Assembly: GCA_910579965.1 (NCBI GenBank)
Contig: CAJTWF010000003.1
Coordinates: 308 to 64,307, forward strand
Source of the DNA: an uncultured Oscillospiraceae bacterium
GTDB taxonomy: Bacteria > Bacillota > Clostridia > Oscillospirales > Oscillospiraceae
DNA length: 64,000 nt
Direction: 5' to 3'
The position numbers were made by a program, and so were the translations under genes. Each line of letters begins with the position of its first letter. The stretch's first letter is position 1. A model generated the notes under the pieces. That model was given only the letters and a program-made list of their open reading frames with translations, ran no database searches and was not told the DNA's origin. Below are positions 1-64,000 of this stretch, one piece after another.

Positions 1-21
1 TTTCCTTGCCATATAATAACC

Positions 22-57
22 CCCCCTGATGTACTCCTGTTTTCCTACATCAGGGGG
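22..57 (-). terminator. hairpin downstream of pcp, candidate (bidirectional) intrinsic terminator
   Basis: CCCCCTGATGTA / TACATCAGGGGG 12-bp stem with a 12-nt loop, about 60 nt past the pcp stop. A/T-rich flanks on both sides. Confidence 0.45.
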
Positions 58-117
58 TGTTTATCTATTGTCTGGTTTTACTGGTTCGGTACACTGAACA
101 CTGGGGCGCTTGTTCTG

Positions 118-762
118 TCAATGGGTGGTGCCCATGGCCTCTCCAATATCCCGCTGGTTGGTTACGACGGCCTCAATGGCATACTCCAGCGCTTTCGAAA
201 TGGTCTCCAGGGAGGCGCTGGCCATGGTGACGGCCTTGTCTACCACCTGTCCCGTGGCAAAGGGAACATGGATGAAGCCCGCCCGGATATGGGGATACTT
301 GGTAGCGGCCATGTGCAGCACGTTGTACATCACGCAGTTGCACACGTAGGTGCCTGCGGTATAGGAGATGTGACAGGGCAGGCCGTGGTCCCGCACGTTC
401 TTCACCATGGCCTTGATGGGGAGCGTGGTAAAATAGGCGCTGGGTCCATCCGGCTGGAGGGGTTCGTCTATGGGCTGCTCTCCGGCGTTGTCGGGGATCC
501 TGGCCTCCGCCAGATTAATGCCCACCCGCTCAATGGTCACGCAGGCGCGGCCTCCAGCCTGACCGACGTTAATCACCACGTCCGGGTTGTGGGCCTGGAT
601 ACCGGCCTCCACCGCAGGTCCGCTCTTGGAGAACACCGTAGGGATCTCCAGCTTGATGATCTCCGCTCCGGCAATGGTGTCTGGCAGGAGCTTCACCGCC
701 TCGTAGGCGGGGTTCACGGTCTCGCCGCCAAAGGGGTCAAAACCTGTTACCAAAATTTTCAT
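118..762 (-). CDS. pcp: pyroglutamyl-peptidase I (pyrrolidone-carboxylate peptidase, peptidase C15)
   Basis: 214-aa ORF with N-terminus MKILVTGFDPFGG. Motifs GQAGG and GTYVCN, and the overall length, are typical of Pcp. ATGA overlap with the upstream gene. Confidence 0.93.
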   Translation of the reverse strand: MKILVTGFDPFGGETVNPAYEAVKLLPDTIAGAEIIKLEIPTVFSKSGPAVEAGIQAHNPDVVINVGQAGGRACVTIERVGINLAEARIPDNAGEQPIDEPLQPDGPSAYFTTLPIKAMVKNVRDHGLPCHISYTAGTYVCNCVMYNVLHMAATKYPHIRAGFIHVPFATGQVVDKAVTMASASLETISKALEYAIEAVVTNQRDIGEAMGTTH

Positions 763-1280
763 TTCGCGTCGTCCTTTCGTTTTTGTAGTGGAAAAATCAG
801 CTCGATTGATGGAAGGCGGATATTGCTGCGGCAGTCATAGAGTTCCATGGACTCCACGTTGTCCTTCAGCTCATATCCAGACGTGGGGAGCCAGGTCTCC
901 ATAAAATAACACTTTGCCCTGGCCACAGACAGGGTGAGGTCGTTAGGAACCTTGAACTTGATGTGAATCTCCGCGTATTCCCCCGGCTCCAGCTCAAGTA
1001 CAGTGAACTCCTCTCCCTGCCCGGGGCTGTCCACCAGGTCCCCCACAAAGTAGGAAAACCGCCCCTGCTGATCCGGATTATGGAAGATCACCATGGTGCC
1101 GCTTGGGTTGGAGCGGTTCTCCAGCTTGTCCCGCAGGCCGTAGAACCGCTTTTGCAGCTTCTGGACATCTGCTTTGTAGGTCTTTTTTTCCGTTACCATC
1201 TGAACGCCAGCCACAAAGCGGCTCTCCTCATAGGAGGCGGTATCCACGGTGATCCGCTTTTTTTGAAAGAGAGAAAACAT
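759..1280 (-). CDS. GyrI-like / AraC-effector-binding-type small-molecule-binding domain protein
   Basis: 173-aa ORF with coding-like composition. Pattern typical of GyrI-like domains, including the C-terminal ETWLPTSGYEL. No DNA-binding domain present. Confidence 0.65.
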   Translation of the reverse strand: MFSLFQKKRITVDTASYEESRFVAGVQMVTEKKTYKADVQKLQKRFYGLRDKLENRSNPSGTMVIFHNPDQQGRFSYFVGDLVDSPGQGEEFTVLELEPGEYAEIHIKFKVPNDLTLSVARAKCYFMETWLPTSGYELKDNVESMELYDCRSNIRLPSIELIFPLQKRKDDAK

Positions 1281-1380
1281 AGGGCCCCTCCTTATTTTAC
1301 AACCTGGAGCCGCCGCCGAAGGATATCGGATGGACCGCCCCTTTGGCTTGCGGGCACTGTCCCCCTCCCCGCGTCAAGCC

Positions 1381-2349
1381 TCATACGACCGGGAATCCAT
1401 CCTTCATAATCAGAATATCGTCGGCGTAGATCGTAGGGAACTGGAATACCAGGTCAAAGTGGCCCGCCGCGTCGTGAACGCCGCCCAGCGCCAGATTCCG
1501 GCCCATGCCGATGTGGAAGGTGGTGAAGGTCGACTCGTCCTCTATATAGCAGTTCCCCTTGCAGCGTGAGATCTTGTTGAGACCGATGCCCAGCTCCCCG
1601 GCCACGTAGATCCCCCGGTCTCCGAAGGAGTTCATGTAGCGCCGGAGTCCCTCGCCGGCCTCCCCGCCGATCTCCACCAGCCTGCCCTGACGGAAGGTGA
1701 GCTGGATGGGGGTCTCAGGGCGGCCCAGATAGCCCAGGGAGCCGTCCACCACAGCCCGGCCGGTGGTCACCGTCTCCTCTATTCCGATATAGATCTCGAA
1801 GCTGGAGGAGCCGGCCTTTCCGGGCTGATCGGCCAGGCCGTTAAACAGACCGGGGGTCCGCCCCCGCTTTCCGAAGTGGAGATCCGTCCCCAGGGCCGTG
1901 GTCACGCGGACGCTCTCCGCCTGCCGCAGGGCCTCCAGCATTCCCCGTCCCGTCCGCTCCGCTTCCGCCGGGTCCATGGCCATGAAGTCCAGCGTCAGCG
2001 CCGGCGGCCCCTTTCCGTTGGAAAGAGGGAGAGAGAGAAACCGGCCGCCCCGGGACAGGACCTGCTTAACGATCCGGTTCGTCAAAATGGAAAAATTGGT
2101 TGCGCCAACGACAAGATCGTGGTGCAGAACAAAATCCGCCATGGAGTGGAGTACCTTGCCGGGGTGGGAGCGATGCTCCTGAATGGTCACCAGGGTGACC
2201 TCCGTGCCGCGCTGGTCCGCCGCGGTCCACATGGCCATGCTCTCCTCCACATGACGTTCATCAGAGAGGATCAGAACCTTTTCACCCGGCCGCACCTTGC
2301 ACCAGCGCTCCATGACAATCCCGGCCCCCTCCTCCAATGATAAGCCCAT
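1381..2349 (-). CDS. M29 (AmpS/aminopeptidase T)-superfamily-like protein, function uncertain
   Basis: 322-aa ORF. By eye it resembles the short members of the thermophilic-metalloprotease M29 / NicX-like superfamily (GELGIGLN, FHIGMGRN segments). Recognition is from memory only. Confidence 0.55.
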   Translation of the reverse strand: MGLSLEEGAGIVMERWCKVRPGEKVLILSDERHVEESMAMWTAADQRGTEVTLVTIQEHRSHPGKVLHSMADFVLHHDLVVGATNFSILTNRIVKQVLSRGGRFLSLPLSNGKGPPALTLDFMAMDPAEAERTGRGMLEALRQAESVRVTTALGTDLHFGKRGRTPGLFNGLADQPGKAGSSSFEIYIGIEETVTTGRAVVDGSLGYLGRPETPIQLTFRQGRLVEIGGEAGEGLRRYMNSFGDRGIYVAGELGIGLNKISRCKGNCYIEDESTFTTFHIGMGRNLALGGVHDAAGHFDLVFQFPTIYADDILIMKDGFPVV

Positions 2350-2421
2350 AGGGGGTCACAACCTTTCAGCCAGACAGACAGGGGGCCTGCGGATGCAGCC
2401 CCCTGCCGTCTGCGTTTGGGA

Positions 2422-3378
2422 TCAGAAATTCACAGCAATAAACATATAGGCCAGCTGGAACACCAGCATACAGGCAGAGGGGATGGCCTGCATTTTGATG
2501 ATGGAGTACTTGTCCTTCACCTCCAGGTACACGCCGGGGACGATGTTGAAGTTGGCGGCCATGGGGGTCAGCAGAGTGCCGCAGTAGCCGCAGGTCATGG
2601 CCAGCGTGACCATGTACAGGGGGTTGCCGCCCAGGCTGATGACAAAGGGTACGCCCACGCCCACGGTCATGACCGTGATGGCGGCAAAGGCGTTGCCCAT
2701 GATGATGGTGAAGAGCATCATGCCCAGGGCATAGGCCACAATGCCGATGTACACGTTGCCGGAGGGGATGATCTTGCCGAAGAGCACGGAGAACGCGTCT
2801 CCTACGCCGGCCCGGGTGAACACCGCGCCCAGGCAGGAGAGCAGCAGGGGCATGATGTACACCGCGCTGGTCATATCCAGGAAGCGGCGGCCCTCCTCCA
2901 GGAAGACCATGGGCTTGTTCTCCTTGTTCCAGAGCACCAGGATGATAACGCCGAAGATGGTGGCAAAGAGGGATCCGATCAGGGAGCTCCAGCCGGGCAG
3001 GAAGATGGAGATCAGAATGGTGAACACGCCCGCGCCGAAGGCGGGAATGAAGATCTTCATGCCGATCCTCTTGAAGTTGCGCAGCTGCTCCTCCTTGGGG
3101 GCGGCCTCCAGGTTGCCCCGGCGGACCAGCTTCAGCCCGGCGGGCACGCAGATGATGGCCACAATGATGCCGCTGATGAGCGGAGGCAGCCACTGGCCGA
3201 AGGCCACCACCACGCCCAGCAGGGACCAGAACAGGCCCGTGGGCAGATAGTACTTGTTGTCCTTCTTCATCCAGGCCCGAATGCCGCAGTAGATGCAGAA
3301 CACGCCGGAGAGGATGTACATGATCTGAACCAGCTTGGCGGAGATGGTGACCTCCGCATCCATAAAGTATGCAAACAT
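2422..3378 (-). CDS. DUF979-type polytopic membrane protein (putative permease subunit)
   Basis: 318-aa hydrophobic ORF. RBS AGGAGG 8 nt upstream of the ATG. Lies directly downstream of a DUF969-type gene and in the same operon as pcp. Confidence 0.8.
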   Translation of the reverse strand: MFAYFMDAEVTISAKLVQIMYILSGVFCIYCGIRAWMKKDNKYYLPTGLFWSLLGVVVAFGQWLPPLISGIIVAIICVPAGLKLVRRGNLEAAPKEEQLRNFKRIGMKIFIPAFGAGVFTILISIFLPGWSSLIGSLFATIFGVIILVLWNKENKPMVFLEEGRRFLDMTSAVYIMPLLLSCLGAVFTRAGVGDAFSVLFGKIIPSGNVYIGIVAYALGMMLFTIIMGNAFAAITVMTVGVGVPFVISLGGNPLYMVTLAMTCGYCGTLLTPMAANFNIVPGVYLEVKDKYSIIKMQAIPSACMLVFQLAYMFIAVNF

Positions 3379-3396
3379 TGATACGTCCTCCTTTCC

Positions 3397-4083
3397 TTAC
3401 TTCTGGGTCTTCATGACCGCGCCGTAGCACTTCTTGCTCATGCGGGTATCCACGGCGATGGTGTAGACTGCGGCCATCAGCATGGCAAAGGCGGCCACGG
3501 GGATCTGCACCCGGACGATCTGCATCACGTCCACCTCATAGCCGATGTTGGCCAGGGTGGACTGGATGAGCAGCACCGACGCGTTGGCGGCGAAGCAGCA
3601 CTGGCCGAAGAAGTTGCCCACGTTGTAGTGCATGCCGTAGAGGGCCTTCATGCACTCCTCGTGCTCCTCGGCCACAGCTCTGCCGTTGGACTCCACGATA
3701 CCAACGGTCATGGGCATCAGGATGGGGCGGACATAGGCGGGGACGCTGCCGATGGGGATCTTGAAGATGATAAAGAACTCATGGGCGATGCCCCAGACAG
3801 CCATCAGCATGCCGGTGCTGAGGCCCTGAAGCTTCCGGATCAGCTCCGCGCCGGCCTCCTTCAGACCGTTGCGCTCCAGAGTGCCGGTAAGGATCATCAG
3901 GATAATGGTAATCAGCTGGGTTCGGTTGGCAACAAAGGTCTTTCCCACGGTCTCCAGCAGTTCGCCGGGGGGGATCTGTCCGCACACCGCAGTCACAATG
4001 GTGGACACAAAGATGATTGCGATCGGCTCCAGCTTGAGCGCAAAGCCTATGACCACAACCAGGACGCCAAGTAAGCTTAACAT
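3397..4083 (-). CDS. DUF969-type membrane protein (putative permease subunit)
   Basis: The ORF track starts at TTG 4128, but ATG 4083 has RBS AAGGAG 7 nt upstream and begins directly with a TM helix (MLSLLGVLVVV). Gives a 228-aa membrane protein. Confidence 0.78.
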   Translation of the reverse strand: MLSLLGVLVVVIGFALKLEPIAIIFVSTIVTAVCGQIPPGELLETVGKTFVANRTQLITIILMILTGTLERNGLKEAGAELIRKLQGLSTGMLMAVWGIAHEFFIIFKIPIGSVPAYVRPILMPMTVGIVESNGRAVAEEHEECMKALYGMHYNVGNFFGQCCFAANASVLLIQSTLANIGYEVDVMQIVRVQIPVAAFAMLMAAVYTIAVDTRMSKKCYGAVMKTQK

Positions 4084-4145
4084 AACTCCACTCCTTACAA
4101 AACACAATTTGGGGATCTTTTTGTTCAAAAATAAAGCTGGTCATT

Positions 4146-4174
4146 ATTATTGCATAATTGTCATTTTTTGTCAA
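4146..4174 (-). promoter_or_regulatory. sigma-A-type promoter of the DUF969-pcp operon
   Basis: On the minus strand: TTGACA, 17 nt, AATAAT. Located about 60 nt upstream of the DUF969 start in an AT-rich gap. Confidence 0.55.
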
Positions 4175-4203
4175 TTAGACGAACTGCTCAAAGTAGGTTT
4201 TGG

Positions 4204-4228
4204 GAATTTGGTACAAAGTACCAAATTC
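4204..4228. promoter_or_regulatory. 25-bp perfect palindrome, candidate operator upstream of the pcp-operon promoter
   Basis: GAATTTGGTAC-AAA-GTACCAAATTC (11-nt arms). Followed immediately by a second palindrome, CTCTCCTG-GTAT-CAGGAGAG (4228-4247). Confidence 0.45.
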
Positions 4229-4256
4229 TCTCCTGGTATCAGGAGAGACCGGAGCG

Positions 4257-4294
4257 CAAAAACGGCGGGGGATGAGCGTTGCTCATCCCCCGCC
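4257..4294 (-). terminator. intrinsic terminator after the S-component-like gene
   Basis: Minus strand: GGCGGGGGATGAGC-AAC-GCTCATCCCCCGCC followed by GTTTTTG. Begins 11 nt after the stop at 4305. Confidence 0.8.
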
Positions 4295-4304
4295 GCAGCG
4301 CCGG

Positions 4305-4817
4305 TCAGCGGCGTCCCCCGGCCCACAGTCTTGCCAGGGCCCCCTTGCAGGGCCGGAACAGGACCAGGGCCAGCACAAAATTGCCCGCACAGTGGAGCAC
4401 GTCAAAGGGAATCCCCTGGACCCACCAGCTCAGGGCGAAGGCCCAGCCCCCCACGGCCAGATACGTCAGCGCGCACAGGCCCCCGAAGCACAGCCCGAAG
4501 GCCCCCGACAGCACAGCCCACCCCAGGGGGGACTCCATCCGCCGCAGGGCGCAGGCCGCCAGGGCCAGAACCAGCCACACGTACAGGTAGCAGGCGGACC
4601 ACAGGCCAAAGCCCCACAGGGCGTACTCCAGCAGCACATAGGCGTAGATGGGCAGCAGGGCCCTCAGCCCCAGCACCGCCGCGTAGACCATAATCAGCAG
4701 GGACACCGGCTCGATGTTGGGCAGCCACGCCATAGCCAGCTTGCTCCCCAGGAGCAGCGCCGTCAGCAGGCCCAGCACCGCCGTGTCCCGGGCGTAATTT
4801 CTCCCCCTAATAGGCAT
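4305..4817 (-). CDS. small 5-6 TM membrane protein, ECF-type S-component-like
   Basis: 170-aa hydrophobic ORF. Size and topology are typical of solitary S components. Overlaps the upstream DUF4430 gene by 11 nt. Confidence 0.55.
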   Translation of the reverse strand: MPIRGRNYARDTAVLGLLTALLLGSKLAMAWLPNIEPVSLLIMVYAAVLGLRALLPIYAYVLLEYALWGFGLWSACYLYVWLVLALAACALRRMESPLGWAVLSGAFGLCFGGLCALTYLAVGGWAFALSWWVQGIPFDVLHCAGNFVLALVLFRPCKGALARLWAGGRR

Positions 4818-5226
4818 CGTAGCCCACGGTGAGGGTCAGCTCGTAGCGCTCCCCGTCGGCAATGGGGGTGGCGTCCGCACCGGTGTTTACCATCTCGCCG
4901 CTTTTTGTCACTTTCCACCACTCCTGGGCCCCCTCGTCGGCCGTCTCGCCGTCGGCGGTGAGGATATACAGGCCATAGGGCCCCTGGTTGTCCTCCACCA
5001 CCCCGCCGGAGACCAGGGCCGGGCCCAGATACTCCTCCGCCGTGGTCAGCGCAAAGTTCCGGCTGGAGCCGTCGCCGTGGACCACCTCCACGGTGATCCG
5101 CTTCTCTCCCGCCGAACCGCCGGGGGACGCCAGCTGCCATACCAGCAGCAGCACCGCCGCCGCGGCGGCCAGGCAGACGGCCGCGGTCACAATTTTTCCA
5201 TAGTTCCTCTTCTGTTCGCTCATCAT
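4807..5226 (-). CDS. membrane-anchored DUF4430 (transcobalamin-like fold) domain protein
   Basis: Start chosen at ATGATG 5226 (MMSEQKRNYGKIVTAAVCLAAAAAVLLLV, an N-terminal anchor). The upstream part of the 283-aa track ORF is Pro/Gly/Arg-rich and overlaps the phosphoesterase gene. C-terminus ...WWKVTKSGEMVNTGADATPIADGERYELT is typical of DUF4430. Confidence 0.7.
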   Translation of the reverse strand: MMSEQKRNYGKIVTAAVCLAAAAAVLLLVWQLASPGGSAGEKRITVEVVHGDGSSRNFALTTAEEYLGPALVSGGVVEDNQGPYGLYILTADGETADEGAQEWWKVTKSGEMVNTGADATPIADGERYELTLTVGYDAY

Positions 5227-5240
5227 GCTCTCTCCCTCGT

Positions 5241-5864
5241 CTATTTCCGGTCCCTCCGGCCCAGCAGGCCGTCGGGAATATCCAGGATATACCGCTCGTA
5301 GGCGTTGATAATGGTGGTCTCCCCCCGCTGGTGGACCCGGGGCAGGTCCGCGCCGTAGCTCATGTGGACGTGTCCGTGGACCATGTACATGGGCTTGTAC
5401 CGATCCAGAAGGGACAGCAGGCACTCGAAGCCCCGGTGGGCGTAGTCCTCCCCGTCGCCGTAGCCCTGGGCCGGGGAGTGGGTGACCACCAGATCCACGC
5501 CCCCGGCCCGCCAGAGCTGGAAGCGGAGCTTCCGGATCCGCCGGGCCATCTGGCGCTCGGTGTACTGGTGGGGGCCGCCGCTGTACTGGATGCTTCCCCC
5601 CAGGCCCAGAATGCGAAGGCCGTTCACCGTCACCAGCTTGTCCTCGATGCAGTCGCACCCCTCGGGGGGGCGCATTTCGTAGGTCCTGTCGTGGTTCCCA
5701 TGGACGTAGAGCACCCGCGCCCGGCCCATGGTCACCAGAAAGGACAGGTAGTTGGCCTTCAGGTCCCCGCAGGAAATAATCAGGTCAATTCCGTCCAGCC
5801 GTCCGGGCTGGTAGTAGTCCCAGTAGTATGGGCTCTCCTTGTCGGAGACCAGAAGGATTTTCAC
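5241..5864 (-). CDS. cytoplasmic metallophosphoesterase (calcineurin-like)
   Basis: GTG start 5864 (VKILLVSDKE) overlapping the upstream stop as GTGA. Motifs D-x-E, GDL, GNHD, GH-x-H (HGHVH). Confidence 0.8.
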   Translation of the reverse strand: MKILLVSDKESPYYWDYYQPGRLDGIDLIISCGDLKANYLSFLVTMGRARVLYVHGNHDRTYEMRPPEGCDCIEDKLVTVNGLRILGLGGSIQYSGGPHQYTERQMARRIRKLRFQLWRAGGVDLVVTHSPAQGYGDGEDYAHRGFECLLSLLDRYKPMYMVHGHVHMSYGADLPRVHQRGETTIINAYERYILDIPDGLLGRRDRK

Positions 5865-7834
5865 AGCAGCGGCCCCTCCTTCTCCGGCTGGATCTGATCC
5901 CGGTACACCCCTTGCAGGCGCACCAGGGCCCTGGACATGGGCAGCAGCTCCTCGTAGGCGGGGATGGCCCCGTCCACGCCCTCGCACAGCCAGTCCATGC
6001 GCATGATCTCCTGGGGGGAGAACCACTTCTCCCCGTCGCTGCGCACCGTCCCGTCCTGGGACCGGATGGGCTGCTGGAAGGGCAGAATACTCTCCTCCGC
6101 CACCCCCTTGCGGAGGATGTTCACCAGCTGCACCACCCCGGAGGGCAGATCCGGACTGAGCAGCACGTCGATGGCCCGGCTGCTCATGCCCCACCAGTAG
6201 TTCACCGCCCGGTCATCGTCCCGGGAGCTGATGGCGTCCCAGCTGCCGCTGAAGATGCTGCGCACGATCTTGACATAGAAGTTGCCCCAGTGCCAGTAGG
6301 GGGAGGCCAGGGGGGCCATGGTCCCGTCGGCCCGGAGCTGGCAGAGGCCCCAGGGCTCCTGGACCCGGTCCGGCGTGGGGATGTCCCGGTTGGAGATCAG
6401 ATCCACCCCCTCCCGGACCAGCGCGCCCATGGGGTCCTCCTCCACGCAGGACCAGCACAGCCGGACCCGGGCCCTGGGATTGGTGAGCCGGGCCCCCAGG
6501 GTGAAGGCGTTGATGCTGGCGGGCACGCCGAAGATGGGGTTGGAGGCCACGTAGCCGATCTGCCCGTCCCGGCTCATGGCCCCGGCGATGGCCCCGGTGA
6601 TGAACTTGCCCTCGTAGATGCGGCTGTAGTAGGTGCGCACGCTGGCGTAGGGCATGGAGGCGGAGCAGTTGAGCACCCGGACATTGGGATACTTGGCGGC
6701 GATCTTCCGGCAGGCGTCGATGAGAGGGGGCGTGGTGGCGAAGATGACCTGGGCCCCCTCCCCGATGACCTCCTCCATGGCCTCCACCGCCGCCTCGGGC
6801 TGGACGCAGCTGCGGACCTGGGCGGTGACCTTATCCCCCATCACCGCCTCCATATACTGCCGGCCCAGATCGTGGGCCCGGACCCAGTCGCTCTCCTCGG
6901 GGCTGTGCTCGTTGATGAAGGCCACGTTGAGCCGGTCCGGGAACACGGCCTTCACCAGCCGGCCCCAGAGGCCCTGGGCGGGCTCCTCCTCCCCCTTCTG
7001 CTCCTGGGTCTCCGTGCTCACGGAGATGGGCTCGGTCTGGGAGAGGACCTTCACGTCCGCCCACACGGCGTTCAGGGTCTTCACCAGCTCCGCGGCCGGG
7101 GTGGTCTTGAGCTGCTCGAAGGGATACACCCGCAGCCACACCAGCAGCGCGTCCGCCGCCGTCACGGGCAGGCTCTCTCCCCCCAGCTTCTTAAATGCCT
7201 CGGTGAAGAAAGTGAAGCCGGAGATGAACCTCAGCCGCTCGTCCTCGGTCCACACGTGGTCCGGCTCATAGCCCAGGGCGGCCTGGAGCTTGGCAAAGCT
7301 GCCCACCCGGCTGAAGTAGACCCGGTAGAGCTTTGTCATCTGATAGGAGCGCATGAAGTCGTAGTAGGCCTGGACCGCCGGATCGTCGGACCAGCTGGGG
7401 ATGACCCGGATGACGTAACCCGGGATGGTGGGGGCGTGGTAGCTCTTCAGGACGCTGGCCCGCTTGTTGCCCTCCTGGACGTAGAACCGGCCCAGGTACT
7501 CATAGCAGCGGATGGGGTCCCGGATGCCCTCGTCCCCCAGATGGGCCGCGCACAGCTCCTTCCACTTGAAGGCGAACTCCGAGTCCGGCTCCAGCAGGGG
7601 CATGAAGTTGGCGGCAAAGGCGCTGCGCCGTCCGGCGGTCTTGGTGCCGGTGACCTGCTCGGTGGGGATCTCAATGACCCCCATGTCCACCCGGCCGGCC
7701 ACCATGGCGTCGTCCAGGATCTCGTCGAGCACCTGGGGATAGGGGTAGCGCCCGTGGAGAACGCAGTCCTTATAGTTCTTCTGGCCCAGTCTGAGGGCTC
7801 TGCTGTACTGTTCCGCCGCTTCCTGTCTGTTCAC
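5861..7834 (-). CDS. fusion protein: N-terminal ParB/sulfiredoxin-like domain plus C-terminal BMP (PnrA/Med)-family binding domain; no signal peptide
   Basis: 657-aa ORF with GTG start 9 nt after AGGAGG. C-terminal half has a BMP-family pattern (FATTPPLIDACRKIAAKYPNVRVLNCSA; GKFITGAIAGAMSRDGQIGYVASNPIFGVPASINAF). N-terminus has IEIPTEQV ... DPIRCYEYLGRFYVQEGNKRASVLK. Confidence 0.8.
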   Translation of the reverse strand: MNRQEAAEQYSRALRLGQKNYKDCVLHGRYPYPQVLDEILDDAMVAGRVDMGVIEIPTEQVTGTKTAGRRSAFAANFMPLLEPDSEFAFKWKELCAAHLGDEGIRDPIRCYEYLGRFYVQEGNKRASVLKSYHAPTIPGYVIRVIPSWSDDPAVQAYYDFMRSYQMTKLYRVYFSRVGSFAKLQAALGYEPDHVWTEDERLRFISGFTFFTEAFKKLGGESLPVTAADALLVWLRVYPFEQLKTTPAAELVKTLNAVWADVKVLSQTEPISVSTETQEQKGEEEPAQGLWGRLVKAVFPDRLNVAFINEHSPEESDWVRAHDLGRQYMEAVMGDKVTAQVRSCVQPEAAVEAMEEVIGEGAQVIFATTPPLIDACRKIAAKYPNVRVLNCSASMPYASVRTYYSRIYEGKFITGAIAGAMSRDGQIGYVASNPIFGVPASINAFTLGARLTNPRARVRLCWSCVEEDPMGALVREGVDLISNRDIPTPDRVQEPWGLCQLRADGTMAPLASPYWHWGNFYVKIVRSIFSGSWDAISSRDDDRAVNYWWGMSSRAIDVLLSPDLPSGVVQLVNILRKGVAEESILPFQQPIRSQDGTVRSDGEKWFSPQEIMRMDWLCEGVDGAIPAYEELLPMSRALVRLQGVYRDQIQPEKEGPLL

Positions 7835-7910
7835 TCCAGATATCCTCCTTTGCTCCGCCGGCCTCCGGCGGGTCCCAATGGCTTCTGACTGTCTTCACGA
7901 AATCAGGGTC

Positions 7911-7940
7911 ATTATAAAGCAAAGAGGGGCCGGGATGCAA
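7911..7940 (-). promoter_or_regulatory. candidate promoter of the ParB-like/BMP operon
   Basis: Minus strand: TTGCAT, 18 nt, TATAAT. The roughly 75-nt leader contains the hairpin CCGCCGG-AGG-CCGGCGG just before the RBS. Confidence 0.45.
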
Positions 7941-8072
7941 TCCCCAGAGGGCCGGGGAAACGGAGATTTTTCCCGGGAAAAGGCGGTCAGAACTGTCACA
8001 TCTGATAAAAACCGGGCCAGGGGCGCGCCGCTCTCCGGGCGCAGTATTCCCAGAATTTGTTGCAAATACCCC

Positions 8073-8106
8073 TTGACGGGGCGGAAATCCTAGGATAGGA
8101 TAGGGA
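8073..8106 (+). promoter_or_regulatory. candidate promoter plus ATAGGGA half-sites upstream of the Rrf2 gene
   Basis: TTGACG, 17 nt, TAGGAT. Overlapped by ATCCTAGGAT and by tandem ATAGGA/ATAGGGA (8095-8106). The same heptamer recurs before nifS. Confidence 0.35.
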
Positions 8107-8130
8107 TTAACGAGGGAGGGAGGGGTCCAT

Positions 8131-8589
8131 TTGAAGATATCTGCCAAGAGCCGCTACGCCCTGCACCTGATGCTAGCCCTGGCCATGCAGGAGGAGGGCG
8201 TGAACCTGTCGGTGAAGTCGGTGGCCGAGCAGCAGGGCATCAGCGAGAAGTACCTGGAGCAGATCATCCCCGTGCTGGTGCGCAGCGGTCTGGTGCGCAG
8301 CGTCCGGGGGGCCCGCGGGGGCTACCACCTGGTCAAGAGCCCGGAGGACTACACCGTGGGCCTGATCCTGCGGACCGTGGAGGGCAGCATCGCCCCTGTC
8401 TCCTGCCTGGACGACGCGGTCAACCAGTGCGCCCGGTGCAAGGAGTGCGCCACCCTGGCTCTGTGGGAGCAGGTGGACCAGGCCATCAGCAATGTGGTGG
8501 ACCACGTGACCCTGGCCGATCTGGTGGACAAGCAGCGGCGCATCGACGCCCGGTGCACCGCCGGCCGGGGGCAGCGGGGGAACTGTTGA
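8131..8589 (+). CDS. Rrf2-family transcriptional regulator (IscR/CymR-like, with Cys cluster)
   Basis: TTG start. MKISAKSRYALHLMLALA... winged-HTH typical of Rrf2. C-terminal Cys motif (VSCLDDAVNQCARCKEC) suggests an Fe-S ligand set. Confidence 0.9.
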   Translation: MKISAKSRYALHLMLALAMQEEGVNLSVKSVAEQQGISEKYLEQIIPVLVRSGLVRSVRGARGGYHLVKSPEDYTVGLILRTVEGSIAPVSCLDDAVNQCARCKECATLALWEQVDQAISNVVDHVTLADLVDKQRRIDARCTAGRGQRGNC

Positions 8590-8754
8590 GCCCCCCTATT
8601 TCCGCGCACAGGAGAGGCGTTCATCCGGGCCGCTGACAGGGAAATCCATTTTTCGAAGGACGCTGTCTCCTGTAAGCCCGCCCCTACAGGACCCCCGCAC
8701 ACCTCCAGCTTGCCGCAGGAAAATCTGATATCCCTGGGCTGCTGAAAAAAGAAC

Positions 8755-8817
8755 TTGACTTTTCTCCCTCCCCGCCGTATGATAGGGATAACAGTAACTC
8801 CTATTTCCATATAGGGA
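8755..8817 (+). promoter_or_regulatory. candidate nifS promoter with three ATAGGGA/TCCTAT half-sites
   Basis: TTGACT, 17 nt, TATGAT (8755-8783). Followed by ATAGGGA (8782-8788), CTCCTAT (8798-8804) and ATAGGGA (8811-8817). Confidence 0.4.
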
Positions 8818-8870
8818 TTTAGGAGAAGATACCGGGGACGCGCCCCGAAGGAAGAAAGAAGGAACCGCCC

Positions 8871-10058
8871 ATGTTTGTTTACGCTGACAACGCGGCCACC
8901 ACCGCCATGAGCAAGGCCGCCATTGACGCCATGACCCCCGCCATGCACCAGCTCTACGGCAACCCCAGCAGCCTCCACCAGAAGGGCCGGGAGGCCAACT
9001 ACGCGCTGATGGACGCCCGGGAGACCGTGGCCCGGTGCCTCAACGCCCAGCCCAGGGAGATCTACTTCACCGGCTGCGGCACGGAGTCGGACAACTGGGC
9101 CATCACCGAGGGGGCCCGCCTGGGGGCGGAGCAGGGCAAGAGGCACATCATCTCTGACCCCATCGAGCACCACGCCGTGCTCCACACCCTGGCCAAGCTG
9201 GAGAAGCAGGGCTTTGAGGTCACCTACCTGCCGGTCCACGAGGACGGCGTGGTGCGCCTGGAGGATCTGGCCGCCGCCATCCGCCCGGACACCTGCCTGG
9301 TGACCATCATGTTCTCCAACAACGAGATCGGCACTGTCCAGCCCATCCGGGAGATCGGGGCCCTGTGCCGGGAGCGGGGAGTCCTCTTCCACACCGACGC
9401 GGTCCAGGCGGTGGGCCACCTGCCCATAGACGTGGCGGCGGACAACATCGACATGCTCTCCCTCTCCGGCCACAAGTTCCACGCCCCCAAGGGCGTCGGC
9501 GCGCTGTACTGCAAGAAGAGCGTGCCCATCAGGAACTTCATCGAGGGCGGCGCCCAGGAGCGGGGCCGCCGGGGCGGCACCGAGGCCATCCCGGCCATTC
9601 TGGCCATGGCGGCGGCCATGAAGGACAGCTGCGAGCACATGGAGGAGAACATGGCCCGCGTCTCCGCCATGCGGGATAAGCTCATCGACGGGCTGAGCAA
9701 AATCCCCCGCTCCCGCTGCAACGGCAGTCCGGACCACCGGGCCCCGGGCCTCGTCAGCTTCTGCTTTGAGGGCATCGAGGGGGAGAGCCTGCTGCTGCGG
9801 CTGGATCTGGCCGGCATCTGCGCCAGCTCCGGCAGCGCCTGCACCAGCGGCTCCCTGGACCCCAGCCACGTACTGCTGGCCCTGGGTATGCCCCACGAGA
9901 TCGCCCACGGCTCCCTGCGGCTGAGCCTGTCCGAGTACAATACCATGGAAGAGGTGGACTACATTCTCCAGCAGGTGCCGGAGGTGGTGCGCACCCTGCG
10001 GCAGATGAGCCCCGTGTGGTCCCGCATGCTGGAGACCATGGAGGACCCCTACCAATAA
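8871..10058 (+). CDS. nifS: cysteine desulfurase NifS/IscS type
   Basis: 395-aa ORF. PLP-Lys motif SLSGHKFHAPKG, active-site loop SSGSACTSG, and family-typical N-terminus YADNAATT. Confidence 0.95.
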   Translation: MFVYADNAATTAMSKAAIDAMTPAMHQLYGNPSSLHQKGREANYALMDARETVARCLNAQPREIYFTGCGTESDNWAITEGARLGAEQGKRHIISDPIEHHAVLHTLAKLEKQGFEVTYLPVHEDGVVRLEDLAAAIRPDTCLVTIMFSNNEIGTVQPIREIGALCRERGVLFHTDAVQAVGHLPIDVAADNIDMLSLSGHKFHAPKGVGALYCKKSVPIRNFIEGGAQERGRRGGTEAIPAILAMAAAMKDSCEHMEENMARVSAMRDKLIDGLSKIPRSRCNGSPDHRAPGLVSFCFEGIEGESLLLRLDLAGICASSGSACTSGSLDPSHVLLALGMPHEIAHGSLRLSLSEYNTMEEVDYILQQVPEVVRTLRQMSPVWSRMLETMEDPYQ

Positions 10059-10098
10059 ACAGGATTTTCATCCGGATCAGAAAGGACGAATAGAAGCT

Positions 10099-10551
10099 AT
10101 GGCAATGGAATACAGCGAAAAGGTGATGGAGCATTTCGCCCATCCCCACAACGTGGGCACACTGGAGGACGCCAACGGCGTAGGCGAGGTGGGCAACGCC
10201 AAGTGCGGCGACATTATGCGCATGTACCTGAAGATCAGCGACGACGAGGTCATTGAGGACGTGAAGTTCCAGACCTTCGGCTGCGCCTCCGCAATCGCCA
10301 CCAGCTCCATCGCAACGGACATGATTAAGGGCCGGCCCCTCAAGGACGCCCTCACCCTGACCAACAAGGCGGTGGTGGTGGCTCTGGACGGCCTGCCGGC
10401 GGTGAAGATTCACTGCTCGGTCCTTGCGGAGCAGGCGGTGAAGGCCGCCGTGGCGGACTACTACAAGCGCAAGGGCATCCCCTTCGAGTCCCCCTGTGAC
10501 CAGTGCGGCGGCGAGGGCTGCTGCGGCCATGACCACGGCTGCGAGGAATAA
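10099..10551 (+). CDS. nifU: Fe-S cluster assembly scaffold NifU/IscU
   Basis: 150-aa ORF. YSEKVMEHFAHPHNVG, GNAKCGD, FGCASAIA and HCS motifs of U-type scaffolds, plus a Cys-rich C-terminal tail. Confidence 0.93.
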   Translation: MAMEYSEKVMEHFAHPHNVGTLEDANGVGEVGNAKCGDIMRMYLKISDDEVIEDVKFQTFGCASAIATSSIATDMIKGRPLKDALTLTNKAVVVALDGLPAVKIHCSVLAEQAVKAAVADYYKRKGIPFESPCDQCGGEGCCGHDHGCEE

Positions 10552-10568
10552 TCTCAGACATATTGCAG

Positions 10569-10605
10569 GCGCCCGAATGGTTCTGACCATTCGGGCGCTT
10601 TTTTC
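10569..10605 (+). terminator. intrinsic terminator of the Rrf2-nifS-nifU operon
   Basis: GCGCCCGAATGG-TTCTGA-CCATTCGGGCGC followed by TTTTTT. Confidence 0.85.
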
Positions 10606-10660
10606 CTGCCAATACCGCTGATATCTCACGAGGGCCGCCGCTCCGCTGCGGGACAGCCGG

Positions 10661-11647
10661 TCACGCTCTCTTCTTTCCGCCCTCCCGCAGCCGCCGCCAC
10701 AGCCGCCGCACCCGGGGGCCGCAGGCCAGCTTCGCCGCCTCCCTGGCGGCGCGGCCGGGCTCCATGCCGCCGTGGACCAGCAGCCACACCAGGGCCGCCG
10801 CCCCCCGCCCCCGCTGGTTGTGCCTGAGCGCCAGGGCGTACCGCCGGTCCATCTTCCACAGGGCGATCCGCCGCCGCTCCCCGGGCGATTCCACGGGGCA
10901 GAGGGCCGCCAGCTCGTCCACCAGGTCCTCAAAGTCCGCGTATTTTTTCTCCTCCTCCCCCTCTGTCAGAGGGCGGCGGGAATGGCTGTCCGGGGAGACA
11001 TGGACCGTGTACAGCGCCTCCGGAATGGTGGGACACCGGTGGCGGTACAGGAACGGCAGGAGCATCTGAAAATTCTGCCCCACGTCGTACTCCGGGATCT
11101 GCCGCCGGGGGTAGATGGCGAAGAACGCCTCGCATCGCAGCATGTAGCACCCGCAGCAAACAAAGCTCTGCCCCGTCAGGACCGGGAAGAACAGCTCCTC
11201 TCCCGCCCAGTCCGTCATATTCTCCTGGGGCGGGCAGGGGCCGCCGTCCGGGCCCAGATAGCGGCCCAGGGAGCGGACGCACTGGTACTGTGGGTTGGCC
11301 GTCAGGAAGTCCGCCCGCCGGCGGATGGAGCTGGGGTGGAGCTCGTCGTCGCTGTCCGGCCAGATGAGATATTCCCCTGTCGCCAGGGGCAGGGCCCGGT
11401 TAATGGCGGCGGAGGCGTTCCGGTGCTCCCCGGTCACGATCCTCAGGGCGTAGCCCCGCCGGCGGAACCTGTCCCGGAAGGCCCGGGCCGCCGCCAGCGT
11501 CCCGTCCCGGGATCCGTCGTCCGAGAGGATCATCTCCACGTCCTCCCAGCTCTGGGCCAGCACCGATTCCAGCAGCCGGTGCAGGTGCTTCTCCCCGTTG
11601 TACACCGGCGTCACCACGGACACCCTGTTTTTTACAAAGTCCCCCAT
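10661..11647 (-). CDS. family-2 glycosyltransferase (last gene of polysaccharide locus)
   Basis: 328 aa. VSVVTPVYNGEKHL...DDGSRDGT...DSDDEL (GT-A DXD) pattern. Confidence 0.85.
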   Translation of the reverse strand: MGDFVKNRVSVVTPVYNGEKHLHRLLESVLAQSWEDVEMILSDDGSRDGTLAAARAFRDRFRRRGYALRIVTGEHRNASAAINRALPLATGEYLIWPDSDDELHPSSIRRRADFLTANPQYQCVRSLGRYLGPDGGPCPPQENMTDWAGEELFFPVLTGQSFVCCGCYMLRCEAFFAIYPRRQIPEYDVGQNFQMLLPFLYRHRCPTIPEALYTVHVSPDSHSRRPLTEGEEEKKYADFEDLVDELAALCPVESPGERRRIALWKMDRRYALALRHNQRGRGAAALVWLLVHGGMEPGRAAREAAKLACGPRVRRLWRRLREGGKKRA

Positions 11648-11648
11648 G

Positions 11649-13340
11649 TCACCGCACCCTCACCAGCCGCCGGTTCTCCAGCCTGTACACCCGCTCGCAG
11701 GCCTCGGCCAGGCTCATGTGGTGGGTCACCATCAGCAGGGTCTTCTGTCCCCGCATCTGCCGGACAGCGTCAATGACCGCCCGCTCGGTGTCCACGTCCA
11801 GGGCGGCGGTGGCCTCGTCCATGATGAGGATCTCGGACTCCTTGTACAGCGCCCGGGCCAGGGCGATCCGCTGGCGCTGTCCCCCGGAGATGGCCGTGCC
11901 GTTCTGCCCGATGATGGTGTCCAGGCCCTCCGGCATCTCCCGCACGTCCTCCCAGATCTGGGCGCACTCCAGGCACCGGATGATCCGCTCCTCGTCCTCC
12001 TCCGCCGCCATGAAGGCCACGTTGCCCCGGACGGTCTCATCGTTGAGGAAGACGGTCTGGGGGATGTAGCTGACCACCGCCCCCACGTCCCCCCGGCAGG
12101 GCCCCTGGCCGTCCCGGCCCTCCACCAGATCAAAGTCGTCGTACCAGATGTGTCCCCCCTGGGGCCGGAGCAGGCCCAGGAGCAGATCCAGCAGGGTGGT
12201 CTTTCCCCCGCCGGAGGGCCCGATCACCGCAGTGGAGCGCCCCGCCGGGATGTGGATGGAGGCGTTTTCAAAGATCTGCTTCCCGTTGGGGTAGCGGAAG
12301 CACAGGCCCTCCACCCGGATGCCGCTCTCCAGCGTGACGGGCTTCTCCCGCAGGGGGATCCTGTCCGCCTGGGCCCGGCGCAGGGCGCCGTACCGGAGCA
12401 GGGACCCGCGGAGGGCCTCGAAATACCTGGAGGCGAACCGGAGGCCGGTCAGCGCCTCCACAATCCGTTTGGACACCGGGAGCATCCGGGTCAGCAGGGT
12501 AATGAAGATCAGGGCCTGGGGGAGAATGCTGCCCAGCTCCAGCCCGGCGGCCAGCAGGGCCGCCAGCAGCACAAACAGGGCCGACTGCATCACGTCCCGC
12601 AGCACCACCCCCTGGAGGCCCCGGGTGAAGTCGTAGTCCTTCTGGATCCGGGCGCACTCCCCGCTGGCCCGGCGGTACTTCTCCAGCAGGTTCCCCCGCC
12701 GGGCGTCGATTTTGATCTCCTTGTAGGACCCGAACATGGTGGACACCATCCCGCTGGCCCGGATCTCCAGCCGCCGCCGCTTCTCCCCGTACCGGACGGC
12801 GTAGATCCGGCCCCGGCAGTAGAGGCCCGCCATCAGAGCCGCCAGCAGGACGCAGCTGGCCGCGCCCACGCCCCGGGCCGCATAGATCATGGCCAGCGCG
12901 TAGGCCGCCGTGGTCAGCCCGTCCACCGCCAGCCCCAGGCAGGCGGGGATCATCCCGGCGCAGACGGCGGGGTCATTCCGGGCGCCGCTGACCGCCTCCA
13001 TGGCGGTTCTCCGGTTGTGGTCCTCCAGCTCCTCCATGCCGTAGAGCTCGTAGAGCTTCACAGACCAGCTGTGGGCAACGTCCGTCACCAGGGCGGTGGC
13101 GGCCCGGCCCCGCAGCAGCTCAAAGGCCCCCACCGCCAGCAGCGCCAGAGCCACAAGGGCCATCCGCGCCGCCAGCGGGCCGGAGGAGCCCTGGTCAAAG
13201 GCCTGCTGGAGGAGGGGGATCATCATGGACACGCCGGCCAGATCCGCCGCCGGGGCCATGAGGCACAGGGGTACAAACCGGGCCAGGGCCGCCCGCTCCG
13301 GCGGATCCAGGAGCCGGAGAAGCTCTCTAAACGTTCCCAT
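11649..13340 (-). CDS. ABC exporter, fused permease/ATPase (MsbA-like half transporter)
   Basis: Six-TM N-terminal half. Walker A GPSGGGKTT, signature SGGQRQR, Walker B ILIMDEAT. ATG 13340 preferred (10 nt after GGAGG) over the track start GTG 13349. Confidence 0.88.
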   Translation of the reverse strand: MGTFRELLRLLDPPERAALARFVPLCLMAPAADLAGVSMMIPLLQQAFDQGSSGPLAARMALVALALLAVGAFELLRGRAATALVTDVAHSWSVKLYELYGMEELEDHNRRTAMEAVSGARNDPAVCAGMIPACLGLAVDGLTTAAYALAMIYAARGVGAASCVLLAALMAGLYCRGRIYAVRYGEKRRRLEIRASGMVSTMFGSYKEIKIDARRGNLLEKYRRASGECARIQKDYDFTRGLQGVVLRDVMQSALFVLLAALLAAGLELGSILPQALIFITLLTRMLPVSKRIVEALTGLRFASRYFEALRGSLLRYGALRRAQADRIPLREKPVTLESGIRVEGLCFRYPNGKQIFENASIHIPAGRSTAVIGPSGGGKTTLLDLLLGLLRPQGGHIWYDDFDLVEGRDGQGPCRGDVGAVVSYIPQTVFLNDETVRGNVAFMAAEEDEERIIRCLECAQIWEDVREMPEGLDTIIGQNGTAISGGQRQRIALARALYKESEILIMDEATAALDVDTERAVIDAVRQMRGQKTLLMVTHHMSLAEACERVYRLENRRLVRVR

Positions 13341-13373
13341 GGACAACACGCCTCCTCAGCAGAATAGGTGCGG

Positions 13374-14453
13374 TCACAGCCGCCGGAAAAGCCGGAGCCA
13401 GAGGGAGAAGGGGAGCAGCCGCCAGAGGGCCATATACGCCCCCCGTCCGGGCCGCTCCGCCGTGGGCTCCCGCAGCCTGGGCTGGCTGTCGTTGGCAATC
13501 TCCTCCACGCCGCAGGCGAACCACTCCGTCTCCTGGCGGACCCGCCGCCACAGTGCCTCCCCGGCCTCCGTGCGGCAGAGGACCGCCGAGCAGCCCATGC
13601 CGTCGTCAAACCCGGGCCGGACCGTCTCGATCCCCCAGAAATCCCCCAGGGTGATGTCACTGCCCCTGGCCGGGGTGCAGTACCGGCAGCGGAAGCAGGA
13701 GGGCCGCAGGTTCACGCGGCTGAAGTAGGACCTGCAATACAGGTCCCTGTCCAGGGGCCAGACCAGCTCCTTCTCCCCGATCAGGGCCGCGCAGGTGCGG
13801 CCGCTGTCCCGGTTCCGCTTGTCCCGGAAGGAGAAGCTGTGAAGGGGTCCCCTATAGCGCCGCTCCAGCCAGGCCCCGTACCGCCGCCAGATCCCCGGGG
13901 AGGGGACGCCGTAGCAGATCAGATCCGCCAGGATCCACCCGCCCCGGTCCTCCCCCAGGCGTACGCGCACCGCGTCCGCCTGGCAGGGGGTGCCGCAGAA
14001 GAGGACCGGCCGGCCCCTGGCCGCCGGATCCCGCAGCCCCTCCCACACCGCCGCGAGATCGCTCTGCACATATTTGGTCCGGGCGATGGCGGGGAGATCC
14101 TCCGGGGAGCGGATCTCCCGGTGGCGCACAACGCCGTCCGGGTCCATGGCCGCGCCCCACACGCTCCCCCCGTCCGCCAGCACCCGGGCCGCCAGCAGGG
14201 GGAATATCCCCCCGGAGGACCCCAGCAGCCGGACCCGGTCCTCCCTGGCCCGGGCCCCGAAGCAGGCGGCCGGACTTGGCGCGGGATCCTCCCGCCGGAG
14301 AGGGCACGCCTCCCGGCACAGGGCGCAGTCCGTACAGGCTGCCTCCAGCGCGGGGTACAGAAACCCCTCCCGGTCCTCCTCCATCCGGAGAGCGCCCCCG
14401 GGGCAGACCGCCGCGCACGCGCCGCAGCCTGTACACAATTTCCGCTCAACCAT
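13374..14453 (-). CDS. FrhB-like (coenzyme F420 hydrogenase/dehydrogenase beta family) Fe-S flavoprotein
   Basis: N-terminal 2x CxxCxxC(x)3CP ferredoxin motifs (CTGCGACAAVCP, CTDCALCREACP) followed by an FrhB-type C-terminal region. Lies in the same cluster as a pyruvyl transferase, two genes away. Confidence 0.75.
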   Translation of the reverse strand: MVERKLCTGCGACAAVCPGGALRMEEDREGFLYPALEAACTDCALCREACPLRREDPAPSPAACFGARAREDRVRLLGSSGGIFPLLAARVLADGGSVWGAAMDPDGVVRHREIRSPEDLPAIARTKYVQSDLAAVWEGLRDPAARGRPVLFCGTPCQADAVRVRLGEDRGGWILADLICYGVPSPGIWRRYGAWLERRYRGPLHSFSFRDKRNRDSGRTCAALIGEKELVWPLDRDLYCRSYFSRVNLRPSCFRCRYCTPARGSDITLGDFWGIETVRPGFDDGMGCSAVLCRTEAGEALWRRVRQETEWFACGVEEIANDSQPRLREPTAERPGRGAYMALWRLLPFSLWLRLFRRL

Positions 14454-15480
14454 TCCAGCCCCGCTCCTCTCTCCGCCGGGCCTGCTCCCGCCGCTGCCAC
14501 TGCCAGGTGGAGAAGCGGTGCATGGGCAGGTACAGGGGGTAGCACCAGAAGGCCAGATAGTGCTTCCACCGCTCCCGCCGTCTCAGCAGGCGGAAGCGGT
14601 CCGTGGCCGCCTCCTCCCTGGCCAGCCGCCGCAGATAGGCGGACAGCTCCCGGCGGCCGCCCTGGCGGCTGCGGACGTAGAGCCGCCGCAGCTGGGCGGA
14701 GGCCACCTGGGCCCAGAAGACGGCCGCGGCCGGCCGGTCCTTCTCCCGCTCCCAGATGTAGGCCCAGCACCTGCGGCTGTCCGCGCAGGAGGCCACGGAC
14801 ATGCTCTGGCTGGCGTTTGTCCCGTGTTTCCGGTAGGCGTACCACTCCTCCCACAGGATCACCGCGTCCATGCCCTGCTCCAGCAGCCTGTAGACAAAGA
14901 TGGTGTCCTCCCCGTTGCCCAGGGTCTCGTCGAACCGGAGCGCCCCCAGGGCCTCCCGGCGGACCAGCTTGCCGCCGATGCCGTGGAAGTTGTAGCCGTT
15001 TTCCCGGGAGGAGAACTGCCGGAGCGCCTCCCGGTTGTCCATGTAGGTGTACTCCCATCTGCGGCTGTCCTCCTCGTTGAGGCAGTCCAGAAAGTCACGG
15101 GGCTCCACGGCCTCCACATGGCGGTACACCTCTGTGGCCAGAGCCGCCCCGGTGGCCTGGCACAGCTCCAGCAGAGCCTCCAGCAGCCGGGGGTGCATGG
15201 CGTCGTCGCTGTCCAGAAAGAACACATACGTCCCCCTGGCGGCCTCCAGCCCCGCGTTTCTGGCCGCAGACACGCCCTGGTGGGGCCGGGACAGCAGCCG
15301 GACGCGGCTGTCCTCCCTGCACAGGGCCTGACAGACCTCCCTGCTGCCGTCCTGGGAGCCGTCGTCGATGAGCAGCAGCTCAAAGCTGGGGTATGTCTGG
15401 TCCAGCACGGACCGGACGCACCGGGGAAGATACGCCTCGGTGTTATAGACCGGGACAATAATAGAAATCAGATCCGTCAT
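14446..15480 (-). CDS. family-2 glycosyltransferase
   Basis: Start ATG 15480 (MTDLISIIVPVYNTEAYL) preceded by AGGAGGAGG. DDGSQDGS and DSDD motifs. The upstream part of the 602-aa track ORF overlaps the pyruvyl-transferase gene. Confidence 0.85.
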   Translation of the reverse strand: MTDLISIIVPVYNTEAYLPRCVRSVLDQTYPSFELLLIDDGSQDGSREVCQALCREDSRVRLLSRPHQGVSAARNAGLEAARGTYVFFLDSDDAMHPRLLEALLELCQATGAALATEVYRHVEAVEPRDFLDCLNEEDSRRWEYTYMDNREALRQFSSRENGYNFHGIGGKLVRREALGALRFDETLGNGEDTIFVYRLLEQGMDAVILWEEWYAYRKHGTNASQSMSVASCADSRRCWAYIWEREKDRPAAAVFWAQVASAQLRRLYVRSRQGGRRELSAYLRRLAREEAATDRFRLLRRRERWKHYLAFWCYPLYLPMHRFSTWQWQRREQARRREERGWNG

Positions 15481-15506
15481 ACGCCTCCTCCTCATGCAGG
15501 CCGCGC

Positions 15507-16619
15507 CTAAAGATTTTCCAGAATAAACCGCCGGGACGCCGCCCGCTCCTCCGCCAGCCGCCCCCGGACCGCCGCCCAGTCCGTGCCGGTCCACAGGTCC
15601 TCCCGGTCCGGGTCCCACAGCCGGGAGGACAGTCCCAGCTTGCGCAGCAGATCCGTCTGCCGGACACTCCGGCCGCTGTGCCGGAAGGAGAGAAAGGGCT
15701 TCTCCAGCAGCGCGGAGAAGGCCGTGGCGTGGAAGGAGTTGGTGAGCACGCAGCAGGCGCTGCGGATCCAGCCCAGAAACTCCCGCGGGCCGCCGTCCAG
15801 CTCCATTTGGATCCCCGCCAGGGAGCCGGGGTCCCGGGAGAGGGTGTCCGGGCGGGACAGGGACACGATCCGCCGCCCCAGGCGGGCGGAGAGGGCCCGG
15901 GCCTGTCCCATCAGGTCCTCGTTGGGCTGGGTGGCGTAGACCACAATAGCGTCCCCCGCCGCCGGGGGACGGGACAGCGCCTCCCACTCCCCCCGGTCCA
16001 GCAGCAGCACCGGGTCCAGCACATCCCGGACCGGGCGGCCGATGAGCTTTTCCACCCAGTCCGCGTCCGTCCGCTCCCGGAGGGAGACGGCGGAAAAGCC
16101 GCCGCCCACGCATTTCGCGAACTTCTCCCGGTCCTCCGGCAGCAGGGGGTTGCCCCCCAGGCTGGCGGCGTAGGCGGCCAGCCGGCAGTCCCCCCGCCGG
16201 GGGATGCCGCCCACGTATGCGTCGTCCAGATCCACGGTGATGTCCGGGTTCCACACCTGATCGCTGCCCACGAACACAGTCTTATAGGGCGCAAGGGAGA
16301 TATCCGCCGCCCGGCGGATGGGCGGACGGGCCGTCAGATATGTCCGGCGGAAGGCCCGCATTTTCTGCCGCCGCCGCCAGAAGCCGCCGCCCATGGACAG
16401 GTGCCGGGCGAGCATGTACCGGTTCAGCTCGTAGCGGAGCCCCTCTGGCCGCCGCTCCGCGCACACCGGGCACGGCCAGTACCGGCCGGTCAGCTTCACC
16501 GGCGCGTAGGGGATGAGCTCCGTCCGCTCCCCCAGCAGCTCCAGCTGCCGCTTCAGGGCGTAGGCCTGGAGCATGGCCCCATAGTCGTCCGCCCAGTGGA
16601 AGGTCAATATGCCAACCAT
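15507..16619 (-). CDS. polysaccharide pyruvyl transferase family protein
   Basis: Start ATG 16619 (MVGILTFHWADDYGAMLQAYAL) with AAGGAGGAAACC upstream. Pattern typical of CsaB/WcaK-type pyruvyl transferases. Confidence 0.8.
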   Translation of the reverse strand: MVGILTFHWADDYGAMLQAYALKRQLELLGERTELIPYAPVKLTGRYWPCPVCAERRPEGLRYELNRYMLARHLSMGGGFWRRRQKMRAFRRTYLTARPPIRRAADISLAPYKTVFVGSDQVWNPDITVDLDDAYVGGIPRRGDCRLAAYAASLGGNPLLPEDREKFAKCVGGGFSAVSLRERTDADWVEKLIGRPVRDVLDPVLLLDRGEWEALSRPPAAGDAIVVYATQPNEDLMGQARALSARLGRRIVSLSRPDTLSRDPGSLAGIQMELDGGPREFLGWIRSACCVLTNSFHATAFSALLEKPFLSFRHSGRSVRQTDLLRKLGLSSRLWDPDREDLWTGTDWAAVRGRLAEERAASRRFILENL

Positions 16620-16639
16620 GGTTTCCTCCTTCCGGCTTC

Positions 16640-17980
16640 TCAAGAGGGAAAGGGGGCGTACCGGTCAAAGAGGCTGTCCGGCACGGTGTAGGACCAGAAC
16701 TGCCGGGGGGTGCGGGTCAGCAGCTGGGTGCCGCTGTCGCAGGCCTCCCGGATGTATCCGCCCGCCACATGCCGGTCCTCCCAGGCGGTGCGCATGTCGC
16801 ACCCGATGTCGCACATGAGGCTGCCCTCCGCCCCCTCCTCCTTGATCCACACCCGGGCCGTGCCGCACACATACTCCACCCGCTTTCCCCCCAGGCTCCT
16901 GTTGTCCAGGCTCCAGCAGTGGAGGGCCCAGGCCTCCTTCTCCCCGGAGCCGGCGCGGCGGAACAGGTCCTCCCGCCGCAGGGTGATCTCCACCCGGCTG
17001 CCGCAGTCCTTCCACGCCTCCGCCGGCAGCTCCTGGCTGGTTCCGTCCCAGTTCAGATCAAAGATGCCGCCTCCCACGCCCTCGCCGGAGGCCCGCCGCC
17101 AGATTTTGCTGCCCTTGAGGGTATAGCTGGCCGACAGCTTTGAGATGCAGACCGTGACGGCGTCCGGGAAGTCCTCCTCCGCCACCGCCGGCTGCACCGT
17201 CAGCCACACGTTGAGCTTATCCCGGTCCTTGTCAAAGGCGAACTCCATCCGGGGGGAGATGTTCCCGGAGAAATCCCCGCTCTCCGTCCAGCCCCGGACC
17301 TCCTGGAGGCAGGTGACCCAGTGCATGCTCCGCCAGAGGGCGCTGTGGAACCGGGTCTCGTCGATCCACCCGTAGTTCTGATAGACCAGGGGCTGGGACC
17401 CGCCGGCGGCCAGGTAGTAGAGGGAGCCCCCCAGCCACTCCTTGAGCCAGATCCGCCCCGGACCCCTGATATCCTGGATCCTGGCCGCCGTCAGCTGGCT
17501 CACCTGGTAGTCCCCCTCCGGCAGGTACAGCCGTCCGTCCCCGGCGTCGATGGCCGCCGCAAAGGCGGCGGTGTCGTCCGAGGCCGGCGACGAGGCCGCC
17601 GGGTCCGCCGCCGTGTAGGCCATCACCCGGTCCCCCACGGCCGGGGTGTAGTCCCTCTGCCCGGGCCGCACGTCCGAGAGGCAGATCTGGCGGCCCCGGG
17701 GGGTCTGGCCGTCGGGGATCACCTCATAGGCCCCGGCGTTTTCCCCCTCCCCGGCGCAGGGGACGTGGCGGGTGGCTGTAACCAGACTGGCGTAGTGGCC
17801 CACCCAGTAGTTCCACGTGTCCCGCAGCTCCCCCAGGTGGTGGTGATACGCGGCGTCCCCCGCCGCGCTGTAGTCCCGCACGTTGACCCAGCCGCTCTCC
17901 GCCGTCTCCGGCCGGGCCGCCGCCGAGGCCTCCCCGCAGGCCCACAGCAGGAGCAGCAGGGCCAGCATCCATCGCTTCAT
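16640..17980 (-). CDS. secreted protein/lipoprotein of unknown function, pectate-lyase-3-like N-terminal motifs
   Basis: Signal peptide MKRWMLALLLLLWACGE (lipobox-like LWAC). VNVRDYSAAGD and DDTAAFAAAIDAGDGRLYLPEGDY resemble the N-terminal signature of beta-helix polysaccharide hydrolases/lyases. Confidence 0.65.
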   Translation of the reverse strand: MKRWMLALLLLLWACGEASAAARPETAESGWVNVRDYSAAGDAAYHHHLGELRDTWNYWVGHYASLVTATRHVPCAGEGENAGAYEVIPDGQTPRGRQICLSDVRPGQRDYTPAVGDRVMAYTAADPAASSPASDDTAAFAAAIDAGDGRLYLPEGDYQVSQLTAARIQDIRGPGRIWLKEWLGGSLYYLAAGGSQPLVYQNYGWIDETRFHSALWRSMHWVTCLQEVRGWTESGDFSGNISPRMEFAFDKDRDKLNVWLTVQPAVAEEDFPDAVTVCISKLSASYTLKGSKIWRRASGEGVGGGIFDLNWDGTSQELPAEAWKDCGSRVEITLRREDLFRRAGSGEKEAWALHCWSLDNRSLGGKRVEYVCGTARVWIKEEGAEGSLMCDIGCDMRTAWEDRHVAGGYIREACDSGTQLLTRTPRQFWSYTVPDSLFDRYAPFPS

Positions 17981-17984
17981 CTTG

Positions 17985-19535
17985 TCACACCTTTCCGGCT
18001 CTGGGCCGCGTTCTTCTCACAAAGCTCCCCACGTAGGCCAGCAGGTCCCTGCACTCCGGGGTCCAGCCGAACAGGACCAGCAGCATCCCCCCGTAGAGGA
18101 CCGCGCAGGTCAGGCCCTTGGCGGCCAGGTTCCAGAATCCCGGCCCGCCGGCCAGACGGCAGACCCGCTCCGTCCCCCACCCCGCCAGCAGCATCCCCCC
18201 TGTCCACAGCAGATACCGGAGGAAATATCCCGCCAGCCGCTGCCCCCGCCTTTCCCGCCACCCGTAGCGGAAGAGGACCAGCGGGTCCACCCAGAAGGGG
18301 ATCAGCAGCAGGTCCAGCACCGTGGCGGCCAGAATGCCGTCCAGCCCGAACCGCCGGGCCAGGATCAGGGACAAAACAAGGTTCACCGCCACCTCCGCCA
18401 GGGCCTTGTACCTGTCGTACCAGAACAGGCCCATGGCGCCCCGGAACTTCTGAATGACCGTGCGCATACCGGTGATGTAGAACTGGGCCAGCAGAAGCAG
18501 CACCGTCCGCCGGGGCAGCAGATAGTCCCCGCCAAAGCACAGCAGGATAAAGGGCTCGAACAGCACCAGCATAGCCACGGCGCAGGCGGAGTAGAGCAGG
18601 AAGGCGCTGAAGCTGAGCATGGAGAAAACGCGGTGCCGCCTGTCCTCGTCCCCCTCCGTGGCCACCAGATTGCCGATGCTGGCAGAGACTGCGTCGTACA
18701 GCCGGTCCACCACACCGCCCACGTTGGTGCAGATGAGCTTGTAGTTGGAGTAGATCCCCGCGGTCCCCAGGCTCACCAGGGCGGAGATGAGGATGCTGTC
18801 CACGCTGTAGACCATCATCCCCGCCGCCTTGTGGATGAAGAGAGCCCTCACGTTCCGGAAGATCTCCCGGGCCGTCTCCCTGTCCGGATAGCTGCGGCGG
18901 TCCTCCCGGAGGTAGGGGTACATCCGCTCCGCCCGCCGGGAGGCCAGGATGTTGGGCAGCAGGCCGCACAGGATCTGAACCAGCAGGTAGAGGAAGAAAT
19001 TCCGGGTGAGCAGCAGCACCGCGATCTGTCCCCCGTAGCGGACCAGGGTGAAGAAATTGGCGTACATGCTGCAAATGTACTGGTTCTGGTGGGCCTCGAT
19101 GAGGGCCGCCTTGTAGACGAACAGATAGGAGGTCACCGACTGGCTCAGATACAGCAGATAGATGAGCACCATGTGGTCAATGGGCCTGTCCGTGCGCACC
19201 AGCAGATCCAGAAACGGCAGCAGGGCCAGCCCCAGGACCGCCACCGCCACGGCCACCCATCGGTAGAGCAGCCGGTAGAGATTCATGAGCCGCCGGATCT
19301 CCTCCCGGTTCTCCCGGGCCACGGGGCTGTAGAGGGCGTACATCATGGCCGCCCCGATGCCCAGGTCCGCCAGGGACAGGATGGACAGCACGTTGCTGAA
19401 CAGCCCGTTGATTCCCAGGTACTCGCTGGGCATGTACCGGGCCAGAATGGACCGCCCCGCCACGGCCAGGATCAGGTTGAGCAGCTGGCCGAAAAAGCCC
19501 GCCGCCATGTTTATCATGGATTTTTTGGTCCTCAT
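17985..19535 (-). CDS. wzx: oligosaccharide flippase (Wzx, MOP superfamily)
   Basis: Start ATG 19535 (MRTKKSMINMAAGFFGQLLN), ATGA overlap with the upstream stop. About 12-14 TM helices, typical polysaccharide-biosynthesis-protein pattern. Confidence 0.85.
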   Translation of the reverse strand: MRTKKSMINMAAGFFGQLLNLILAVAGRSILARYMPSEYLGINGLFSNVLSILSLADLGIGAAMMYALYSPVARENREEIRRLMNLYRLLYRWVAVAVAVLGLALLPFLDLLVRTDRPIDHMVLIYLLYLSQSVTSYLFVYKAALIEAHQNQYICSMYANFFTLVRYGGQIAVLLLTRNFFLYLLVQILCGLLPNILASRRAERMYPYLREDRRSYPDRETAREIFRNVRALFIHKAAGMMVYSVDSILISALVSLGTAGIYSNYKLICTNVGGVVDRLYDAVSASIGNLVATEGDEDRRHRVFSMLSFSAFLLYSACAVAMLVLFEPFILLCFGGDYLLPRRTVLLLLAQFYITGMRTVIQKFRGAMGLFWYDRYKALAEVAVNLVLSLILARRFGLDGILAATVLDLLLIPFWVDPLVLFRYGWRERRGQRLAGYFLRYLLWTGGMLLAGWGTERVCRLAGGPGFWNLAAKGLTCAVLYGGMLLVLFGWTPECRDLLAYVGSFVRRTRPRAGKV

Positions 19536-20563
19536 GTCCGGCGGGTCCTCAACCGTACCCACAGCCGGAGATACCACGCCGCCGGGTAGAGGAAGCTCGC
19601 CGCGTCCACCGCCCGCTTCGTCAAGTCCTCCCGCCGGACCAGCCGCCGCCACCGCAGGGGGTAGGGGTAGAGTCCCCGGTCCCGGAGCTCCTCCAGCGTC
19701 CGCTCCAGCAGCGCCCGGTCCCCCTTGGCCAGCAGGCGGTTGAGAATCCCCTGCACCTCGTCGATCAGCCGCGTCTCCAGCTCCGCCTCCGTCACGGGGA
19801 CCCGCAGGCGGGGCGCTCTCCCGGCCCGGAACGCCCGCAGGCGGCCCAGATGGCTCTCCGCCAGCCCCAGCCGGCCCTGGATGTAGCCGGGAAAGCGGCT
19901 GTCGTCCATGAAGGTGGCCACGATGCTGTCCGCCCGGCGGCGGTAGCCGTACAGCTTCTGGTCCAAATAGCCGCACCGGCCGGCGCAGCGGTCCAGCCAG
20001 AAGTTGAACTCCGCGTCCTCGAACAGGGCCCCTACCGGGAACCGCAGGCCGTACTCCTCCAGCACCGCCCGGCGGATCAGGTAGTTCCAGGCCGTCCTCC
20101 AGGCCGGCACGGCCGGATCCCGCCGCATCTCCAGGGGGTCCCTGTAGCGCCGCAGACGCCCCGGGTCCACCCCGGCGGACAGGGGCGGCGCCGCTCCGTC
20201 CTCAAACCGGGCGTAGTCAAACAGCAGCTGGTCCAGCCCCTCCTCCGCCGCCAGACGGCACAGGGGCCCCAGCACCCCCCGGGCCAGCACATCGTCCGCG
20301 TCCATAAAGTATACATACTCCCCCGACGCGGCCCGGAGGCCCGCGTTCCTGGCCGCGCTCAGGCCGCCGTTGGGCTGGCATATGACCGCCACCTGGGGCC
20401 GGCGGCGGGCGTAGTCCCGGGCGATCTCCCCGGTCCGGTCCGTGCTGCCGTCGTCCACGCAGATGATCTCATAGTCCCCCATGTCCTGGTCCAGCAGGGC
20501 CTCCAGGCAGGCCGGGAGATACGCCTCCACCTGACAGGCGGGCACAATCACAGAAAGCTTCAT
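19532..20563 (-). CDS. family-2 glycosyltransferase
   Basis: Start ATG 20563 (MKLSVIVPACQVEAYL), ATGA overlap. DDGSTDRT and DADD motifs. Confidence 0.85.
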   Translation of the reverse strand: MKLSVIVPACQVEAYLPACLEALLDQDMGDYEIICVDDGSTDRTGEIARDYARRRPQVAVICQPNGGLSAARNAGLRAASGEYVYFMDADDVLARGVLGPLCRLAAEEGLDQLLFDYARFEDGAAPPLSAGVDPGRLRRYRDPLEMRRDPAVPAWRTAWNYLIRRAVLEEYGLRFPVGALFEDAEFNFWLDRCAGRCGYLDQKLYGYRRRADSIVATFMDDSRFPGYIQGRLGLAESHLGRLRAFRAGRAPRLRVPVTEAELETRLIDEVQGILNRLLAKGDRALLERTLEELRDRGLYPYPLRWRRLVRREDLTKRAVDAASFLYPAAWYLRLWVRLRTRRT

Positions 20564-21651
20564 TCCTCTCCCCTCCGTCCGTGGAGCACTCTGTTCTTCC
20601 AGGCCCGCAGGGCCGTGAAGCGCTCCTGGGCCGCCAGGGCCCGGCAGTAGTCCGTGGGATCCCCGGTCAGCACATAGCGGAAGAGTCCGCCGGCCTGATC
20701 CCCCAGCCGCCGCCCGCACCAGCGCCGGAGCTCCGCCCTGTCCGCCAGACGGGCCTGGGCGGTCAGGTAGTCCCAGTCCCCGCTCCCCTTCAGGCTGCGG
20801 ACCGCCCGGGCCAGGGCCTCTGCCGCCGGCTCCCGGGCCGTGAAGCTCCACAGCAGCGCGGCCAGGGCCGTGCCGCCGTAGAGATAGAAGGGCTCGGAGA
20901 ATCCGCTCCCCCGCAGTCCCTCCTCCTGCCGCCGGACCATGCGGAGCATACCCGCCAGCTGCCGCTCCAGGGTGTTGGTGTGCATGGCGGACGCGCTGTG
21001 CTGGCGGTAGGCGTACAGGGGCCGGGGGAGGTAGTACAGGTTCTGGCAGCAGAAGATGTATCGGACCAGAAAATCCAGGTCCTCGAAGAGGGCGCAGGCC
21101 GTGTCGAACCGGAGGCCGTGCCGGTCAATGATCTCCCGCCGGAAGGCCCGGCAGTAGACGGACCACCCCACCCGGCAGGGCAGGACCCAGCGGCACAGAA
21201 ACCGCCGCCGGGCCGCCGGACCGGCGAAGCGGAACAGCTCCTCCCGCCACCGCCCGGCATACACGGGCCCCGCCCCCTCCTCCACGATATTCATGCCCCA
21301 GGCGCACAGGTCCCAGCCCCCCGCCTCCATGGCGGCCGCGGCCTCCGCCGCCATGGTCTCCACCGCCCAGTCGTCTCCGTCCACAAAGCAGACGTAGGCC
21401 CCCGACGCGGCCTCCAGGCCGGCGTTGCGCGCCGCGCTCACCCCGGCGTTGGGCTGATGGATCACCCGGATCCGGGGGTCCTCCCTGGCGAAGCTATCGC
21501 ACAGAAGGCCGCTGCCGTCGGCGGACCCGTCGTCCACCAGGATGATCTCCAGGTCCGGATAGGTCTGGCCCCGCAGGGACGCCACGCACCGGGCCAGATA
21601 GGCCTCCACGTTGTACACCGGAACAATCACGCTCACCAGCGGCTCACCCAC
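20560..21651 (-). CDS. family-2 glycosyltransferase (tandem paralog 1)
   Basis: GTG start. LVSVIVPVYNVEAYL...VDDGSADGS...DGDD. Full-length paralog of the next gene. Confidence 0.85.
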   Translation of the reverse strand: MGEPLVSVIVPVYNVEAYLARCVASLRGQTYPDLEIILVDDGSADGSGLLCDSFAREDPRIRVIHQPNAGVSAARNAGLEAASGAYVCFVDGDDWAVETMAAEAAAAMEAGGWDLCAWGMNIVEEGAGPVYAGRWREELFRFAGPAARRRFLCRWVLPCRVGWSVYCRAFRREIIDRHGLRFDTACALFEDLDFLVRYIFCCQNLYYLPRPLYAYRQHSASAMHTNTLERQLAGMLRMVRRQEEGLRGSGFSEPFYLYGGTALAALLWSFTAREPAAEALARAVRSLKGSGDWDYLTAQARLADRAELRRWCGRRLGDQAGGLFRYVLTGDPTDYCRALAAQERFTALRAWKNRVLHGRRGEE

Positions 21652-21666
21652 TTCTTCCGCCCCCTC

Positions 21667-22755
21667 TCACCGCCTGTACAGCAGACGGGACTTGGCGTCC
21701 CGCAGCGTGTCATAGCATCTGTATACCCGGTCCCACCGGCGCAGGGGGCCGGGGTCCTGGTCCAGCACGTACTGATAGAACGCGCACACCCGCCCGCCCA
21801 GCCGCCAGCCGCACCAGCGCCGGATCTCCGCTCTGTTCTCCAGGGCCAGCGCCGCCTGGGCGCGCAGGTAGTCCCAGTCCTCCCCGCTCCGAAAGCAGTC
21901 CAGGGCCTGGGCCAGCCCCGCCTCCACCGGCTGGTCCTTGATGAAATTGTCCAGGGTCCCCGCCAGGATCACCCCGCCGTAGACATAGAACCGGCGGAAG
22001 AGGGCCTCCCCGGACAGCAGCTCCTCCTGCCGCCGGACCATGCGGAGCATACAGGCGGTCCGCCGCTGGAGGGTGCCGGTGTGCATGATGGAATCCGGCC
22101 GCTGGCGGTAGGCGTAGAGGGACCTGGGCAGGTAGCGGAGGCTCCCGCACCGGGCCAGATAGCGGAAGGTGAAGTCCAGGTCCTCCGCGCCGATCTCCCG
22201 CTCGTCCTGAAACCGCAGGCCGTACCGCTCGATCACGTCCCGCCGGAACACCCGGCTCCACACGGACCAGCCCAGCCGGTAGGCCAGCAGCCATTGACAC
22301 AGAAACCGCCCCCGCCGCTCCGGCGTGGGGAAACGGAGGGTCAGCGGCCGCCTGCGCCCCCAGTAGCGGTCAGCCTTCCCCTCCTCCACGACGCTGTTGC
22401 CCCAGGCGCACTGTCCGCAGCCCCAGCGCTCCATGATCTTCGCGCTCTCGGCCACCATGTCCCGCTCCGCCCAGTCGTCGCTGTCCACGAAATAGATGTA
22501 TGTCCCACAGGCCCTGTCCAGGCCCGCGTTCCGGGCGGAGCTCAGGCCGCCGTTGGCCTTGTGGATCACCTGGATCCGGGGGTCCTCCCTGGCGAAGCCG
22601 TCGCACAGGAGGCCGCTGCCGTCGGTGGACCCGTCGTCCACCAGGAGAATCTCCAGGTCCGGACAGGTCTGGCCCCGCAGGGACGCCACGCACTGGGCCA
22701 GATAGGGCTCCACATTGTACACCGGAACAATCACGCTCGCCAGTGGTCCGCTCAC
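21667..22755 (-). CDS. family-2 glycosyltransferase (tandem paralog 2)
   Basis: GTG start 22755 (VSGPLASVIVPVYNVEPYL), 7 nt after GAGGAGGGG. The rest of the 698-aa track ORF overlaps the upstream GT2 gene in another frame. Confidence 0.85.
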   Translation of the reverse strand: MSGPLASVIVPVYNVEPYLAQCVASLRGQTCPDLEILLVDDGSTDGSGLLCDGFAREDPRIQVIHKANGGLSSARNAGLDRACGTYIYFVDSDDWAERDMVAESAKIMERWGCGQCAWGNSVVEEGKADRYWGRRRPLTLRFPTPERRGRFLCQWLLAYRLGWSVWSRVFRRDVIERYGLRFQDEREIGAEDLDFTFRYLARCGSLRYLPRSLYAYRQRPDSIMHTGTLQRRTACMLRMVRRQEELLSGEALFRRFYVYGGVILAGTLDNFIKDQPVEAGLAQALDCFRSGEDWDYLRAQAALALENRAEIRRWCGWRLGGRVCAFYQYVLDQDPGPLRRWDRVYRCYDTLRDAKSRLLYRR

Positions 22756-22769
22756 CGCCCATCCCCTCC

Positions 22770-23816
22770 TCACTGCCGTCTTCCGTCCAGAAACCGCCGC
22801 TTCAGCCGCGCCAGGGCCAGCAGGGCCCCCACGCGCCGCTCTCTCATCAGCCATGCAAAAATCCCCTGCATCCTGGGCAGCCTGCGCCAGGGATACCGCT
22901 CCAGGGCCTCCCGCAGGGCCGGGGCCTCCAGAATGGCCGCCGTCCGCTGCCTCAGGGGGTAGGACCGGTCCTCCCGGTCCCGGTAGGCCGCCTCCTGGAG
23001 GATGTCGTACCGGGCCCGGCTGATGAGCAGGCGGTCCAGGTAGGGCCGGAAGACCGCCTCCGGGCACCGCCGGGCCAGCCGCTCCTCCACCGCCCGGCAC
23101 AGGGCGCAGTCCTGGGCAAACCGGTCCTCCCGGTGCCGCTTGGACAGGGACCCGGCGTTGGCGCAGTAGAAGTAGGACGCGTCCGTCGTCACCACGGCGC
23201 TGGCTGCCCAGGCTAAAAAGTCCATGTTGAAGATCAGGTCCTCGGAGATGAGCTCCCGCTCCGACACGAACCGCACCCCGCCCCGCCGGATCACCTCCAT
23301 GCGGTAGAGGCGGGCGCAGGCGCTCAGGCCGTACCGGGAGTCCAGGGGCTCCTCCGGCAGCGCCCCCACCGTACCCAGCAGCAGCTCCTCCAGCTCCGCC
23401 GGCGTGCGGAAGACCCGCTCCGCCGGAAAGGCCCGGGGGCGCTCCCGCCCGTCCGGCCCCACCATGGTAAACGCGCCCACAGCCAGATCGGCCCCCCGGC
23501 GCTCCGCCGCGTCCGCCAGATTCTCCAGCAGCCGCGGGCCGAAGTAGTCGTCCGGGTCCAGAAACAGCGCGTACTCCCCCCGGGCCGCCTCCAGGCCGCT
23601 GTTGCGGGCCATGCCCAGCCCGCCGTTGGTCCGGTGGACTGCCCGGACGCCGGGCTCCCGAGCCCACATGTCGCACAGGGGGCCGCTGCCGTCGGTGGAC
23701 CCGTCGTCCACCAGGAGGATCTCCCGGTCCTGGAAGGTCTGGGCCAGCAGGCTCCTCATGCACCGCCCCAGATACGCCGAGACGTTGTAGACCGGCACGA
23801 TCACGCTGATTCTCAT
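22770..23816 (-). CDS. family-2 glycosyltransferase
   Basis: MRISVIVPVYNVSAYL...VDDGSTDGS...DPDD. Confidence 0.85.
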   Translation of the reverse strand: MRISVIVPVYNVSAYLGRCMRSLLAQTFQDREILLVDDGSTDGSGPLCDMWAREPGVRAVHRTNGGLGMARNSGLEAARGEYALFLDPDDYFGPRLLENLADAAERRGADLAVGAFTMVGPDGRERPRAFPAERVFRTPAELEELLLGTVGALPEEPLDSRYGLSACARLYRMEVIRRGGVRFVSERELISEDLIFNMDFLAWAASAVVTTDASYFYCANAGSLSKRHREDRFAQDCALCRAVEERLARRCPEAVFRPYLDRLLISRARYDILQEAAYRDREDRSYPLRQRTAAILEAPALREALERYPWRRLPRMQGIFAWLMRERRVGALLALARLKRRFLDGRRQ

Positions 23817-24862
23817 TCCGCCTCCCTCCCCCAGTCCGGGAACGCCTGGGCCAGGGCGTTGGCCATCAGCCGGTCCGGCCGGAGATGGGCCAGATAGTAC
23901 GCCCGGTTGGCCTGGGCCATCCGGTAGGTCCGCTCCGGGTCCTCCATCAGCGCCTCCACCTGCGCCAGACAGCCCTCCACATCCGTGAAGGGCAGGTAGT
24001 TGACCCCCTCCCGGAAGTCCCCGGGCACCTCAAACCGAAATCTCTCGTTCACCACCGCCTTGGCCGCGGCCACGTACTCCGCCGTCTTCCAGCCGATGGA
24101 GTCGTGGAGCCCCGCGGACCCCACGCAGATGTGGACGCGGCGCAGGGCCTGGAGGTAGCGCGTCCGTTTGGTCTCCCCCACGCCCACCATGAGCGCCCCC
24201 CACTGACGGACCGCCCGGGGGTCAAACTGGAGGCCCCCCATGAACCGGGGCCCGTACCGGGCCTTCAGCGCCGACACCAGCCGGACCCGGCTGCGGTTGA
24301 GCGCCTCCACGCTCTCCCGGAGCTCATCCCCCGCCGGCACGTGCCACAGCCGGGTGTAGAACAGCACCGTGGGCCGGCCGGAGAAGACCGGCCGGCACTC
24401 GAACCTGTCCGGCGTGAAGCTGCTGCGGGGCGCGCCGTTGAACACCCGCTGGAACAGGTCCCTGCCCCGCTCCCGCCAGGAGGTGATTCTGTCAATGGGG
24501 CTGCCGGGCCAGGACACGTGGTAGTGGAGCCCCAGGGGCCGCAGCCGGTCCCGCAGCTCCGGCGGGAGCTTGGCCGTCTCCTCCCGGGAGAGGCTGCGGC
24601 GGAACACCAGATCCGCCTCCGCCGCCAGACGGGGCAGGGCCTGCTCCACCTCCGAGCCGTAGCCGTCCGCCAGATCGAACAGCAGATGCTTTCCCCCGCC
24701 GTCCACCCCCAGCAGGGGGGCGTAGGGGAACCGCCGCCGGTTGCTCCGGTCCAGCTCAAAGGACAGCCGGACCCGGCCCTGCTCCTCCAGCATCAGCAGT
24801 CCCGTCACCGGCATGCTCAGATGGGCGGTCCGGTTGGTGCAGTATACGTTCAGCGCAAGCAT
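23813..24862 (-). CDS. GT-B-fold glycosyltransferase-like protein (CgeB / Glyco_trans_1_2-like C-terminus)
   Basis: Start ATG 24862 with GGAGGAGGAGGGGAA upstream. C-terminal ...GSAGLHDSIGWKTAEYVAAAKAVVNERF...NYLPFTDVEG... resembles CgeB-type glycosyltransferase domains. Confidence 0.6.
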   Translation of the reverse strand: MLALNVYCTNRTAHLSMPVTGLLMLEEQGRVRLSFELDRSNRRRFPYAPLLGVDGGGKHLLFDLADGYGSEVEQALPRLAAEADLVFRRSLSREETAKLPPELRDRLRPLGLHYHVSWPGSPIDRITSWRERGRDLFQRVFNGAPRSSFTPDRFECRPVFSGRPTVLFYTRLWHVPAGDELRESVEALNRSRVRLVSALKARYGPRFMGGLQFDPRAVRQWGALMVGVGETKRTRYLQALRRVHICVGSAGLHDSIGWKTAEYVAAAKAVVNERFRFEVPGDFREGVNYLPFTDVEGCLAQVEALMEDPERTYRMAQANRAYYLAHLRPDRLMANALAQAFPDWGREAE

Positions 24863-26106
24863 TTCCCCTCCTCCTCCAGTCCGCCGGCCATCAGGCAGAT
24901 GGCCAGCGCGCCGGTCACATAGATGTAGTAAAGGGTGTTGTCCGTGGCCGCCGTGGCCAGCACGTAGGTCTGGAGGCCCAGGCAGATCATGGCGGCCCGC
25001 CGCCCCTGCCGCCTGTACACGCACCAGACCCGCAGGGGGAAAAAGCTCAGCATCCACAGCCAGAATCCCCAGAACCCCGCGTCGATGTAGATCATCAGGA
25101 TATCGTTGTGCAGGGCCCGGATGGTCCAGTCGGCGGGCAGGTCCGAAAACAGCCGGGTCACAAAGCCCGCGCCGTGGCCGAAGAAGCTGGGCCCGATCCA
25201 GTAGTACCTGTCAATGAAATTGCTCAGCTCCCGCCGCCCCATGGTGTCCAGCCCCAGCCGCTCAGAGAGGAATTCAAAGATCCCCTCCTTCACCAGGCAT
25301 ACGTATACAAAGGACAGCGCCGCCGGCCCGAAGGCCGCCGCCAGCAGCCAGAAGGGGCCGCCTCGCCGCCCCGTCAGCAGCCGCAGGGCCAGCCACACCA
25401 GCACGCCTGCCGCCATGGCGGCCACGCCGATGCGCTTGAACCCGGAGAAGAAGCAGAACAGGGTTGGGGCCAGCAGCAGCCGGGCGAGCCGCTCCCCCCT
25501 GCACCGCCGCCAGTCCAGGGCGTAGTAGACCAGATAGACCCCCAGGGCGAAGGTGAGCTCGTGGATCTCCATCTGCGCCATCACCGGCCCCGTCTCCCCG
25601 GAGAAGGTGACGATCAGCCGGCGCAGCTCGTGGAGGTACACGGACAGGCCGCTCTCCCGGACCACCCGGATCACCGTGATGAAGTTGGCCCCCAGCATGG
25701 CCGCCAGATTGAGCCACAGACCCCGGCGGCCGAAGACATAGAGAACGCCCGCCATGGCCGCGAGAATAGCGAGGCCGTAGACCTGGTCAAAGAGGCCCCG
25801 GCGGATCTGGGTCAGGCGCTGCACCTGGAACACCCACAGAGGCACCGAGGCCAGCACCAGGGCCAGATGGGGCAGGCCCAGCAGGACGCCGTACCGGACA
25901 AGACGCCCGGCCCGGTTCAGGTCCGTGCGCACCAGAAACACCAGAAAGCTCACCGCCGCCAGCACCGCCGCCAGCACGAACTTGTACATGAAGTGGACGC
26001 CCAGATCAATATACTCCGTATGAAAGTAGTACATCCCGCAGGCCAGCAGGAGGTAGGCCCCCGCCAGGAGGCCGTCCCACAGGCGGCGGGTCCCGCCGCC
26101 TGTCAT
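24850..26106 (-). CDS. wzy: O-antigen/repeat-unit polymerase (Wzy, O-antigen ligase-like family)
   Basis: 418-aa protein with about 10-12 TM helices and a conserved loop ...RALHNDILMIYIDAGFWGF.... ATGA overlap with the upstream gene. Confidence 0.78.
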   Translation of the reverse strand: MTGGGTRRLWDGLLAGAYLLLACGMYYFHTEYIDLGVHFMYKFVLAAVLAAVSFLVFLVRTDLNRAGRLVRYGVLLGLPHLALVLASVPLWVFQVQRLTQIRRGLFDQVYGLAILAAMAGVLYVFGRRGLWLNLAAMLGANFITVIRVVRESGLSVYLHELRRLIVTFSGETGPVMAQMEIHELTFALGVYLVYYALDWRRCRGERLARLLLAPTLFCFFSGFKRIGVAAMAAGVLVWLALRLLTGRRGGPFWLLAAAFGPAALSFVYVCLVKEGIFEFLSERLGLDTMGRRELSNFIDRYYWIGPSFFGHGAGFVTRLFSDLPADWTIRALHNDILMIYIDAGFWGFWLWMLSFFPLRVWCVYRRQGRRAAMICLGLQTYVLATAATDNTLYYIYVTGALAICLMAGGLEEEGKCLR

Positions 26107-27935
26107 GCCTCCTCCGCCCCCTTCAGGCCCGCCGGGCCGGTCTGGTAGGGTCTGCGGCCCTTGATCGCGCCGGTAATCAGGCCCCGGATGTAGAACACCG
26201 CCGACTCCCCCGCGTTGACCGCCCCCATCTGGTAGGGCACGGATACGGCGTCCACGGTCTGCCGCAGGGTCACCTCCAGCCGCTCCACCTCCTGGGCCAG
26301 GGAATCCTGGGCCAACCCGTCAAAGAACACCCAGAACTGCCCGCCGCCGTTGTAGCCCACAAAGCCGTTTTTCCGGCTCTCGAACAGCTCCCGCAGCACC
26401 CGGCCGAAGGTCTGGAGCACCCGGTTCGTCTCCTCCCGGCCCAGGGTCTCGTTGAGCTCCTGCTGGTTGACGATCTGGAGGTTGATGCAGCTGGTCCCCA
26501 GGGGCAGGATCAGGTTCTCCCTGTCCTGAATGTACTTGTCGCAGGACACCCGGTTCATGCAGCCGGTGGCGCTGTCCCGCAGGAATATGTACTCCAGGAT
26601 GTCCCCCAGCCGCCCCAGCACAATGGCCCCGCAGCACCCTGCGGCCAGGAAGAAGGCCGCGATTACGGCCATGTAGGCGGACATGTTGATCCCCTCCGCC
26701 ACGCTGGCCGAGGAGAGGGTACGGATGTTCCGGGCCCCCAGGTAGTCGTTGTACTCCGAGTTGGTGTCCGCCACCGCGTCGTAGAGGGCGTTCATCTTGC
26801 CGATCACGCCGGCGATCTCCTCCTCCACCTCCGCCGCCGTCGCGCCCCCGGCCGGGCCGCCGCCCTCGTACACGCCGATGATGTAGGCGCAGTAGGCCGC
26901 GTCGATCTCCGCGTAATCCCACCGGTCCGCCGCGCTGGCCCAGTTGCGCAGCAGCGCGTCGTACTGGATGACCCGGCTGGTGGAGGTCCACTCCCCGTCG
27001 GTCTCCCGCTCCCGCTCGTAGACGTCGCCGAGAATATAGTTGGCGTCAATATCCGTGTTGCCGGACTGGCGCATCTTCTCCACGTAGGTCTCAATGATGC
27101 GCTGGATGTCCCCGATGTCCTCCTGGGCGCTCCGGCCGTCCAGGCCGTAGCCGGCAATCCGGTTCTGGTACTTGTCCAGCAGCACCGTCCGGTCCTTGGT
27201 GACCCGGCTGCCCAGGATGAGGGCGTAGAGCCGGGGCACGTCCACATCCAGCACCAGCTTGAACTGGTCCCGCAGATCCGAGAAGGAGTAGCCCGTGTCC
27301 GCGGACCGGAACCCCTGCTCCCGCTGGTAGCGGTTGTGGAGGGTGTTGACGGTCTCGGTGAGCTGCGCGTCGATCTGCTCCACCATCTCCAGGTAGTCGT
27401 AGTCCGTTTGGATCAGATCCCGGGTCTGGTTGCTCACCTGCTCCTGGTTGATATGCTTGTTGCTGTAGTCGGAGAAGTACACGTCCAGCAGCTCGCTGAG
27501 GATGTCCCGGGCAAAGCCCGCGCTGCCGGAGGCGTCCAGCTTGCAGCTGACGATGTAGGCCGTGGGCTGCTCCGTGTACTCCTTGCCCTCCTCGTTGAGG
27601 GCCTGCTGGACGTTCTGGGCCTGCTCCTCAATGATCGGCTCCACCCGGATGCTGGCGCACAGGGTGTCCAGGCTGTAGCTGGCCGGGGACAGGCCCAGGT
27701 TCTCCATCACCTTGGCCATGTTGCCAGCGGAGGCGATCTCCGACACGTCGATGGCGGACCCGTCCGGGGCCCGGCCCTCCTTGGCGTCCCCGTTGGCGTA
27801 CTCGATCACCGCCGAGGCCGTGTAGGTCTGCTTCTTTGCCAGCACCCTGGAGGCAAGAAGGGTCATGCCGATGAAAAAGCAGACGATCAGCGGCAGCCAC
27901 CGCTTGAGGTAGCGAAATATCTGAAACTGCTTCAT
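26103..27935 (-). CDS. Wzz-like polysaccharide co-polymerase fused to a C-terminal degenerate GGDEF domain (GGGQF)
   Basis: Start ATG 27935 (MKQFQIFRYLKRWLPLIVCFF) after GAGGAGGTGAGCGGG. TM1, a large external region, TM2 (MSAYMAVIAAFFLAAGCCGAIVLG), then DSATGCMNR ... NLQIVNQQELNETLGREETNRVL ... GYNGGGQFWVFF. Confidence 0.75.
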   Translation of the reverse strand: MKQFQIFRYLKRWLPLIVCFFIGMTLLASRVLAKKQTYTASAVIEYANGDAKEGRAPDGSAIDVSEIASAGNMAKVMENLGLSPASYSLDTLCASIRVEPIIEEQAQNVQQALNEEGKEYTEQPTAYIVSCKLDASGSAGFARDILSELLDVYFSDYSNKHINQEQVSNQTRDLIQTDYDYLEMVEQIDAQLTETVNTLHNRYQREQGFRSADTGYSFSDLRDQFKLVLDVDVPRLYALILGSRVTKDRTVLLDKYQNRIAGYGLDGRSAQEDIGDIQRIIETYVEKMRQSGNTDIDANYILGDVYERERETDGEWTSTSRVIQYDALLRNWASAADRWDYAEIDAAYCAYIIGVYEGGGPAGGATAAEVEEEIAGVIGKMNALYDAVADTNSEYNDYLGARNIRTLSSASVAEGINMSAYMAVIAAFFLAAGCCGAIVLGRLGDILEYIFLRDSATGCMNRVSCDKYIQDRENLILPLGTSCINLQIVNQQELNETLGREETNRVLQTFGRVLRELFESRKNGFVGYNGGGQFWVFFDGLAQDSLAQEVERLEVTLRQTVDAVSVPYQMGAVNAGESAVFYIRGLITGAIKGRRPYQTGPAGLKGAEEA

Positions 27936-27940
27936 CCCGC

Positions 27941-29305
27941 TCACCTCCTCTTTCGTCCCCCCGCCAGGGAGAACCAGCACAGCCGCAGCCCGGCGGCGAA
28001 AAGGACCGTTCTCGCGGCGATCTCCGCCGCCAGCTTCATGGCCTGGGCCTCCGAGGAGGAGACCACGGCGGTCATGTACCGGTTGGCCTGCCGGGCGTTA
28101 TACTCCTTCACCAGCTCCTCCGCCAGACCGGCGATGCGGGTGAGCTCCCGCCGGATCTGGCCGATGAGCGCCTCCGCCTTGTCCTCCGCCCCGCCGGACC
28201 GGCCGGAAAGCTGGCCGATCACGTGGTCATTGTAGGCGATTTTCTCCTGGATGGCGATCTTTTCATCCGCGTAGTGGTTGGCGTTGGCGGCGAAGTCGTC
28301 CACGCCGATGCGGGTCTGGGACATGTAGAACTGGTTGTTGGTGTCATAGGTGGGCACCAGAACAATGCGGGCCATGTCGTCCTCGTACATGGTGATGGCC
28401 TCCAGCATGTTCTCGTTGGACGCCGCCGCCTTCTGGGCGTTGAAGCGCATGAACACGTTGGCCACCTCCAGCCGGTTGACGTACTGCCCCGGGTCCCGGG
28501 AGATCCCCTCCTCCAGCACATAGGCCTCCAGACGCTCCACCAGGGTCTCCTCCACCTCGTAGGCCAGGGCGGACACCGACTGGAAGGTCTCCCCGCTGGC
28601 GCTGGAGCGGAAGGCTGGCTCCTCGCCGGACATGCTGCGCATGTACTCGCCGATGGACTGGGCCGTCTGGGCCAGGAACAGGCAGCTGTCCAGGTAGTCC
28701 GCCCCCTCCGCCGGGGAGAAGTCCAGGCGGAGGATGCTGGGGTTCGCCGAGTAGCTCCTGACAAACCAGTCCTTGTAGGCCTGGGTCACCAGGGTCAGCA
28801 GCTTCTCCCCGTCCTGGGAGGCGGTCTCGCTGCTGGCGTTATACTGCACCACAAACTGGGTGGAGATGAAGTAGGCGTCCTCGGAATAGCTGTTCCCCTG
28901 GACCACCGGCCGGACCTGTATGGTGTTCTTCAGGTCCTGGGCCGTGATCCCCTCCAGCGCCCCCTTCTCAATGGCCCCCTCCAGGACCTGGGCGCTGAGG
29001 ATGTCCGCCTGGTTGAACCGGGTGCCGTTGGGGTTGAGGCCCTGGGAGGCCAGACTGTAGTGGAGGGTGATCTCCGCGCTGGTGTGGAGGCGCAGAGCGG
29101 CGGGGAGCAGGAAGCAGTTGAGCAGAAATACGGCCAGCACCAGCGGCCCCAGGCTCCAGCTCCGCCGCACCGCCCGGTACTCCGCCAGCAGCGTCCGCAG
29201 TCCCTGCCGGGACCGGTTGCGCAGCACAAGCAGACCGCAGGCCGCCAGCAGCAGCGACACTCCGGTCAGCGCGATTGGGTAATAGTTGATGACTTGAAAC
29301 AGCAT
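27941..29305 (-). CDS. second PCP/Wzz-like membrane protein (two N-terminal TM helices, one C-terminal)
   Basis: 454-aa ORF. Hydrophobic N-terminus, large hydrophilic central region with coiled-coil-like segments, and a C-terminal TM (AARTVLFAAGLRLCWFSLAGG). Confidence 0.55.
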   Translation of the reverse strand: MLFQVINYYPIALTGVSLLLAACGLLVLRNRSRQGLRTLLAEYRAVRRSWSLGPLVLAVFLLNCFLLPAALRLHTSAEITLHYSLASQGLNPNGTRFNQADILSAQVLEGAIEKGALEGITAQDLKNTIQVRPVVQGNSYSEDAYFISTQFVVQYNASSETASQDGEKLLTLVTQAYKDWFVRSYSANPSILRLDFSPAEGADYLDSCLFLAQTAQSIGEYMRSMSGEEPAFRSSASGETFQSVSALAYEVEETLVERLEAYVLEEGISRDPGQYVNRLEVANVFMRFNAQKAAASNENMLEAITMYEDDMARIVLVPTYDTNNQFYMSQTRIGVDDFAANANHYADEKIAIQEKIAYNDHVIGQLSGRSGGAEDKAEALIGQIRRELTRIAGLAEELVKEYNARQANRYMTAVVSSSEAQAMKLAAEIAARTVLFAAGLRLCWFSLAGGRKRR

Positions 29306-29329
29306 GGGGCCCTCCGGCTATGAATGCAC

Positions 29330-30226
29330 TTAGTTGATATCCAGAATCACCAGCTCAGGCTGGTTGAATACACGGGGCGCCAGGCCGTGGCTCCCCAGGC
29401 CCCGGCTGATGAGCAGGGACATGCCCTCCCTCTCGTACCAGCCCCCGTCGTAGACGGGGAACAGCCCCTCCGCGCCGGAGAAGAGCCCGCCCACTCCGGG
29501 GATGCGGATAACGCCGCCGTGGTTGTGGCCGGACACCGTCAGGTCAATGGCGGCGTCCGGAATATACTCCATCACCGGCTCCGGCCGGTGGGAGATGAGA
29601 ATTTTGAACGTCTCCGGGTCCTCCTCCGCGAAGCGGGTGACAAACTGCCCGGAGTGGGGCCAGAAGCTGCTGGCGTTGGTGCTCAGGCCGCCGATCCTGA
29701 TCGCGGCGCCCTTCACCTCCGCCGTCACGGCCTCGTTTTGCAGCAGGACGGCCCCGGTCCCCTCCAGGTCCTCCCAGACCTGCGGGTCCAGGAGCAGGGG
29801 GGAGAAGTCCTCCGGGTCCTCCCCCAGGGCGGCTCCGTCCAGAAACTTCTTGTTCAGATCCTGGCCGTAGAGCGCCTCGTTCTCGTGGTTTCCCATGGCG
29901 TAGTACACCGGCGCGATCTCCGCCAGCTCCCGGCACAGGCCCACGGCGTAGTCCCAGTCCGGGTCCCCCTTGTTCACCAGATCCCCCGCGATCAGCAGCA
30001 GATCCGGCCGCAGGGCCCTCACCCGGTCCAGCAGGGTCTCGTTGTCCGGACCAAAGGAGCGCTGGTGCAGGTCCGCCAGCACGATCACCCGCACGGTCTC
30101 CTCGATCTTATAGGACTCCATGGCATAAAAGGTCTCCTCAAAGGAGCTGTTGGACCATATGATCCACGCCGCGATCACGCCTATGGTTATCCCGGCGCTG
30201 ATGATTCCTGTCAATATCCGCTTCAC
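29330..30226 (-). CDS. membrane-anchored metallophosphoesterase
   Basis: GTG start (GTGA overlap). N-terminal TM ILTGIISAGITIGVIAAWIIW. Motifs LADLH, AGDLV, GNHE, SGHNHGG. Confidence 0.85.
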   Translation of the reverse strand: MKRILTGIISAGITIGVIAAWIIWSNSSFEETFYAMESYKIEETVRVIVLADLHQRSFGPDNETLLDRVRALRPDLLLIAGDLVNKGDPDWDYAVGLCRELAEIAPVYYAMGNHENEALYGQDLNKKFLDGAALGEDPEDFSPLLLDPQVWEDLEGTGAVLLQNEAVTAEVKGAAIRIGGLSTNASSFWPHSGQFVTRFAEEDPETFKILISHRPEPVMEYIPDAAIDLTVSGHNHGGVIRIPGVGGLFSGAEGLFPVYDGGWYEREGMSLLISRGLGSHGLAPRVFNQPELVILDIN

Positions 30227-31434
30227 GTCACCTTTCCTCCTGCCGCGGACCGGTACAGCTCCAGCAGCCCGCCGCAGTATTCCTCAATGGTTGTCAAATC
30301 CCGCCGGCTCCGGCAGCGCTCCGCCATCCGCGCCAGGGCCGCCCTGTCCCCGTAGAGCGCCCGCATCCCAGCGGCATAGGCCTCCGGCGTGAACCGGTCC
30401 AGCAGCGCGCCGGTTTCGCCCTCCTCGATCAGCTCCGGCACGCCGCCAATGCGGTTGGCCAGCACCGGCGTGCCCAGGGCCTGGCTCTCCAGCACGGACA
30501 ATGGGCAGTTCTCATACCAGATGGGGAGGTACACCGAAAACAGGGCCCGCCGGACCAGCTCCCGCAGCGCCTCCCCCTCCTGGAAGCCCATATAGCGCAC
30601 GTTGGCCGGCGCTTCCCGCCGCACCAGCTCCTCCAGGGGCCCCCGTCCCGCCACCACGACGGGGATCTCCGGGACCAGCCGGCAGGCGGCCAGGAGGCGG
30701 TCAATGCCCTTCTCCTCAGAGAGCCTGCCGAAGTAGAGCGCATAGTCCCCCTTCTCCGCCGGCGGCCCCGCCTCAGGGCGGATAAAGTTGTGCATCATGA
30801 CGGTTTTTCCCCGGAACCGGGGGACCTCCAGAAGGATCTCCTCCATGAACCGGCTGGGGCAGATCAGGCGGCTGACCTGATCGTAGCTCCGCCGCCGGCG
30901 GCACAGAGCGGCCTCCAGGCTGCCCAGAACGCTCTTTGCCCGGGAGCCGTGGATGCACCGCCGTCCGGCGCAGCTCCACACGCTCCCGTCCAGGCACCGC
31001 CGGCAGGGGGTCATGTCCTCCAGATCCAGCATCATGTGGTTGGGGCAGACCAGGTGGAAGTCGTGGACCGTCTCCACCATGGGCACGCCCAGCTCCGCCG
31101 CGCCGTCGATGATCGAGGGGGTCAGATGGTAGTATATGTTGTTGAGATGGATCACATCCGGGGAAAACGCCCGGATGAGGCGCTGAATCTTCCTCTTGGC
31201 CTCCAGGGAGTAGAGGACCCGGAGGGGGTACAGAATCCGCCCCGGGCCCCTGGAGCGGAAGTCCATGGCCGCCGTCTCCAGCCCCAGGCTGTTGCCCACC
31301 GTGTTTCTCTCGTCCCGCATCCCGAAATAGGACACCTGATGCCCCTGGCTCTGGAGGTACGCGCCGATTTCCAGCATGTAGGTCTCCGCGCCGCCCCGGG
31401 GATACAGGAACTTGTTGACCATTAAAATTCTCAT
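30223..31434 (-). CDS. family-4 (GT-B) glycosyltransferase
   Basis: Start ATG 31434 (MRILMVNKFLYPRGGAE). C-terminal E-x7-E region (ENCPLSVLESQALGTPV). Confidence 0.85.
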   Translation of the reverse strand: MRILMVNKFLYPRGGAETYMLEIGAYLQSQGHQVSYFGMRDERNTVGNSLGLETAAMDFRSRGPGRILYPLRVLYSLEAKRKIQRLIRAFSPDVIHLNNIYYHLTPSIIDGAAELGVPMVETVHDFHLVCPNHMMLDLEDMTPCRRCLDGSVWSCAGRRCIHGSRAKSVLGSLEAALCRRRRSYDQVSRLICPSRFMEEILLEVPRFRGKTVMMHNFIRPEAGPPAEKGDYALYFGRLSEEKGIDRLLAACRLVPEIPVVVAGRGPLEELVRREAPANVRYMGFQEGEALRELVRRALFSVYLPIWYENCPLSVLESQALGTPVLANRIGGVPELIEEGETGALLDRFTPEAYAAGMRALYGDRAALARMAERCRSRRDLTTIEEYCGGLLELYRSAAGGKVT

Positions 31435-31435
31435 A

Positions 31436-32323
31436 TTAGCTCTGGGAGCCCGGATAGCTCCAATTTTCGTCCAGACCGTCCCGCTCCAGCTCAATGACCG
31501 GGCTGTCCGGCCGGGGGATCTGCTCCACCAGTGCGTCCAGCTCGTTGTAGGTGGCGGCCAGCTTATCCCGGGTGATGTTGAAGGCGTCCAGATACCGGAT
31601 CACCTGGTTTCTGGCGCCCTCCAGGGCCTGGGCCGCGGCCAGCTTCTTGGCCCGCATGTCCTCCTCCATCTGCCGCTCCATCTGCTGGGCCCGGGCCTGG
31701 GCCTGCTGGACCAGGGCGCGGGCCTCCTGCTCCGCTATGGCCAGGATCCGCTCCGTGGCCGCGCTGGTCTTGTTCTGCTGGTCCAGCTGCTCCCGCAGCC
31801 GGGCCAGCTCCCGCTGGTGCTCCCCCTCGCGGCGCCGCCGCTCGTCCTCCAGCTCCAGGATCCGCTGGTTGAGGGTCTTTGTCCGCTCCAGCTCCAAAAT
31901 CCGGTTGTGGGCCCGGATGTCCTGCTCCTTCCTGGCCAGCTTCAGCTCCGACTCCAGGGACTCGGACCACTGAAGGGCCGCCGTCAGCTCCTCCCGCAGC
32001 CGCTTCTCCTGGTCCGTCCGTTCCTGGTCTCCGCCGGCGCGGCGCAGGGCCGACTCCATCAGCTCCAGGCGGCCCCTGGCCTCGGCCAGCTCCGCCTCCA
32101 GGGCTGCGGCCCGCGCCTCGGCCTCTCCGCCGCCGCGCTCCGCCTCCAGGGTCTCCGCCCGCCTCCGGGCCTCCTCCAGCTGCTCCCTGAGCCGGTCCTC
32201 CCGCTCTCCGGCGGCCTTCGCCTCCCTGCGCAGCTGCTCGATCTGTCCCACCAGCTCCTTGAGCCGCTCATCCACCAGATCCTTGCGGTAGCCGCCCAGA
32301 AATGTTGTCATAAATTGGTCCAT
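31436..32323 (-). CDS. DivIVA-domain coiled-coil protein
   Basis: Start ATG 32323 after GGGAGAGGAG. N-terminus FLGGYRKDLVDERLKEL matches the DivIVA/GpsB F-x-GY-x-x-x-VD-x-x-L motif. The remainder is a long Glu/Arg/Leu/Ala coiled coil. Confidence 0.7.
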   Translation of the reverse strand: MDQFMTTFLGGYRKDLVDERLKELVGQIEQLRREAKAAGEREDRLREQLEEARRRAETLEAERGGGEAEARAAALEAELAEARGRLELMESALRRAGGDQERTDQEKRLREELTAALQWSESLESELKLARKEQDIRAHNRILELERTKTLNQRILELEDERRRREGEHQRELARLREQLDQQNKTSAATERILAIAEQEARALVQQAQARAQQMERQMEEDMRAKKLAAAQALEGARNQVIRYLDAFNITRDKLAATYNELDALVEQIPRPDSPVIELERDGLDENWSYPGSQS

Positions 32324-32327
32324 GCCA

Positions 32328-33455
32328 TCACTCCTCTCCCACGCGCTCTGAGGACGCGCCGCCCAGGACCCTCTGGTAGACCTGCCAGGTCCTCTCCTCC
32401 ACCAGGGCGTAGTCGTACCGCTCCCGGATGCAGCGCATCTGCTCCTCCGCCCTGGGGTTCTCCGGCGGAGCGTCCAGGGCCTCCGCCAGCCTCTCATAGA
32501 GGGACTGCTCGTCCCCGCTGGCAAAGGTGGCGCCAAAGTCCCCCAGCACATCCGCGTTCTCCGGGATGTCGCTGGTCAGGCACCGGGCCCCCGCCGACAT
32601 GGCCTCCAGCAGGCTCAGGGCCAGGCCCTCCACCTCGCTGGGCAGCACGTACAAAGCGCAGTTGCTGTACAACTCCCGCAGCGTCCGTCCCTCCGCGAAG
32701 CCGGTGAACCGGATCCGGGGGCACCCCTGGGCCAGCGCCAGGATCTCCCGGCCATACCGGCTGTCCGGCACCTCCCCGGCGATAACCAGCTGCCGGTCCG
32801 TTTTGCAGCGCCGGAAGGCCCGTATCAGATAGTGCAGTCCCTTTTCCGGCACAATCCGCGCCAGAAACAGCACATAGCTCCCCTTCTCCAGCCCCCACCG
32901 CCTGGCAATCTCGCCGCAGGGGGCGTACGCCACGGGCGCTACCCCGTTCTCGATCAGATGGGTCTCCCGCCCGTAGACGTCGCGGAAATAGGCCTGCACG
33001 TCCCGGGACAGGACGATCACCTCGTCCGCGTATTTCGCAATCACCCGCTCCCCCAGCCGCAGGTAGGCCGAGGCGAAGGCGTTCCACTTGGCCCGCCGCC
33101 AGTCCAGGCCGTGGACCGTAGCCACAGTCCCCACGCCCCCCAGCCGCGCCAGCGCCAGCATCACCGAGGGCCCCAGGGCGTGGTAGTGGATCAGGTCATA
33201 GCCGTGAAGGAGGGCCTGCACGGTGGCTGTCAGGGAGCAGAGCATGGCGCTCACGCCCCCCGTCCCCATGGTGGGGGCGCGGAAATACTCCACACCCTCC
33301 GCCCAGCCGTGGTTATCCCCCCTGCGCCGCCCCCGGTTGTACACCGCCACCCGGCAGTCCCGCCGGGCAAGGCGGGTGGCCAGCTCCCACACCACCACCT
33401 CCACTCCGCCGGACCGGGAGGGGAAGTCCTTGTGTCCAATCATCGCAAGTCTCAT
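32328..33455 (-). CDS. family-4 (GT-B) glycosyltransferase
   Basis: MRLAMIGHKDFPSRSGGVEVVVWELA. C-terminal EGLALSLLEAMSAGARCL E-x7-E motif. Confidence 0.85.
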   Translation of the reverse strand: MRLAMIGHKDFPSRSGGVEVVVWELATRLARRDCRVAVYNRGRRRGDNHGWAEGVEYFRAPTMGTGGVSAMLCSLTATVQALLHGYDLIHYHALGPSVMLALARLGGVGTVATVHGLDWRRAKWNAFASAYLRLGERVIAKYADEVIVLSRDVQAYFRDVYGRETHLIENGVAPVAYAPCGEIARRWGLEKGSYVLFLARIVPEKGLHYLIRAFRRCKTDRQLVIAGEVPDSRYGREILALAQGCPRIRFTGFAEGRTLRELYSNCALYVLPSEVEGLALSLLEAMSAGARCLTSDIPENADVLGDFGATFASGDEQSLYERLAEALDAPPENPRAEEQMRCIRERYDYALVEERTWQVYQRVLGGASSERVGEE

Positions 33456-33470
33456 GGGCCTCTCCGTCCT

Positions 33471-34139
33471 TCAGCAGCCCTCGCCCCGCAGCATCACAAA
33501 GGGCGTTTTCAGCATCAGCTTGACGTCCCCCCACAGGGAGGCGTTCAGTATGTACTCCATGTCGTCCTCCACCCACTCGGCGAAGGACACCGCGTTCCGG
33601 TCCGTGCGGACCTGCCAGAGACAGGTGAGGCCCGGCTTCACGATCAGCCGCAGGCTCTGGTAATCCGTATACTCCGCGGCCTCGCAGGGCAGGGGCGGCC
33701 GGGGGCCGATGATGCTCATGTCGCCCCGCAGCACGTTGAAGAGCTGGGGCAGCTCGTCGAGGCTGCTCCTGCGCAGAAATTTCCCGATCCGTGTGACCCG
33801 TGGATCGTCCCGGATCTTAAACACCGGCCCGTCCATCTCATTAAGCGCGGCCAGCTCCGCCCGCTGCTGCTCCGCGTCCACGGCCATGGTGCGGAATTTG
33901 TACATGGTGAAGCGCCTCCCGCCCAGGCCCAGCCGGGTCTGGCGGAAGATGGGTCCTCCCCGGGGATCGTCCAGACAGATGAGGACGGCCAGCAGAAGGA
34001 GCAGCGGGGCGCTGAGCGCAAGCAGCAGCAGCGACGCCGCGAAATCAAAAACACGCTTCCTCTTCCAGTATTTTCTTCGGGACGCCTGCACGATTTGTTC
34101 TGTCCGTACCGCCGGCGGGGTACTCGCCGTCGCTCCCAC
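33471..34139 (-). CDS. initiating sugar-phosphate transferase (bacterial sugar transferase / polyprenyl-phosphate hexose-1-P transferase)
   Basis: GTG start 8 nt after AGGAGGAG. One TM, then PIFRQTRLG..G..F..YKFRTM...DELPQLFNVLRGDMSIIGPRP, diagnostic of the WbaP/EpsL-type catalytic domain. Confidence 0.9.
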   Translation of the reverse strand: MGATASTPPAVRTEQIVQASRRKYWKRKRVFDFAASLLLLALSAPLLLLLAVLICLDDPRGGPIFRQTRLGLGGRRFTMYKFRTMAVDAEQQRAELAALNEMDGPVFKIRDDPRVTRIGKFLRRSSLDELPQLFNVLRGDMSIIGPRPPLPCEAAEYTDYQSLRLIVKPGLTCLWQVRTDRNAVSFAEWVEDDMEYILNASLWGDVKLMLKTPFVMLRGEGC

Positions 34140-34175
34140 CAGAATCTCCTCCTATCTGCGTCCCAAGTCCCCTTA

Positions 34176-34220
34176 CCGTCTCTCCCCGAAGGGGAGAGAC
34201 GGCCCGGTGCGCACCGGGCC
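34176..34220 (-). promoter_or_regulatory. structured 5' leader of the polysaccharide operon (two adjacent GC hairpins)
   Basis: CCGTCTCTCCCC-GAA-GGGGAGAGACGG (34176-34202) abutting the 20-nt perfect palindrome GGCCCGGTGCGCACCGGGCC (34201-34220). Starts about 35 nt upstream of the start codon. Confidence 0.5.
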
Positions 34221-34235
34221 GCTTTTTCTGGGCAT

Positions 34236-34263
34236 ATGTTACCATAAAATCCCTCTGTTTCTA
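34236..34263 (-). promoter_or_regulatory. weak candidate promoter of the polysaccharide operon (extended -10)
   Basis: Minus strand: TAGAAA, 16 nt, TGGTAACAT (TGn + TAACAT). Low-information match. Confidence 0.3.
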
Positions 34264-34379
34264 TGGCCTGCGTAAAAATGAAATCGATTTGCGCAAAAAT
34301 TGCCCCGTCCCCCTTTGGCGGGAAACGGACCACGCCGGAGAACGCACGGAAATCACATTTTTGAAAAAACACAGCCTCC

Positions 34380-34462
34380 TGCAGGGGCGGGCATCGCTCG
34401 CCCGTTTCTTTCGGACCGCTGGAGGGCGTCGTTAGAACGGGCGAGCGATGCCCGCCCCTGCA
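34380..34462. repeat. 27-bp perfect inverted repeat with 29-nt loop (very stable hairpin; possible insulating terminator)
   Basis: TGCAGGGGCGGGCATCGCTCGCCCGTT (34380-34406) is the exact reverse complement of 34436-34462. On the minus strand a TTTTTT run follows 10 nt downstream. Confidence 0.8.
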
Positions 34463-34581
34463 CAGTGACCGGATTGTCCAGCTTCCGCCCCTCCCGGACC
34501 GGTGGCAGCCCCCGGCCCGTCTCCTGCTGGCCGCCGGACTGTACGCGGAGTGGAGAGAGCGGGATGTCCCGGAGGAATAGA

Positions 34582-34630
34582 CAAAAAGGCCGTCCGGCGG
34601 AGGATGCTTCCCCGCCGGACGGCTTTTTTC
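34582..34630 (-). terminator. bidirectional intrinsic terminator after iorB
   Basis: GCCGTCCGGCGG-N11-CCGCCGGACGGC stem, flanked by AAAAA on the left and TTTTTT on the right. Starts 18 nt past the iorB stop. Confidence 0.8.
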
Positions 34631-34647
34631 GGTTTTTGTTATCAGTA

Positions 34648-35226
34648 TCAGCAGGCCCGCCCCAGGGCGAACGCCTTCTTATTCAGCTCCAGAAACTTGG
34701 GCGGCACGCTCTGCTCAATGGCCTCCAGCCACTCCGCCTCCGTGAAGTCAAACCACCTCGACAGACGGCCCAGCAGCACAATGTTCACCGCCTTGCTGCT
34801 CCCCGCCTCCTCGGCCAGGGAAAGCGCGTCCACCGCGTCCAGGTCAATGCCCAGGGCCCGCAGCTTCCCCTCCAGGCCCTCCGGGTACCGGGCCGCGCCG
34901 GTGATGACGGGCATGGGGTTGATCTGCTGGGTGTTGGTAATCAGCCGTCCGCCGGGCTTTAAGTACTCCGTCCACCGGGCGGCCTCCAGCAGCTCAAAGG
35001 AGAGGATGGCGTCCGCCTGTCCCCTGTCGATGATGGGAGAATACACCTTCTCCCCCCAGCGGACGTAGGTGACCACGCTGCCCCCCCGCTGGCTCATGCC
35101 GTGGACCTCGCTGACCTTCACGTCAAAGCCCTTGCCCAGCAGCAGGCGGCCCAGCAGCTTGCTGGCCAGGAGGGTGCCCTGTCCGCCCACGCCAACGATC
35201 ATGATGTTCTTTGCCGCCATGCTCAC
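34648..35226 (-). CDS. iorB: indolepyruvate:ferredoxin oxidoreductase, beta subunit
   Basis: 192 aa. NIMIVGVGGQGTLLASKLLG...GMSQRGGSV pattern of the IorB/gamma-type domain. GTGA overlap with iorA. Confidence 0.88.
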   Translation of the reverse strand: MSMAAKNIMIVGVGGQGTLLASKLLGRLLLGKGFDVKVSEVHGMSQRGGSVVTYVRWGEKVYSPIIDRGQADAILSFELLEAARWTEYLKPGGRLITNTQQINPMPVITGAARYPEGLEGKLRALGIDLDAVDALSLAEEAGSSKAVNIVLLGRLSRWFDFTEAEWLEAIEQSVPPKFLELNKKAFALGRAC

Positions 35227-36959
35227 GCCTCCTTCTTCCCGCTTAACGCGTCAAATCTGCACAGCTGGGCGCACACGCCGCAGCCGGTGCACAGGGTGTT
35301 GTCGATGACCGCTTTGCCGCCCGAAATGCTGATGGCCGGGCAGCCGATGCGCATACAGGACTTGCAGCCCACGCACCTGTCCGGGTCTGCGGCAATGGGC
35401 CCCGGGTGCCTGACGTACTTCAGAAGCGCGCAGGGGCGGCGGGAGATGATGACCGATGGTCCGGGAGCCGCCAGCTCCTCCCTCACCGCCCCGTCGCACT
35501 CGGCCAGATCGTAGGGGTCCACCACCCGCACCCGCTCGATGCCCACGGCCCGGCACAGGCTCTCCAGGTCAATCTTGGCGCAGGGATCCCCCTTGAGGTT
35601 GAAGCCGGTGGTGGGATTCTGCTGGTGTCCGGTCATGCCGGTGATGGAGTTGTCCAGGATAATGACCGTGGAGCTGGATTCGTTGTAGGCCGCGTTGATG
35701 AGGCCCGTGACGCCGGAGTGCATGAAGGTGGAGTCGCCAATCACGGCCACAGTCCGGCCCTCGTTCCCGCCGGCCTTGTTGAACCCGTGGAGGCCGGAGA
35801 TGGACGCGCCCATGCAGACAGTGGAGTCCATGGCCCCCAGCGGGGCCACCGCGCCCAGGGTGTAGCAGCCGATGTCGCCCAGCACGGTCAGCTTGTTTTT
35901 CGCCAGGGTGTAAAAGAGGCCCCGGTGGGGACATCCGGCGCACATCACCGGGGGACGGGGCGGAATGACCTCGTCCAGCTTCAAGCCGGAGGTCTCCCGG
36001 TGGGTAAGCTGCCGGGCCACCAGGTTCTGGCTCAGCTCGCCTATGGCCGGGAAGAAGTTCTTGCCGGCGCAGGCCAGGCCCAGGTTCCGGCAGTACTCCT
36101 CAATAAAGCCGTCCAGCTCCTCCACCACCACCAGCAGGCTCACGCTCTTGGCGAACGTCCGGATCTTCTTCTCCGGCAGGGGCCAGACCATGCCCAGCTT
36201 CAGCACCGGGTAGGTATCGCCGCAGGCCTCCTTCACGTACTGATAGCTGGTGGAGGAGGTGATGATGCCCATCTTGTAGTCCGTCCCCGCCTCAATGCGG
36301 TTGACGGAGGCGTGCTCCGCCCAGTCCGCCATCTTCGCCAGCCGCTCCTCCACCACCGGGTGGCGGCGCTTGGCGTTGCCGGGCATCATGATATATTTCT
36401 CCCCGTTCTTCTCATAGGGCCTGGGGGCGGCCTCCTCCCGCTCCCCCGGCTCCACCACGCTCTGGGAGTGGGAGATCCGGGTACACATCTTCATGAGCAC
36501 CGGGGTGTCGAAGGCCTCGGAGAGCTCGTAGGCCAGACGCGTATACTCCAGGGCCTCCTGGGAGTCGCTGGGCTCCAGCATGGGCAGCTTGGCGGCCTTG
36601 GCGTAGTGGCGGGAGTCCTGCTCGTTCTGGGAGGAGTGCATCCCCGCATCGTCGGCCACGGCGATGACCATGCCGCCGTTTACCCCCGTGTAGGAGATGG
36701 TGAACAGGGGGTCCGCGGCCACGTTGAGCCCCACGTGCTTCATGCCGCAGAAGCTGCGCCGGCCCGCCAGGGACGCGCCGAAGGCCGCCTCCATGGCCAC
36801 CTTCTCATTGGGGGCCCACTCGGCGCAGATCTCCGGGTATCTGGCCGCGGCCTCGGTGATCTCCGTGCTGGGGGTGCCGGGATAGCTGGAGACAAAGGCG
36901 CAGCCCGCCTCGTACAGGCCCCGGGCAACGGCCTCGTTGCCCAGCATCAGTTGTTTCAT
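35223..36959 (-). CDS. iorA: indolepyruvate:ferredoxin oxidoreductase, alpha subunit
   Basis: 578 aa. MKQLMLGNEAVARGLYEAG..SYPGTPSTEI, TPP-binding GDSTFMHSG, C-terminal 2x[4Fe-4S] motifs (CVGCKSCMRIGCP, CTGCGVCAQLC). RBS AAGGAGGG. Confidence 0.9.
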   Translation of the reverse strand: MKQLMLGNEAVARGLYEAGCAFVSSYPGTPSTEITEAAARYPEICAEWAPNEKVAMEAAFGASLAGRRSFCGMKHVGLNVAADPLFTISYTGVNGGMVIAVADDAGMHSSQNEQDSRHYAKAAKLPMLEPSDSQEALEYTRLAYELSEAFDTPVLMKMCTRISHSQSVVEPGEREEAAPRPYEKNGEKYIMMPGNAKRRHPVVEERLAKMADWAEHASVNRIEAGTDYKMGIITSSTSYQYVKEACGDTYPVLKLGMVWPLPEKKIRTFAKSVSLLVVVEELDGFIEEYCRNLGLACAGKNFFPAIGELSQNLVARQLTHRETSGLKLDEVIPPRPPVMCAGCPHRGLFYTLAKNKLTVLGDIGCYTLGAVAPLGAMDSTVCMGASISGLHGFNKAGGNEGRTVAVIGDSTFMHSGVTGLINAAYNESSSTVIILDNSITGMTGHQQNPTTGFNLKGDPCAKIDLESLCRAVGIERVRVVDPYDLAECDGAVREELAAPGPSVIISRRPCALLKYVRHPGPIAADPDRCVGCKSCMRIGCPAISISGGKAVIDNTLCTGCGVCAQLCRFDALSGKKEA

Positions 36960-36974
36960 TGGGGAAATCCCTCC

Positions 36975-38540
36975 TTAATGTTGATTCTGTTCGCCAATGG
37001 AGTCCCTCACCGTAACGGTGACCCTCCGCTCATAGCAGGCGAAGACGCTCTCCAGCCGCCGCCGGTCCGGGGCCGGCGTGACCAGGCTCACCGCCGGCAC
37101 GATCACCAGTCCCGCGATCATGCAGAACGCGCCCGCGTTGATGGGGGACTGGAGCAGGGCGGGAAAGCTGGACCGCACGAAAATGTTGGCCAGCATCACC
37201 GCTGTGGAGAAGAGGAAGCTGACCCAGCAGGCGGCGGTGGTTGTCCGCTTCCAGTACAGGCCGTAGAGGAAGGGGGCCAGGAACGCCCCGGCCAGAGCGC
37301 CCCAGCTCACGCCCATGAGCTGGGCGATGAAGGTGACGCTGGACTTATACTGGATGAGGGCCAGCACCACGGAGATGGCGATGAACACCACCACCAGACC
37401 CCGCATCCACCGCACCTGCCGTTTTTCGTCCATGTTCTTTATGATATTACCCTTTATGAAGTCCAGTGTCAAGGTGGAGCTGGAGGCCAGCACCAGGGAG
37501 GACAGGGTGGACATGGAGGCGGAGAGCACCAGGATCACCACCACGGCGATGAGCGCCGCCGGCAGGCCGGAGAGCATGGCGGGGATCACCGCGTCGTAGC
37601 CCCCGGCGGGCACACCATCCACCACGTCCATCCTGTCCGCGAAGAGCCGGCCGAAGCCGCCCAGGAAGTAGCATCCGCCGGCCACCACCAGGGCAAAGAG
37701 GGTGGAGATGACGGTGCCCTTGCTGATAGCGGTCTCGCTCTTGATGGCGTAGAACTTCTGCACCATCTGGGGCAGGCCCCATGTGCCCAGGCTGGTGAGG
37801 ATCACCACGCCCAGCAGGTTGACCGGGTCCGGGCCGAAGAAGGAGGCGTACACGCCGGGCACGCTGCTCTCCCCCTTCACCTGGGCCAGCTTCTCCAGGG
37901 CGGCCAGAAAACCGCCCTGGCTGTGGAGCACCGCCAGGATCACCGCCGCAATACCCGCCAGCATGATGATCCCCTGGATAAAGTCGTTGATGGCCGTGGC
38001 CATATAGCCGCCGGCGATGACGTACACGGCGGTGAGCACCGCCATGACCACCACGCACACGGAGTAGTCGATGGAGAAGGCCATGGCAAAGAGGCGGCTC
38101 AGCCCGTTGTAAAGGGAGGCGGTGTAGGGGATGAGAAAGATGAAGATGATGGCCGAGGCGCACAGCTTGAGGCTCTGGCTCTCAAACCGCTTGCCGAAGA
38201 ACTCCGGCATGGTGGCGCTGTCCAGGTGCTGGGTCATCACCCGGGTCCGCCGGCCCAGCACCACCCAGGCCAGCAGGGACCCCAGAAAGGCGTTGCCCAG
38301 CCCCGCCCAGGTGGCGGCCACGCCGTACTTCCAGCCGAACTGGCCCGCGTAGCCCACGAATACCACGGCGGAGAAATAGCTGGTGCCGTAGGCGAAGGCG
38401 GTGAGCCAGGGCCCTACGCTCCGCCCGCCCAGGACAAAGCCGCTGACGTCGGTGGCGTGGCGGCGGCAGTAGAGGCCGATGCCCACCATGACGCCGAAAA
38501 ACAGAATCAGCAGGATGAATTTTATTGCGTAATCAAACAT
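36975..38540 (-). CDS. sodium:solute symporter family (SSF) transporter
   Basis: 521 aa, about 13 TM. N-terminal ...GFVLGGRSVGPWLTAFAYGTSYFSAVVFVGYAG... typical of SSF/PutP-PanF-like carriers. Confidence 0.88.
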   Translation of the reverse strand: MFDYAIKFILLILFFGVMVGIGLYCRRHATDVSGFVLGGRSVGPWLTAFAYGTSYFSAVVFVGYAGQFGWKYGVAATWAGLGNAFLGSLLAWVVLGRRTRVMTQHLDSATMPEFFGKRFESQSLKLCASAIIFIFLIPYTASLYNGLSRLFAMAFSIDYSVCVVVMAVLTAVYVIAGGYMATAINDFIQGIIMLAGIAAVILAVLHSQGGFLAALEKLAQVKGESSVPGVYASFFGPDPVNLLGVVILTSLGTWGLPQMVQKFYAIKSETAISKGTVISTLFALVVAGGCYFLGGFGRLFADRMDVVDGVPAGGYDAVIPAMLSGLPAALIAVVVILVLSASMSTLSSLVLASSSTLTLDFIKGNIIKNMDEKRQVRWMRGLVVVFIAISVVLALIQYKSSVTFIAQLMGVSWGALAGAFLAPFLYGLYWKRTTTAACWVSFLFSTAVMLANIFVRSSFPALLQSPINAGAFCMIAGLVIVPAVSLVTPAPDRRRLESVFACYERRVTVTVRDSIGEQNQH

Positions 38541-38640
38541 AAGCCCTTGCTCCCTCCTTGGATTGCGTTATGGGAAAATTTTGCGGCAGCACCTGTCCGC
38601 AGGATATCTAAGGCGCTTTCAAGGAACCAAAACGCGATTG

Positions 38641-40278
38641 TCAGCCGCTGATCTGCGCCTCCACCAGACGGCCGCGGCAGTACTTCTCCCGCAGCGCCGG
38701 CTTCTCGATCTTCCCGGTGGGATTTCTGGGCACCTTGTCGAAGATGACCCGCCGGGGCCGCTTGTACCGGGGCAGCTCCCTGCAAAAGCTGTTGATCTCC
38801 TCCTCCGTACAGGCCTCGCCCTCCTTGAGCTCCACAATGGCCGCCGCGATCTCCCCCAGCCGGGGCTCCGGCAGGCCGATCACCGCCGCGTCCTTGATCT
38901 TGTCGAACTTGCGCAGGAAGTCCTCAATCTGCACAGGGTAGATATTCTCGCCGCCGGAGATGACCACGTCCTTCTTCCGGTCCACCAGGAAGATGAACCC
39001 GTCCTCGTCCATGCGGGCCATGTCTCCGGTGTAGAGCCAGCCGTCCCGAAGGATCTCGTCCGTGGCCTCCTGGTTCTTGTAGTAGCAGAGCATCACCCCG
39101 GGGCCCCTGACCGCCAGCTCGCCGATCTCCCCCTGGGGCGCCTCGTTCCACTGCTCGTCCACAATCCTGGCCTCCCAGTGGTAGCCCGGCTTTCCGATGG
39201 CCCCCACCTTGTGGATGTTCTCCACCCCCAGGTGGACGCAGCCCGGGCCGATGGACTCGCTCAGGCCGTAGTTGGTGTCGTACTGGTGGTGGGGGAAGAC
39301 CTGCCGCCACCGCTTGATGAGGCTGGGGGGCACCGGCTGCGCGCCGATGTGCATCAGCCGCCACTGGTCCAGAAGGTAGCTGCTCAGGTCGATCTTTCCC
39401 CCGTCGATGGCGTCCAGCAGATCCTGGGCCCAGGGCACCAGCAGCCACACGATAGTGCATTTCTCCTCCGTCACCGCCCGGAGGATCCACTCCGGCTTCA
39501 CCCCCCGCAGCAGCACCGCCCGGCTGCCGGAGAGGAGGCTTCCGAACCAGTGCATCTTCGCCCCCGTATGGTAGAGAGGCGGGATGCAGAGGAAAACGTC
39601 CTCACGGGTCTGGCCGTGGTGGCGCTGCTCGGTCTCGCAGGAGCTGACCAGGGCCCGGTGATTATGTAGAATGGCCTTGGGAAAGCCGGTGGTGCCGGAG
39701 GAGAAGTAGATGGCCGCGTGGTCCGTCTCCTCCAAGGCCACCGGCGGCGCGCTGGAGGAGCAGAAGTTCATGAGACGGATGCAGTCCTCGGCGTAGGCCG
39801 GGGCCCCTCTGCCCACGAAAAACATCATCCGCACCTGGGGCAGGCTGCCGGCGATGGCGTCCATACGTCCCACAAACTCCGGCCCGAACACCAGCACCTC
39901 CACGTCCGCCAGCTCCAGGCAGTACTTGATCTCCTCGGAGGAGTAGCGGAAGTTCAGGGGCACGGCGATGCACCCGGCCTTCAAAATGCCGAAATACACC
40001 GGCAGCCACTCCAGGCAGTTCATCATCAATATCCCCACCTTGGCCCCCCGGTCCACCCCCCGGCTCAGCAGCAGGTTGGCGAACCGGTTGGCCCGGCGGT
40101 CAAAGTCCTTCCAGCTCATGGCCCGGCGGTAGGGCGCGTCGGGCTGCGCGCTCTCAATGAGGCTGGCCTCCCGCCAGGTGACGGCCTGATCCCGCTCCTC
40201 CGAGGGGCTCAGCTCCACCAGGGCGGTCTCCAGTCCGTAGAGGCGGGCGTTTCGCTCTAAAAAATCTGTGATGACCAT
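38641..40278 (-). CDS. AMP-forming acyl-CoA synthetase (class I adenylate-forming enzyme, FadD-like)
   Basis: ATG 40278 (MVITDFLERN) lies 5 nt after GGAGG; the track start 40290 is a TTG inside the RBS. AMP-binding motifs YFSSGTTGFPKA, GYGLSE-like YGLSES, YTGDMA, GKIEK. Confidence 0.9.
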   Translation of the reverse strand: MVITDFLERNARLYGLETALVELSPSEERDQAVTWREASLIESAQPDAPYRRAMSWKDFDRRANRFANLLLSRGVDRGAKVGILMMNCLEWLPVYFGILKAGCIAVPLNFRYSSEEIKYCLELADVEVLVFGPEFVGRMDAIAGSLPQVRMMFFVGRGAPAYAEDCIRLMNFCSSSAPPVALEETDHAAIYFSSGTTGFPKAILHNHRALVSSCETEQRHHGQTREDVFLCIPPLYHTGAKMHWFGSLLSGSRAVLLRGVKPEWILRAVTEEKCTIVWLLVPWAQDLLDAIDGGKIDLSSYLLDQWRLMHIGAQPVPPSLIKRWRQVFPHHQYDTNYGLSESIGPGCVHLGVENIHKVGAIGKPGYHWEARIVDEQWNEAPQGEIGELAVRGPGVMLCYYKNQEATDEILRDGWLYTGDMARMDEDGFIFLVDRKKDVVISGGENIYPVQIEDFLRKFDKIKDAAVIGLPEPRLGEIAAAIVELKEGEACTEEEINSFCRELPRYKRPRRVIFDKVPRNPTGKIEKPALREKYCRGRLVEAQISG

Positions 40279-40503
40279 ATTCTCCTCCAAAAAATCGTTC
40301 TGCGCCGGACAGGAAAAACCGCGTTTTCTGCCGGTTCTGTACGCATGTTAGATACTTTATCACTTTTAATAATTAAAGTCAACAGAGAAATATGCCCGCT
40401 GCGTATATCATAGTCAATTTTCAGTTGCAATCGGTGATTTGTTCAGCTGCTGTTGTTTCAAGCCAGCAGCACGAAAGGCAAAAAGGGCGCTTTTCAAAAT
40501 CTC

Positions 40504-40532
40504 TTGACAGTCCGGCTTTTATGTGGTATATT
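40504..40532 (+). promoter_or_regulatory. sigma-A promoter with extended -10 for the DUF3796-XRE pair
   Basis: TTGACA, 17 nt, TATATT, with TGG immediately upstream of the -10. About 45 nt before the start codon. Confidence 0.6.
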
Positions 40533-40576
40533 TCTAATATCAAGAGCGAAATAAACCATATATAGGAGGATATCTC

Positions 40577-40927
40577 ATGAAGAACTGGTATGGCTGCATC
40601 GGCTTTGTGTCCCTGCTGGGGGTCTGGGGAGCGCTGGCGGGGGAGCCGCTGTTTTACCCCTTCTTTGCCTTCCTGGTATTTTTTGAGTACTTCTGGGTCA
40701 CGCCGGACGAGATGTTTCTGGACACCATGAAAAAGTGTGCCGCCACCGCCTTTTTCTGCAACCTGTTCCTCACCGCCGCCGCCACCCTGGCCCTCTCCTA
40801 TCTGCGGCGCAGCGGCAACCCTCTGGCAGGCGGCGCGGCCTTTGGCTTTGGCGTCTCCATCGCCGTGTTCGCCTTCTCCACCTGCATTGCGGAGGCGAAG
40901 GAGAGGATCTGGGGACGAAATGATTAA
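40577..40927 (+). CDS. small 4-TM membrane protein (DUF3796-like), partner of the XRE regulator
   Basis: 116 aa. RBS TAGGAGGA. Overlaps the next gene start (ATGATTAA). Confidence 0.7.
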   Translation: MKNWYGCIGFVSLLGVWGALAGEPLFYPFFAFLVFFEYFWVTPDEMFLDTMKKCAATAFFCNLFLTAAATLALSYLRRSGNPLAGGAAFGFGVSIAVFAFSTCIAEAKERIWGRND

Positions 40928-41117
40928 AAACCGGATCAAGGAGTACCGCGCGATTTTCGACATGAAGCAGGAGGAGCTGGCCCGGCTGGTGGGCGTGCGC
41001 AGGGAGACCATCGGAAATCTGGAGAAGGGCCGCTACAACCCCTCCCTGGCCCTGGCCTGGAGGATTGCCCAGGTGTTCAAGGTCCCCATTGAGGACGTGT
41101 TCACCGTGGAGGACTGA
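40920..41117 (+). CDS. XRE-family helix-turn-helix transcriptional regulator (65 aa)
   Basis: MIKNRIKEYRAIFDMKQEELARLVGVRRETIGNLEKGRYNPSLALAWRIAQVF, a canonical Cro/C1 HTH. The upstream part of the track ORF is Pro-rich and overlaps the membrane gene. Confidence 0.85.
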   Translation: MIKNRIKEYRAIFDMKQEELARLVGVRRETIGNLEKGRYNPSLALAWRIAQVFKVPIEDVFTVED

Positions 41118-41188
41118 CCGGCGCGGACGGGACCTCCGGCCCCTGTGCCGGAGCACTTAGAGCGCAGCTTATGATGGCAGGTGATTTG

Positions 41189-41857
41189 ATGATACCTATT
41201 CTATATCAAGACCGCCAGCTGGCGGTCTGTCTGAAGCCCCCGGGCATTCTCAGCCAGGAGGGCCCCGGCGACACCCTCCCCAGCCTCCTCTCCCGCCAGC
41301 TGGGCGGAGAGATCTTCCCCGTCCACCGCCTGGACCGGGGCGTGGGGGGCGTGATGGTCTGCGCCAGGACCAGCCGGTCTGCCGCCGCCCTCTCCTCGTC
41401 CATCAGCCAGGGCGCGTTCCAGAAGCAGTACCTGTGCGTGGTCCAGGGCCGCCCGGAACGGGAGACGGACCAGTGCCGGGACCTGCTCCTCCACGACAGG
41501 ACCCGGAACAAGAGCTTTGTGGTGACCCGGATGCGGGGCGGCGTGAAGGAGGCCCGGCTGGACTACCGGCTGCTCTCCTCCTCCGGCGGTCTGTCCCTGC
41601 TCCAGGTGCGGCTCCACACCGGCCGCACCCACCAGATCCGGGTCCAGCTCTCCAGCCGGGGCCTGCCCCTGCTGGGCGACGGCAAGTACGGCGGCGGCGG
41701 CGGCCAGATCGCCCTGTGGAGCGCCGCCCTCTCCTTCCCCCACCCGTCGGACAGCCGGGAGATGGCCTTTCACGCGCTGCCCCAGGGCGGCGTATGGGAT
41801 CCGTTCGGGGAGACGCTCCAGCGGCTGTCCCCGGACTCCTTCGCGTGGTCCCCTTGA
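41189..41857 (+). CDS. RluA-family pseudouridine synthase
   Basis: HRLDRGVGGVMVCA catalytic-Asp motif and HTGRTHQIRVQL motif. ATG 41189 preferred (AGGTGA 4 nt upstream); ATG 41171 is possible. Confidence 0.88.
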   Translation: MIPILYQDRQLAVCLKPPGILSQEGPGDTLPSLLSRQLGGEIFPVHRLDRGVGGVMVCARTSRSAAALSSSISQGAFQKQYLCVVQGRPERETDQCRDLLLHDRTRNKSFVVTRMRGGVKEARLDYRLLSSSGGLSLLQVRLHTGRTHQIRVQLSSRGLPLLGDGKYGGGGGQIALWSAALSFPHPSDSREMAFHALPQGGVWDPFGETLQRLSPDSFAWSP

Positions 41858-41930
41858 GGCCCCTGTCTGCACGGAGAACAGCCCTGTCATGCAGTCTCGA
41901 ATTTATGTAAACAAATGCGTCTGTTTTCCA

Positions 41931-42039
41931 TGTGGGAAAACCGCATGTACAGGAGCTGGAATTTTGTGGAAATCCATGGAATTTCGTTGAAAATACTGAT
42001 GGAACAAGCTGTGGAAAACGATGTGGAAAATGTGTATAA
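41931..42039 (+). repeat. cluster of direct TGGAA-core / DnaA-box-like 9-mers in an AT-rich island
   Basis: TGTGGGAAA 41931, TGTGGAAAT 41965, TGTGGAAAA 42010, TGTGGAAAA 42022, TGTGTATAA 42031. TGGAA cores at 41957, 41967, 41977, 42000, 42012, 42024 (spacings 10, 10, 23, 12, 12). Confidence 0.7.
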
Positions 42040-42319
42040 CTTGCTGTACTTGAATATTATTCAGAATTTTATGTGAACCTGTCAAGGAAAATCGGGAGGA
42101 AATTATGGTAGAGATTCTACTGATTTTCTGTCGATATTCTGGTGATATGACAAAATTATTCACAGGTCCCCTCAAGCCCCGCAGGCGAATTTTCTTCTTT
42201 ATTTCAACATTATGCCGAAAAATGGCGGGGCATTTTGCAAGAAAAGCCGCAAAATACCATTTGTTATCAAAAATTGCCGGGTTACCTGCGGCGGACAGGT
42301 ATCCCCCATAGAAACGCAG

Positions 42320-42351
42320 AGAGCGGACGGGCTCAAAAGCCCGTCCGCTCT
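42320..42351 (-). terminator. hairpin terminator at the end of the hut operon
   Basis: AGAGCGGACGGGC-TCAAAA-GCCCGTCCGCTCT, 13 nt past the cyclodeaminase stop. The downstream T-tract is only moderate (CTGCGTTTCTATG on the minus strand). Confidence 0.6.
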
Positions 42352-42363
42352 TATTGCGCCGCT

Positions 42364-42993
42364 CTACTGGAGGGAGGCGGCGATGGTCTCATAGATGTTG
42401 TCCGCCAGGGGGAGGGCGCGGTCCAGAACCGCCCGGCCGCGGGCCAGGGCCCGGTCCGCAAACGCCCGATCCCGCAGGCTCCCCACGTTGATGAGCACGT
42501 TCAGCCACGCGCCCTGTATCCCGGCCCGGAGGGACAGCGCCGCCACCCCCAGATCGCTGGCCGCGCTCTCGTTGCACCTGCCCAGGATGGACCCCGCCAG
42601 CTCCAGGGCCTCCCCTGCCAGCTCCATCCCCTCCAGGGGAACCTCCGTGCACAGCTCCAGGCCCCGCTGGATGGCCTGGGACCGGGCCGCCTTCTCCTCC
42701 TCGGTCCCCTTGGGCAGGGCAAAGGCGGCGCTGACGGTCAGAAACGCCTCCGTATCCCGGTCCATCACCTCCAGCAGACGGGGCCTCAGCGCCTCCGCCC
42801 GCTTCTGCACGTCCGCAATCAGCGCCTGATGGGCCGCGTATTTCTCCCGGCCCGCCGTCAGGGCGCAGACCATCGCCGTGAGGGCCGCGCCGAAGGCCCC
42901 CTCCAGGGCCGCAACGGACCCGCCGCCGGGGGCCGGCGCGTCGGAGGCCAGCAGGCCGGTGAATCCGGCCACCGTCTGTTCGCTCAGCTTCAT
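42364..42993 (-). CDS. formiminotetrahydrofolate cyclodeaminase (cyclodeaminase/cyclohydrolase family)
   Basis: 209 aa. ...LASDAPAPGGGSVAALEGAFGAALTAMV..., typical of the FTCD C-terminal domain family. Confidence 0.85.
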   Translation of the reverse strand: MKLSEQTVAGFTGLLASDAPAPGGGSVAALEGAFGAALTAMVCALTAGREKYAAHQALIADVQKRAEALRPRLLEVMDRDTEAFLTVSAAFALPKGTEEEKAARSQAIQRGLELCTEVPLEGMELAGEALELAGSILGRCNESAASDLGVAALSLRAGIQGAWLNVLINVGSLRDRAFADRALARGRAVLDRALPLADNIYETIAASLQ

Positions 42994-43005
42994 GGCCTCT
43001 CCCCC

Positions 43006-43917
43006 TTACTCCAGCCCGATCAGGTGGTACTCCATCACCTGCCGGCGGCAGTCGAAGTCCTCCAGCTTCAGGTAGTACTCCGCGCAGTCCAGCAGGGCCT
43101 TGCCCGGGGTCAGACCCACCAGCTCGCTGCCGATGATCCGCACGCCGTAGCGGTCCGCCAGGGCCCGGATCATCTCAAACACATAGTAGATGGGGGTGCC
43201 CTCGTAGTTGACCAGGTTCATGGACACCTGGGCGATGTTCCGGCCCTCCAGCATCACGCCGATGGCCTTGCAGTACTTGAATCCCCCGGAGGAGCAGCGG
43301 ATGGCCTTGGCAATCCTGCTGGCAATCTCCAGATCCGAGGTGTCCAGGTTCACGTTGTAGGCGATCAGAGGCATCCGGGCGCCCACGGCCACCACGCCGG
43401 CGGTGGGGTGAATCTTCCGCTCCCCGAAGTCCGGGGCCCACTCCGGCTTCAGCAGCTTCTCCGCCATGCCCTCGAACTGGCCCCGGCGCACGTCCGCCAG
43501 ATTGGCCCGGTCCGGGGAGGACGCGGAGTCCTCGTAGAGGAACACCGGCACCCCCAGCTCCTCCCAGATCCGCCTGCCCAGCTGGCGGCTCAGCTCCACG
43601 CACTCCTCCACCGTCACGTCCATGGCGGGGACAAAGGGGATCACATCCGTGGCCCCCATGCGGGGGTGCTGGCCCGTGTGCCTGGTCATGTCGATGGTCT
43701 CCGTGGCCTTCTTGGTCAGCTGGAAGGCCGCCTCCCCGATGCCGGCTGGGGAGCCCACCATGGTGAACACGCAGCGGTTATGGCTGCCGTCGGACTGCAC
43801 GTCCAGAACCGTGCAGCCGGGAATGCTGTTGGCCGTGTCCACCAGGGCCTGATAGACCTCCGGGTCCCGCTCCCGGCTGACGCTGAAGTTGGGAATGCAC
43901 TCAATGAGCTTTGCCAT
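43006..43917 (-). CDS. ftcD: glutamate formimidoyltransferase
   Basis: Start ATG 43917 (MAKLIECIPNFSVSR) after GGAGGAGAGAGAC. ...HPRMGATDVIPFVP... motif. Overlaps the hutI 3' end by 17 nt. Confidence 0.9.
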   Translation of the reverse strand: MAKLIECIPNFSVSRERDPEVYQALVDTANSIPGCTVLDVQSDGSHNRCVFTMVGSPAGIGEAAFQLTKKATETIDMTRHTGQHPRMGATDVIPFVPAMDVTVEECVELSRQLGRRIWEELGVPVFLYEDSASSPDRANLADVRRGQFEGMAEKLLKPEWAPDFGERKIHPTAGVVAVGARMPLIAYNVNLDTSDLEIASRIAKAIRCSSGGFKYCKAIGVMLEGRNIAQVSMNLVNYEGTPIYYVFEMIRALADRYGVRIIGSELVGLTPGKALLDCAEYYLKLEDFDCRRQVMEYHLIGLE

Positions 43918-45178
43918 GTCTCTCTCCTCCCGGGCCCACAAGGCCCTGCTCGTTTCTGTAAATTTTTCCGCCCTTGACCACCGCTCCGGCCAGATTGCTG
44001 CCCAGGCGGTAGCAGACATACTCCAGATCCGGCGCGTTCCACACCACCAGATCCCCCGCCTTCCCCGGCTCCACGGAGCCGGTCCGGTCCGCCCGGCCGA
44101 TGGCCGCGGCCCCGTTGAGGGTGGCGGCGGTGAGCACCTCCTCCGGGGTCATGCGGTACTTCAGGCACCCCAGGCTCATGGCCAGCTGCATGTTCAGGCA
44201 GGGACAGGAGCCGGGGTTGAAGTCCGTGGCCAGGGCCACGGGCACGCCGGCGGCAATCATATCCCGGGCCGGCGCGAAGGCCGCGCCCAGGTAGAAGCTG
44301 GTACACGGCAGCAGACAGGCCACCGTGCCCCCCCGGGCCATGGCCTCAATGCCCTCGGGCGGGCAGACGATCAGATGCTCCGCGGACACGGCCCCCAGCT
44401 CCCCCGCCAGCCGGGACCCGCCGATGGCGTCGATCTCGTCGGCGTGGATCTTGGCCGCCAGGCCGCAGCGCCGCCCCGCCTCCAGGATCGTCCGGGACTC
44501 CTCCGCCGTAAACACCCCGGTCTCGCAGAACACGTCGCAGAACTCCGCCAGTCCCTCCGCCGCCGCGGGGATCATCTCCTCGCACAGCAGCCGGATATAG
44601 GCCGTCCGGTCCGCCTTGTAGTCCTCCGGCAGGGCGTGGGCCCCCAGGAAGGTGGGGACCAGATCCACAGGATGGCTCTCGTTCAGGGCCCGGATGGCCC
44701 GCAGCTGCTTAAGCTCCGTGTCCAGGTCCAGGCCGTATCCGCTCTTGGCCTCGCATGTGGTGGTGCCGAAGGAGAGCATCTCGTCCAGGGCCAGCCGGGC
44801 CTTGTCCTCCAGCTCCCCCTGTCCGGCGGACCGGGTGGCCCGGACGGTGGACAGAATGCCGCCCCCCTGGGCCAGGATGTCCAGGTAGGGCACCCCCCGC
44901 AGCTTCATGGCCAGCTCGTTCTGCCGCCAGCCCCCGAAGATCAGGTGGGTGTGGGCGTCCACCAGACCCGGCGTGACCAGACGGCCCTCCGCGTCCAGCT
45001 CCTCCGCCCCGGCGGGGCGCTCCGGCGTCCCCGTGCCCACGGCGGCAATCACGCCGTCCTCCATGCGCACCCAGGCGTTTCGGAGGAACCTCACGTCCCC
45101 CTGGTCCGCGCCCCGGCGGGCGGTCCTGCCCGCCGGGGTGGCCAGAAGGCCGATATTTTTGATGAGTAAGGTGTCCAT
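43901..45178 (-). CDS. hutI: imidazolonepropionase
   Basis: 425 aa. GLVDAHTHLIFGG, ...KIHADE..., ...SAEHL... and DFNPGS motifs of HutI amidohydrolases. Confidence 0.93.
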   Translation of the reverse strand: MDTLLIKNIGLLATPAGRTARRGADQGDVRFLRNAWVRMEDGVIAAVGTGTPERPAGAEELDAEGRLVTPGLVDAHTHLIFGGWRQNELAMKLRGVPYLDILAQGGGILSTVRATRSAGQGELEDKARLALDEMLSFGTTTCEAKSGYGLDLDTELKQLRAIRALNESHPVDLVPTFLGAHALPEDYKADRTAYIRLLCEEMIPAAAEGLAEFCDVFCETGVFTAEESRTILEAGRRCGLAAKIHADEIDAIGGSRLAGELGAVSAEHLIVCPPEGIEAMARGGTVACLLPCTSFYLGAAFAPARDMIAAGVPVALATDFNPGSCPCLNMQLAMSLGCLKYRMTPEEVLTAATLNGAAAIGRADRTGSVEPGKAGDLVVWNAPDLEYVCYRLGSNLAGAVVKGGKIYRNEQGLVGPGGERHGKAH

Positions 45179-45187
45179 ACCGCCGCC

Positions 45188-47203
45188 CTACGCCTCCGCC
45201 AGGGCGCTGCGCACCACCTCGTCCTCCGCCAGATAGGGCAGCGTGATGTGGTCCTGACCCGCGTAGAGATGGTTGTACTCCGCGGCGGTCTGGAGGGCGT
45301 TGCCGTTTCTGGCCCAGGCCCGGCGGGATACGCCCACCATGGTGTCCCAGGGCATGGACATGCGCAGGATGGCGTCCACCCGCTCAGAGCCGTCCAGCAC
45401 CATGCCGAACCCGCCGTTCACCGCCCGGCCGATGCCCGTGCCGCCGCCGTTGTGGAGGGCAATGAGGCTCATGCCCCGGGCGGCGTTGCCGGCGTAGCAC
45501 TGCACCGCCATGTCCGCCATGATGTTGGACCCGTCCTTGATGTTGCTGGTCTCCCGGAAGGGGGAGTCAGTGCCGCCGGTGTCGTGGTGATCCCGGCCCA
45601 GCATCACAGGGCCGATCTCCCCGCTGCGCACCATCTCGTTGAACTTCAGGGCGATGTTCATCCGGCCCATGGCGTCCTGGTAGAGGATGCGGCACTGGGT
45701 GCCCACCACCAGCTTGTTCTTCTTCGCGTCCCGGACCCAGACGTAGTTGTCGTAGTCCTGGTAGCGCCGGTTGTGGGCGAGGATGTACTCCGCCGCCGCC
45801 GCGTCGGTCCGGTCCAGATCCTCGCTCTTCCCGGACAGGCAGCACCAGCGGAAGGGGCCGTAGCCGAAGTCGAAGAGGCAGGGACCCAGAATGTCCTCCA
45901 CGTAGGAGGGGAACACAAAGCCGTCCAGATCGTTCTCCCCGTTCCTGCACACGGCGGTGACCCCGGCGTCAAAGACCGCCTTGAGGAAGCTGTTGCCGTA
46001 GTCGAAGAAGTAGGTGTTCCGGTCGTGGAACTTGCAGATCATCTCGTAGTGGCGGCGCAGGGTCTTGTCCACCAGGGCCCGGAACTTGTCCGGGTCCTTG
46101 TCCAGCATCTCCGTGCGCTCCTGGAAGGTGAGGCCCTGGGGGCAGTAGCCGCCGTCGTAGGGCACGTGGCAGGAGGTCTGATCGCTCATGAGGTCCACGT
46201 GGACGTTCTTCTCGTAGAGGTACTCCAGCAGGTCCACCACGTTGCCCTCGTAGGCAATGGCGCAGGGGGTCCTGTCCGCCAGATGCTTCCGGGCCAGCTC
46301 CAGGGCCCGGTCCAGGCTGTCCGTGCGCTCGCTGACCCAGCCCTGGGTGTACCGGGTTTCGATGCGGGAGGCGTCCACCTCCGCGATGATGGACACGGCC
46401 CCGGCAATCTCGGCGGCCTTGCCCTGGGCGCCGCTCATGCCGCCCAGACCGGCGGAGACGAACAGCCGCCCCGCCAGATTGCCGTCCTCGCTGATGCCCA
46501 GCTTCAGCCGCCCGGCGTTGAGCAGGGTGTTGAAGGTGCCGTGGACAATGCCCTGGGGCCCGATGTACATCCAGCCGCCGGCGGTCATCTGGCCGTAGTT
46601 GGCCACGCCCAGGGCGGCGGCCCGGTTGAAGTTCTTCTGATCGTCAAAGCTGCCCACCATCAGGCCGTTGGTGATGATGCACCGGGGGGCCAGCTTGTGG
46701 GAGTGGAAGAGGCCCAGGGGGTGGCCCGACATGACCACCAGGGTCTGCTCGTCGGTCATCACCTCCAGATACTTCTTGATGAGCCGGTACTGCATCCAGT
46801 TCTGGCACACCTGGCCGGTCTCGCCGTAGGTCACCAGCTCGTAGGGGTAAAGGGCCACGTCAAAGTCCAGGTTGTTGTCGATCATCACCTGGAAGGCCCG
46901 GGCCTCCACGCACTGGCCCTTGTACTCGTCAATGCTCTTGCCGCAGAGCCGCCCCTCGGGCCGGAAGCGGTAGCCGTAGATGCGGCCGTGCTCCCGGAGC
47001 TCCTGGGCGAACTCCCTGGCCATCTGGGCGTGGTGCTGGGGCGGGATATAGCGCAGGGCGTTGCGGATGGCCAGAGCCTTGTCCGCCTCGGTGAGGTGGG
47101 CCTCCCGGCGGGGGGCCCGGCGGCAGCCGGGGACAAAGGCCGGATAGGCGGGCAGCTCGTCGTCCAGCCGGATGGTCATGGCGGCGCTGGGATTGTATTC
47201 CAT
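45188..47203 (-). CDS. hutU: urocanate hydratase
   Basis: Start ATG 47203 (MEYNPSAAMTIRLDD) with AAGGAGG upstream. Long form (671 aa) with GGMSGAQ NAD-binding motif, ...NYGQMTAGGWMYIGPQGIVHGT.... Confidence 0.93.
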   Translation of the reverse strand: MEYNPSAAMTIRLDDELPAYPAFVPGCRRAPRREAHLTEADKALAIRNALRYIPPQHHAQMAREFAQELREHGRIYGYRFRPEGRLCGKSIDEYKGQCVEARAFQVMIDNNLDFDVALYPYELVTYGETGQVCQNWMQYRLIKKYLEVMTDEQTLVVMSGHPLGLFHSHKLAPRCIITNGLMVGSFDDQKNFNRAAALGVANYGQMTAGGWMYIGPQGIVHGTFNTLLNAGRLKLGISEDGNLAGRLFVSAGLGGMSGAQGKAAEIAGAVSIIAEVDASRIETRYTQGWVSERTDSLDRALELARKHLADRTPCAIAYEGNVVDLLEYLYEKNVHVDLMSDQTSCHVPYDGGYCPQGLTFQERTEMLDKDPDKFRALVDKTLRRHYEMICKFHDRNTYFFDYGNSFLKAVFDAGVTAVCRNGENDLDGFVFPSYVEDILGPCLFDFGYGPFRWCCLSGKSEDLDRTDAAAAEYILAHNRRYQDYDNYVWVRDAKKNKLVVGTQCRILYQDAMGRMNIALKFNEMVRSGEIGPVMLGRDHHDTGGTDSPFRETSNIKDGSNIMADMAVQCYAGNAARGMSLIALHNGGGTGIGRAVNGGFGMVLDGSERVDAILRMSMPWDTMVGVSRRAWARNGNALQTAAEYNHLYAGQDHITLPYLAEDEVVRSALAEA

Positions 47204-47230
47204 AGGAAAGACCTCCTTGTTTTTTGTAAA

Positions 47231-47357
47231 CATACTTTTTCTTGAAAGAAAAAGTATCAAAAAGAACTTCAAAAGGATATTTGGGGGCTGCCGGCAGTCC
47301 AAACAAGCACATCTAAAATTTTCTTTTGATTCTTTTCTTTTATAAAAGAAAAGAATG
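47231..47357. repeat. nested-palindrome intergenic repeat, copy A (between hutH and hutU)
   Basis: A/T hairpin TACTTTTTCTT-GA-AAGAAAAAGTA (47233-47256), then core ...GGGCTGCCGGCAG..., then A/T hairpin TTCTTTTCTTTTA/TAAAAGAAAAGAA (47330-47355). Same architecture and recognisably similar sequence to 54417-54597. Confidence 0.75.
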
Positions 47358-47366
47358 ATTACTTAT

Positions 47367-48932
47367 TTATTCGAACTCCGGCGCGATCTCCTGGACAATG
47401 TCCAGCAGCTCCCCGCTGCGGACCATGGCCTCCACGGCCTGGATGTCCGGCCACAGCTCCCGGTCCACCTCCATGAAGGCCACCTTCTCCCGCACGCGGC
47501 GGAACACCGCCTCCCCCGCCGGGGACAGGCCTGTGCCCCAGCGGCCGATCTGGCGGCGGATGTCAATGGCCTGGCAGGCGGTGAGCAGCTCATAGGCCAG
47601 CACGGACCGGGTGTTCTCCAGGATGGTCCCCGCCTTCCGGGCGGCGGTGGTGCCCATGGACACAAAGTCCTCCTGGTTGGCCGAGGAGGGGATGGAGTCC
47701 ACGCAGGCCGGATGGGCCAGAACCTTGTTCTCCGAGGCCATGGAGGCCGCCGTGTACTGGACGATCATGAAGCCGCTGTTCACGCCGCCCTCGGTGGTGA
47801 GGAAGCGGGTCAGGCCGTTGGAGAGGGAGGCGTTGACCATGCGCTCAATCCGCCGCTCGGAGATGCTGGCCAGCTCCGCGCAGGCGATGCCCAGAAAGTC
47901 AAAGGGCAGGGCCATGGGCTCGCCGTGGAAGTTGCCGCCGGAGATGACCGCCTCGTCCTCGCAGAAGAGGAGGGGGTTGTCGGTGACGGCGTTGAGCTCG
48001 ATGTCCACCCGGCTCTTGATGTACCCCAGCGCGTCCCGGACCGCCCCGTGGACCTGGGGGATGCACCGCAGGGCGTAGGCGTCCTGAACCCGGTCCCCCT
48101 GGCAGCGCTCCAGAATCTCGCAGCCCTCGGTGAGCAGGCGCATGTTCCTCGCCACCTGGATCTGGCCCACCTGTCCCCGGGCGGTGTGCATCCGCTCCTG
48201 GTAGGCGTCCAGCTGGCCGGTGAGGGCGGTGAGGGTCAGGGAGCTGATCAGATCCGCCAGGCGGGCGGCCTGGAGGGTGTCATAGAGGTGCAGGGCCCCC
48301 ACGCTGGTCATGGCGCAGGTGCCGTTGGTGACGCCCAGGCCCTCCTTGCAAACCAGGGTGTCCAGCACGGCGATGCCGGCCCGCTCCATGGCCTCCCGGC
48401 CCGGCAGCCGCTCCCCGCCGTAGAAGGCCTCCCCCCTGCCCAGCAGCACCAGCCCCATGTGGGACAGGGGCGCCAGATCCCCGGAGGCCCCCAGGGACCC
48501 CTTCTGGGGGATCACCGGGGTCACGTCCCGGTTGAGCATGTCCACCAGCATCTCCACCAGCACCGGCCGCACGCCGCTCAGGCCCACGCACAGCGCGTTG
48601 GCCCGCAGGGCCATCATGCCCCGCACCTGCTCCCGGCTGTAGGGCTCGCCGGTGCCGGTGCAGTGGCTGAGAATCAGGTTGGTGGACAGCTGGCTGGACA
48701 GCTCGTCCGACACGGCCACCGTGGCGAAGTCGCCAAAGCCGGTGGTGATGCCGTAGGCCACCCGCTTCTCCCCGGCGATCTTCTCCGCCAGGGCCCGGGA
48801 GCGGGCCATGGCCTCCCGGGCCTCGCCGGACAGCTCCACCCTGGCGCCGAACCGGGCGATGGCCACCAGGGCCTCCAGGGTCAGGCTGTGGCCGTCCAAA
48901 ACCACCTGCTTGATTTCCTTGGGTTGTTCCAT
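47367..48932 (-). CDS. hutH: histidine ammonia-lyase
   Basis: Start ATG 48932 (MEQPKEIKQVVLDGHSLTLEAL) after GAGGAGGAACATCT. MIO-forming GSLGASGDLAPLSH motif. Confidence 0.95.
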   Translation of the reverse strand: MEQPKEIKQVVLDGHSLTLEALVAIARFGARVELSGEAREAMARSRALAEKIAGEKRVAYGITTGFGDFATVAVSDELSSQLSTNLILSHCTGTGEPYSREQVRGMMALRANALCVGLSGVRPVLVEMLVDMLNRDVTPVIPQKGSLGASGDLAPLSHMGLVLLGRGEAFYGGERLPGREAMERAGIAVLDTLVCKEGLGVTNGTCAMTSVGALHLYDTLQAARLADLISSLTLTALTGQLDAYQERMHTARGQVGQIQVARNMRLLTEGCEILERCQGDRVQDAYALRCIPQVHGAVRDALGYIKSRVDIELNAVTDNPLLFCEDEAVISGGNFHGEPMALPFDFLGIACAELASISERRIERMVNASLSNGLTRFLTTEGGVNSGFMIVQYTAASMASENKVLAHPACVDSIPSSANQEDFVSMGTTAARKAGTILENTRSVLAYELLTACQAIDIRRQIGRWGTGLSPAGEAVFRRVREKVAFMEVDRELWPDIQAVEAMVRSGELLDIVQEIAPEFE

Positions 48933-48972
48933 AGATGTTCCTCCTCTGTTTGCTGCAAGATCACTGTGCCCT

Positions 48973-49001
48973 ATTGTACTACATTCTTTTTCTGTTTTCA
49001 A
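48973..49001 (-). promoter_or_regulatory. candidate hut operon promoter
   Basis: Minus strand: TTGAAA, 17 nt, TACAAT, about 40 nt upstream of the hutH start. An 8-nt inverted repeat GTAATTCG-N11-CGAATTAC lies just upstream (49046-49072). Confidence 0.5.
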
Positions 49002-49091
49002 TAATTATTTCACAGCTTTCCTCTGCTAATTTGTGCATCATTGCTGTAATTCGGTAGTGCGGTAACGAATTACCGGTTTAGCGCACTGCTG

Positions 49092-49140
49092 TGAAAAAAC
49101 GCAAAGCAAGAGACAGGAGGCGTCCCGATGGACGCCTCCT
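49092..49140 (-). terminator. terminator-like hairpin after the small P-loop-like gene
   Basis: AGGAGGCGTCC-CGAT-GGACGCCTCCT. On the minus strand a TTTTTT run follows about 15 nt downstream. Confidence 0.45.
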
Positions 49141-49181
49141 CTGAAAGCACTGCTATTCTGTTGTCCGGGGCCGGACAGGGG

Positions 49182-49592
49182 TTACATATATTTCCGCATG
49201 GTGTCGGTGGCGGTCTCCGGATTGGCGCTGACGGTAACGGTGACCTTCAGATTGATGGGATTAGCAAAGGAATCCAGCCAATTAAGGAACGCGTCGACAT
49301 CTTGTTCGTTGTTGTTGTGGGCCACCTTGCAGAGGTTGTCGATGAAGATGTGGGAGATGTCGTAGTTGCCGGCGTAGAGACCGCACAGGAAGCCCCGCAG
49401 CGCCTCAAAGCTGCCGATCGCGAACTCGGACGCGTCGATCATGCGGGTCTGGTGGCGCAGGTTGAAGCTCATGCTCCGCTTCGCCTCAATGCAGACCATG
49501 CAGCCCACATTGGACTCCGCCGCGCCCTCCATCAGCTCAATGAGCTGCTTGGTCTTGCCCTCGCCGGAACCGCTCATGATTAGTCTGACCAT
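49182..49592 (-). CDS. small (136 aa) P-loop NTPase-like hypothetical protein
   Basis: MVRLIMSGSGEGKTKQLIE (Walker-A-like G-x-G-x-GKT) and SHIFIDN (Walker-B-like hhhhD). Visibly lower G+C than its neighbours. RBS-like AAGGAGTGA upstream. Confidence 0.55.
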   Translation of the reverse strand: MVRLIMSGSGEGKTKQLIELMEGAAESNVGCMVCIEAKRSMSFNLRHQTRMIDASEFAIGSFEALRGFLCGLYAGNYDISHIFIDNLCKVAHNNNEQDVDAFLNWLDSFANPINLKVTVTVSANPETATDTMRKYM

Positions 49593-49719
49593 ATGAAATC
49601 ACTCCTTATCTGTAGTTAGAGCCCTTGATGTCTATAGAATAGCACAAATATGGAAAAAACACAACGGGGAAAAAGAGTTTTTATAAAAAATTCATTTTCT
49701 CCCCCGCCGGGGAAACAGA

Positions 49720-49751
49720 AAGGCCCCCGCTCCCGACGGAGAGAGGGCCTT
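49720..49751 (-). terminator. weak terminator-like hairpin after the ferredoxin gene
   Basis: AAGGCCC ... GGGCCTT stem enclosing CTCC-CGAC-GGAG, followed on the minus strand by a T-containing stretch (TTCTGTTTCC). Confidence 0.35.
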
Positions 49752-49764
49752 CCTATGTACCCGC

Positions 49765-49935
49765 TTACTCAGCGACAATCGCTTCGGTGGGGCAGTTGGC
49801 CGCGCAGGCGCCGCAGTCCACGCAGGCGTCGGCGTCAATGACGTACTGGGTATCGCCCTGAGAAATGGCCTCGACGGGGCAGTTCTCAGCACAGCTGCCG
49901 CAGCTGACGCAGGCATCCGTGATCTTGTGTGCCAT
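49765..49935 (-). CDS. fdx: 2x[4Fe-4S] clostridial-type ferredoxin (56 aa)
   Basis: MAHKITDACVSCGSCAENCP...CVDCGACAANCP. Start ATG 49935 after GGGAGG. Confidence 0.88.
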   Translation of the reverse strand: MAHKITDACVSCGSCAENCPVEAISQGDTQYVIDADACVDCGACAANCPTEAIVAE

Positions 49936-50085
49936 AATGTATAACCTCCCTATAGAATGGTACCTACATTGTACCATGAAGTTTCAAAAATGCAAGGGTA
50001 AAATCTCCCCTCCGGGGAAGAAATGTGTAAAACCACGGTCCACGGGAATACTGTTACAGGAAAAATCAACGAGGATGGTGGGAGC

Positions 50086-52617
50086 ATGTACGAAAACCGA
50101 TTCACCCCCAGGGCCCAGAGCGCCCTGCGCCTGGCCCAGGAGGCCGCGGAGGAGCTGGGCCACAGCTACGTGGGCAGCGAGCACCTGCTGCTGGGCCTCA
50201 TGCGGGAGGAGGGCGGCGCGGCCCACCGGTGTCTGGCCGGCCAGAGCGTCACGGCGGAGAAGACCCGGGAGACCATCGCCGGCATCGTGGGCACCGGCCT
50301 GCCGGGCCTTGCCCCGCCCCAGGGCCTCACCCCCCGGGCCAAGCGGGTCATTGAGAACGCCGTGGGGGAGTCCAACCGCTTCGGCGGCGGCTACGTGGGC
50401 ACGGAGCATCTGCTGCTGGGCATCCTGCGGGAGAGCGGCACCATGGCCATGCGGGTGCTCTCCTCCATGGGCGCGGACCCCAAGAAGCTCCAGACCGCCC
50501 TCCTCCAGCGGCTGAACGCCTCCGGCAGCTCCCCCCTGTCCGGGGCGCTGCCCGGTGGCCAGAGCCTCACCGGCATACAGCCCCTGTCCGGCGGCCAGGG
50601 GCTGCGGTTCGCCCGGGAGGCCCCCACCCGCATCGCCCAGCCCCGCCGGGAGGAGACCGCCCGCTCCAAGCTGCTGGACCAGTTCACCCGCAGCCTCAAC
50701 GCCCTGGCCCGGGAGGGGCGGCTGGACCCGGTGGTGGGCCGGGACCGGGAGATCACCCGGACCATCCGCATCCTCTCCCGCCGCACCAAGAATAACCCCG
50801 TACTCATCGGTGAGCCCGGCGTGGGCAAGACCGCCGTGGCCGAGGGGCTGGCGGCCCGGATCGTCAGCGGGGACGTGCCGGAGGAGCTCTCCGGCAAGAC
50901 CATCCTCTCCATTGATCTGGCGGCCATGCTGGCGGGGACCAAGTACCGGGGGGAGTTTGAGGAGCGGGTGAAGAACGCCTTGGCGGAGATCCGGCGCATG
51001 GGCAATGTGATCCTCTTCATCGACGAGCTTCACACCATCGTGGGGGCCGGCAGCGCCGAGGGGGCGGTGGACGCGGCCAACATCCTCAAGCCCGCCCTGA
51101 GCCGGGCGGAGATCCGGGTCATCGGCGCCACCACCCGGGACGAGTACCGCCGGTATATCGAGAAGGACGCGGCCCTGGAGCGGCGGTTCCAGCCCGTGGC
51201 CGTGGAGGAGCCCTCGGCGGAGGAGGCCATTGAGATCCTCCTGGGCCTGCGGGACAAGTACGAGGCCCACCACGGTCTGGCCATCAGCGACGAGGCGGTC
51301 CGCTCCTGCGTGGAGCTCAGCCGCCGGTATCTGCCGGACCGCTTTCTGCCGGACAAGGCCATTGACCTGATGGACGAGGCCTGCTCCCGGGTGCGCATGG
51401 AGTGCGAGACCCGCACGCCGGACCTCAAGCGGCTGGAGGAGCGGCTGGAGGCGGTGCGCCGGGAGAAGGCGGAGGCCATCGCCGGGGAGGACTTCGAGGC
51501 CGCCGCCCGGCTGCGGGACGTGGAGGAGGACTTCGCCCGCCAGCTCCGGGAGGAGCGGGCCCGGTGGGTCAACGGCCGCACGGACGATCTCATCTCCGTC
51601 ACCGGGGAGGACGTGGCCGCCGTGGCCTCGGAGTGGACCGGCGTGCCGGTGCGGCAGATCACCCAGGACGAGGGGGAGCGGCTGCTGCATCTGGAGGAGG
51701 AGCTGCAGCGGCGGGTGGTGGGCCAGGATCAGGCCATTGCCGCCATGGCCCGGGCCATCCGCCGGGGCCGGGTGGGTCTGGGGGAGCCCAACCGCCCTAT
51801 CGGCAGCTTTCTCCTGCTGGGGCCCAGCGGCGTGGGCAAGACGGAGCTGTGCCGGGCCCTGTCCGCGGCCCTCTTCGGCCAGGAGGAGGCCATGATCCGG
51901 GTGGACATGTCCGAGTACGCCGAGAGCCACGCGGCCAGCCGTCTGGTGGGCTCGCCCCCGGGCTACGTGGGCCACGAGGAGGGGGGCCAGCTGACGGAGA
52001 AGGTCCGCCGCCGGCCCTACTCGGTGGTGCTCTTTGACGAGATCGAGAAGGCCCACCCGGAGGTGTGGAACCTGCTGCTGCAAATCCTGGAGGACGGCCG
52101 GCTCACGGACAGCCACGGCCGCAGGGCGGATTTCCGCAACACGGTGGTGGTGATGACCAGCAACGTAGGCGCCCGGCAGATCACCAGCCGGGGCCGCCTG
52201 GGCTTCGCCGGGGAGGACGGCGAGCAGGTCCGCCAGCGGCGGATCAGCGATCAGGTCACCGACGAGCTGAAGCGGACCTTCCGGCCGGAGTTTTTGAACC
52301 GCATCGACGAAACCGTGGTCTTCCGCCAGCTGGGGGAGGCGGATCTGGAGGAGATCGCCGCCCGGCTGCTGGAGGAGACCGGCCGGCGGATGGAGGCCCT
52401 TGGCCTGACCCTGCGGGTGGAGGAGGGCGTGACGGCCCGGCTGGCCCGGGAGGGGTTTGATCCCGCCAGCGGGGCGCGCCCCCTGCGGCGGCGCGTCCAG
52501 CGGCTGGTGGAGGAGCGGGTGGCGGAGGAGCTCCTCGCCGGCCGCCTCCGCCGGGGGGACGGCGTGAAGGTGAGCCTGCGGGAAAATGAGCTTGCTATTG
52601 AGCGGGAAAAGGAGTAA
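50086..52617 (+). CDS. clpC: ATP-dependent Clp protease ATP-binding subunit ClpC-type (class I AAA+)
   Basis: Start ATG 50086 ([21 protein letters not shown]). Two Clp-N repeats, Walker [10 protein letters not shown] and [12 protein letters not shown]-like motif ([16 protein letters not shown]), short M-domain. Confidence 0.9.
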
Positions 52618-52682
52618 AATGGAATAATAGCATTTTCCGCCCCAGGTAATCATTTGGACCCGCATGAGAAAGGAGAGACATC

Positions 52683-54407
52683 ATGCCATTTTCCGGTCAA
52701 GACGCCAAGGGCTTTCAGTGGGAGGGATTTTCCAGCGGCGCGCCCTCCCAGAACAGCCCGCCCAAGCCGAAAAAGCCCCGCAAGGCGGTAAAGAGCCCCG
52801 TCACCCGGGTGCTCATCAATCTGGCCGTGACATTGGCGGTGGGACTCGTATACTTCTACGTCAACCTGCCGCCTATCAACCTCCAGGCCCCGGAGTTTCA
52901 CACCTTCGTCCTGCTGCTGTGCGTCATCTACTGCGGCTGCGCCGTGCTCACCAGCGGCTTTCAGGGCCAGGGGGTGAAGGGGTACTTCCAGTTCCTGAAG
53001 AGACAGTGCCTGGTTCCGGTGGCGGCAGCTGTTTTGTCCCTGCTGCTGTGCATCGGCGGCAGCGTGGTAGGCTCGGTCATCTTCCGGGCCAAGGACTACG
53101 CCCAGCTGCTGCCCATCCAGGTGGGCGACTTTGCCGCTGAGGTGGACGAGATCTCCTACGATCAGATCCCCATGCTGGACCGGCAGTCCGCCGAGCGGCT
53201 GGGGGACCGGAAGCTGGGCGAGCTCAGCGACATGGTCAGCCAGTTTGACGTGGTCAACGACTACACCCAAATCAACTACCGGGGCCGCCCGGTGCGCATC
53301 GCCACGCTGACGTATATGGACCTCATCAAGTGGTTCACCAACCGCTCCGACGGCCTGCCCGCCTATCTGCTCATCGACATGGTCACCCAGAACGTGGAGC
53401 TGGTGCGGCTGGAGGAGGGGATCAAGTACACCAACGTGGAGCACTTCGGCCGCAACCTCTACCGCCACCTCCGCTTCCACTTCCCCACCTACCTCTTTGC
53501 CCAGCCGGTGATGGAGATCGACGAGGAGGGGGTCCCCTACTGGATCTGCCCCCGGCTGGTGCGGACCATCGGCCTGTTCGGCGGCACGGACGTGAAGGGC
53601 GCGGTGCTGGTCAACGCCATTACGGGGGAGTGCGTCTACTATGAGCAGGTCCCCGACTGGGTGGACAATCTCTACCCCGCCGGGCTCATTGTCCAGCAGT
53701 ACGACTACTACGGCATGTACCACAACGGCTTCCTCAACTCCCTGTTCGGCCAGCGGGACGTGACGGTCACCACCGACGACTACAACTATATTGCCATGGG
53801 CGACGACGTGTGGGTCTACACCGGCGTGACCTCCATCGGCGGGGACCAGTCCAACATCGGCTTTATCCTCACCAACCAGCGCACCAAGGAGAGCCATTTC
53901 TACTCCTGCGCCGGCGCCACGGAGCACTCCGCCATGGACAGCGCCGAGGGCATGCTGCAAAACCTGAAGTACAAGGCCACCTTCCCCCTGCTGCTGAACG
54001 TGGGGGGCCAGCCCACCTACTTCATGGCCATGAAGGACAACGCCCAGCTGGTGAAGAAGTACGCCATGGTCAACGTCCGGCAGTATCAGGTGGTGGCCAC
54101 CGGGGACACAGTGGCCGAGTGCGAGCAGAACTATCTGTCCATGCTCAGTCAGAACGGCATTGTGGAAAGCGGCACAGGCCTCGCCGGCACGGAGACCGTG
54201 GAGGGCGCTGTCGCTGAAATCCGCTCCGCCGTGATGGAGGGCAACAGCTATTACTTCATCCGGCTCATCGGCGGCGACGTGTTCTACAGCGTGTGCGCCG
54301 CAGACCAGCCCCTGGCGGTGATTGTCAGCCCCGGCGATCAGGTGTCCATCACCTTCCACCCGGGCCGGGAGAGCATCCTCAGCGGCGTGTCGCTGGAACG
54401 GAAGTGA
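52683..54407 (+). CDS. conserved-looking membrane protein of unknown function (N-terminal TM helices plus large extracytoplasmic domain)
   Basis: 574-aa ORF, RBS AAGGAGAG 5 nt upstream. Three hydrophobic segments within residues about 40-135, then a roughly 430-aa soluble domain with normal coding composition. Confidence 0.75.
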   Translation: MPFSGQDAKGFQWEGFSSGAPSQNSPPKPKKPRKAVKSPVTRVLINLAVTLAVGLVYFYVNLPPINLQAPEFHTFVLLLCVIYCGCAVLTSGFQGQGVKGYFQFLKRQCLVPVAAAVLSLLLCIGGSVVGSVIFRAKDYAQLLPIQVGDFAAEVDEISYDQIPMLDRQSAERLGDRKLGELSDMVSQFDVVNDYTQINYRGRPVRIATLTYMDLIKWFTNRSDGLPAYLLIDMVTQNVELVRLEEGIKYTNVEHFGRNLYRHLRFHFPTYLFAQPVMEIDEEGVPYWICPRLVRTIGLFGGTDVKGAVLVNAITGECVYYEQVPDWVDNLYPAGLIVQQYDYYGMYHNGFLNSLFGQRDVTVTTDDYNYIAMGDDVWVYTGVTSIGGDQSNIGFILTNQRTKESHFYSCAGATEHSAMDSAEGMLQNLKYKATFPLLLNVGGQPTYFMAMKDNAQLVKKYAMVNVRQYQVVATGDTVAECEQNYLSMLSQNGIVESGTGLAGTETVEGAVAEIRSAVMEGNSYYFIRLIGGDVFYSVCAADQPLAVIVSPGDQVSITFHPGRESILSGVSLERK

Positions 54408-54416
54408 GCTTTGGTG

Positions 54417-54597
54417 TCATCCTTTTCTTTGTGAACAAAGAAAAGGATCAAAAGAAAAACTTTAGAGGATAAAAACGGGCTGCCGGCAGCCGGTCCCAAG
54501 CGCGTTCGCGGCGCTGGGCCGATTAACTGCCGGCAGCCTGTTCCATCTCCTCTAAAGTTCTTTTTTGATTCTTTTTTCTTCCAAGAAAAAAGAATGG
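54417..54597. repeat. nested-palindrome intergenic repeat, copy B (between convergent genes)
   Basis: ATCCTTTTCTTTG-TGAA-CAAAGAAAAGGAT (54419-54448). Inner arms TCAAAAGAAAAACTTTAGAGGA / TCCTCTAAAGTTCTTTTTTGA. Two CTGCCGGCAG cores. ATTCTTTTTTCTT-CC-AAGAAAAAAGAAT (54568-54595). Confidence 0.75.
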
Positions 54598-54600
54598 GCT

Positions 54601-55824
54601 CTAAAACGCAAAGTTTCCGTCAATAAAGATGTCCACGTCACGGCCGTCCCGGGTGCGGCCCGTGATGCGCAGGTCCGCCGTGCCCACCATGAAGTCCACG
54701 TGGGTGATGGAGGTGTTGAGGCCATGGGCCTGCCGCTCCTCCTTGGTCATGTCCTCGCCGCCCTTCAGGCACTCCGGATAGGCCTCTCCAAAGGCCAGGT
54801 GGCAGGATGCGTTTTCGTCAAAGAGGGTATTGTAATAGAGCAGCTTCTGGTTGCTGATGGGGCTGTCATAGGGCACTAAGGCCACCTCCCCGAAGTAGGA
54901 GGCCCCCTCGTCCAGGGTCACGGCGGCCCGCAGGGCCTCCTCCCCGATCTGGGCGTGAACCTCCACGATCTTCCCCTCACGGACCACCATGTGGAACTTG
55001 TCCATAATCACGCCGTTGTGGACCAGGGGCATGGCCGCGTACACCACGCCGTCCACCCCTGTGCGCAGGGGCGCGGTGAAGATCTCCTCCGTGGGCATGT
55101 TGGCGATGTAGGGTACGCCGGACTTGGTGACGGTGCTGCCCCCCGCCCAGACGGCCCCCTCCGGCAGGCGGATGGTCAGGTCCGTGCCCAGGCTGTTTTT
55201 GTAATGGAGGCTCTCCAGGTTCAGCTCGTTGAGCGTGTCCATACGGCGCTGGAGGGTGTCCAGGTGGGTCCGCCAGCGCTCCACCGCATCCCCGCCGCCC
55301 ACGCGGACAGCCTGAAGGATGGCCGCCCACAGCTTCTCCACGGCCTCCTCCTCCCCGCAGCCGGGAAATACCTTCTTCGCCCAGGAGGGGATGGGGATGG
55401 AGGCGATGCACCAGGGGATGGCGCTGCCCATAGTGGCCTCGCGGTAGGGCTTAAGGGCCTCGCCGCTGGCCCTCTGGGCCCGGGTGAGCCGGTCCGGATC
55501 CACCCCGGCCATGTTCTCCGGATCAGAGGCGCTGATCCGCAGGAATGCCGCCCCCTCCCCGGCATAGCCGTTCATGAACTCGGCAAGCCACTTAGGGAGC
55601 GTGTCAAAAACGTCCGGCTCCGCGCGGAGGAATTTCTCCCGGGTCAGCGCATCGTCGTTCCACTTCATGATGACCTCGCGGCAGCCGGCGGCGTAGGCCG
55701 CCTTGGCGCACAGCCGGGCAAACCAGGCGCAGTCCACCGGCGCGTCGATGATTAAATTCTGTCCCTTCTGGATGTTTACGCCCACCTCCACCAGAAGCCT
55801 GGCGTACTCTTCATATCGCTGCAT
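54601..55824 (-). CDS. aminopeptidase, peptidase family M29 (AmpS/PepS-like)
   Basis: 407 aa. MQRYEEYARLLVEVGVNIQKGQNLII... and C-terminal ...HLAFGEAYPECL...HVDFM... typical of M29 aminopeptidases. Confidence 0.88.
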   Translation of the reverse strand: MQRYEEYARLLVEVGVNIQKGQNLIIDAPVDCAWFARLCAKAAYAAGCREVIMKWNDDALTREKFLRAEPDVFDTLPKWLAEFMNGYAGEGAAFLRISASDPENMAGVDPDRLTRAQRASGEALKPYREATMGSAIPWCIASIPIPSWAKKVFPGCGEEEAVEKLWAAILQAVRVGGGDAVERWRTHLDTLQRRMDTLNELNLESLHYKNSLGTDLTIRLPEGAVWAGGSTVTKSGVPYIANMPTEEIFTAPLRTGVDGVVYAAMPLVHNGVIMDKFHMVVREGKIVEVHAQIGEEALRAAVTLDEGASYFGEVALVPYDSPISNQKLLYYNTLFDENASCHLAFGEAYPECLKGGEDMTKEERQAHGLNTSITHVDFMVGTADLRITGRTRDGRDVDIFIDGNFAF

Positions 55825-55853
55825 GTTTTTTCTCCTTTACTTTTGTGGCGTCA

Positions 55854-56732
55854 TCAAAATACGGTGGCCGTCCACTGGTTGGTGTACACCTCCCCCGGGA
55901 GCAGCGCCATCAGATCGTTCTGCTGGGCCAGGTCCTCCACCACCCCGTCCCGGGAGGGCAGGCTCAGCCAGGGCTCCAGGCATACGAAGGGCGCGTCGCT
56001 CTCCGGCTTGTGCCAGATCCCCAGGTAACGCATCCGGGGGTAGGAGACCGTGACGCCTCGCGTCCCCTCTCCGGCGGAGAGGGTGACCGTGCGGTCCATG
56101 TTCTTGAGGATGATGGCGTCCCGGTCAAAGAGGTCATGGCGCAGCGGCAGGACCCGGCCCTCCTCCAGGGGGTAGGGCTCCTCCTGGCCGCCGATCATGT
56201 AGTTTTCGCTCAGGAGCACCCGGCTGGGCTGGCAGGGACGGGCGAAGGTGAGCCGGTAGCCGGTGAAGGACCGCCCCGCCTCCAGGGGGACCCGGAAGCC
56301 GGGGTGGGCCCCCAGGCCAAAGTACATCTCCTTTTCGTCCCGGTTCTCCACCCGGTAGGTGACAGAGAGGGTGGAACCCTCCAGGCGAAAGATGACGTCA
56401 AAGGCAAAGGCCCAGGGGTAGCAGGCGCGGGTCTCGGCGCTGTCGGTCATGCGCAGGGCGATTTGGTCCGGGCCCTGGTCCAGGGGGGTGAACACGGTCC
56501 GGCCGGCAAAGCCGTGGCGGGTCATGGGGTAGGTCCTGCCGCCGCAGGTATAGCTGTCCTGGGTCAGGCGGCCCACGTAGGGGAACAGGTTGGGGGCGCG
56601 GTTGCGCCAGTAGGCCGGGTCCCCGCTCCAGAGGTACTCCGTTCCGTCGCCGGCGGTGATGGACATCAGCTGCGCGCCCAGCTCGTCAATGGTCACGGTC
56701 AGCCCATCGCTGCGGATTGTGTGCTGCATCAT
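55854..56732 (-). CDS. aldose 1-epimerase family protein (galactose mutarotase-like, LacX-type)
   Basis: Start at ATGATG 56732 after GGAGGAACGA. ...NLFPYVGR...HGF...GAHPGF...EPW... motif series of the mutarotase fold. Confidence 0.82.
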   Translation of the reverse strand: MMQHTIRSDGLTVTIDELGAQLMSITAGDGTEYLWSGDPAYWRNRAPNLFPYVGRLTQDSYTCGGRTYPMTRHGFAGRTVFTPLDQGPDQIALRMTDSAETRACYPWAFAFDVIFRLEGSTLSVTYRVENRDEKEMYFGLGAHPGFRVPLEAGRSFTGYRLTFARPCQPSRVLLSENYMIGGQEEPYPLEEGRVLPLRHDLFDRDAIILKNMDRTVTLSAGEGTRGVTVSYPRMRYLGIWHKPESDAPFVCLEPWLSLPSRDGVVEDLAQQNDLMALLPGEVYTNQWTATVF

Positions 56733-56772
56733 TCGTTCCTCCATTTGTGTTGATATAGTCGCTTTTGCCTGC

Positions 56773-56801
56773 ATTATATCACAGGTTTCCCACCGGGTAA
56801 A
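56773..56801 (-). promoter_or_regulatory. candidate promoter (extended -10) for the epimerase/aminopeptidase genes
   Basis: Minus strand: TTTACC, 17 nt, TGATATAAT. Confidence 0.45.
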
Positions 56802-56844
56802 GACCGCGTTTGGCGCCCCTCTGCCTGCGGCTGAGACGCACAAA

Positions 56845-56876
56845 GGAGCTGGCGGACGCTTCAGTCTGCCAGCTCC
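56845..56876 (-). terminator. hairpin terminator after cheY
   Basis: GGAGCTGGCGGAC-N6-GTCTGCCAGCTCC (one G-U pair), 6 nt past the cheY stop. Followed on the minus strand by TTTGTGCGTCTC. Confidence 0.5.
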
Positions 56877-56881
56877 TGCTC

Positions 56882-57244
56882 TTATGTCAGCGCCAGATCC
56901 AGCGCACCCAGCAGGCTCACCCGGTCAATGGGCTTATAGAGGAGGGTCTTGGCCCCGATGGCCATTGCCTCGTTGACGGTGTCGTCGTAGCCCAGGGAGG
57001 ACACCATGATAATCCTGGCATCGGGGTGCTCCTCAATGATGATCTTGGCGGCCTCCAGGCCGTCGATCCCGGGCATAATAATATCCATGGTGACGATATC
57101 CGGCTGCACCTCGTTATAGCGGGCGATCGCCGTCTCGCCGTCCTCGCAGAAGGCGGCCACTTCAAACCCGGACCCCTCCAGCAGCTTGCTGATCTGCATC
57201 TCCATAGCAAGGGAATCATCCACAACCATAACCCTTTTTTTCAT
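56882..57244 (-). CDS. cheY: CheY-like single-domain response regulator
   Basis: 120 aa. VMVVDDS, phospho-acceptor ...IVTMDIIMP..., ...MVSS..., ...YKP (conserved Lys). ATGA overlap with the upstream gene. Confidence 0.9.
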   Translation of the reverse strand: MKKRVMVVDDSLAMEMQISKLLEGSGFEVAAFCEDGETAIARYNEVQPDIVTMDIIMPGIDGLEAAKIIIEEHPDARIIMVSSLGYDDTVNEAMAIGAKTLLYKPIDRVSLLGALDLALT

Positions 57245-57750
57245 AAAGCGGCACCTTCCTTTTGTTCACTTTGGCCCAGCAGCCCGCCGCCGTTGGCAGT
57301 TAACGCGTGGTGAATCAGCTGGGCGCTTTCATTTTCATCGCTGGAATAGGTGAGGACAATGTGCGGCAGGTGGTTCTCCGGCATGTAGCGGCCCTGGCAG
57401 AAGGCTGGGACGTGAAACCGGGCCGGCACCTTTGTAATTTGGTACAGCTGGGTGGCAACATGCCCGCACAGCACATTGAAGAACTCCTTGGCAAAGAGCT
57501 CCACCTCCCGGGACGTAACGTCCTCCTTCTCCATCATGCGCCGGGTCAGCCGGACAAACATGGACTTCTCCGCGCACAGGGACAGACTGGTGTGGTACCC
57601 CTTGTCAAAGGTGGTATAGACCGTACACAGCTCCCCTTCCAGCTGCGTCTGGCTTGAATGGAGGACGATCCCGGCCTCCCGCTGGGTAATATCCCGGACA
57701 ACATGATCGAAAATCTCGGTCAGCCGCTCCCGCTGCATAGCAGTATCCAT
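57241..57750 (-). CDS. cheX: CheX/CheC-type CheY-P phosphatase
   Basis: 169 aa. Contains an exact E-x2-N-x22-P phosphatase motif (EFFN + 22 residues + P). Confidence 0.72.
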   Translation of the reverse strand: MDTAMQRERLTEIFDHVVRDITQREAGIVLHSSQTQLEGELCTVYTTFDKGYHTSLSLCAEKSMFVRLTRRMMEKEDVTSREVELFAKEFFNVLCGHVATQLYQITKVPARFHVPAFCQGRYMPENHLPHIVLTYSSDENESAQLIHHALTANGGGLLGQSEQKEGAAL

Positions 57751-57789
57751 GGATTCTCTCCTTTCTGCCGCATTGACTGCAAAAAGCGG

Positions 57790-59556
57790 CTACATCATCA
57801 CGATCTCATCCCGTATCATGGTAATGACACAGTGCCGGGAGAGATCATGCACCCGGAACACCTCGTCCCCGATGCGGACCTTGGTGCCCGGATAGGCCGC
57901 GCCGCACTCCAGCCGGCCGCTCTCCCGCTCCCGCTCCGGCGCCATGCGCTCCCGCCGCTCCTCCAGCTGCCGCAGCTTCATCTCCGCTGTGGCCAGCTTG
58001 ATCTTCGCCTTGCTGAGGAGGCTGGACTTGACGGGGCTGTCCGGCTGGCACTCCAGCCGCTCCAGCTCCATCTCCATGGCGTTGACCGCCCGCTGGGTGA
58101 TCTCCTGCTCAAAGCTGGCGCAGGGCTTCCCGCCCAGGACGATGGAGGTCTTGCACTCGGACTGGGAGCCCACGGTGTGGGCGCAGATCCGCTTGGCCGC
58201 CCAGACCCGGCCGCCCATGATAACGCCGCGGCCCGACTGGACCAGCACCTCCCCGCCGCAGTAGATGCTGCTGCCGATGATGCAGTCCGTCTGGAGGTTC
58301 TCCCGCACGGAGATGGTGGCGTTTTCAACGTATTTGGAGAAGATGCTCCGATGGACCTGAACGGTGGTGGTGCCGTCGCCCAGAATGCCCTTGACAACGG
58401 CCAGATCCCCGCCGGCCTCTATGGTGCTGCCGGCCTCCACCACGCCGGCGATGTGGATGTTGCCCATCGCCCGGACCGTAAAGCCGCTGAGCACGTTGCC
58501 GCCGATGTTGATGTCCCCCAGGAAGTCCAGATCCCCGGTGGAGAAATCCACGTTTCCGGAGATCTCCAGCACCGGCTTGACCTGGAAGCTCCGCCCGGTG
58601 AACTCCACGGACCCGTCGATGGAGGCCAGCAGCTGGGTCCCGTCCTCGCTGATCTCCGTGTTCCGTCCCTGGGGCAGGGGCACGTTCTTGCCGCTCTTGG
58701 CCGGGATCTCCTGGTCCAGCACCGTCCGCCCCGGCTCGCCCTCGGTGGGCTTGATCAGATGGCAGATCTCCTGCCCCTTCTCCACGTTGTAGATGAGGTT
58801 GAGGGCGGTGTAGTCCACCTGGTCAAACTCATCCACCTCCAGCACCCGCTCAATAACCCGGGGGAAGTTATCCACGATGTTGCCGTTTTTCCCGTCAAAG
58901 GCCGGCTTCCCCTTGGCGATGAGGTACAGGTTGAAGTACCGCCTCTCGTCATGGGCGATGCGGTCCGCCAGGCGCGTGTCCACGCCGAAGCCGATCTCGT
59001 TGGTAATCAGCGCCTCGTAGAGCATATCCCGGGAGAGCTCCTTCCCTCCGCCGATGGGCGGGAGGACAACCACCCAGGCGTAGAGCTTATCTGAGGAGAG
59101 GAAAAAGAGCGGAAGGGCGTCCAGAGCCAGGGCCTCATTCTCCGCCGTCTCCGCCGTCTCCGCCTCCTCCGGCTCCTCCCCCTTGGCGGGCTTCCTCCTC
59201 CGGGAGCCGCCGCTGCGCCCCTTGGCCTCCTTCAGCCTCGCGGAGCAGGCCTTGGTCAGCACTGTCCGCAGGCGGCCCAGCTCCCGATGCACCATCTCCG
59301 GCGGGAGCACGCCGTCCTCGTCCAGGCAGAGACGGGGCGCGGGCAGATATCCGGCCTCCTGCCGGCGCTGGTTGTAGAGACGGTAAATCTGATGCTCCGC
59401 GCTCAGCTCCAGCAGCGACTGGTTGAGCACGCCGGGGCCGGAGGACTCCGGAGCCTGCTCGGGTTCGGGCTCCAGCGTTCCGGCGCTCTCCTTGTCCGGC
59501 GGCTTCGCGGAGGGCTGGCCGCGCAGAAGCGCCGCCAGCTTATCCTTGATCGACAT
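57790..59556 (-). CDS. FapA-family (DUF342) protein
   Basis: Repetitive beta-helix-like central region (GNVDFSTGDLDFLGDINIGGNVLSGFTVRAMGNIHIAGVVEAGSTIEAGGDLAV...). C-terminal coiled coil. The start is uncertain: ATG 59556 or GTG 59592. Confidence 0.78.
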   Translation of the reverse strand: MSIKDKLAALLRGQPSAKPPDKESAGTLEPEPEQAPESSGPGVLNQSLLELSAEHQIYRLYNQRRQEAGYLPAPRLCLDEDGVLPPEMVHRELGRLRTVLTKACSARLKEAKGRSGGSRRRKPAKGEEPEEAETAETAENEALALDALPLFFLSSDKLYAWVVVLPPIGGGKELSRDMLYEALITNEIGFGVDTRLADRIAHDERRYFNLYLIAKGKPAFDGKNGNIVDNFPRVIERVLEVDEFDQVDYTALNLIYNVEKGQEICHLIKPTEGEPGRTVLDQEIPAKSGKNVPLPQGRNTEISEDGTQLLASIDGSVEFTGRSFQVKPVLEISGNVDFSTGDLDFLGDINIGGNVLSGFTVRAMGNIHIAGVVEAGSTIEAGGDLAVVKGILGDGTTTVQVHRSIFSKYVENATISVRENLQTDCIIGSSIYCGGEVLVQSGRGVIMGGRVWAAKRICAHTVGSQSECKTSIVLGGKPCASFEQEITQRAVNAMEMELERLECQPDSPVKSSLLSKAKIKLATAEMKLRQLEERRERMAPERERESGRLECGAAYPGTKVRIGDEVFRVHDLSRHCVITMIRDEIVMM

Positions 59557-59626
59557 ATTGCCGTCATCACTTCCTTTCCAAAGGTGTTTCACAAAAATGA
59601 AACCATTTCATGAAAACGCCGCCACA

Positions 59627-60220
59627 CTAGAGCATATGGCCGGCGGTGCCGGACCGCAGCGGATTCGGGTAATTGATGGAGAGCAGCTCCGCCACCTTGT
59701 TGGTATTGTTGGCCCAGTTGTGGGGCTGGTTGGAGTGGATCTGTACGCTGTCCCCGGGATAGAGGGTGTAGCGGCTGTTCTCCACCCACAGGGAGACGAT
59801 CCCGGTGAGCACGTAGATGAACTCCTCCCCGGTGTGGGCGTACAGCTCCGGCACCAGCGTATCCGGATCGCTGAAGGGCATCAGCAGAAAACGCCGTGGC
59901 AGAAAGTCAAAGGCCTGGGTGTCGTGGCTGAGGATGCTCTGGATAATCTGGGGGCTGACCATGGTTTGATGGGTGCTGAAGCTGTGGACCACCGGGTCCT
60001 GCCGGTCCGGCGGCTCGGTGTCAAAGAAGGTGGACAGGGGGACCTCCAGGCACTTTGCGATTTTCGCCAGGGAGTCCACCGCAACGGAGGAGATCCCCCG
60101 CTCGATCTGGGACAGGAAGCCCACGGAAAACCCGGTGAGGTCCCCCAGGTTCTTCAGAGTGTACTTCTTTTCTGTGCGCAGCGCTTTGATCTTTGCGCCA
60201 ATGGTCTGATTGGGGTCCAT
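59627..60220 (-). CDS. XRE-family HTH plus cupin-domain transcriptional regulator
   Basis: Start ATG 60220 (MDPNQTIGAKIKALRTEKKYTLKNLGDLTGFSVGFLSQIERG). C-terminal cupin (HTGEEFIYVLTG...YPGDSVQIHSNQPHNW). Confidence 0.85.
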   Translation of the reverse strand: MDPNQTIGAKIKALRTEKKYTLKNLGDLTGFSVGFLSQIERGISSVAVDSLAKIAKCLEVPLSTFFDTEPPDRQDPVVHSFSTHQTMVSPQIIQSILSHDTQAFDFLPRRFLLMPFSDPDTLVPELYAHTGEEFIYVLTGIVSLWVENSRYTLYPGDSVQIHSNQPHNWANNTNKVAELLSINYPNPLRSGTAGHML

Positions 60221-60368
60221 ACCGCGTCTCCTGTTCTTTTGGATAATTCCATTATACTTGATTTTCCTCTGGCTGTCAACGAGGAGAAGCCGGGCCGGGC
60301 AGAACCGGATCCGGCGGCCCGGGGCGGGTTGACTGCTAAATATCAAAACAAACCGTCAAATTCTATGG

Positions 60369-60396
60369 TTGACAACCGGGAGGATTGCAGTACAAT
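60369..60396 (+). promoter_or_regulatory. candidate promoter of the glycyl-radical operon
   Basis: TTGACA, 16 nt, TACAAT, about 48 nt upstream of the activase start. The leader contains a small hairpin ATGAAC-GCAG-GTTCAT. Confidence 0.55.
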
Positions 60397-60443
60397 GAGA
60401 ATGAACGCAGGTTCATATTTATGAAAACCAAGGAGGGCAGTAG

Positions 60444-61334
60444 ATGGGAGCGCCGCTGGTATTCAATATCCAGAAGTACGCCATCCACGACGGCGAGGGC
60501 ATCCGCACCACGGTCTTTTTCAAGGGCTGCCCCCTCTCCTGCCGGTGGTGCCACAACCCGGAGAGCCAGCGCTGGCAGCGGGAGCTGATGTTTCACAGAG
60601 ACCGCTGTACCGGCTGCGGGGCCTGCGCCGCCGTCTGCCCGGAGGGGGCGGCCCAGAGCGGGGAGGGCTGCGCCGGCTGCGGGATCTGCGCCGGCGCCTG
60701 CGTCCACGGAGCCCGGGAGCTGGTGGGCCGGGAGTATCCCCTGGAGGAGCTGGTCCGGGAGCTGGAGAAGGACCGGATGTTCTACGAGCAGTCCGGCGGC
60801 GGGATCACCCTCTCCGGCGGCGAGGCCCTGGCCCAGGACATGGACTACATGGAGGAGCTGGCCCGGCGGCTCTGCGGGAGGGGCTACAGCGTGGATTTCG
60901 ACACCTGCGGCCACGTCCCCTATTCCCATTTCCAGCGGGTGCTGCCCTACGCGGACGCCTTTCTCTACGACCTCAAGCTGCTGGATCCGGCGGACCACCG
61001 GCGGTACACCGGCGCGGACAACCGGCTGATTCTGGAGAATCTGAGGCGGCTGAGCGCGGACGGGGGGAAGATCAACCTCCGCCTGCCGCTGATTAAGGGC
61101 GTGAACGCCAGTGATGCGTACATCCGCCAGATCACGGCGTTTCTCAAGGCGGAAAATATCCGCGTCTACCGGGTGAATCTGCTGAAATACCACGAGACCG
61201 GGCGGGGCAAGTATGAAAAGCTGGGAAAAATCTATGACCAGGCGGGCATGGCCCCGCCGGAGGACCAGTGGCTGGAGCGGGCGGCGGACATGTTCCGGCA
61301 GGACGGATGGACAAACATTCATATAGGAGGTTAG
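60444..61334 (+). CDS. glycyl-radical enzyme activating protein (radical SAM, with auxiliary ferredoxin-like clusters)
   Basis: 296 aa. GCPLSCRWCHNPE radical-SAM cluster, then CTGCGACAAVCP and CAGCGICAGAC auxiliary motifs. RBS AAGGAGGG. Confidence 0.9.
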   Translation: MGAPLVFNIQKYAIHDGEGIRTTVFFKGCPLSCRWCHNPESQRWQRELMFHRDRCTGCGACAAVCPEGAAQSGEGCAGCGICAGACVHGARELVGREYPLEELVRELEKDRMFYEQSGGGITLSGGEALAQDMDYMEELARRLCGRGYSVDFDTCGHVPYSHFQRVLPYADAFLYDLKLLDPADHRRYTGADNRLILENLRRLSADGGKINLRLPLIKGVNASDAYIRQITAFLKAENIRVYRVNLLKYHETGRGKYEKLGKIYDQAGMAPPEDQWLERAADMFRQDGWTNIHIGG

Positions 61335-61338
61335 ACCA

Positions 61339-63729
61339 ATGGCGGAGAGACAGGAGCGGGGCATGAACGAGCGCATCCGCAGGCTGAGAAGGCTGAGCGT
61401 GGAGACCCAGCCCCATATCGACATGGAGCGGGCCGTCCTGGAGACGGAGGCCTACCAGATGTACGAGGGCAGGGTGTCCGTGCCGGAGCTGCGGGCCCTG
61501 ACGCTGAAGCATATCTTCACCCATAAGACCCTGTACATCGGCGAAGGCGAGCTGATCGTGGGGGAGAAGGGGGCCTGTCCCCAGTCCGCCCCCACCTTCC
61601 CGGAGCTGTGCTGCCACACCCTGGAGGACATGCGCAACATGAACGACCGGGCGGTGGTCAACTTCACCGTCACGGAGGAGGACCTGAACATCCAGCAGGA
61701 GAAGATCATCCCCTACTGGGAGGACCGGTCCATGCGCCGCCGGATCCTGGACAGCATGTCCCAGGAGTGGAAGGACGCCTATGAGGCCGGCATCTTCACC
61801 GAGTTCATGGAGCAGCGGGGCCCCGGCCACACGGTGGGCTCCGCCAAGCTCTACGAGAAGGGATATCTCGACTACCAGGAGGACATCCGGGCGGCCCTGG
61901 CCAAGCTGGACTACGAGAGCGCAGATGCGGAGGTCCTGAACCGGCGGGATCAGCTCAACGCCATGCTCATCGCCTGCGACGCCATTATGATCCTGGGCAG
62001 GCGCTACGGGGAGCTGGCCCGGAAGCTGGCGGCGGAGTGCCGGGACGAGCAGCGGAAAAAGGAGCTCCTCCAGATCGCCGCCAACTGCGACGTGGTCCCC
62101 GCCCACAGGCCGGAGACCTTCTATCAGGCCATCCAGACCTACTGGTTCACCCATCTGGCGGTGACCACGGAGCTCAACCCCTGGGACGCCTACTCCCCCG
62201 GCCACTTTGACCAGCACCTGGGCCCCTTCTATGAGCGGGACACCCAGGCGGGCCTCCTCACCCGGGACCAGGCCCTGGAGCTGATGGAGTGCCTGTGGGT
62301 GAAGTTCTACAACCAGCCCGCCCCGCCCAAGGTGGGCATCACCCTCAAGGAGAGCAGCACCTACACGGACTTCGCCAACATCAACACCGGCGGCATCACC
62401 CCGGAGGGGGAGGACGGGGTCAACGAGGTGTCCTACATCATCCTGGACTGCATGGACGACCTCCAGCTGGTCCAGCCCAACTCCAACGTGCAGATCAGCC
62501 GCAAGAACCCCCGGCGGTTCCTCAAGCGGGCCTGCGAGATCTCCCGCAAGGGCTGGGGCCAGCCCGCGTTCTACAACACGGAGGCCATCATCCAGGAGCT
62601 GATGAACGCCGGCAAGACCCTGGAGGACGCCCGGAAGGGCGGCTGCTCCGGCTGCGTGGAGACCGGGGCCTTCGGAAACGAGGCCTACATCCTCCAGGGC
62701 TACTTCAACCTGCCGAAGATCTTTGAGCTGGCCCTCTTTGACGGCGTGGATCAGATGACCGGCAGACAGCTGGGCCCCCGGACCGGCAGGGCGGAGGACT
62801 TCCAGACCTTTGACCAGCTCTGGGACGCGTACACCCGGCAGATCGAGTACTTTTTATCTGTGAAGATTCGGGGCTCCAACATCATCGAGGCACTGTACGC
62901 CAAGTATATGCCCGTCCCCTTCCTGTCCATTCTCACCAACGACTGCATCGCCAGCGGGAAGGACTACAACGCCGGCGGCGCCCGGTACAACACCAGCGTC
63001 ATCCAGGGCGTGGGCGCCGGCACCATCACGGACTGTCTGGCTGCGGTGAAATATCATGTGTACGACAACCGGAGCTTCACCATGGCGGAGCTGCTCTCCG
63101 CCATGAGGGACAACTTCCAGGGCCACGACCGCATTCTGAATCTGGTCCGGAACAAAACGCCCAAGTACGGCAACGACGACGACTATGCGGACGGCCTCAT
63201 GCGGAAGGTGTTCAACTACTTTGTGGAGAGCGTCAGCGGCCGGCCCAACATGCGGGGCGGCACCTACCGTGTCGACATGCTCCCCACCACATGCCATATC
63301 TATTTCGGAGATGTGATGATCGCCAGCCCCAACGGCCGGCTGGCCCACAAGCCGGTGAGCGAGGGCATTTCCCCGGAAAAGGGGGCCGATATCAACGGTC
63401 CTACCGCGGTCATCAAGTCCTGCGCCAAGATGGACCACCTGAAAACCGGCGGAACCCTCCTCAACCAGAAGTTCACCCCCGCCGTGGTGGCCGGGGAGGA
63501 GGGGCTGGACCGGATGGCGGATCTGGTCCGCACCTACTTCGACATGGACGGCCACCACATCCAGTTCAACGTGGTAGGCCGGGAGACCCTGCTGGCCGCC
63601 CAGAAGAACCCGGAGGAGTACCGCGATCTGATCGTCCGGGTGGCCGGATACAGCGACTACTTCCGCAATCTGGATAAGCCGCTCCAGGACGAGATCATCG
63701 AGCGCACCGAGCAGGACTTCGGCTGCTGA
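61339..63729 (+). CDS. glycyl radical enzyme of the 1,2-eliminase/dehydratase group, probably trans-4-hydroxy-L-proline dehydratase-like
   Basis: 796 aa. Single-Cys loop GCSGCVETG (Cys439, Glu441). Glycyl radical motif IVRVAGYSDYF (Gly770). Long blocks (WVKFYNQPAPPKVGITLKESSTYTDFANINTGG) that I recall from HypD-type enzymes. Confidence 0.85.
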   Translation: MAERQERGMNERIRRLRRLSVETQPHIDMERAVLETEAYQMYEGRVSVPELRALTLKHIFTHKTLYIGEGELIVGEKGACPQSAPTFPELCCHTLEDMRNMNDRAVVNFTVTEEDLNIQQEKIIPYWEDRSMRRRILDSMSQEWKDAYEAGIFTEFMEQRGPGHTVGSAKLYEKGYLDYQEDIRAALAKLDYESADAEVLNRRDQLNAMLIACDAIMILGRRYGELARKLAAECRDEQRKKELLQIAANCDVVPAHRPETFYQAIQTYWFTHLAVTTELNPWDAYSPGHFDQHLGPFYERDTQAGLLTRDQALELMECLWVKFYNQPAPPKVGITLKESSTYTDFANINTGGITPEGEDGVNEVSYIILDCMDDLQLVQPNSNVQISRKNPRRFLKRACEISRKGWGQPAFYNTEAIIQELMNAGKTLEDARKGGCSGCVETGAFGNEAYILQGYFNLPKIFELALFDGVDQMTGRQLGPRTGRAEDFQTFDQLWDAYTRQIEYFLSVKIRGSNIIEALYAKYMPVPFLSILTNDCIASGKDYNAGGARYNTSVIQGVGAGTITDCLAAVKYHVYDNRSFTMAELLSAMRDNFQGHDRILNLVRNKTPKYGNDDDYADGLMRKVFNYFVESVSGRPNMRGGTYRVDMLPTTCHIYFGDVMIASPNGRLAHKPVSEGISPEKGADINGPTAVIKSCAKMDHLKTGGTLLNQKFTPAVVAGEEGLDRMADLVRTYFDMDGHHIQFNVVGRETLLAAQKNPEEYRDLIVRVAGYSDYFRNLDKPLQDEIIERTEQDFGC

Positions 63730-63774
63730 GCCGCCGTCCTCCAGAGCAAGCCGGTTCCCGCACAGACAATCTGC

Positions 63775-63811
63775 GGGGCTGCGGAGATTTTCCGCGGCCC
63801 CGCGGTTTTTT
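63775..63811 (+). terminator. intrinsic terminator after the glycyl radical enzyme gene
   Basis: GGGGCTGCGGA-GATT-TTCCGCGGCCCC (one G-U pair), then GCGG and TTTTTT. Confidence 0.7.
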
Positions 63812-63835
63812 ATTCACAGAGGCCCGTTGTTGGCG

Positions 63836-63877
63836 TTGACATTTTCAATAATTTCATTATAATGAAATTATTGAAAA
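63836..63877 (+). promoter_or_regulatory. promoter overlapped by a 36-bp perfect palindrome (operator candidate)
   Basis: TTGACA (63836), 16 nt, TATAAT (63858). TTTTCAATAATTTCATTA/TAATGAAATTATTGAAAA (63842-63877) is a perfect palindrome covering the spacer, the -10 and the +1 region. Confidence 0.6.
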
Positions 63878-63916
63878 TTTAGCGCATTATTGTGAAAAGT
63901 CAGGAGGGAAGAATCA

Positions 63917-64000
63917 TTGCTGCTTGACCAGATATTTCGCGGAGCCTCCCCCTCTGCGGGGAAGCTGATCGCGCAGTTCTGCCAGAGGGAGGGGGTGACA
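63917..64000 (+). CDS. possible 5' end of an unidentified gene running off the window
   Basis: TTG 8 nt after AGGAGGG. Open to the window end (LLLDQIFRGASPSAGKLIAQFCQREGVT). Too short to classify. Confidence 0.3.
   Translation, partial: MLLDQIFRGASPSAGKLIAQFCQREGVT

What the first reader, a model, noticed from the sequence alone, without database searches (positions are those of the whole stretch)
5861..7834. Cytoplasmic fusion of a ParB/sulfiredoxin-like domain to a BMP (PnrA-type nucleoside-binding) domain
Seen:
- The 657-aa protein has no signal peptide or lipobox.
- Residues about 310-657 show BMP-family patterns.
- Residues about 40-170 read like a ParB/Srx fold. GVIEIPTEQV is followed by DPIRCYEYLGRFYVQEGNKRASVLK, with EGNKR at the position of the ParB GERR-x-RA / DGHHR nucleotide-binding motif.
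- A roughly 130-aa linker region includes an acidic low-complexity patch (ETQEQKGEEEPAQ).

Established: BMP proteins are normally lipoprotein substrate-binding components of nucleoside ABC importers. ParB/Srx-fold domains bind or hydrolyse nucleotides (CTP in ParB, ATP in Srx).

Inference: an intracellular nucleoside/nucleotide-binding or -processing protein rather than an SBP. To my knowledge its function is undescribed.
Basis: partly seen in the sequence, partly recalled or inferred. Interest (0 to 1): 0.62.

Follow-up and report, generated by a model that had tools for sequence, protein, structure and literature searches.

The report
Cytoplasmic ParB-like/BMP protein with phosphoesterase partner
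A gene that databases label as a transporter's binding protein encodes a soluble protein joining a ParB/sulfiredoxin-type nucleotide-binding module to a remodelled purine-binding sensor domain; it is nearly always paired with one phosphoesterase in gut anaerobes, and its function is unknown.

Summary
On the minus strand (7834..5861) lies a 657-aa ORF with a good RBS and no signal peptide, lipobox or membrane segment.

- Residues 299-640 form a BMP domain of the purine-base-binding clade (AtzT/3s99, E 3e-35).
- Residues about 28-147 form a true ParB/Srx fold. The AlphaFold2 model has pLDDT 93, and all Foldseek hits are ParB, Noc, KorB, PadC, sulfiredoxin or SbnI. hhalign against ParB gives probability 82%.
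- EGNKR aligns with the GERR/GxxR phosphate motif, and a Box I arginine (R69) is also present.
- The "130-aa linker" is mostly a well-folded helical domain related to Pfam DUF4032. Only residues 269-298 are disordered.

New here: the gene overlaps (GTGA) a metallophosphoesterase gene, and that pairing holds in 86 of 90 related loci. The same phosphoesterase family also sits beside shorter relatives of the ParB-like module that lack BMP (some carry 4Fe-4S domains, some nothing). The conserved unit is therefore ParB-like module plus phosphoesterase, and BMP is a lineage-specific sensor add-on. Its purine pocket is systematically remodelled (Glu to Gly; the stacking Trp is lost).

The function is unpublished. 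My best guess is a ligand-gated, NTP-binding partner of the phosphoesterase. The "ABC transporter substrate-binding protein" annotation is almost certainly wrong.

The parts
5861..7834 (-). 657-aa ORF: ParB/Srx-like module + helical domain + linker + BMP domain. GTG start at 7834, TGA stop at 5863-5861.
   Evidence: Full-length homologues of 63-100% identity, all about 650-660 aa.
7843..7850 (-). Ribosome-binding site AAGGAGGA, 8 nt before the GTG start.
   Evidence: Read directly from the sequence.
7754..7834 (-). N-terminal helix (residues 1-27; Y10 invariant).
   Evidence: AlphaFold2 secondary structure; conservation.
7394..7753 (-). ParB/Srx-fold core (residues 28-147).
   Evidence: Foldseek: sulfiredoxin TM 0.56-0.62, rmsd 3-4 A; SbnI rmsd 2.7 A; Noc E 3e-5. 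hhalign against 32 canonical ParB/Noc: probability 81.6%, E 1e-5.
7619..7672 (-). Box I-like motif EIPTEQVTGTKTAGRRSA (residues 55-72; G63 and R69 invariant).
   Evidence: Aligns with the ParB IPLxxIxxxxxQPRKxF motif. Invariant across all architectures.
7451..7528 (-). Box II-like motif GIRDPIRCYEYLGRFYVQEGNKRASV (residues 103-128). G122-x-x-R125 corresponds to the P-motif GxxR.
   Evidence: Aligns with ParB GVIQPL..YQIIAGERRWRA. G122 and R125 invariant, N123 nearly so. The GxxR P-motif is defined in PMC12704722.
7031..7393 (-). Folded all-helical domain (residues 148-268), related to Pfam DUF4032; not a linker.
   Evidence: AlphaFold2 pLDDT 95. No PDB fold match, best E 2.2. Homologous to the DUF4032-matching region of shorter relatives: hhalign probability 97.7% over residues 25-274.
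6941..7030 (-). Disordered, acidic, poorly conserved linker (residues 269-298).
   Evidence: pLDDT 74 falling to 44; variable columns.
5915..6940 (-). BMP / type I periplasmic-binding-protein domain of the purine-base clade, with a remodelled pocket (W317, T368, K410, G436, E465, N482, D484).
   Evidence: Pocket residues are defined in the AtzT paper PMC6834077.
5241..5864 (-). Partner metallophosphoesterase, 207 aa. Its GTG start overlaps the fusion's stop (GTGA).
   Evidence: Pfam Metallophos and Metallophos_2. Invariant D8, GD34, GNHD59, H129, GH165xH167. Nearest solved structure MPPED2, E 8e-6. Adjacent in 86 of 90 loci and beside non-BMP relatives.
4305..5226 (-). Two tightly packed downstream genes: a DUF4430 protein (5226-4807) and a 170-aa membrane protein (4817-4305). 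They are probably co-transcribed here but are not part of the conserved unit.
   Evidence: One metatranscriptome contig spans 4313-6302. Absent from all other related loci; the only extra locus with window neighbours (Rrf2, NifS) is 97-100% identical to the window.

Best explanation
The gene encodes a soluble cytoplasmic protein with four parts:
- a divergent ParB/sulfiredoxin-fold nucleotide-binding core, with an intact Box I arginine and a GxxR phosphate motif in the form (E/D)-G-N-(K/H)-R;
- a DUF4032-like helical domain;
- a disordered acidic linker;
- a BMP domain recruited from lipoprotein purine-base binding proteins, now without an export signal and with an altered pocket.

It works as one unit with the metallophosphoesterase encoded immediately downstream. 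That enzyme is MPPED2-like and probably a phosphodiesterase acting on a nucleotide-type substrate.

The ancient, constant part of the system is the ParB-like module plus the phosphoesterase. The C-terminal domain is an exchangeable input: BMP here, 4Fe-4S domains or nothing in other lineages.

Most likely mechanism (inferred, not shown): the BMP domain senses a purine-related small molecule. Through the ParB-like module, which binds an NTP, it gates or directs the phosphoesterase. The pair would then be a ligand-controlled nucleotide-hydrolysing or signalling module, not a transport component.

Shown here: the folds, the motifs, the cytoplasmic location, the pocket remodelling, the gene pairing and its phylogenetic breadth, and weak evidence of transcription. 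Inferred: NTP binding, ligand sensing, physical or functional coupling to the phosphoesterase, and the direction of control.
For: - Fold: AlphaFold2 pLDDT 93.2. All significant Foldseek hits in the PDB and BFVD are ParB/Srx-fold proteins.
- Motifs: hhalign maps Box I and Box II onto canonical ParB. G63, R69, G122 and R125 are invariant across all architectures. The GxxR arginine is the residue whose mutation abolishes NTP binding in 11 tested ParB-fold proteins (PMC12704722).
- BMP domain: E 3e-35 to AtzT/3s99, and 1e-62 to 1e-63 with a family profile.
- Pocket: the Tyr45-equivalent aromatic, Ser97 and Asn220 positions are kept. Glu165 becomes Gly in 46 of 56 and is never Glu. Trp194 is never Trp. 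Seven stand-alone lipoprotein relatives keep both.
- Location: no signal peptide or membrane segment.
- Pairing: the phosphoesterase is adjacent, usually overlapping, in 86 of 90 loci and in 6 of 10 distant members, either upstream or downstream.
- Constant core: the same phosphoesterase family (E 1e-57 to 1e-75) lies beside 16 of 17 shorter ParB-like proteins that lack BMP.
- Conservation: the phosphoesterase is more conserved than the fusion protein, and its metal ligands are invariant.
- No other neighbour is conserved.
- Transcription: mouse-gut metatranscriptome contigs cover the gene and cross the junction with the phosphoesterase gene.
Against: - No biochemical evidence exists for NTP binding, ligand binding or complex formation.
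- In the published screen, 17 of 28 purified ParB-fold proteins bound no NTP in vitro.
- Several former pocket positions in the BMP domain vary widely within the family, so it may not bind one defined ligand.
- The (E/D)GN(K/H)R form of the motif is closer to the generic ParB-nuclease/Srx/SerK branch than to CTPase switches. The GERR glutamate needed for CTP hydrolysis is Asn here. An enzymatic (phosphotransferase) role is therefore about as plausible as a switch role.
- Some distant members (4 of 10) have no phosphoesterase gene within 8 kb.
- The RNA evidence comes from assembled contigs and could include DNA carry-over.
Confidence: 0.45

Rival explanations
1. Two-enzyme metabolic pair. The ParB/Srx module is a small-molecule phosphotransferase, like the free serine kinases SerK and SbnI or like sulfiredoxin. 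It phosphorylates a purine-related substrate held by the BMP domain. The metallophosphoesterase carries out the next or the opposing step, in salvage, detoxification or turnover of a modified nucleotide.
For: - SbnI and the SerK-like 1vk1 are among the structural hits; SbnI superposes best locally (rmsd 2.7-3.0 A).
- SerK shows that a protein annotated as ParB can be a metabolite kinase (PMC5120207).
- The motif is of the (D/E)GxxR type, with conserved acidic residues E86, E112 and E121.
- The BMP domain derives from purine binders.
- Translational coupling suits consecutive enzymes.
Against: - The exchangeable C-terminal domains (BMP, 4Fe-4S, none) argue against one fixed substrate delivered by BMP.
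- BMP pocket positions vary within the family.
- The Srx catalytic Cys position is Asn.
- The helical domain does not match that of SbnI: only 91 columns aligned.
- A kinase coupled to a phosphoesterase would form a futile cycle unless one of them is regulated.
Confidence: 0.3
2. ParB-like DNA-binding regulator. The protein binds DNA as an NTP-dependent clamp, and the BMP domain acts as effector sensor, in the manner of LacI/PurR.
For: - Foldseek's best hits (Noc, ParB, KorB) align over about 230 columns, which includes their DNA-binding domains.
- BMP and LacI effector domains share the type I binding-protein fold (established knowledge).
- The BMP-family protein Med is deposited in the PDB as a transcriptional activator of comK.
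Against: - The helical domain folded alone has no match to any helix-turn-helix or ParB DNA-binding domain (best E 2.2).
- hhalign of that region against ParB gives probability 0.1%.
- The global TM-scores to ParB and Noc are only about 0.3, with rmsd 15-19 A.
- The protein is acidic (pI 5.3; N-terminal module 5.7).
- ParB Box III is absent.
- The genome already has two canonical ParB/Noc proteins.
Confidence: 0.07
3. The database annotation is right: this is the substrate-binding protein of a nucleoside or purine ABC importer.
For: Pfam Bmp match. Sources name the homologues 'BMP family ABC transporter substrate-binding protein'.
Against: - No signal peptide or lipobox, and no possible upstream start.
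- There is a 298-aa cytoplasmic-type N-terminal module.
- No ABC permease or ATPase genes lie in the conserved neighbourhood.
- Two key purine-binding residues are lost family-wide, while true lipoprotein relatives keep them.
Confidence: 0.02
4. Anti-phage defence pair. ParB-like proteins and phosphoesterases both recur in defence systems.
For: The phosphoesterase matches PADLOC candidate PDC-S10 (E 9e-18). ParB-fold domains are frequent on mobile elements (PMC12704722).
Against: - The fusion protein has no PADLOC hit.
- It is single-copy and present in 21 of 24 other genomes of the genus.
- In other lineages it sits among housekeeping genes such as dapA, dapB and dapF.
- No mobile-element genes are nearby.
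Confidence: 0.04

Closest known systems
ParB-CTPase / ParB-Srx fold proteins (ParB, Noc, KorB, PadC) and their lineage-specific fusions, e.g. the archaeal ParB-CBS fusions (Kaljevic et al. 2025, PMC12704722)
   Same: Same fold. Box I arginine and GxxR P-motif conserved. Same design idea as ParB-CBS: an NTP-binding ParB fold fused to a small-molecule sensor domain.
   Different: Below Pfam ParB_N detection, so it was invisible to that PF02195-based survey, which mentions no Bmp fusion. The GERR glutamate is Asn. There is no Box III, no helix-turn-helix domain and no ParA partner. The constant partner is a metallophosphoesterase.
Sulfiredoxin and the ParB/Srx-fold small-molecule kinases SerK and SbnI
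   Same: Best local structural superpositions: Srx TM 0.56-0.62, SbnI rmsd 2.7-3.0 A. The motif is of the (D/E)GxxR type. These are non-DNA, nucleotide-using ParB-fold proteins.
   Different: The Srx catalytic Cys position is Asn. There is no detectable sequence similarity: the best profile hit to Srx has E 0.16. The helical domain differs from that of SbnI. The substrate is unknown.
AtzT (6pi5) and the Brucella BMP lipoprotein 3s99: purine-base-binding periplasmic proteins
   Same: Residues 299-625 align end to end (E 3e-35). The aromatic lid (Tyr45 to Trp317), Ser97 (Thr368) and Asn220 (Asp484) equivalents are kept.
   Different: Not exported. Fused behind a 298-aa module. Glu165 is Gly and the stacking Trp194 is lost across the family. 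No ABC transporter genes are linked.
Pfam DUF4032 (PF13224) proteins with an adjacent metallophosphoesterase: shorter relatives of 305-361 aa, some with C-terminal 4Fe-4S domains
   Same: Homologous over the whole N-terminal module, about 250 residues (hhalign probability 97.7%, E 2e-12). The same phosphoesterase family is adjacent.
   Different: They carry a 4Fe-4S domain or no recognisable domain where this protein has BMP. The window protein itself does not reach the PF13224 model. DUF4032 is uncharacterised, with no paper found.
MPPED2 / class III cyclic-nucleotide phosphodiesterase-like metallophosphoesterases (for the partner gene)
   Same: Nearest solved relative (E 8e-6). Canonical metal-binding motifs are invariant.
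   Different: Only the C-terminal third aligns. Motif I is D-x-E instead of D-x-H. The substrate is unknown.

Membership tests
ParB/Srx fold superfamily | The characteristic alpha/beta fold of the ParB N-terminal domain and sulfiredoxin | tested here: met
   AlphaFold2 pLDDT 93.2. Every significant Foldseek hit in the PDB has this fold. In BFVD the top hit is a member of this same family, and the named hits among the rest are ParB/Srx-type proteins.
ParB/Srx fold superfamily | Box II phosphate-binding motif GxxR, preceded by a beta-strand and followed by a helix | tested here: met
   G122-N-K-R125 aligns with G-E-R-R. G and R are invariant.
ParB/Srx fold superfamily | Box I arginine (the QPR motif of ParB) | tested here: met
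   R69 aligns with the QPR arginine and is invariant.
Pfam ParB_N (PF02195) sequence family | Score above the gathering threshold of 26.3 bits | tested here: not met
   No hit even at E up to 5. Shorter relatives reach only E 0.006-0.016.
Canonical ParB CTPase clamp (ParB, Noc, KorB) | Helix-turn-helix DNA-binding domain after the N-terminal domain | tested here: not met
   The helical domain has no fold match to it. hhalign probability 0.1%.
Canonical ParB CTPase clamp (ParB, Noc, KorB) | GERR catalytic glutamate and Box III (ENLQR) | tested here: not met
   Asn123 stands in place of the Glu. The region aligned to Box III is not conserved.
Canonical ParB CTPase clamp (ParB, Noc, KorB) | CTP binding and hydrolysis | not testable with these tools
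   Needs DRaCALA, ITC or phosphate-release assays.
Sulfiredoxin | Catalytic cysteine in the FGGCHR motif | tested here: not met
   The equivalent position is Asn123 (EGNKR). This rests on my reading of the motif alignment together with established knowledge of Srx.
BMP / PnrA family (Pfam PF02608) | Sequence match above the gathering threshold, and the full two-lobe domain | tested here: met
   64.2 bits against a cut-off of 24.1. Full-length alignment to 3s99 and AtzT.
BMP-type ABC transporter substrate-binding lipoprotein | Signal peptide with a lipobox cysteine | tested here: not met
   None found. Seven stand-alone relatives from the phylum have one.
BMP-type ABC transporter substrate-binding lipoprotein | Genetic linkage to an ABC permease and ATPase | tested here: not met
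   The only conserved neighbour is the metallophosphoesterase.
AtzT/3s99 purine-base binders | Purine-contacting residues Tyr45, Ser97, Glu165, Trp194, Asn218 and Asn220 | tested here: not met
   Three are retained (as W, S/T and D/E). Glu165 becomes Gly and Trp194 is lost family-wide. The Asn218 position is variable.
Pfam DUF4032 (PF13224) | Match to the model | tested here: inconclusive
   No direct hit. However, the N-terminal module is homologous (probability 97.7%) to proteins whose helical region does match PF13224 above its cut-off.
Calcineurin-like metallophosphoesterase (partner gene) | Metal-binding motifs DxH, GD, GNH(D/E), H and GHxH | tested here: met
   All are invariant, except that motif I reads D-x-E.

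The most novel reading that the evidence does not exclude
The ParB-like/DUF4032 module plus its dedicated metallophosphoesterase may be an undescribed, widespread class of non-DNA ParB-fold NTP switches in Bacillota. Exchangeable C-terminal sensor domains would control hydrolysis of a nucleotide-type signal or metabolite: a purine-type BMP domain in Oscillospirales (including Faecalibacterium), and 4Fe-4S domains elsewhere. That would amount to a new signalling or metabolic control pathway in dominant gut anaerobes.
Probability: 0.25. Interest if true: 0.8.

Novelty: new variant of a known kind. Interest (0 to 1): 0.6.

Why it matters
- The family occurs in at least 600 species-level genomes, mostly gut Oscillospirales including Faecalibacterium, Gemmiger, Oscillibacter and Flavonifractor.
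- It is uniformly mis-annotated as an ABC transporter binding protein, which distorts transport and metabolic reconstructions of these organisms.
- It extends the list of ParB-CTPase/Srx-fold repurposings with a case that Pfam-based surveys cannot see. It is also a clear example of a periplasmic binding-protein fold recruited into the cytoplasm as a sensor.
- The strict pairing with one metallophosphoesterase across several domain architectures gives a directly testable hypothesis for a new nucleotide-linked regulatory or metabolic module.

Tried and rejected
- **HMMER family searches on the N-terminal module.** Pfam, NCBIfam, PADLOC and PHROGs found nothing.
- **Helical domain as ParB DNA-binding domain.** Folded alone it has no PDB match, and hhalign gives probability 0.1%. 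Rejected.
- **Riboswitch or leader upstream.** None in the window or in 9 related loci. A ZTP riboswitch in L056 belongs to a divergent gene 1.8 kb away.
- **Window neighbours as part of the unit.** The DUF4430 protein, the membrane protein and Rrf2/NifS/NifU are not conserved next to the gene in other genomes.
- **C-terminal extensions of longer homologues as a fused phosphoesterase.** In the two I compared by BLAST they show no similarity to the phosphoesterase and are Ala/Glu/Lys-rich tails. A third longer homologue (P0249) has a garbled, probably frameshifted C-terminus. I saw no such fusion.
- **Stand-alone N-terminal module proteins.** The two I checked on long contigs lie in frameshift-ridden assemblies, with a BMP ORF directly following. 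They are probably artefacts.
- **A wasted phylum survey.** Alignment A1 still carried BMP columns, so that search mostly recovered ordinary BMP lipoproteins. I repeated it with the N-terminal module only.
- **Names for the phosphoesterase homologues.** The search returned no informative names.
- **Literature.** No paper describes a ParB-BMP fusion, DUF4032, or a function for PDC-S10.


Full report
**The gene.** The finding's coordinates match an ORF on the minus strand, 7834..5861 (657 aa).
- It starts with GTG, 8 nt after AAGGAGGA.
- No earlier in-frame start exists.
- Homologues align from the first residues, with Y10 invariant.
- There is no hydrophobic N-terminus, lipobox or membrane segment: the highest 19-residue hydropathy mean is 1.15, and the pI is 5.3.
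- Full-length homologues of 63-100% identity, all about 650-660 aa, are abundant in Oscillospiraceae. Where they are named, they are called 'BMP family ABC transporter substrate-binding protein'.

**C-terminal domain.**
- Pfam Bmp matches with E 1.3e-17.
- Residues 299-625 align end to end with the Brucella BMP lipoprotein 3s99 and the atrazine/purine binder AtzT, with E 3e-35, or 1e-62 to 1e-63 using a family profile.
- Nucleoside binders such as TmpC/PnrA score far worse (8e-5). The domain therefore comes from the purine-base-binding clade.
- I compared 56 fusion proteins and 7 stand-alone relatives from the phylum, using the AtzT contacts (Tyr45, Ser97, Glu165, Trp194, Asn218, Asn220; PMC6834077).
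- The stand-alone proteins all have lipoprotein signal peptides and keep Glu165 and Trp194.
- The fusion family keeps the aromatic lid (Trp in 55 of 56), Ser/Thr97 and Asp/Glu220. It never has Glu at 165 (Gly in 46 of 56) and never has Trp at 194.
- The pocket has been rebuilt, so the ligand is probably not a plain purine base.

**N-terminal module.**
- HMMER libraries find nothing in residues 1-298.
- An all-against-library phmmer search found 1050 cluster representatives. Of the 150 listed, 93 also carry BMP, and the 57 without it look like fragments.
- AlphaFold2 on a 66-sequence alignment gave pLDDT 93.2 and pTM 0.85.
- Foldseek against the PDB returned only ParB/Srx-fold proteins: Noc, ParB, KorB, PadC, sulfiredoxin (TM 0.56-0.62, rmsd 3-4 A), SbnI (rmsd 2.7 A) and the SerK-like 1vk1. 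The viral library gave the same picture.
- hhalign against 32 canonical ParB/Noc proteins from the same order gave probability 81.6% and E 1e-5.
- That alignment places IPTEQVTGTKTAGRRSAF on ParB Box I. It places GIRDPI..YEYLGRFYVQEGNKRAS on Box II, so that G122-N-K-R125 corresponds to G-E-R-R.
- The catalytic Glu of GERR is Asn here, Box III is absent, and a 13-residue conserved insertion (NFMPLLxxxTEF) follows Box I.

**The supposed linker.** Residues 148-268 fold confidently as a helical domain (pLDDT 95).
- It has no PDB fold match (best E 2.2) and no similarity to the ParB helix-turn-helix domain.
- Only residues 269-298, which include the acidic patch, are disordered.

**Genomic context.** The stop of the gene overlaps (GTGA) the start of a 207-aa metallophosphoesterase gene.
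- In 90 related loci the phosphoesterase gene is adjacent, usually overlapping, in 86. Two of the four exceptions are truncated contigs.
- In ten distant members (29-38% identity) it is adjacent in six, upstream in three of these and downstream in three.
- No other neighbour is conserved.
- The phosphoesterase is more conserved than the fusion protein. It has invariant metal ligands, with motif I reading D-x-E, and is nearest to MPPED2 and then Dbr1 among solved structures.
- Mouse-gut metatranscriptome contigs cover the gene and bridge the junction. This is weak evidence, because it rests on assembled contigs.

**Distribution.**
They include Oscillibacter, Lawsonibacter, Flavonifractor, Faecousia, Gemmiger, Anaerofilum and Faecalibacterium hattorii.
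- It is present in 21 of 24 other genomes of the genus.
- It is present in 41 of 301 genomes of the order, or 24 of 153 genera, always as a 470-740-aa open frame.
- The genome also has two ordinary ParB/Noc genes.

**Wider family.** Earlier notes from this scan suggested a ParB/DUF4032 module with exchangeable C-termini. I tested this.
- PF13224 does not hit this genome. It does hit 330-360-aa proteins in another family of the phylum.
- Those proteins match my N-terminal module profile (E about 1e-16). hhalign gives probability 97.7% over residues 25-274. They end in two 4Fe-4S motifs.
- They have the same phosphoesterase family next door (E 1e-65 to 1e-69).
- A module-only alignment keeps G63, R69, Y118, G122, R125 and P146 invariant.
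- A phylum survey with it found 26 of 401 genomes, in four architectures: with BMP (641-657 aa); with 4Fe-4S or nothing (305-361 aa); about 200 aa; and a 125-169-aa core only.
- The phosphoesterase is adjacent in 16 of 17 loci of the 200-361-aa classes.
- The constant unit is therefore the ParB-like module plus the phosphoesterase, and BMP is one of several add-ons.

**Interpretation.**
- The invariant NTP-binding residues, the exchangeable sensor-type domains and the dedicated, highly conserved phosphoesterase point to one reading. This is a ligand-gated, NTP-binding partner of a nucleotide-type phosphodiesterase (confidence about 0.45).
- A SerK/SbnI-like phosphotransferase acting with the phosphoesterase is the main rival (about 0.3).
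- DNA binding, transport and anti-phage defence are each unlikely, for the reasons given under the rival explanations.
- The published ParB-fold survey used PF02195 and does not mention Bmp. I found no paper on this architecture or on DUF4032.

Noticed in passing
window 118-4128 (minus strand): A cluster of five genes: pyroglutamyl peptidase (118-762), a GyrI/Cass2-like effector-binding protein (759-1280), an M29-like aminopeptidase (1381-2349), and two multi-pass membrane proteins (2422-3378 and 3397-4128). From memory, the two membrane proteins look like the DUF979/DUF969 pair that often accompanies pcp.
   Followed up: partly
window 4305-5226 (minus strand): A DUF4430 protein with an N-terminal membrane anchor, followed by an overlapping 170-aa multi-pass membrane protein with no Pfam hit. 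They sit directly behind the phosphoesterase gene. One metatranscriptome contig spans 4313-6302, so they may be co-transcribed here. The linkage is specific to this lineage.
   Followed up: partly
window 8131-10551 (plus strand): Divergently transcribed Rrf2-family regulator, NifS-type cysteine desulfurase and NifU/IscU scaffold genes. RNA contig depth dips in the intergenic region 7975-8125.
   Followed up: no
L142-L146, L150-L164 (other families of the phylum): Shorter relatives of the ParB-like/DUF4032 module carry C-terminal 4Fe-4S ferredoxin-type motifs and have the same phosphoesterase immediately upstream. This suggests a redox- or Fe-S-sensing version of the same system.
   Followed up: partly
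L165-L169: Proteins of 125-169 aa that consist of the ParB-like core only. No phosphoesterase lies within the roughly 1.4-kb flanks. It is unclear whether they belong to the same system.
   Followed up: no
L122, L128, L131 (one family of the order): Shorter fusion variants (open frames of 564-588 aa) with a reduced BMP match and no phosphoesterase within 8 kb.
   Followed up: no
P0248, P0221 (885 and 820 aa homologues): These carry long Ala/Glu/Lys-rich, probably coiled-coil, tails after the BMP domain.
   Followed up: partly
BFVD entry A0A8S5LUW4 (labelled Podoviridae sp. ctC2p8): A 491-aa fragment of this same family (44% identity, TM 0.86) is filed under a gut virome contig. It is either bacterial contamination of the virome or a phage-borne copy.
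   Followed up: no
L056 5141-5222 (minus strand): A ZMP/ZTP riboswitch lies about 1.8 kb upstream of the fusion gene in a Faecousia genome. It faces away from the gene and is probably unrelated.
   Followed up: no
window 7911-7940 (minus strand): A weak sigma-70-like promoter: TTGCAT, an 18-nt spacer, then TATAAT, about 75 nt upstream of the start. The RNA contigs extend further, to about 8021-8024, so the real transcription start is unclear.
   Followed up: no

Follow-up and report, generated by a model that had tools for sequence, protein, structure and literature searches.

What is known of post-translational control in Wzx/Wzy-dependent polysaccharide synthesis comes mostly from tyrosine-kinase co-polymerases, and the known cases of c-di-GMP control of polymer assembly belong to synthase-type systems (cellulose, alginate, Pel, Pss and Yda). 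PelD, PssE, YdaK and BcsE all serve synthase-type pathways, not Wzx/Wzy, and we know of none among them that is fused to a domain resembling a polysaccharide co-polymerase (PCP). Alg44, of alginate synthesis, has a membrane-fusion-protein fold, not that of a PCP, and works in a synthase-dependent pathway of Gram-negative bacteria. It is a ‘co-polymerase’ subunit with its own cytoplasmic c-di-GMP-pathway domain, PilZ (PMC8461298). We regard it as the closest functional precedent for the protein analysed here, which has GGDEF where Alg44 has PilZ.

That protein, B, is encoded in a 64,000-nucleotide stretch of DNA from an uncultured Oscillospiraceae bacterium (the window). Like B, Wzc of Escherichia coli K30 (PCP-2a; PDB 7NHR, 9EXO and 9R62/9R64) has a large helical outer domain between two transmembrane (TM) helices, carries a cytoplasmic nucleotide-fold regulatory domain fused directly after TM2, and is encoded with Wzy and Wzx genes. 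It is the best structural match to the N-terminal model of B (E 8.6e-6, probability 1.0), although sequence similarity is undetectable and the TM-scores are low. B differs from Wzc in having a degenerate GGDEF domain and not a Walker-type tyrosine kinase, in the absence of a C-terminal Tyr cluster and of a Wza partner, in its Gram-positive host, and in having a dedicated paralogous partner, which we call A. With CpsC/CpsD and CapA/CapB, the Firmicutes pairs of a PCP-2b and a separate BY-kinase, the locus shares a Gram-positive, Wzy-dependent setting with a PCP and a phosphoesterase gene at its core. However, the window contains no gene for a BY-kinase or other kinase-type P-loop protein, a PHP phosphatase or an LCP protein, and its phosphoesterase is calcineurin-like and probably extracytoplasmic. 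The outer domain of B comprises ~380 aa, and those of PCP-2b proteins are far smaller.

The cytoplasmic domain of B resembles PelD, PssE, YdaK and BcsE in being a catalytically dead, membrane-associated GGDEF that is placed in an exopolysaccharide (EPS) operon and presumably acts post-translationally, but those proteins bind c-di-GMP at an RxxD I-site, which the domain of B lacks. LapD and the GGDEF*-EAL proteins FimX and PdeA use a degenerate GGDEF (GGDEF*) as a relay or allosteric domain beside EAL, whereas the B family uses GGDEF* and EAL as alternative C-termini; in LapD and FimX both domains lie in one chain with periplasmic or HAMP-type input, whereas in B the domain is attached to a PCP-like protein. 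The first-pass annotation did not recall this architecture as characterised, and our literature search agrees in finding no published PCP/Wzz-GGDEF fusion; the papers on P. stutzeri EPS273 and Fibrobacter, considered as precedents, describe separate proteins, not fusions.

A conserved polymerisation module and its co-polymerase-like subunits

B is a subunit of a conserved clostridial polymerisation module within a Wzx/Wzy-type EPS locus, all features of which given here lie on the minus strand. The first gene of the locus encodes a priming phosphoglycosyl transferase (33471..34139; Pfam Bac_transf, E 2.9e-64). The module itself begins with a membrane-anchored, probably extracytoplasmic metallophosphoesterase (29330..30226; Pfam Metallophos, E 4.5e-16; weak YaeI and LpxG similarity), followed by A (27941..29305), a 454-aa membrane protein that is paralogous to the outer domain of B and ends just past its last TM helix, by B, and by a Wzy-like polymerase (24850..26106) whose start overlaps the stop of B; the Pfam Wzy_C match of the latter is weak (E 1e-3), and homologues at the same position pass. 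A Wzx-like flippase (17985..19538; Pfam Polysacc_synt, E 1.2e-5; NCBIfam WZX_like, E 1e-5) is also present. A and B share 22% identity over 448 aa by BLASTP (E 1e-4), and an HMM of the N-domain relates them with E 4e-16.

The conservation of the module was surveyed over 80 loci from different Clostridia species, and its parts are retained in 66-72 of ~70 species loci. In 69 of 71 species loci B is immediately preceded by A, in 66 of 67 the metallophosphoesterase lies upstream of A, and in every one of 72 a Wzy-like gene lies downstream of B (adjacent in 69); the order metallophosphoesterase-A-B-Wzy and the strand are conserved across these loci, all from Clostridia. The paralogous partner directly upstream and the conserved four-gene module are context that the first-pass annotation had missed. 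A search for Rfam elements upstream of the locus returned no c-di-GMP riboswitch or other element at gathering score, with chance-level matches only at E<=1, and the window holds neither a c-di-GMP riboswitch nor a cyclase. True cyclases were considered as conserved neighbours, but GGDEF/GGDEY proteins occur ~3.5 kb upstream in 2 of the 80 loci, which is too rare.

The B open reading frame (26103..27935, stop codon included) runs from an ATG at 27933-27935 to a stop at 26103-26105 and encodes 610 aa; an alternative GTG start 45 nt farther upstream is possible, and the 610-aa form is the one used by independent gene calls on other contigs. All peptides quoted in the first-pass annotation are present: KKQTYTASAVIEYAN (residues 34-48), MSAYMAVIAAFFLAAGCCGAIVLG (TM2, 418-441), DSATGCMNR (454-462), CINLQIVNQQELNETLGREETNRVLQ (483-508) and GYNGGGQFWVFF (527-538). 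TM1 (residues 14-34; 27834..27896) is followed by a Wzz-like β strand (residues 38-46), as indicated by AF2 secondary structure, hydropathy and a weak PF02706 match over residues 7-52. The extracytoplasmic PCP-like domain (residues 35-417; 26685..27833) consists of an α/β base and long helices spanning 139-403. TM2 (26613..26684; hydropathy 2.5) belongs to one unbroken AF2 helix, 418-452, and leads through a juxtamembrane linker (residues 442-455, RLGDILEYIFLRDS; 26571..26612) to the degenerate GGDEF domain (residues 456-598; 26142..26570). The N-terminus is basic and a GGDEF fold follows TM2, which by topology puts both termini in the cytoplasm; this is the PCP layout, and AF2, hydropathy and Pfam bear out the arrangement first proposed, in which a large outer domain lies between the two TM helices and a degenerate GGDEF follows in the cytoplasm.

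The Pfam Wzz profile PF02706 gives B 10.7 bits (E 0.67; cut-off 25.5), reaches E<=0.01 in 4 of 47 relatives and scores the top relatives at 22-24 bits; neither Pfam and NCBIfam searches of B nor a family profile run against all PDB sequences yielded a significant Wzz or Wzc match. With the full-length model, GGDEF matches dominated the Foldseek search and Wzc appeared only at ranks 40-41, so residues 1-447 were modelled separately. Wzc, WzzE and WzzB account for all of the top 13 PDB matches to this model (E 8.6e-6 to 3e-2, probability 0.84-1.0), with low TM-scores (0.15-0.36) that signify agreement at the level of fold class and not close superposition. Reviews give a proline-rich motif just before TM2 as a PCP hallmark; EYNDYLGARNIRTLSSASVAEGIN, the segment preceding TM2 in B, contains no proline. 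B is co-encoded with Wzy and Wzx, as a PCP would be, through the overlapping Wzy-like gene and the Wzx-like gene of the locus. The models support a PCP likeness of the outer domain at fold level; its nearest counterparts are the large Wzc-type PCPs, whereas kinship had been suggested with the PCP2b proteins of Firmicutes, which are small; the accompanying label ‘Wzz-like’ fails by sequence and holds at the level of fold. A and B are distantly related paralogues, and both have the topology and fold class of a polysaccharide co-polymerase. The basis for the PCP assignment is the Foldseek probability, at low TM-scores, together with a Wzz profile match that stays under its threshold.

The GGDEF-fold domain and its natural variants

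The C-terminal domain of B has a GGDEF fold. Pfam GGDEF (PF00990) matches residues 453-560 with 26 bits in the whole protein and 29 bits in the C-terminus alone (cut-off 23.8), and is found in 45 of 47 aligned relatives (best E 1.8e-13). The B family profile matches solved GGDEF domains among the PDB sequences (6eib, E 2.8e-8), and for the full-length AF2 model (pLDDT 82.5) the best 39 Foldseek PDB matches are GGDEF domains with a target-normalised TM-score (TMt) of up to 0.67 (0.6-0.67 for the domain). The C-terminus contains no Walker A/A'/B kinase, and its tail, KGRRPYQTGPAGLKGAEEA, has one Tyr and no Tyr cluster.

When the domain is aligned by HMM to 8c05 and 6eib, Q487 falls at the position of the first metal-binding Asp and GGGQF (26334-26348) over GGEEF, such that G532 and Q533 replace the two Glu residues. 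The signature hairpin reads Y-N-G-G-G-Q-F (residues 528-534; 26334..26354) in place of R-x-G-G-[DE]-E-F. At the I-site position, R521-K-N-G524 (26364..26375) is aligned with RxxD (RGSD in 8c05). The fold, the GGGQF signature, the loss of a metal ligand and the missing RxxD had all been read correctly from the sequence at the outset. Neither GG[DE]EF nor RxxD occurs in any of 85 family representatives, and the secondary I-site Arg (R552) is retained in just 15 of them. Loss of the GG[DE]EF motif, the metal ligand and the RxxD I-site extends through the whole family. Judged by its motifs the domain cannot be a cyclase, and it has no I-site. The guanine-recognition pair (N495 and D504) is ND in 45 of the 85 representatives and NN in 15; position 504 of the window's own B is N, not D.

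Among 47 sequences, N461, R462, D466, N495, G499, R500, F525 and N529 are invariant, and G530, G532 and Q533 are at least 90% conserved; within the closer subfamily, the active-site hairpin is the best-conserved part of the domain, and in the wider family it is reduced to Y-N-G-x-x-x-F. Mean pairwise identity is 44% for GGDEF*, 47% for the outer helices and 44-52% for the domains other than the linker, which is the most conserved part of B (67%; G441, R442, D445 and I446 invariant in the 47 sequences). The GGDEF-like domain is thus under selection.

A survey of this architecture across genomes, as proposed at the outset, finds at least 164 species representatives of the B family, which occurs widely among gut Oscillospiraceae, Lachnospiraceae and Acutalibacteraceae; B with GGDEF* forms ~85 clusters at 50% identity. 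In the orthologous B proteins P0249 and P0260, an EAL domain replaces GGDEF, and that of P0260 retains EAL, N, DDFGT, KxD, EGxE and QG, a near-complete site. Bare B proteins without a cytoplasmic domain also exist (P0209, for example). GGDEF*, EAL and bare forms all occur in the same Wzy/A/B/Metallophos context, and GGDEF* and EAL never co-occur in one B protein. These two are the only alternative cytoplasmic domains found on B, and both are from the c-di-GMP pathway. Since orthologous B proteins carry EAL or no domain, the GGDEF-like domain looks like a dispensable regulatory attachment with a link to c-di-GMP. In P0207, A and B are fused in tandem, and in P0188 (three sequences on four contigs) B-GGDEF is continued by a TM helix and Metallophos; these fusions argue that the parts are functionally linked.

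Possible roles of the pseudo-cyclase domain

On balance, we favour a model in which B is part of a heteromeric A/B co-polymerase controlled through its pseudo-cyclase domain, with input from the c-di-GMP network. A and B would form a heteromeric co-polymerase working with the adjacent Wzy, and the GGDEF-like domain would serve as an optional cytoplasmic control module in the position of the Wzc tyrosine-kinase domain. Its state (packing, or occupancy by ligand or partner) would be relayed by the rigid juxtamembrane helix and by TM2 to the outer domain, where it would switch polymerisation or set chain length. The c-di-GMP network is the likeliest input because orthologous B proteins carry EAL at the same position, and it is the weakest step of the proposal. 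The domain might read this input in either of two ways: its remodelled active-site pocket, which mostly retains the Asn and Asp of base recognition, could bind a guanine nucleotide non-canonically, or a genuine cyclase or phosphodiesterase could dock on the domain. It would use no I-site, and it makes no c-di-GMP itself. More tentatively, a guanine nucleotide (c-di-GMP or GTP), bound non-canonically by the pseudo-cyclase domain, or by EAL in sister lineages, may directly gate the activity of an A/B ring toward Wzy; such a ring would be a Gram-positive counterpart of Wzc.

Several observations sit uneasily with control through the domain. The canonical nucleotide determinants are gone (Q487, G532, Q533 and RKNG, with R552 in 15 of 85), the variable hairpin of the wider family argues against one conserved ligand pocket, bare B proteins show that a cytoplasmic domain is dispensable to the machine, and GGDEF and EAL both dimerise and might each serve as a mere dimerisation module. 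These same observations suit a different role, that of a ligand-free pseudo-enzyme scaffold which, like the structural GGDEF of LapD, would form dimers or a ring beneath the A/B complex or bring in cytoplasmic glycosyltransferases. The GGDEF region of LapD is nucleotide-free, and EAL and GGDEF domains are natural dimerisers; the second-best NCBIfam match of B is the GGDEF region of LapD, a c-di-GMP receptor, at a weak E of 2.8e-6. Against a scaffold stand the c-di-GMP-pathway nature of both alternative domains, one with a near-complete EAL site, the retention of the guanine-contacting Asn and Asp in most representatives and the strong conservation of the hairpin in the closer subfamily. We consider a scaffold possible but less likely; were the domain ligand-free, it would still be a clear example of pseudo-enzyme co-option for a structural purpose.

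A membrane-anchored degenerate GGDEF inside an EPS operon also recalls PelD, PssE and YdaK (PMC8461298, PMC4125290, PMC5422440), the analogy drawn in the first-pass annotation, and would suggest an I-site receptor of their type, or that of BcsE, that activates EPS synthesis on binding c-di-GMP. The known receptors need RxxD: PelD needs R367, D370 and R402 (PMC8461298), PssE is described as an I-site receptor of c-di-GMP (PMC4125290), and both R202A and D205A abolish the function of YdaK (PMC5422440). As B has RKNG, the family has RxxD in none of its 85 representatives and the secondary Arg is not conserved, the mechanism of PelD, PssE and YdaK is not transferable, and a receptor of this kind is improbable. 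An active diguanylate cyclase making c-di-GMP locally at the polymerisation site would fit the above-threshold Pfam match and the NCBI name ‘diguanylate cyclase’ of the near-identical protein MCI9562320.1, but the name is wrong and such activity is hardly credible with GGGQF for GG[DE]EF, Q487 for the metal Asp, no intact motif among the 85 representatives and a TIGR00254 score of 24-27 bits against a cut-off of 37.4.

If a guanine nucleotide does gate the A/B ring, second-messenger or energy-state sensing would replace tyrosine autophosphorylation as the Wzx/Wzy switch in many gut Clostridia. The uncharacterised B family would join the themes of tyrosine-kinase-type co-polymerase control and c-di-GMP control, and may represent a new way of switching polysaccharide production. 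Its natural variants (GGDEF*, EAL, bare, and the A-B and B-phosphoesterase fusions) are ready experiments on capsule and EPS switching in abundant, little-studied commensals. The family is hidden from domain databases because its co-polymerase part scores below threshold, and its members currently carry the wrong label, ‘diguanylate cyclase’ or ‘GGDEF domain-containing protein’.

Fold and domain assignment of the target protein

The open reading frame at 26103-27935 on the minus strand encodes a protein of 610 amino acids, here called B, and gene calls on independent contigs give the same form. All peptides quoted in the first-pass annotation were located where it had placed them, including the GGGQF signature (nt 26334-26348). 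B scores 26 bits against Pfam GGDEF as a whole protein and 29 bits when the C-terminus is used alone (gathering score 23.8), 45 of its 47 aligned relatives match the same profile (best E 1.8e-13), and a B-family profile run against PDB sequences retrieves GGDEF domains only (6eib, E 2.8e-8). The GGDEF assignment of the C-terminus is solid at both the profile and the fold level. In the PDB profile alignments, Q487 takes the place of the first of the metal-binding Asp residues, the Asn and Asp that contact guanine correspond to N495 and N504, G-G-E-E-F is aligned with G-G-G-Q-F, and the RxxD c-di-GMP site (I-site) with R521-K-N-G524. The earlier motif-by-motif reading of the domain is therefore right, and with it the claimed loss of metal-binding Asp and of the I-site. 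Databases name B 'diguanylate cyclase' or 'GGDEF domain-containing protein'; the former name is wrong.

The full-length AF2 model of B (47 sequences, pLDDT 82.5) has a first transmembrane helix (residues 14-34) with a beta strand (38-46) after it, then an alpha/beta base and long helices (139-403), a second transmembrane helix, TM2, that is a single unbroken helix (418-452), and the GGDEF fold (462-598). The first 39 PDB matches of this model in Foldseek are GGDEF domains (target-normalised TM-score ≤0.67), with Wzc at ranks 40-41. When residues 1-447 were modelled separately (pLDDT 80), the 13 best matches were without exception polysaccharide co-polymerases (PCPs): Wzc gave E 8.6e-6 to 2e-4 with probability 1.0, full-length WzzE E 8.4e-4 and WzzB E 1.9e-2. 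The TM-scores are low (0.15-0.36), and the resemblance is one of fold class, not a close match. At that level the earlier description of B as Wzz-like holds, but by sequence it does not: Pfam Wzz (PF02706) gives a non-significant E of 0.67, and more distant relatives of B reach 22-24 bits with a cut-off of 25.5. PCPs usually carry a proline-rich motif ahead of TM2, and this motif is absent in B. Judging by the models, the outer domain is PCP-like, with a size nearer to that of Wzc than of PCP-2b.

The EPS locus and its four-gene module

B lies in a Wzx/Wzy-type EPS locus in which every gene from 34139 down to about 10660 is on the minus strand. A priming Bac_transf gene comes first, followed by a GT4, a coiled-coil protein and a second GT4; next are a Metallophos gene, a 454-residue membrane protein (A, 27941-29305), B and a Wzy-like protein; then come more glycosyltransferases and a Wzx-like flippase (17985-19538), and the locus ends with a pyruvyl transferase, an FrhB-like protein, an ABC protein and a GT2. 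Genes for a tyrosine kinase of the BY type, a PHP phosphatase or LCP proteins are absent throughout the 64-kb window, and an Rfam search detected no elements, c-di-GMP riboswitches included.

The outer domain of B and A, which NCBI labels 'hypothetical protein', share 22% identity over 448 residues in BLASTP (E 1e-4), and an HMM of the B outer domain matches A with E 4e-16. By these comparisons A is a distant paralogue of the outer domain; it probably serves as a second subunit of the co-polymerase. When one genome per GTDB species was scanned, 164 species proved to encode a relative of B, and those that are named are Clostridia without exception; carriers include Oscillospiraceae, Acutalibacteraceae, Lachnospiraceae, Anaerovoracaceae, Faecalibacterium, Lacrimispora, Hungatella, Eisenbergiella, Acetatifactor and Provencibacterium. 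Among 80 fetched loci, with strand and gene order conserved, B has A immediately upstream in 69 of 71 cases, A has the metallophosphoesterase upstream in 66 of 67, and B has a Wzy-like gene downstream in all 72 (adjacent in 69). The parts of the module are also tied together by fusions: one family representative (P0207) is an A-B tandem in a single chain, and another (P0188; three sequences on four contigs) joins B-GGDEF, a transmembrane helix and Metallophos in that order. The module phosphoesterase (29330-30226, minus strand) is membrane-anchored and calcineurin-like, with weak similarity to YaeI and LpxG. The basic stretch ahead of the transmembrane helix in P0188 would place it outside the cell, which suggests that the enzyme faces outward; with this predicted topology, a lipid intermediate linked through pyrophosphate might be its substrate.

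We note three further features of these loci. The leader of about 430 nt between the upstream POR operon terminator (34583-34629) and the first EPS gene holds a perfect inverted repeat (34380-34462) whose 27-nt arms enclose a loop of 29 nt; the repeat matches nothing in Rfam and could form a regulatory or attenuator hairpin. Besides the flippase, the locus encodes a protein of the ABC type that includes an ATPase domain (11649-13349, minus strand), and in a homologous locus (L003) an ABC_membrane+ABC_tran exporter is present; there may be two export routes side by side, or a modification step. Two of the 80 loci, both Acutalibacteraceae/Ructibacterium (L052, 2-2101; L056, 3-1145), encode, about 3.5 kb upstream of the module, a protein of several domains whose GGDEF or GGDEY signature appears to be intact; none was seen in the remaining 78.

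The cytoplasmic domain and its possible role

An exhaustive profile search (E≤1e-30) gave 264 clusters at 50% identity. Among the 150 listed, the C-terminal domain is present on 85 representatives, and several dozen more full-length matches, about 450-480 residues long, are 'bare' B proteins. Neither GG[DE]EF nor RxxD occurs in any of the 85, and the secondary I-site Arg is retained in 15. The hairpin signature is YNG[GS]GQF in the closer subfamily, and the wider family keeps only Y-N-G-x-x-x-F. Pairwise identity averages 44% in the degenerate GGDEF domain and 47% in the outer helices, and the most conserved segment of B is the juxtamembrane linker G-R-x-G-D-I-L-E-Y (67%). Despite its motif loss, the domain is thus under selection. 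In two representatives (P0249 and P0260, in loci L006 and L088) GGDEF is replaced by an EAL domain with a strong match (E about 3e-59); P0260 (WP_216424180.1), which comes from the isolate Acetivibrio sp. MSJd-27 and is annotated 'EAL domain-containing protein', retains almost the full set of motifs for EAL catalysis and binding, and P0249 is more degenerate. Both share the Wzy/A/B/Metallophos context, as do bare B proteins; the cytoplasmic domain is therefore an optional add-on, with both versions found coming from the c-di-GMP pathway. Two bare proteins (P0216 and P0221) have long acidic C-terminal tails rich in Tyr, Asp and Glu, such as DDEHFDYSIYADDDDDFEYDEEF, reminiscent of phospho-acceptor tails.

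The domain architecture of B and the four-gene module are direct observations. We lean towards an explanation in which A and B would form a heteromeric, PCP-like co-polymerase for the adjacent Wzy, with the pseudo-cyclase domain as its control module, in the position that the kinase occupies in Wzc. Three options remain for how the domain acts. Non-canonical guanine-nucleotide binding could occur at the altered active-site pocket, where 45 of the 85 representatives have ND as the guanine-contacting pair and 15 have NN, the type also seen in B; gating of the A/B co-polymerase specifically by a nucleotide is a tentative candidate. A purely structural role, with the domain as a ligand-free scaffold, is an equally tentative candidate. 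Docking of a cyclase or phosphodiesterase is the remaining option. The earlier analogy with PelD, PssE and YdaK does not carry over: PelD and BcsE (PMC8461298), PssE (PMC4125290) and YdaK, whose function is lost with either R202A or D205A (PMC5422440), all depend on RxxD, which none of the 85 representatives has. Functionally, the nearest precedent is the co-polymerase Alg44, which carries a PilZ domain (PMC8461298). Full-text literature searches turned up no account of a fusion between a PCP/Wzz protein and either GGDEF or EAL.

Other features of the window

The GC content of the window is 60-70%, and a mechanical list holds many long spurious open reading frames on both strands that overlap real genes; real frames were separated by a third-position GC above about 0.85. 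Two frames with high third-position GC lack profile matches: one of 446 residues within the EPS locus (16640-17980, minus strand; no Pfam match at E≤1e-3 and no NCBIfam match), which is kept in the homologous locus L001, and a sizeable one of 574 residues (52683-54407, plus strand; no Pfam match at E≤1e-4). A complete histidine-utilisation cluster (42364-49001, minus strand) encodes histidine ammonia-lyase, urocanase, an amidohydrolase that is presumably imidazolonepropionase, glutamate formiminotransferase and cyclodeaminase.
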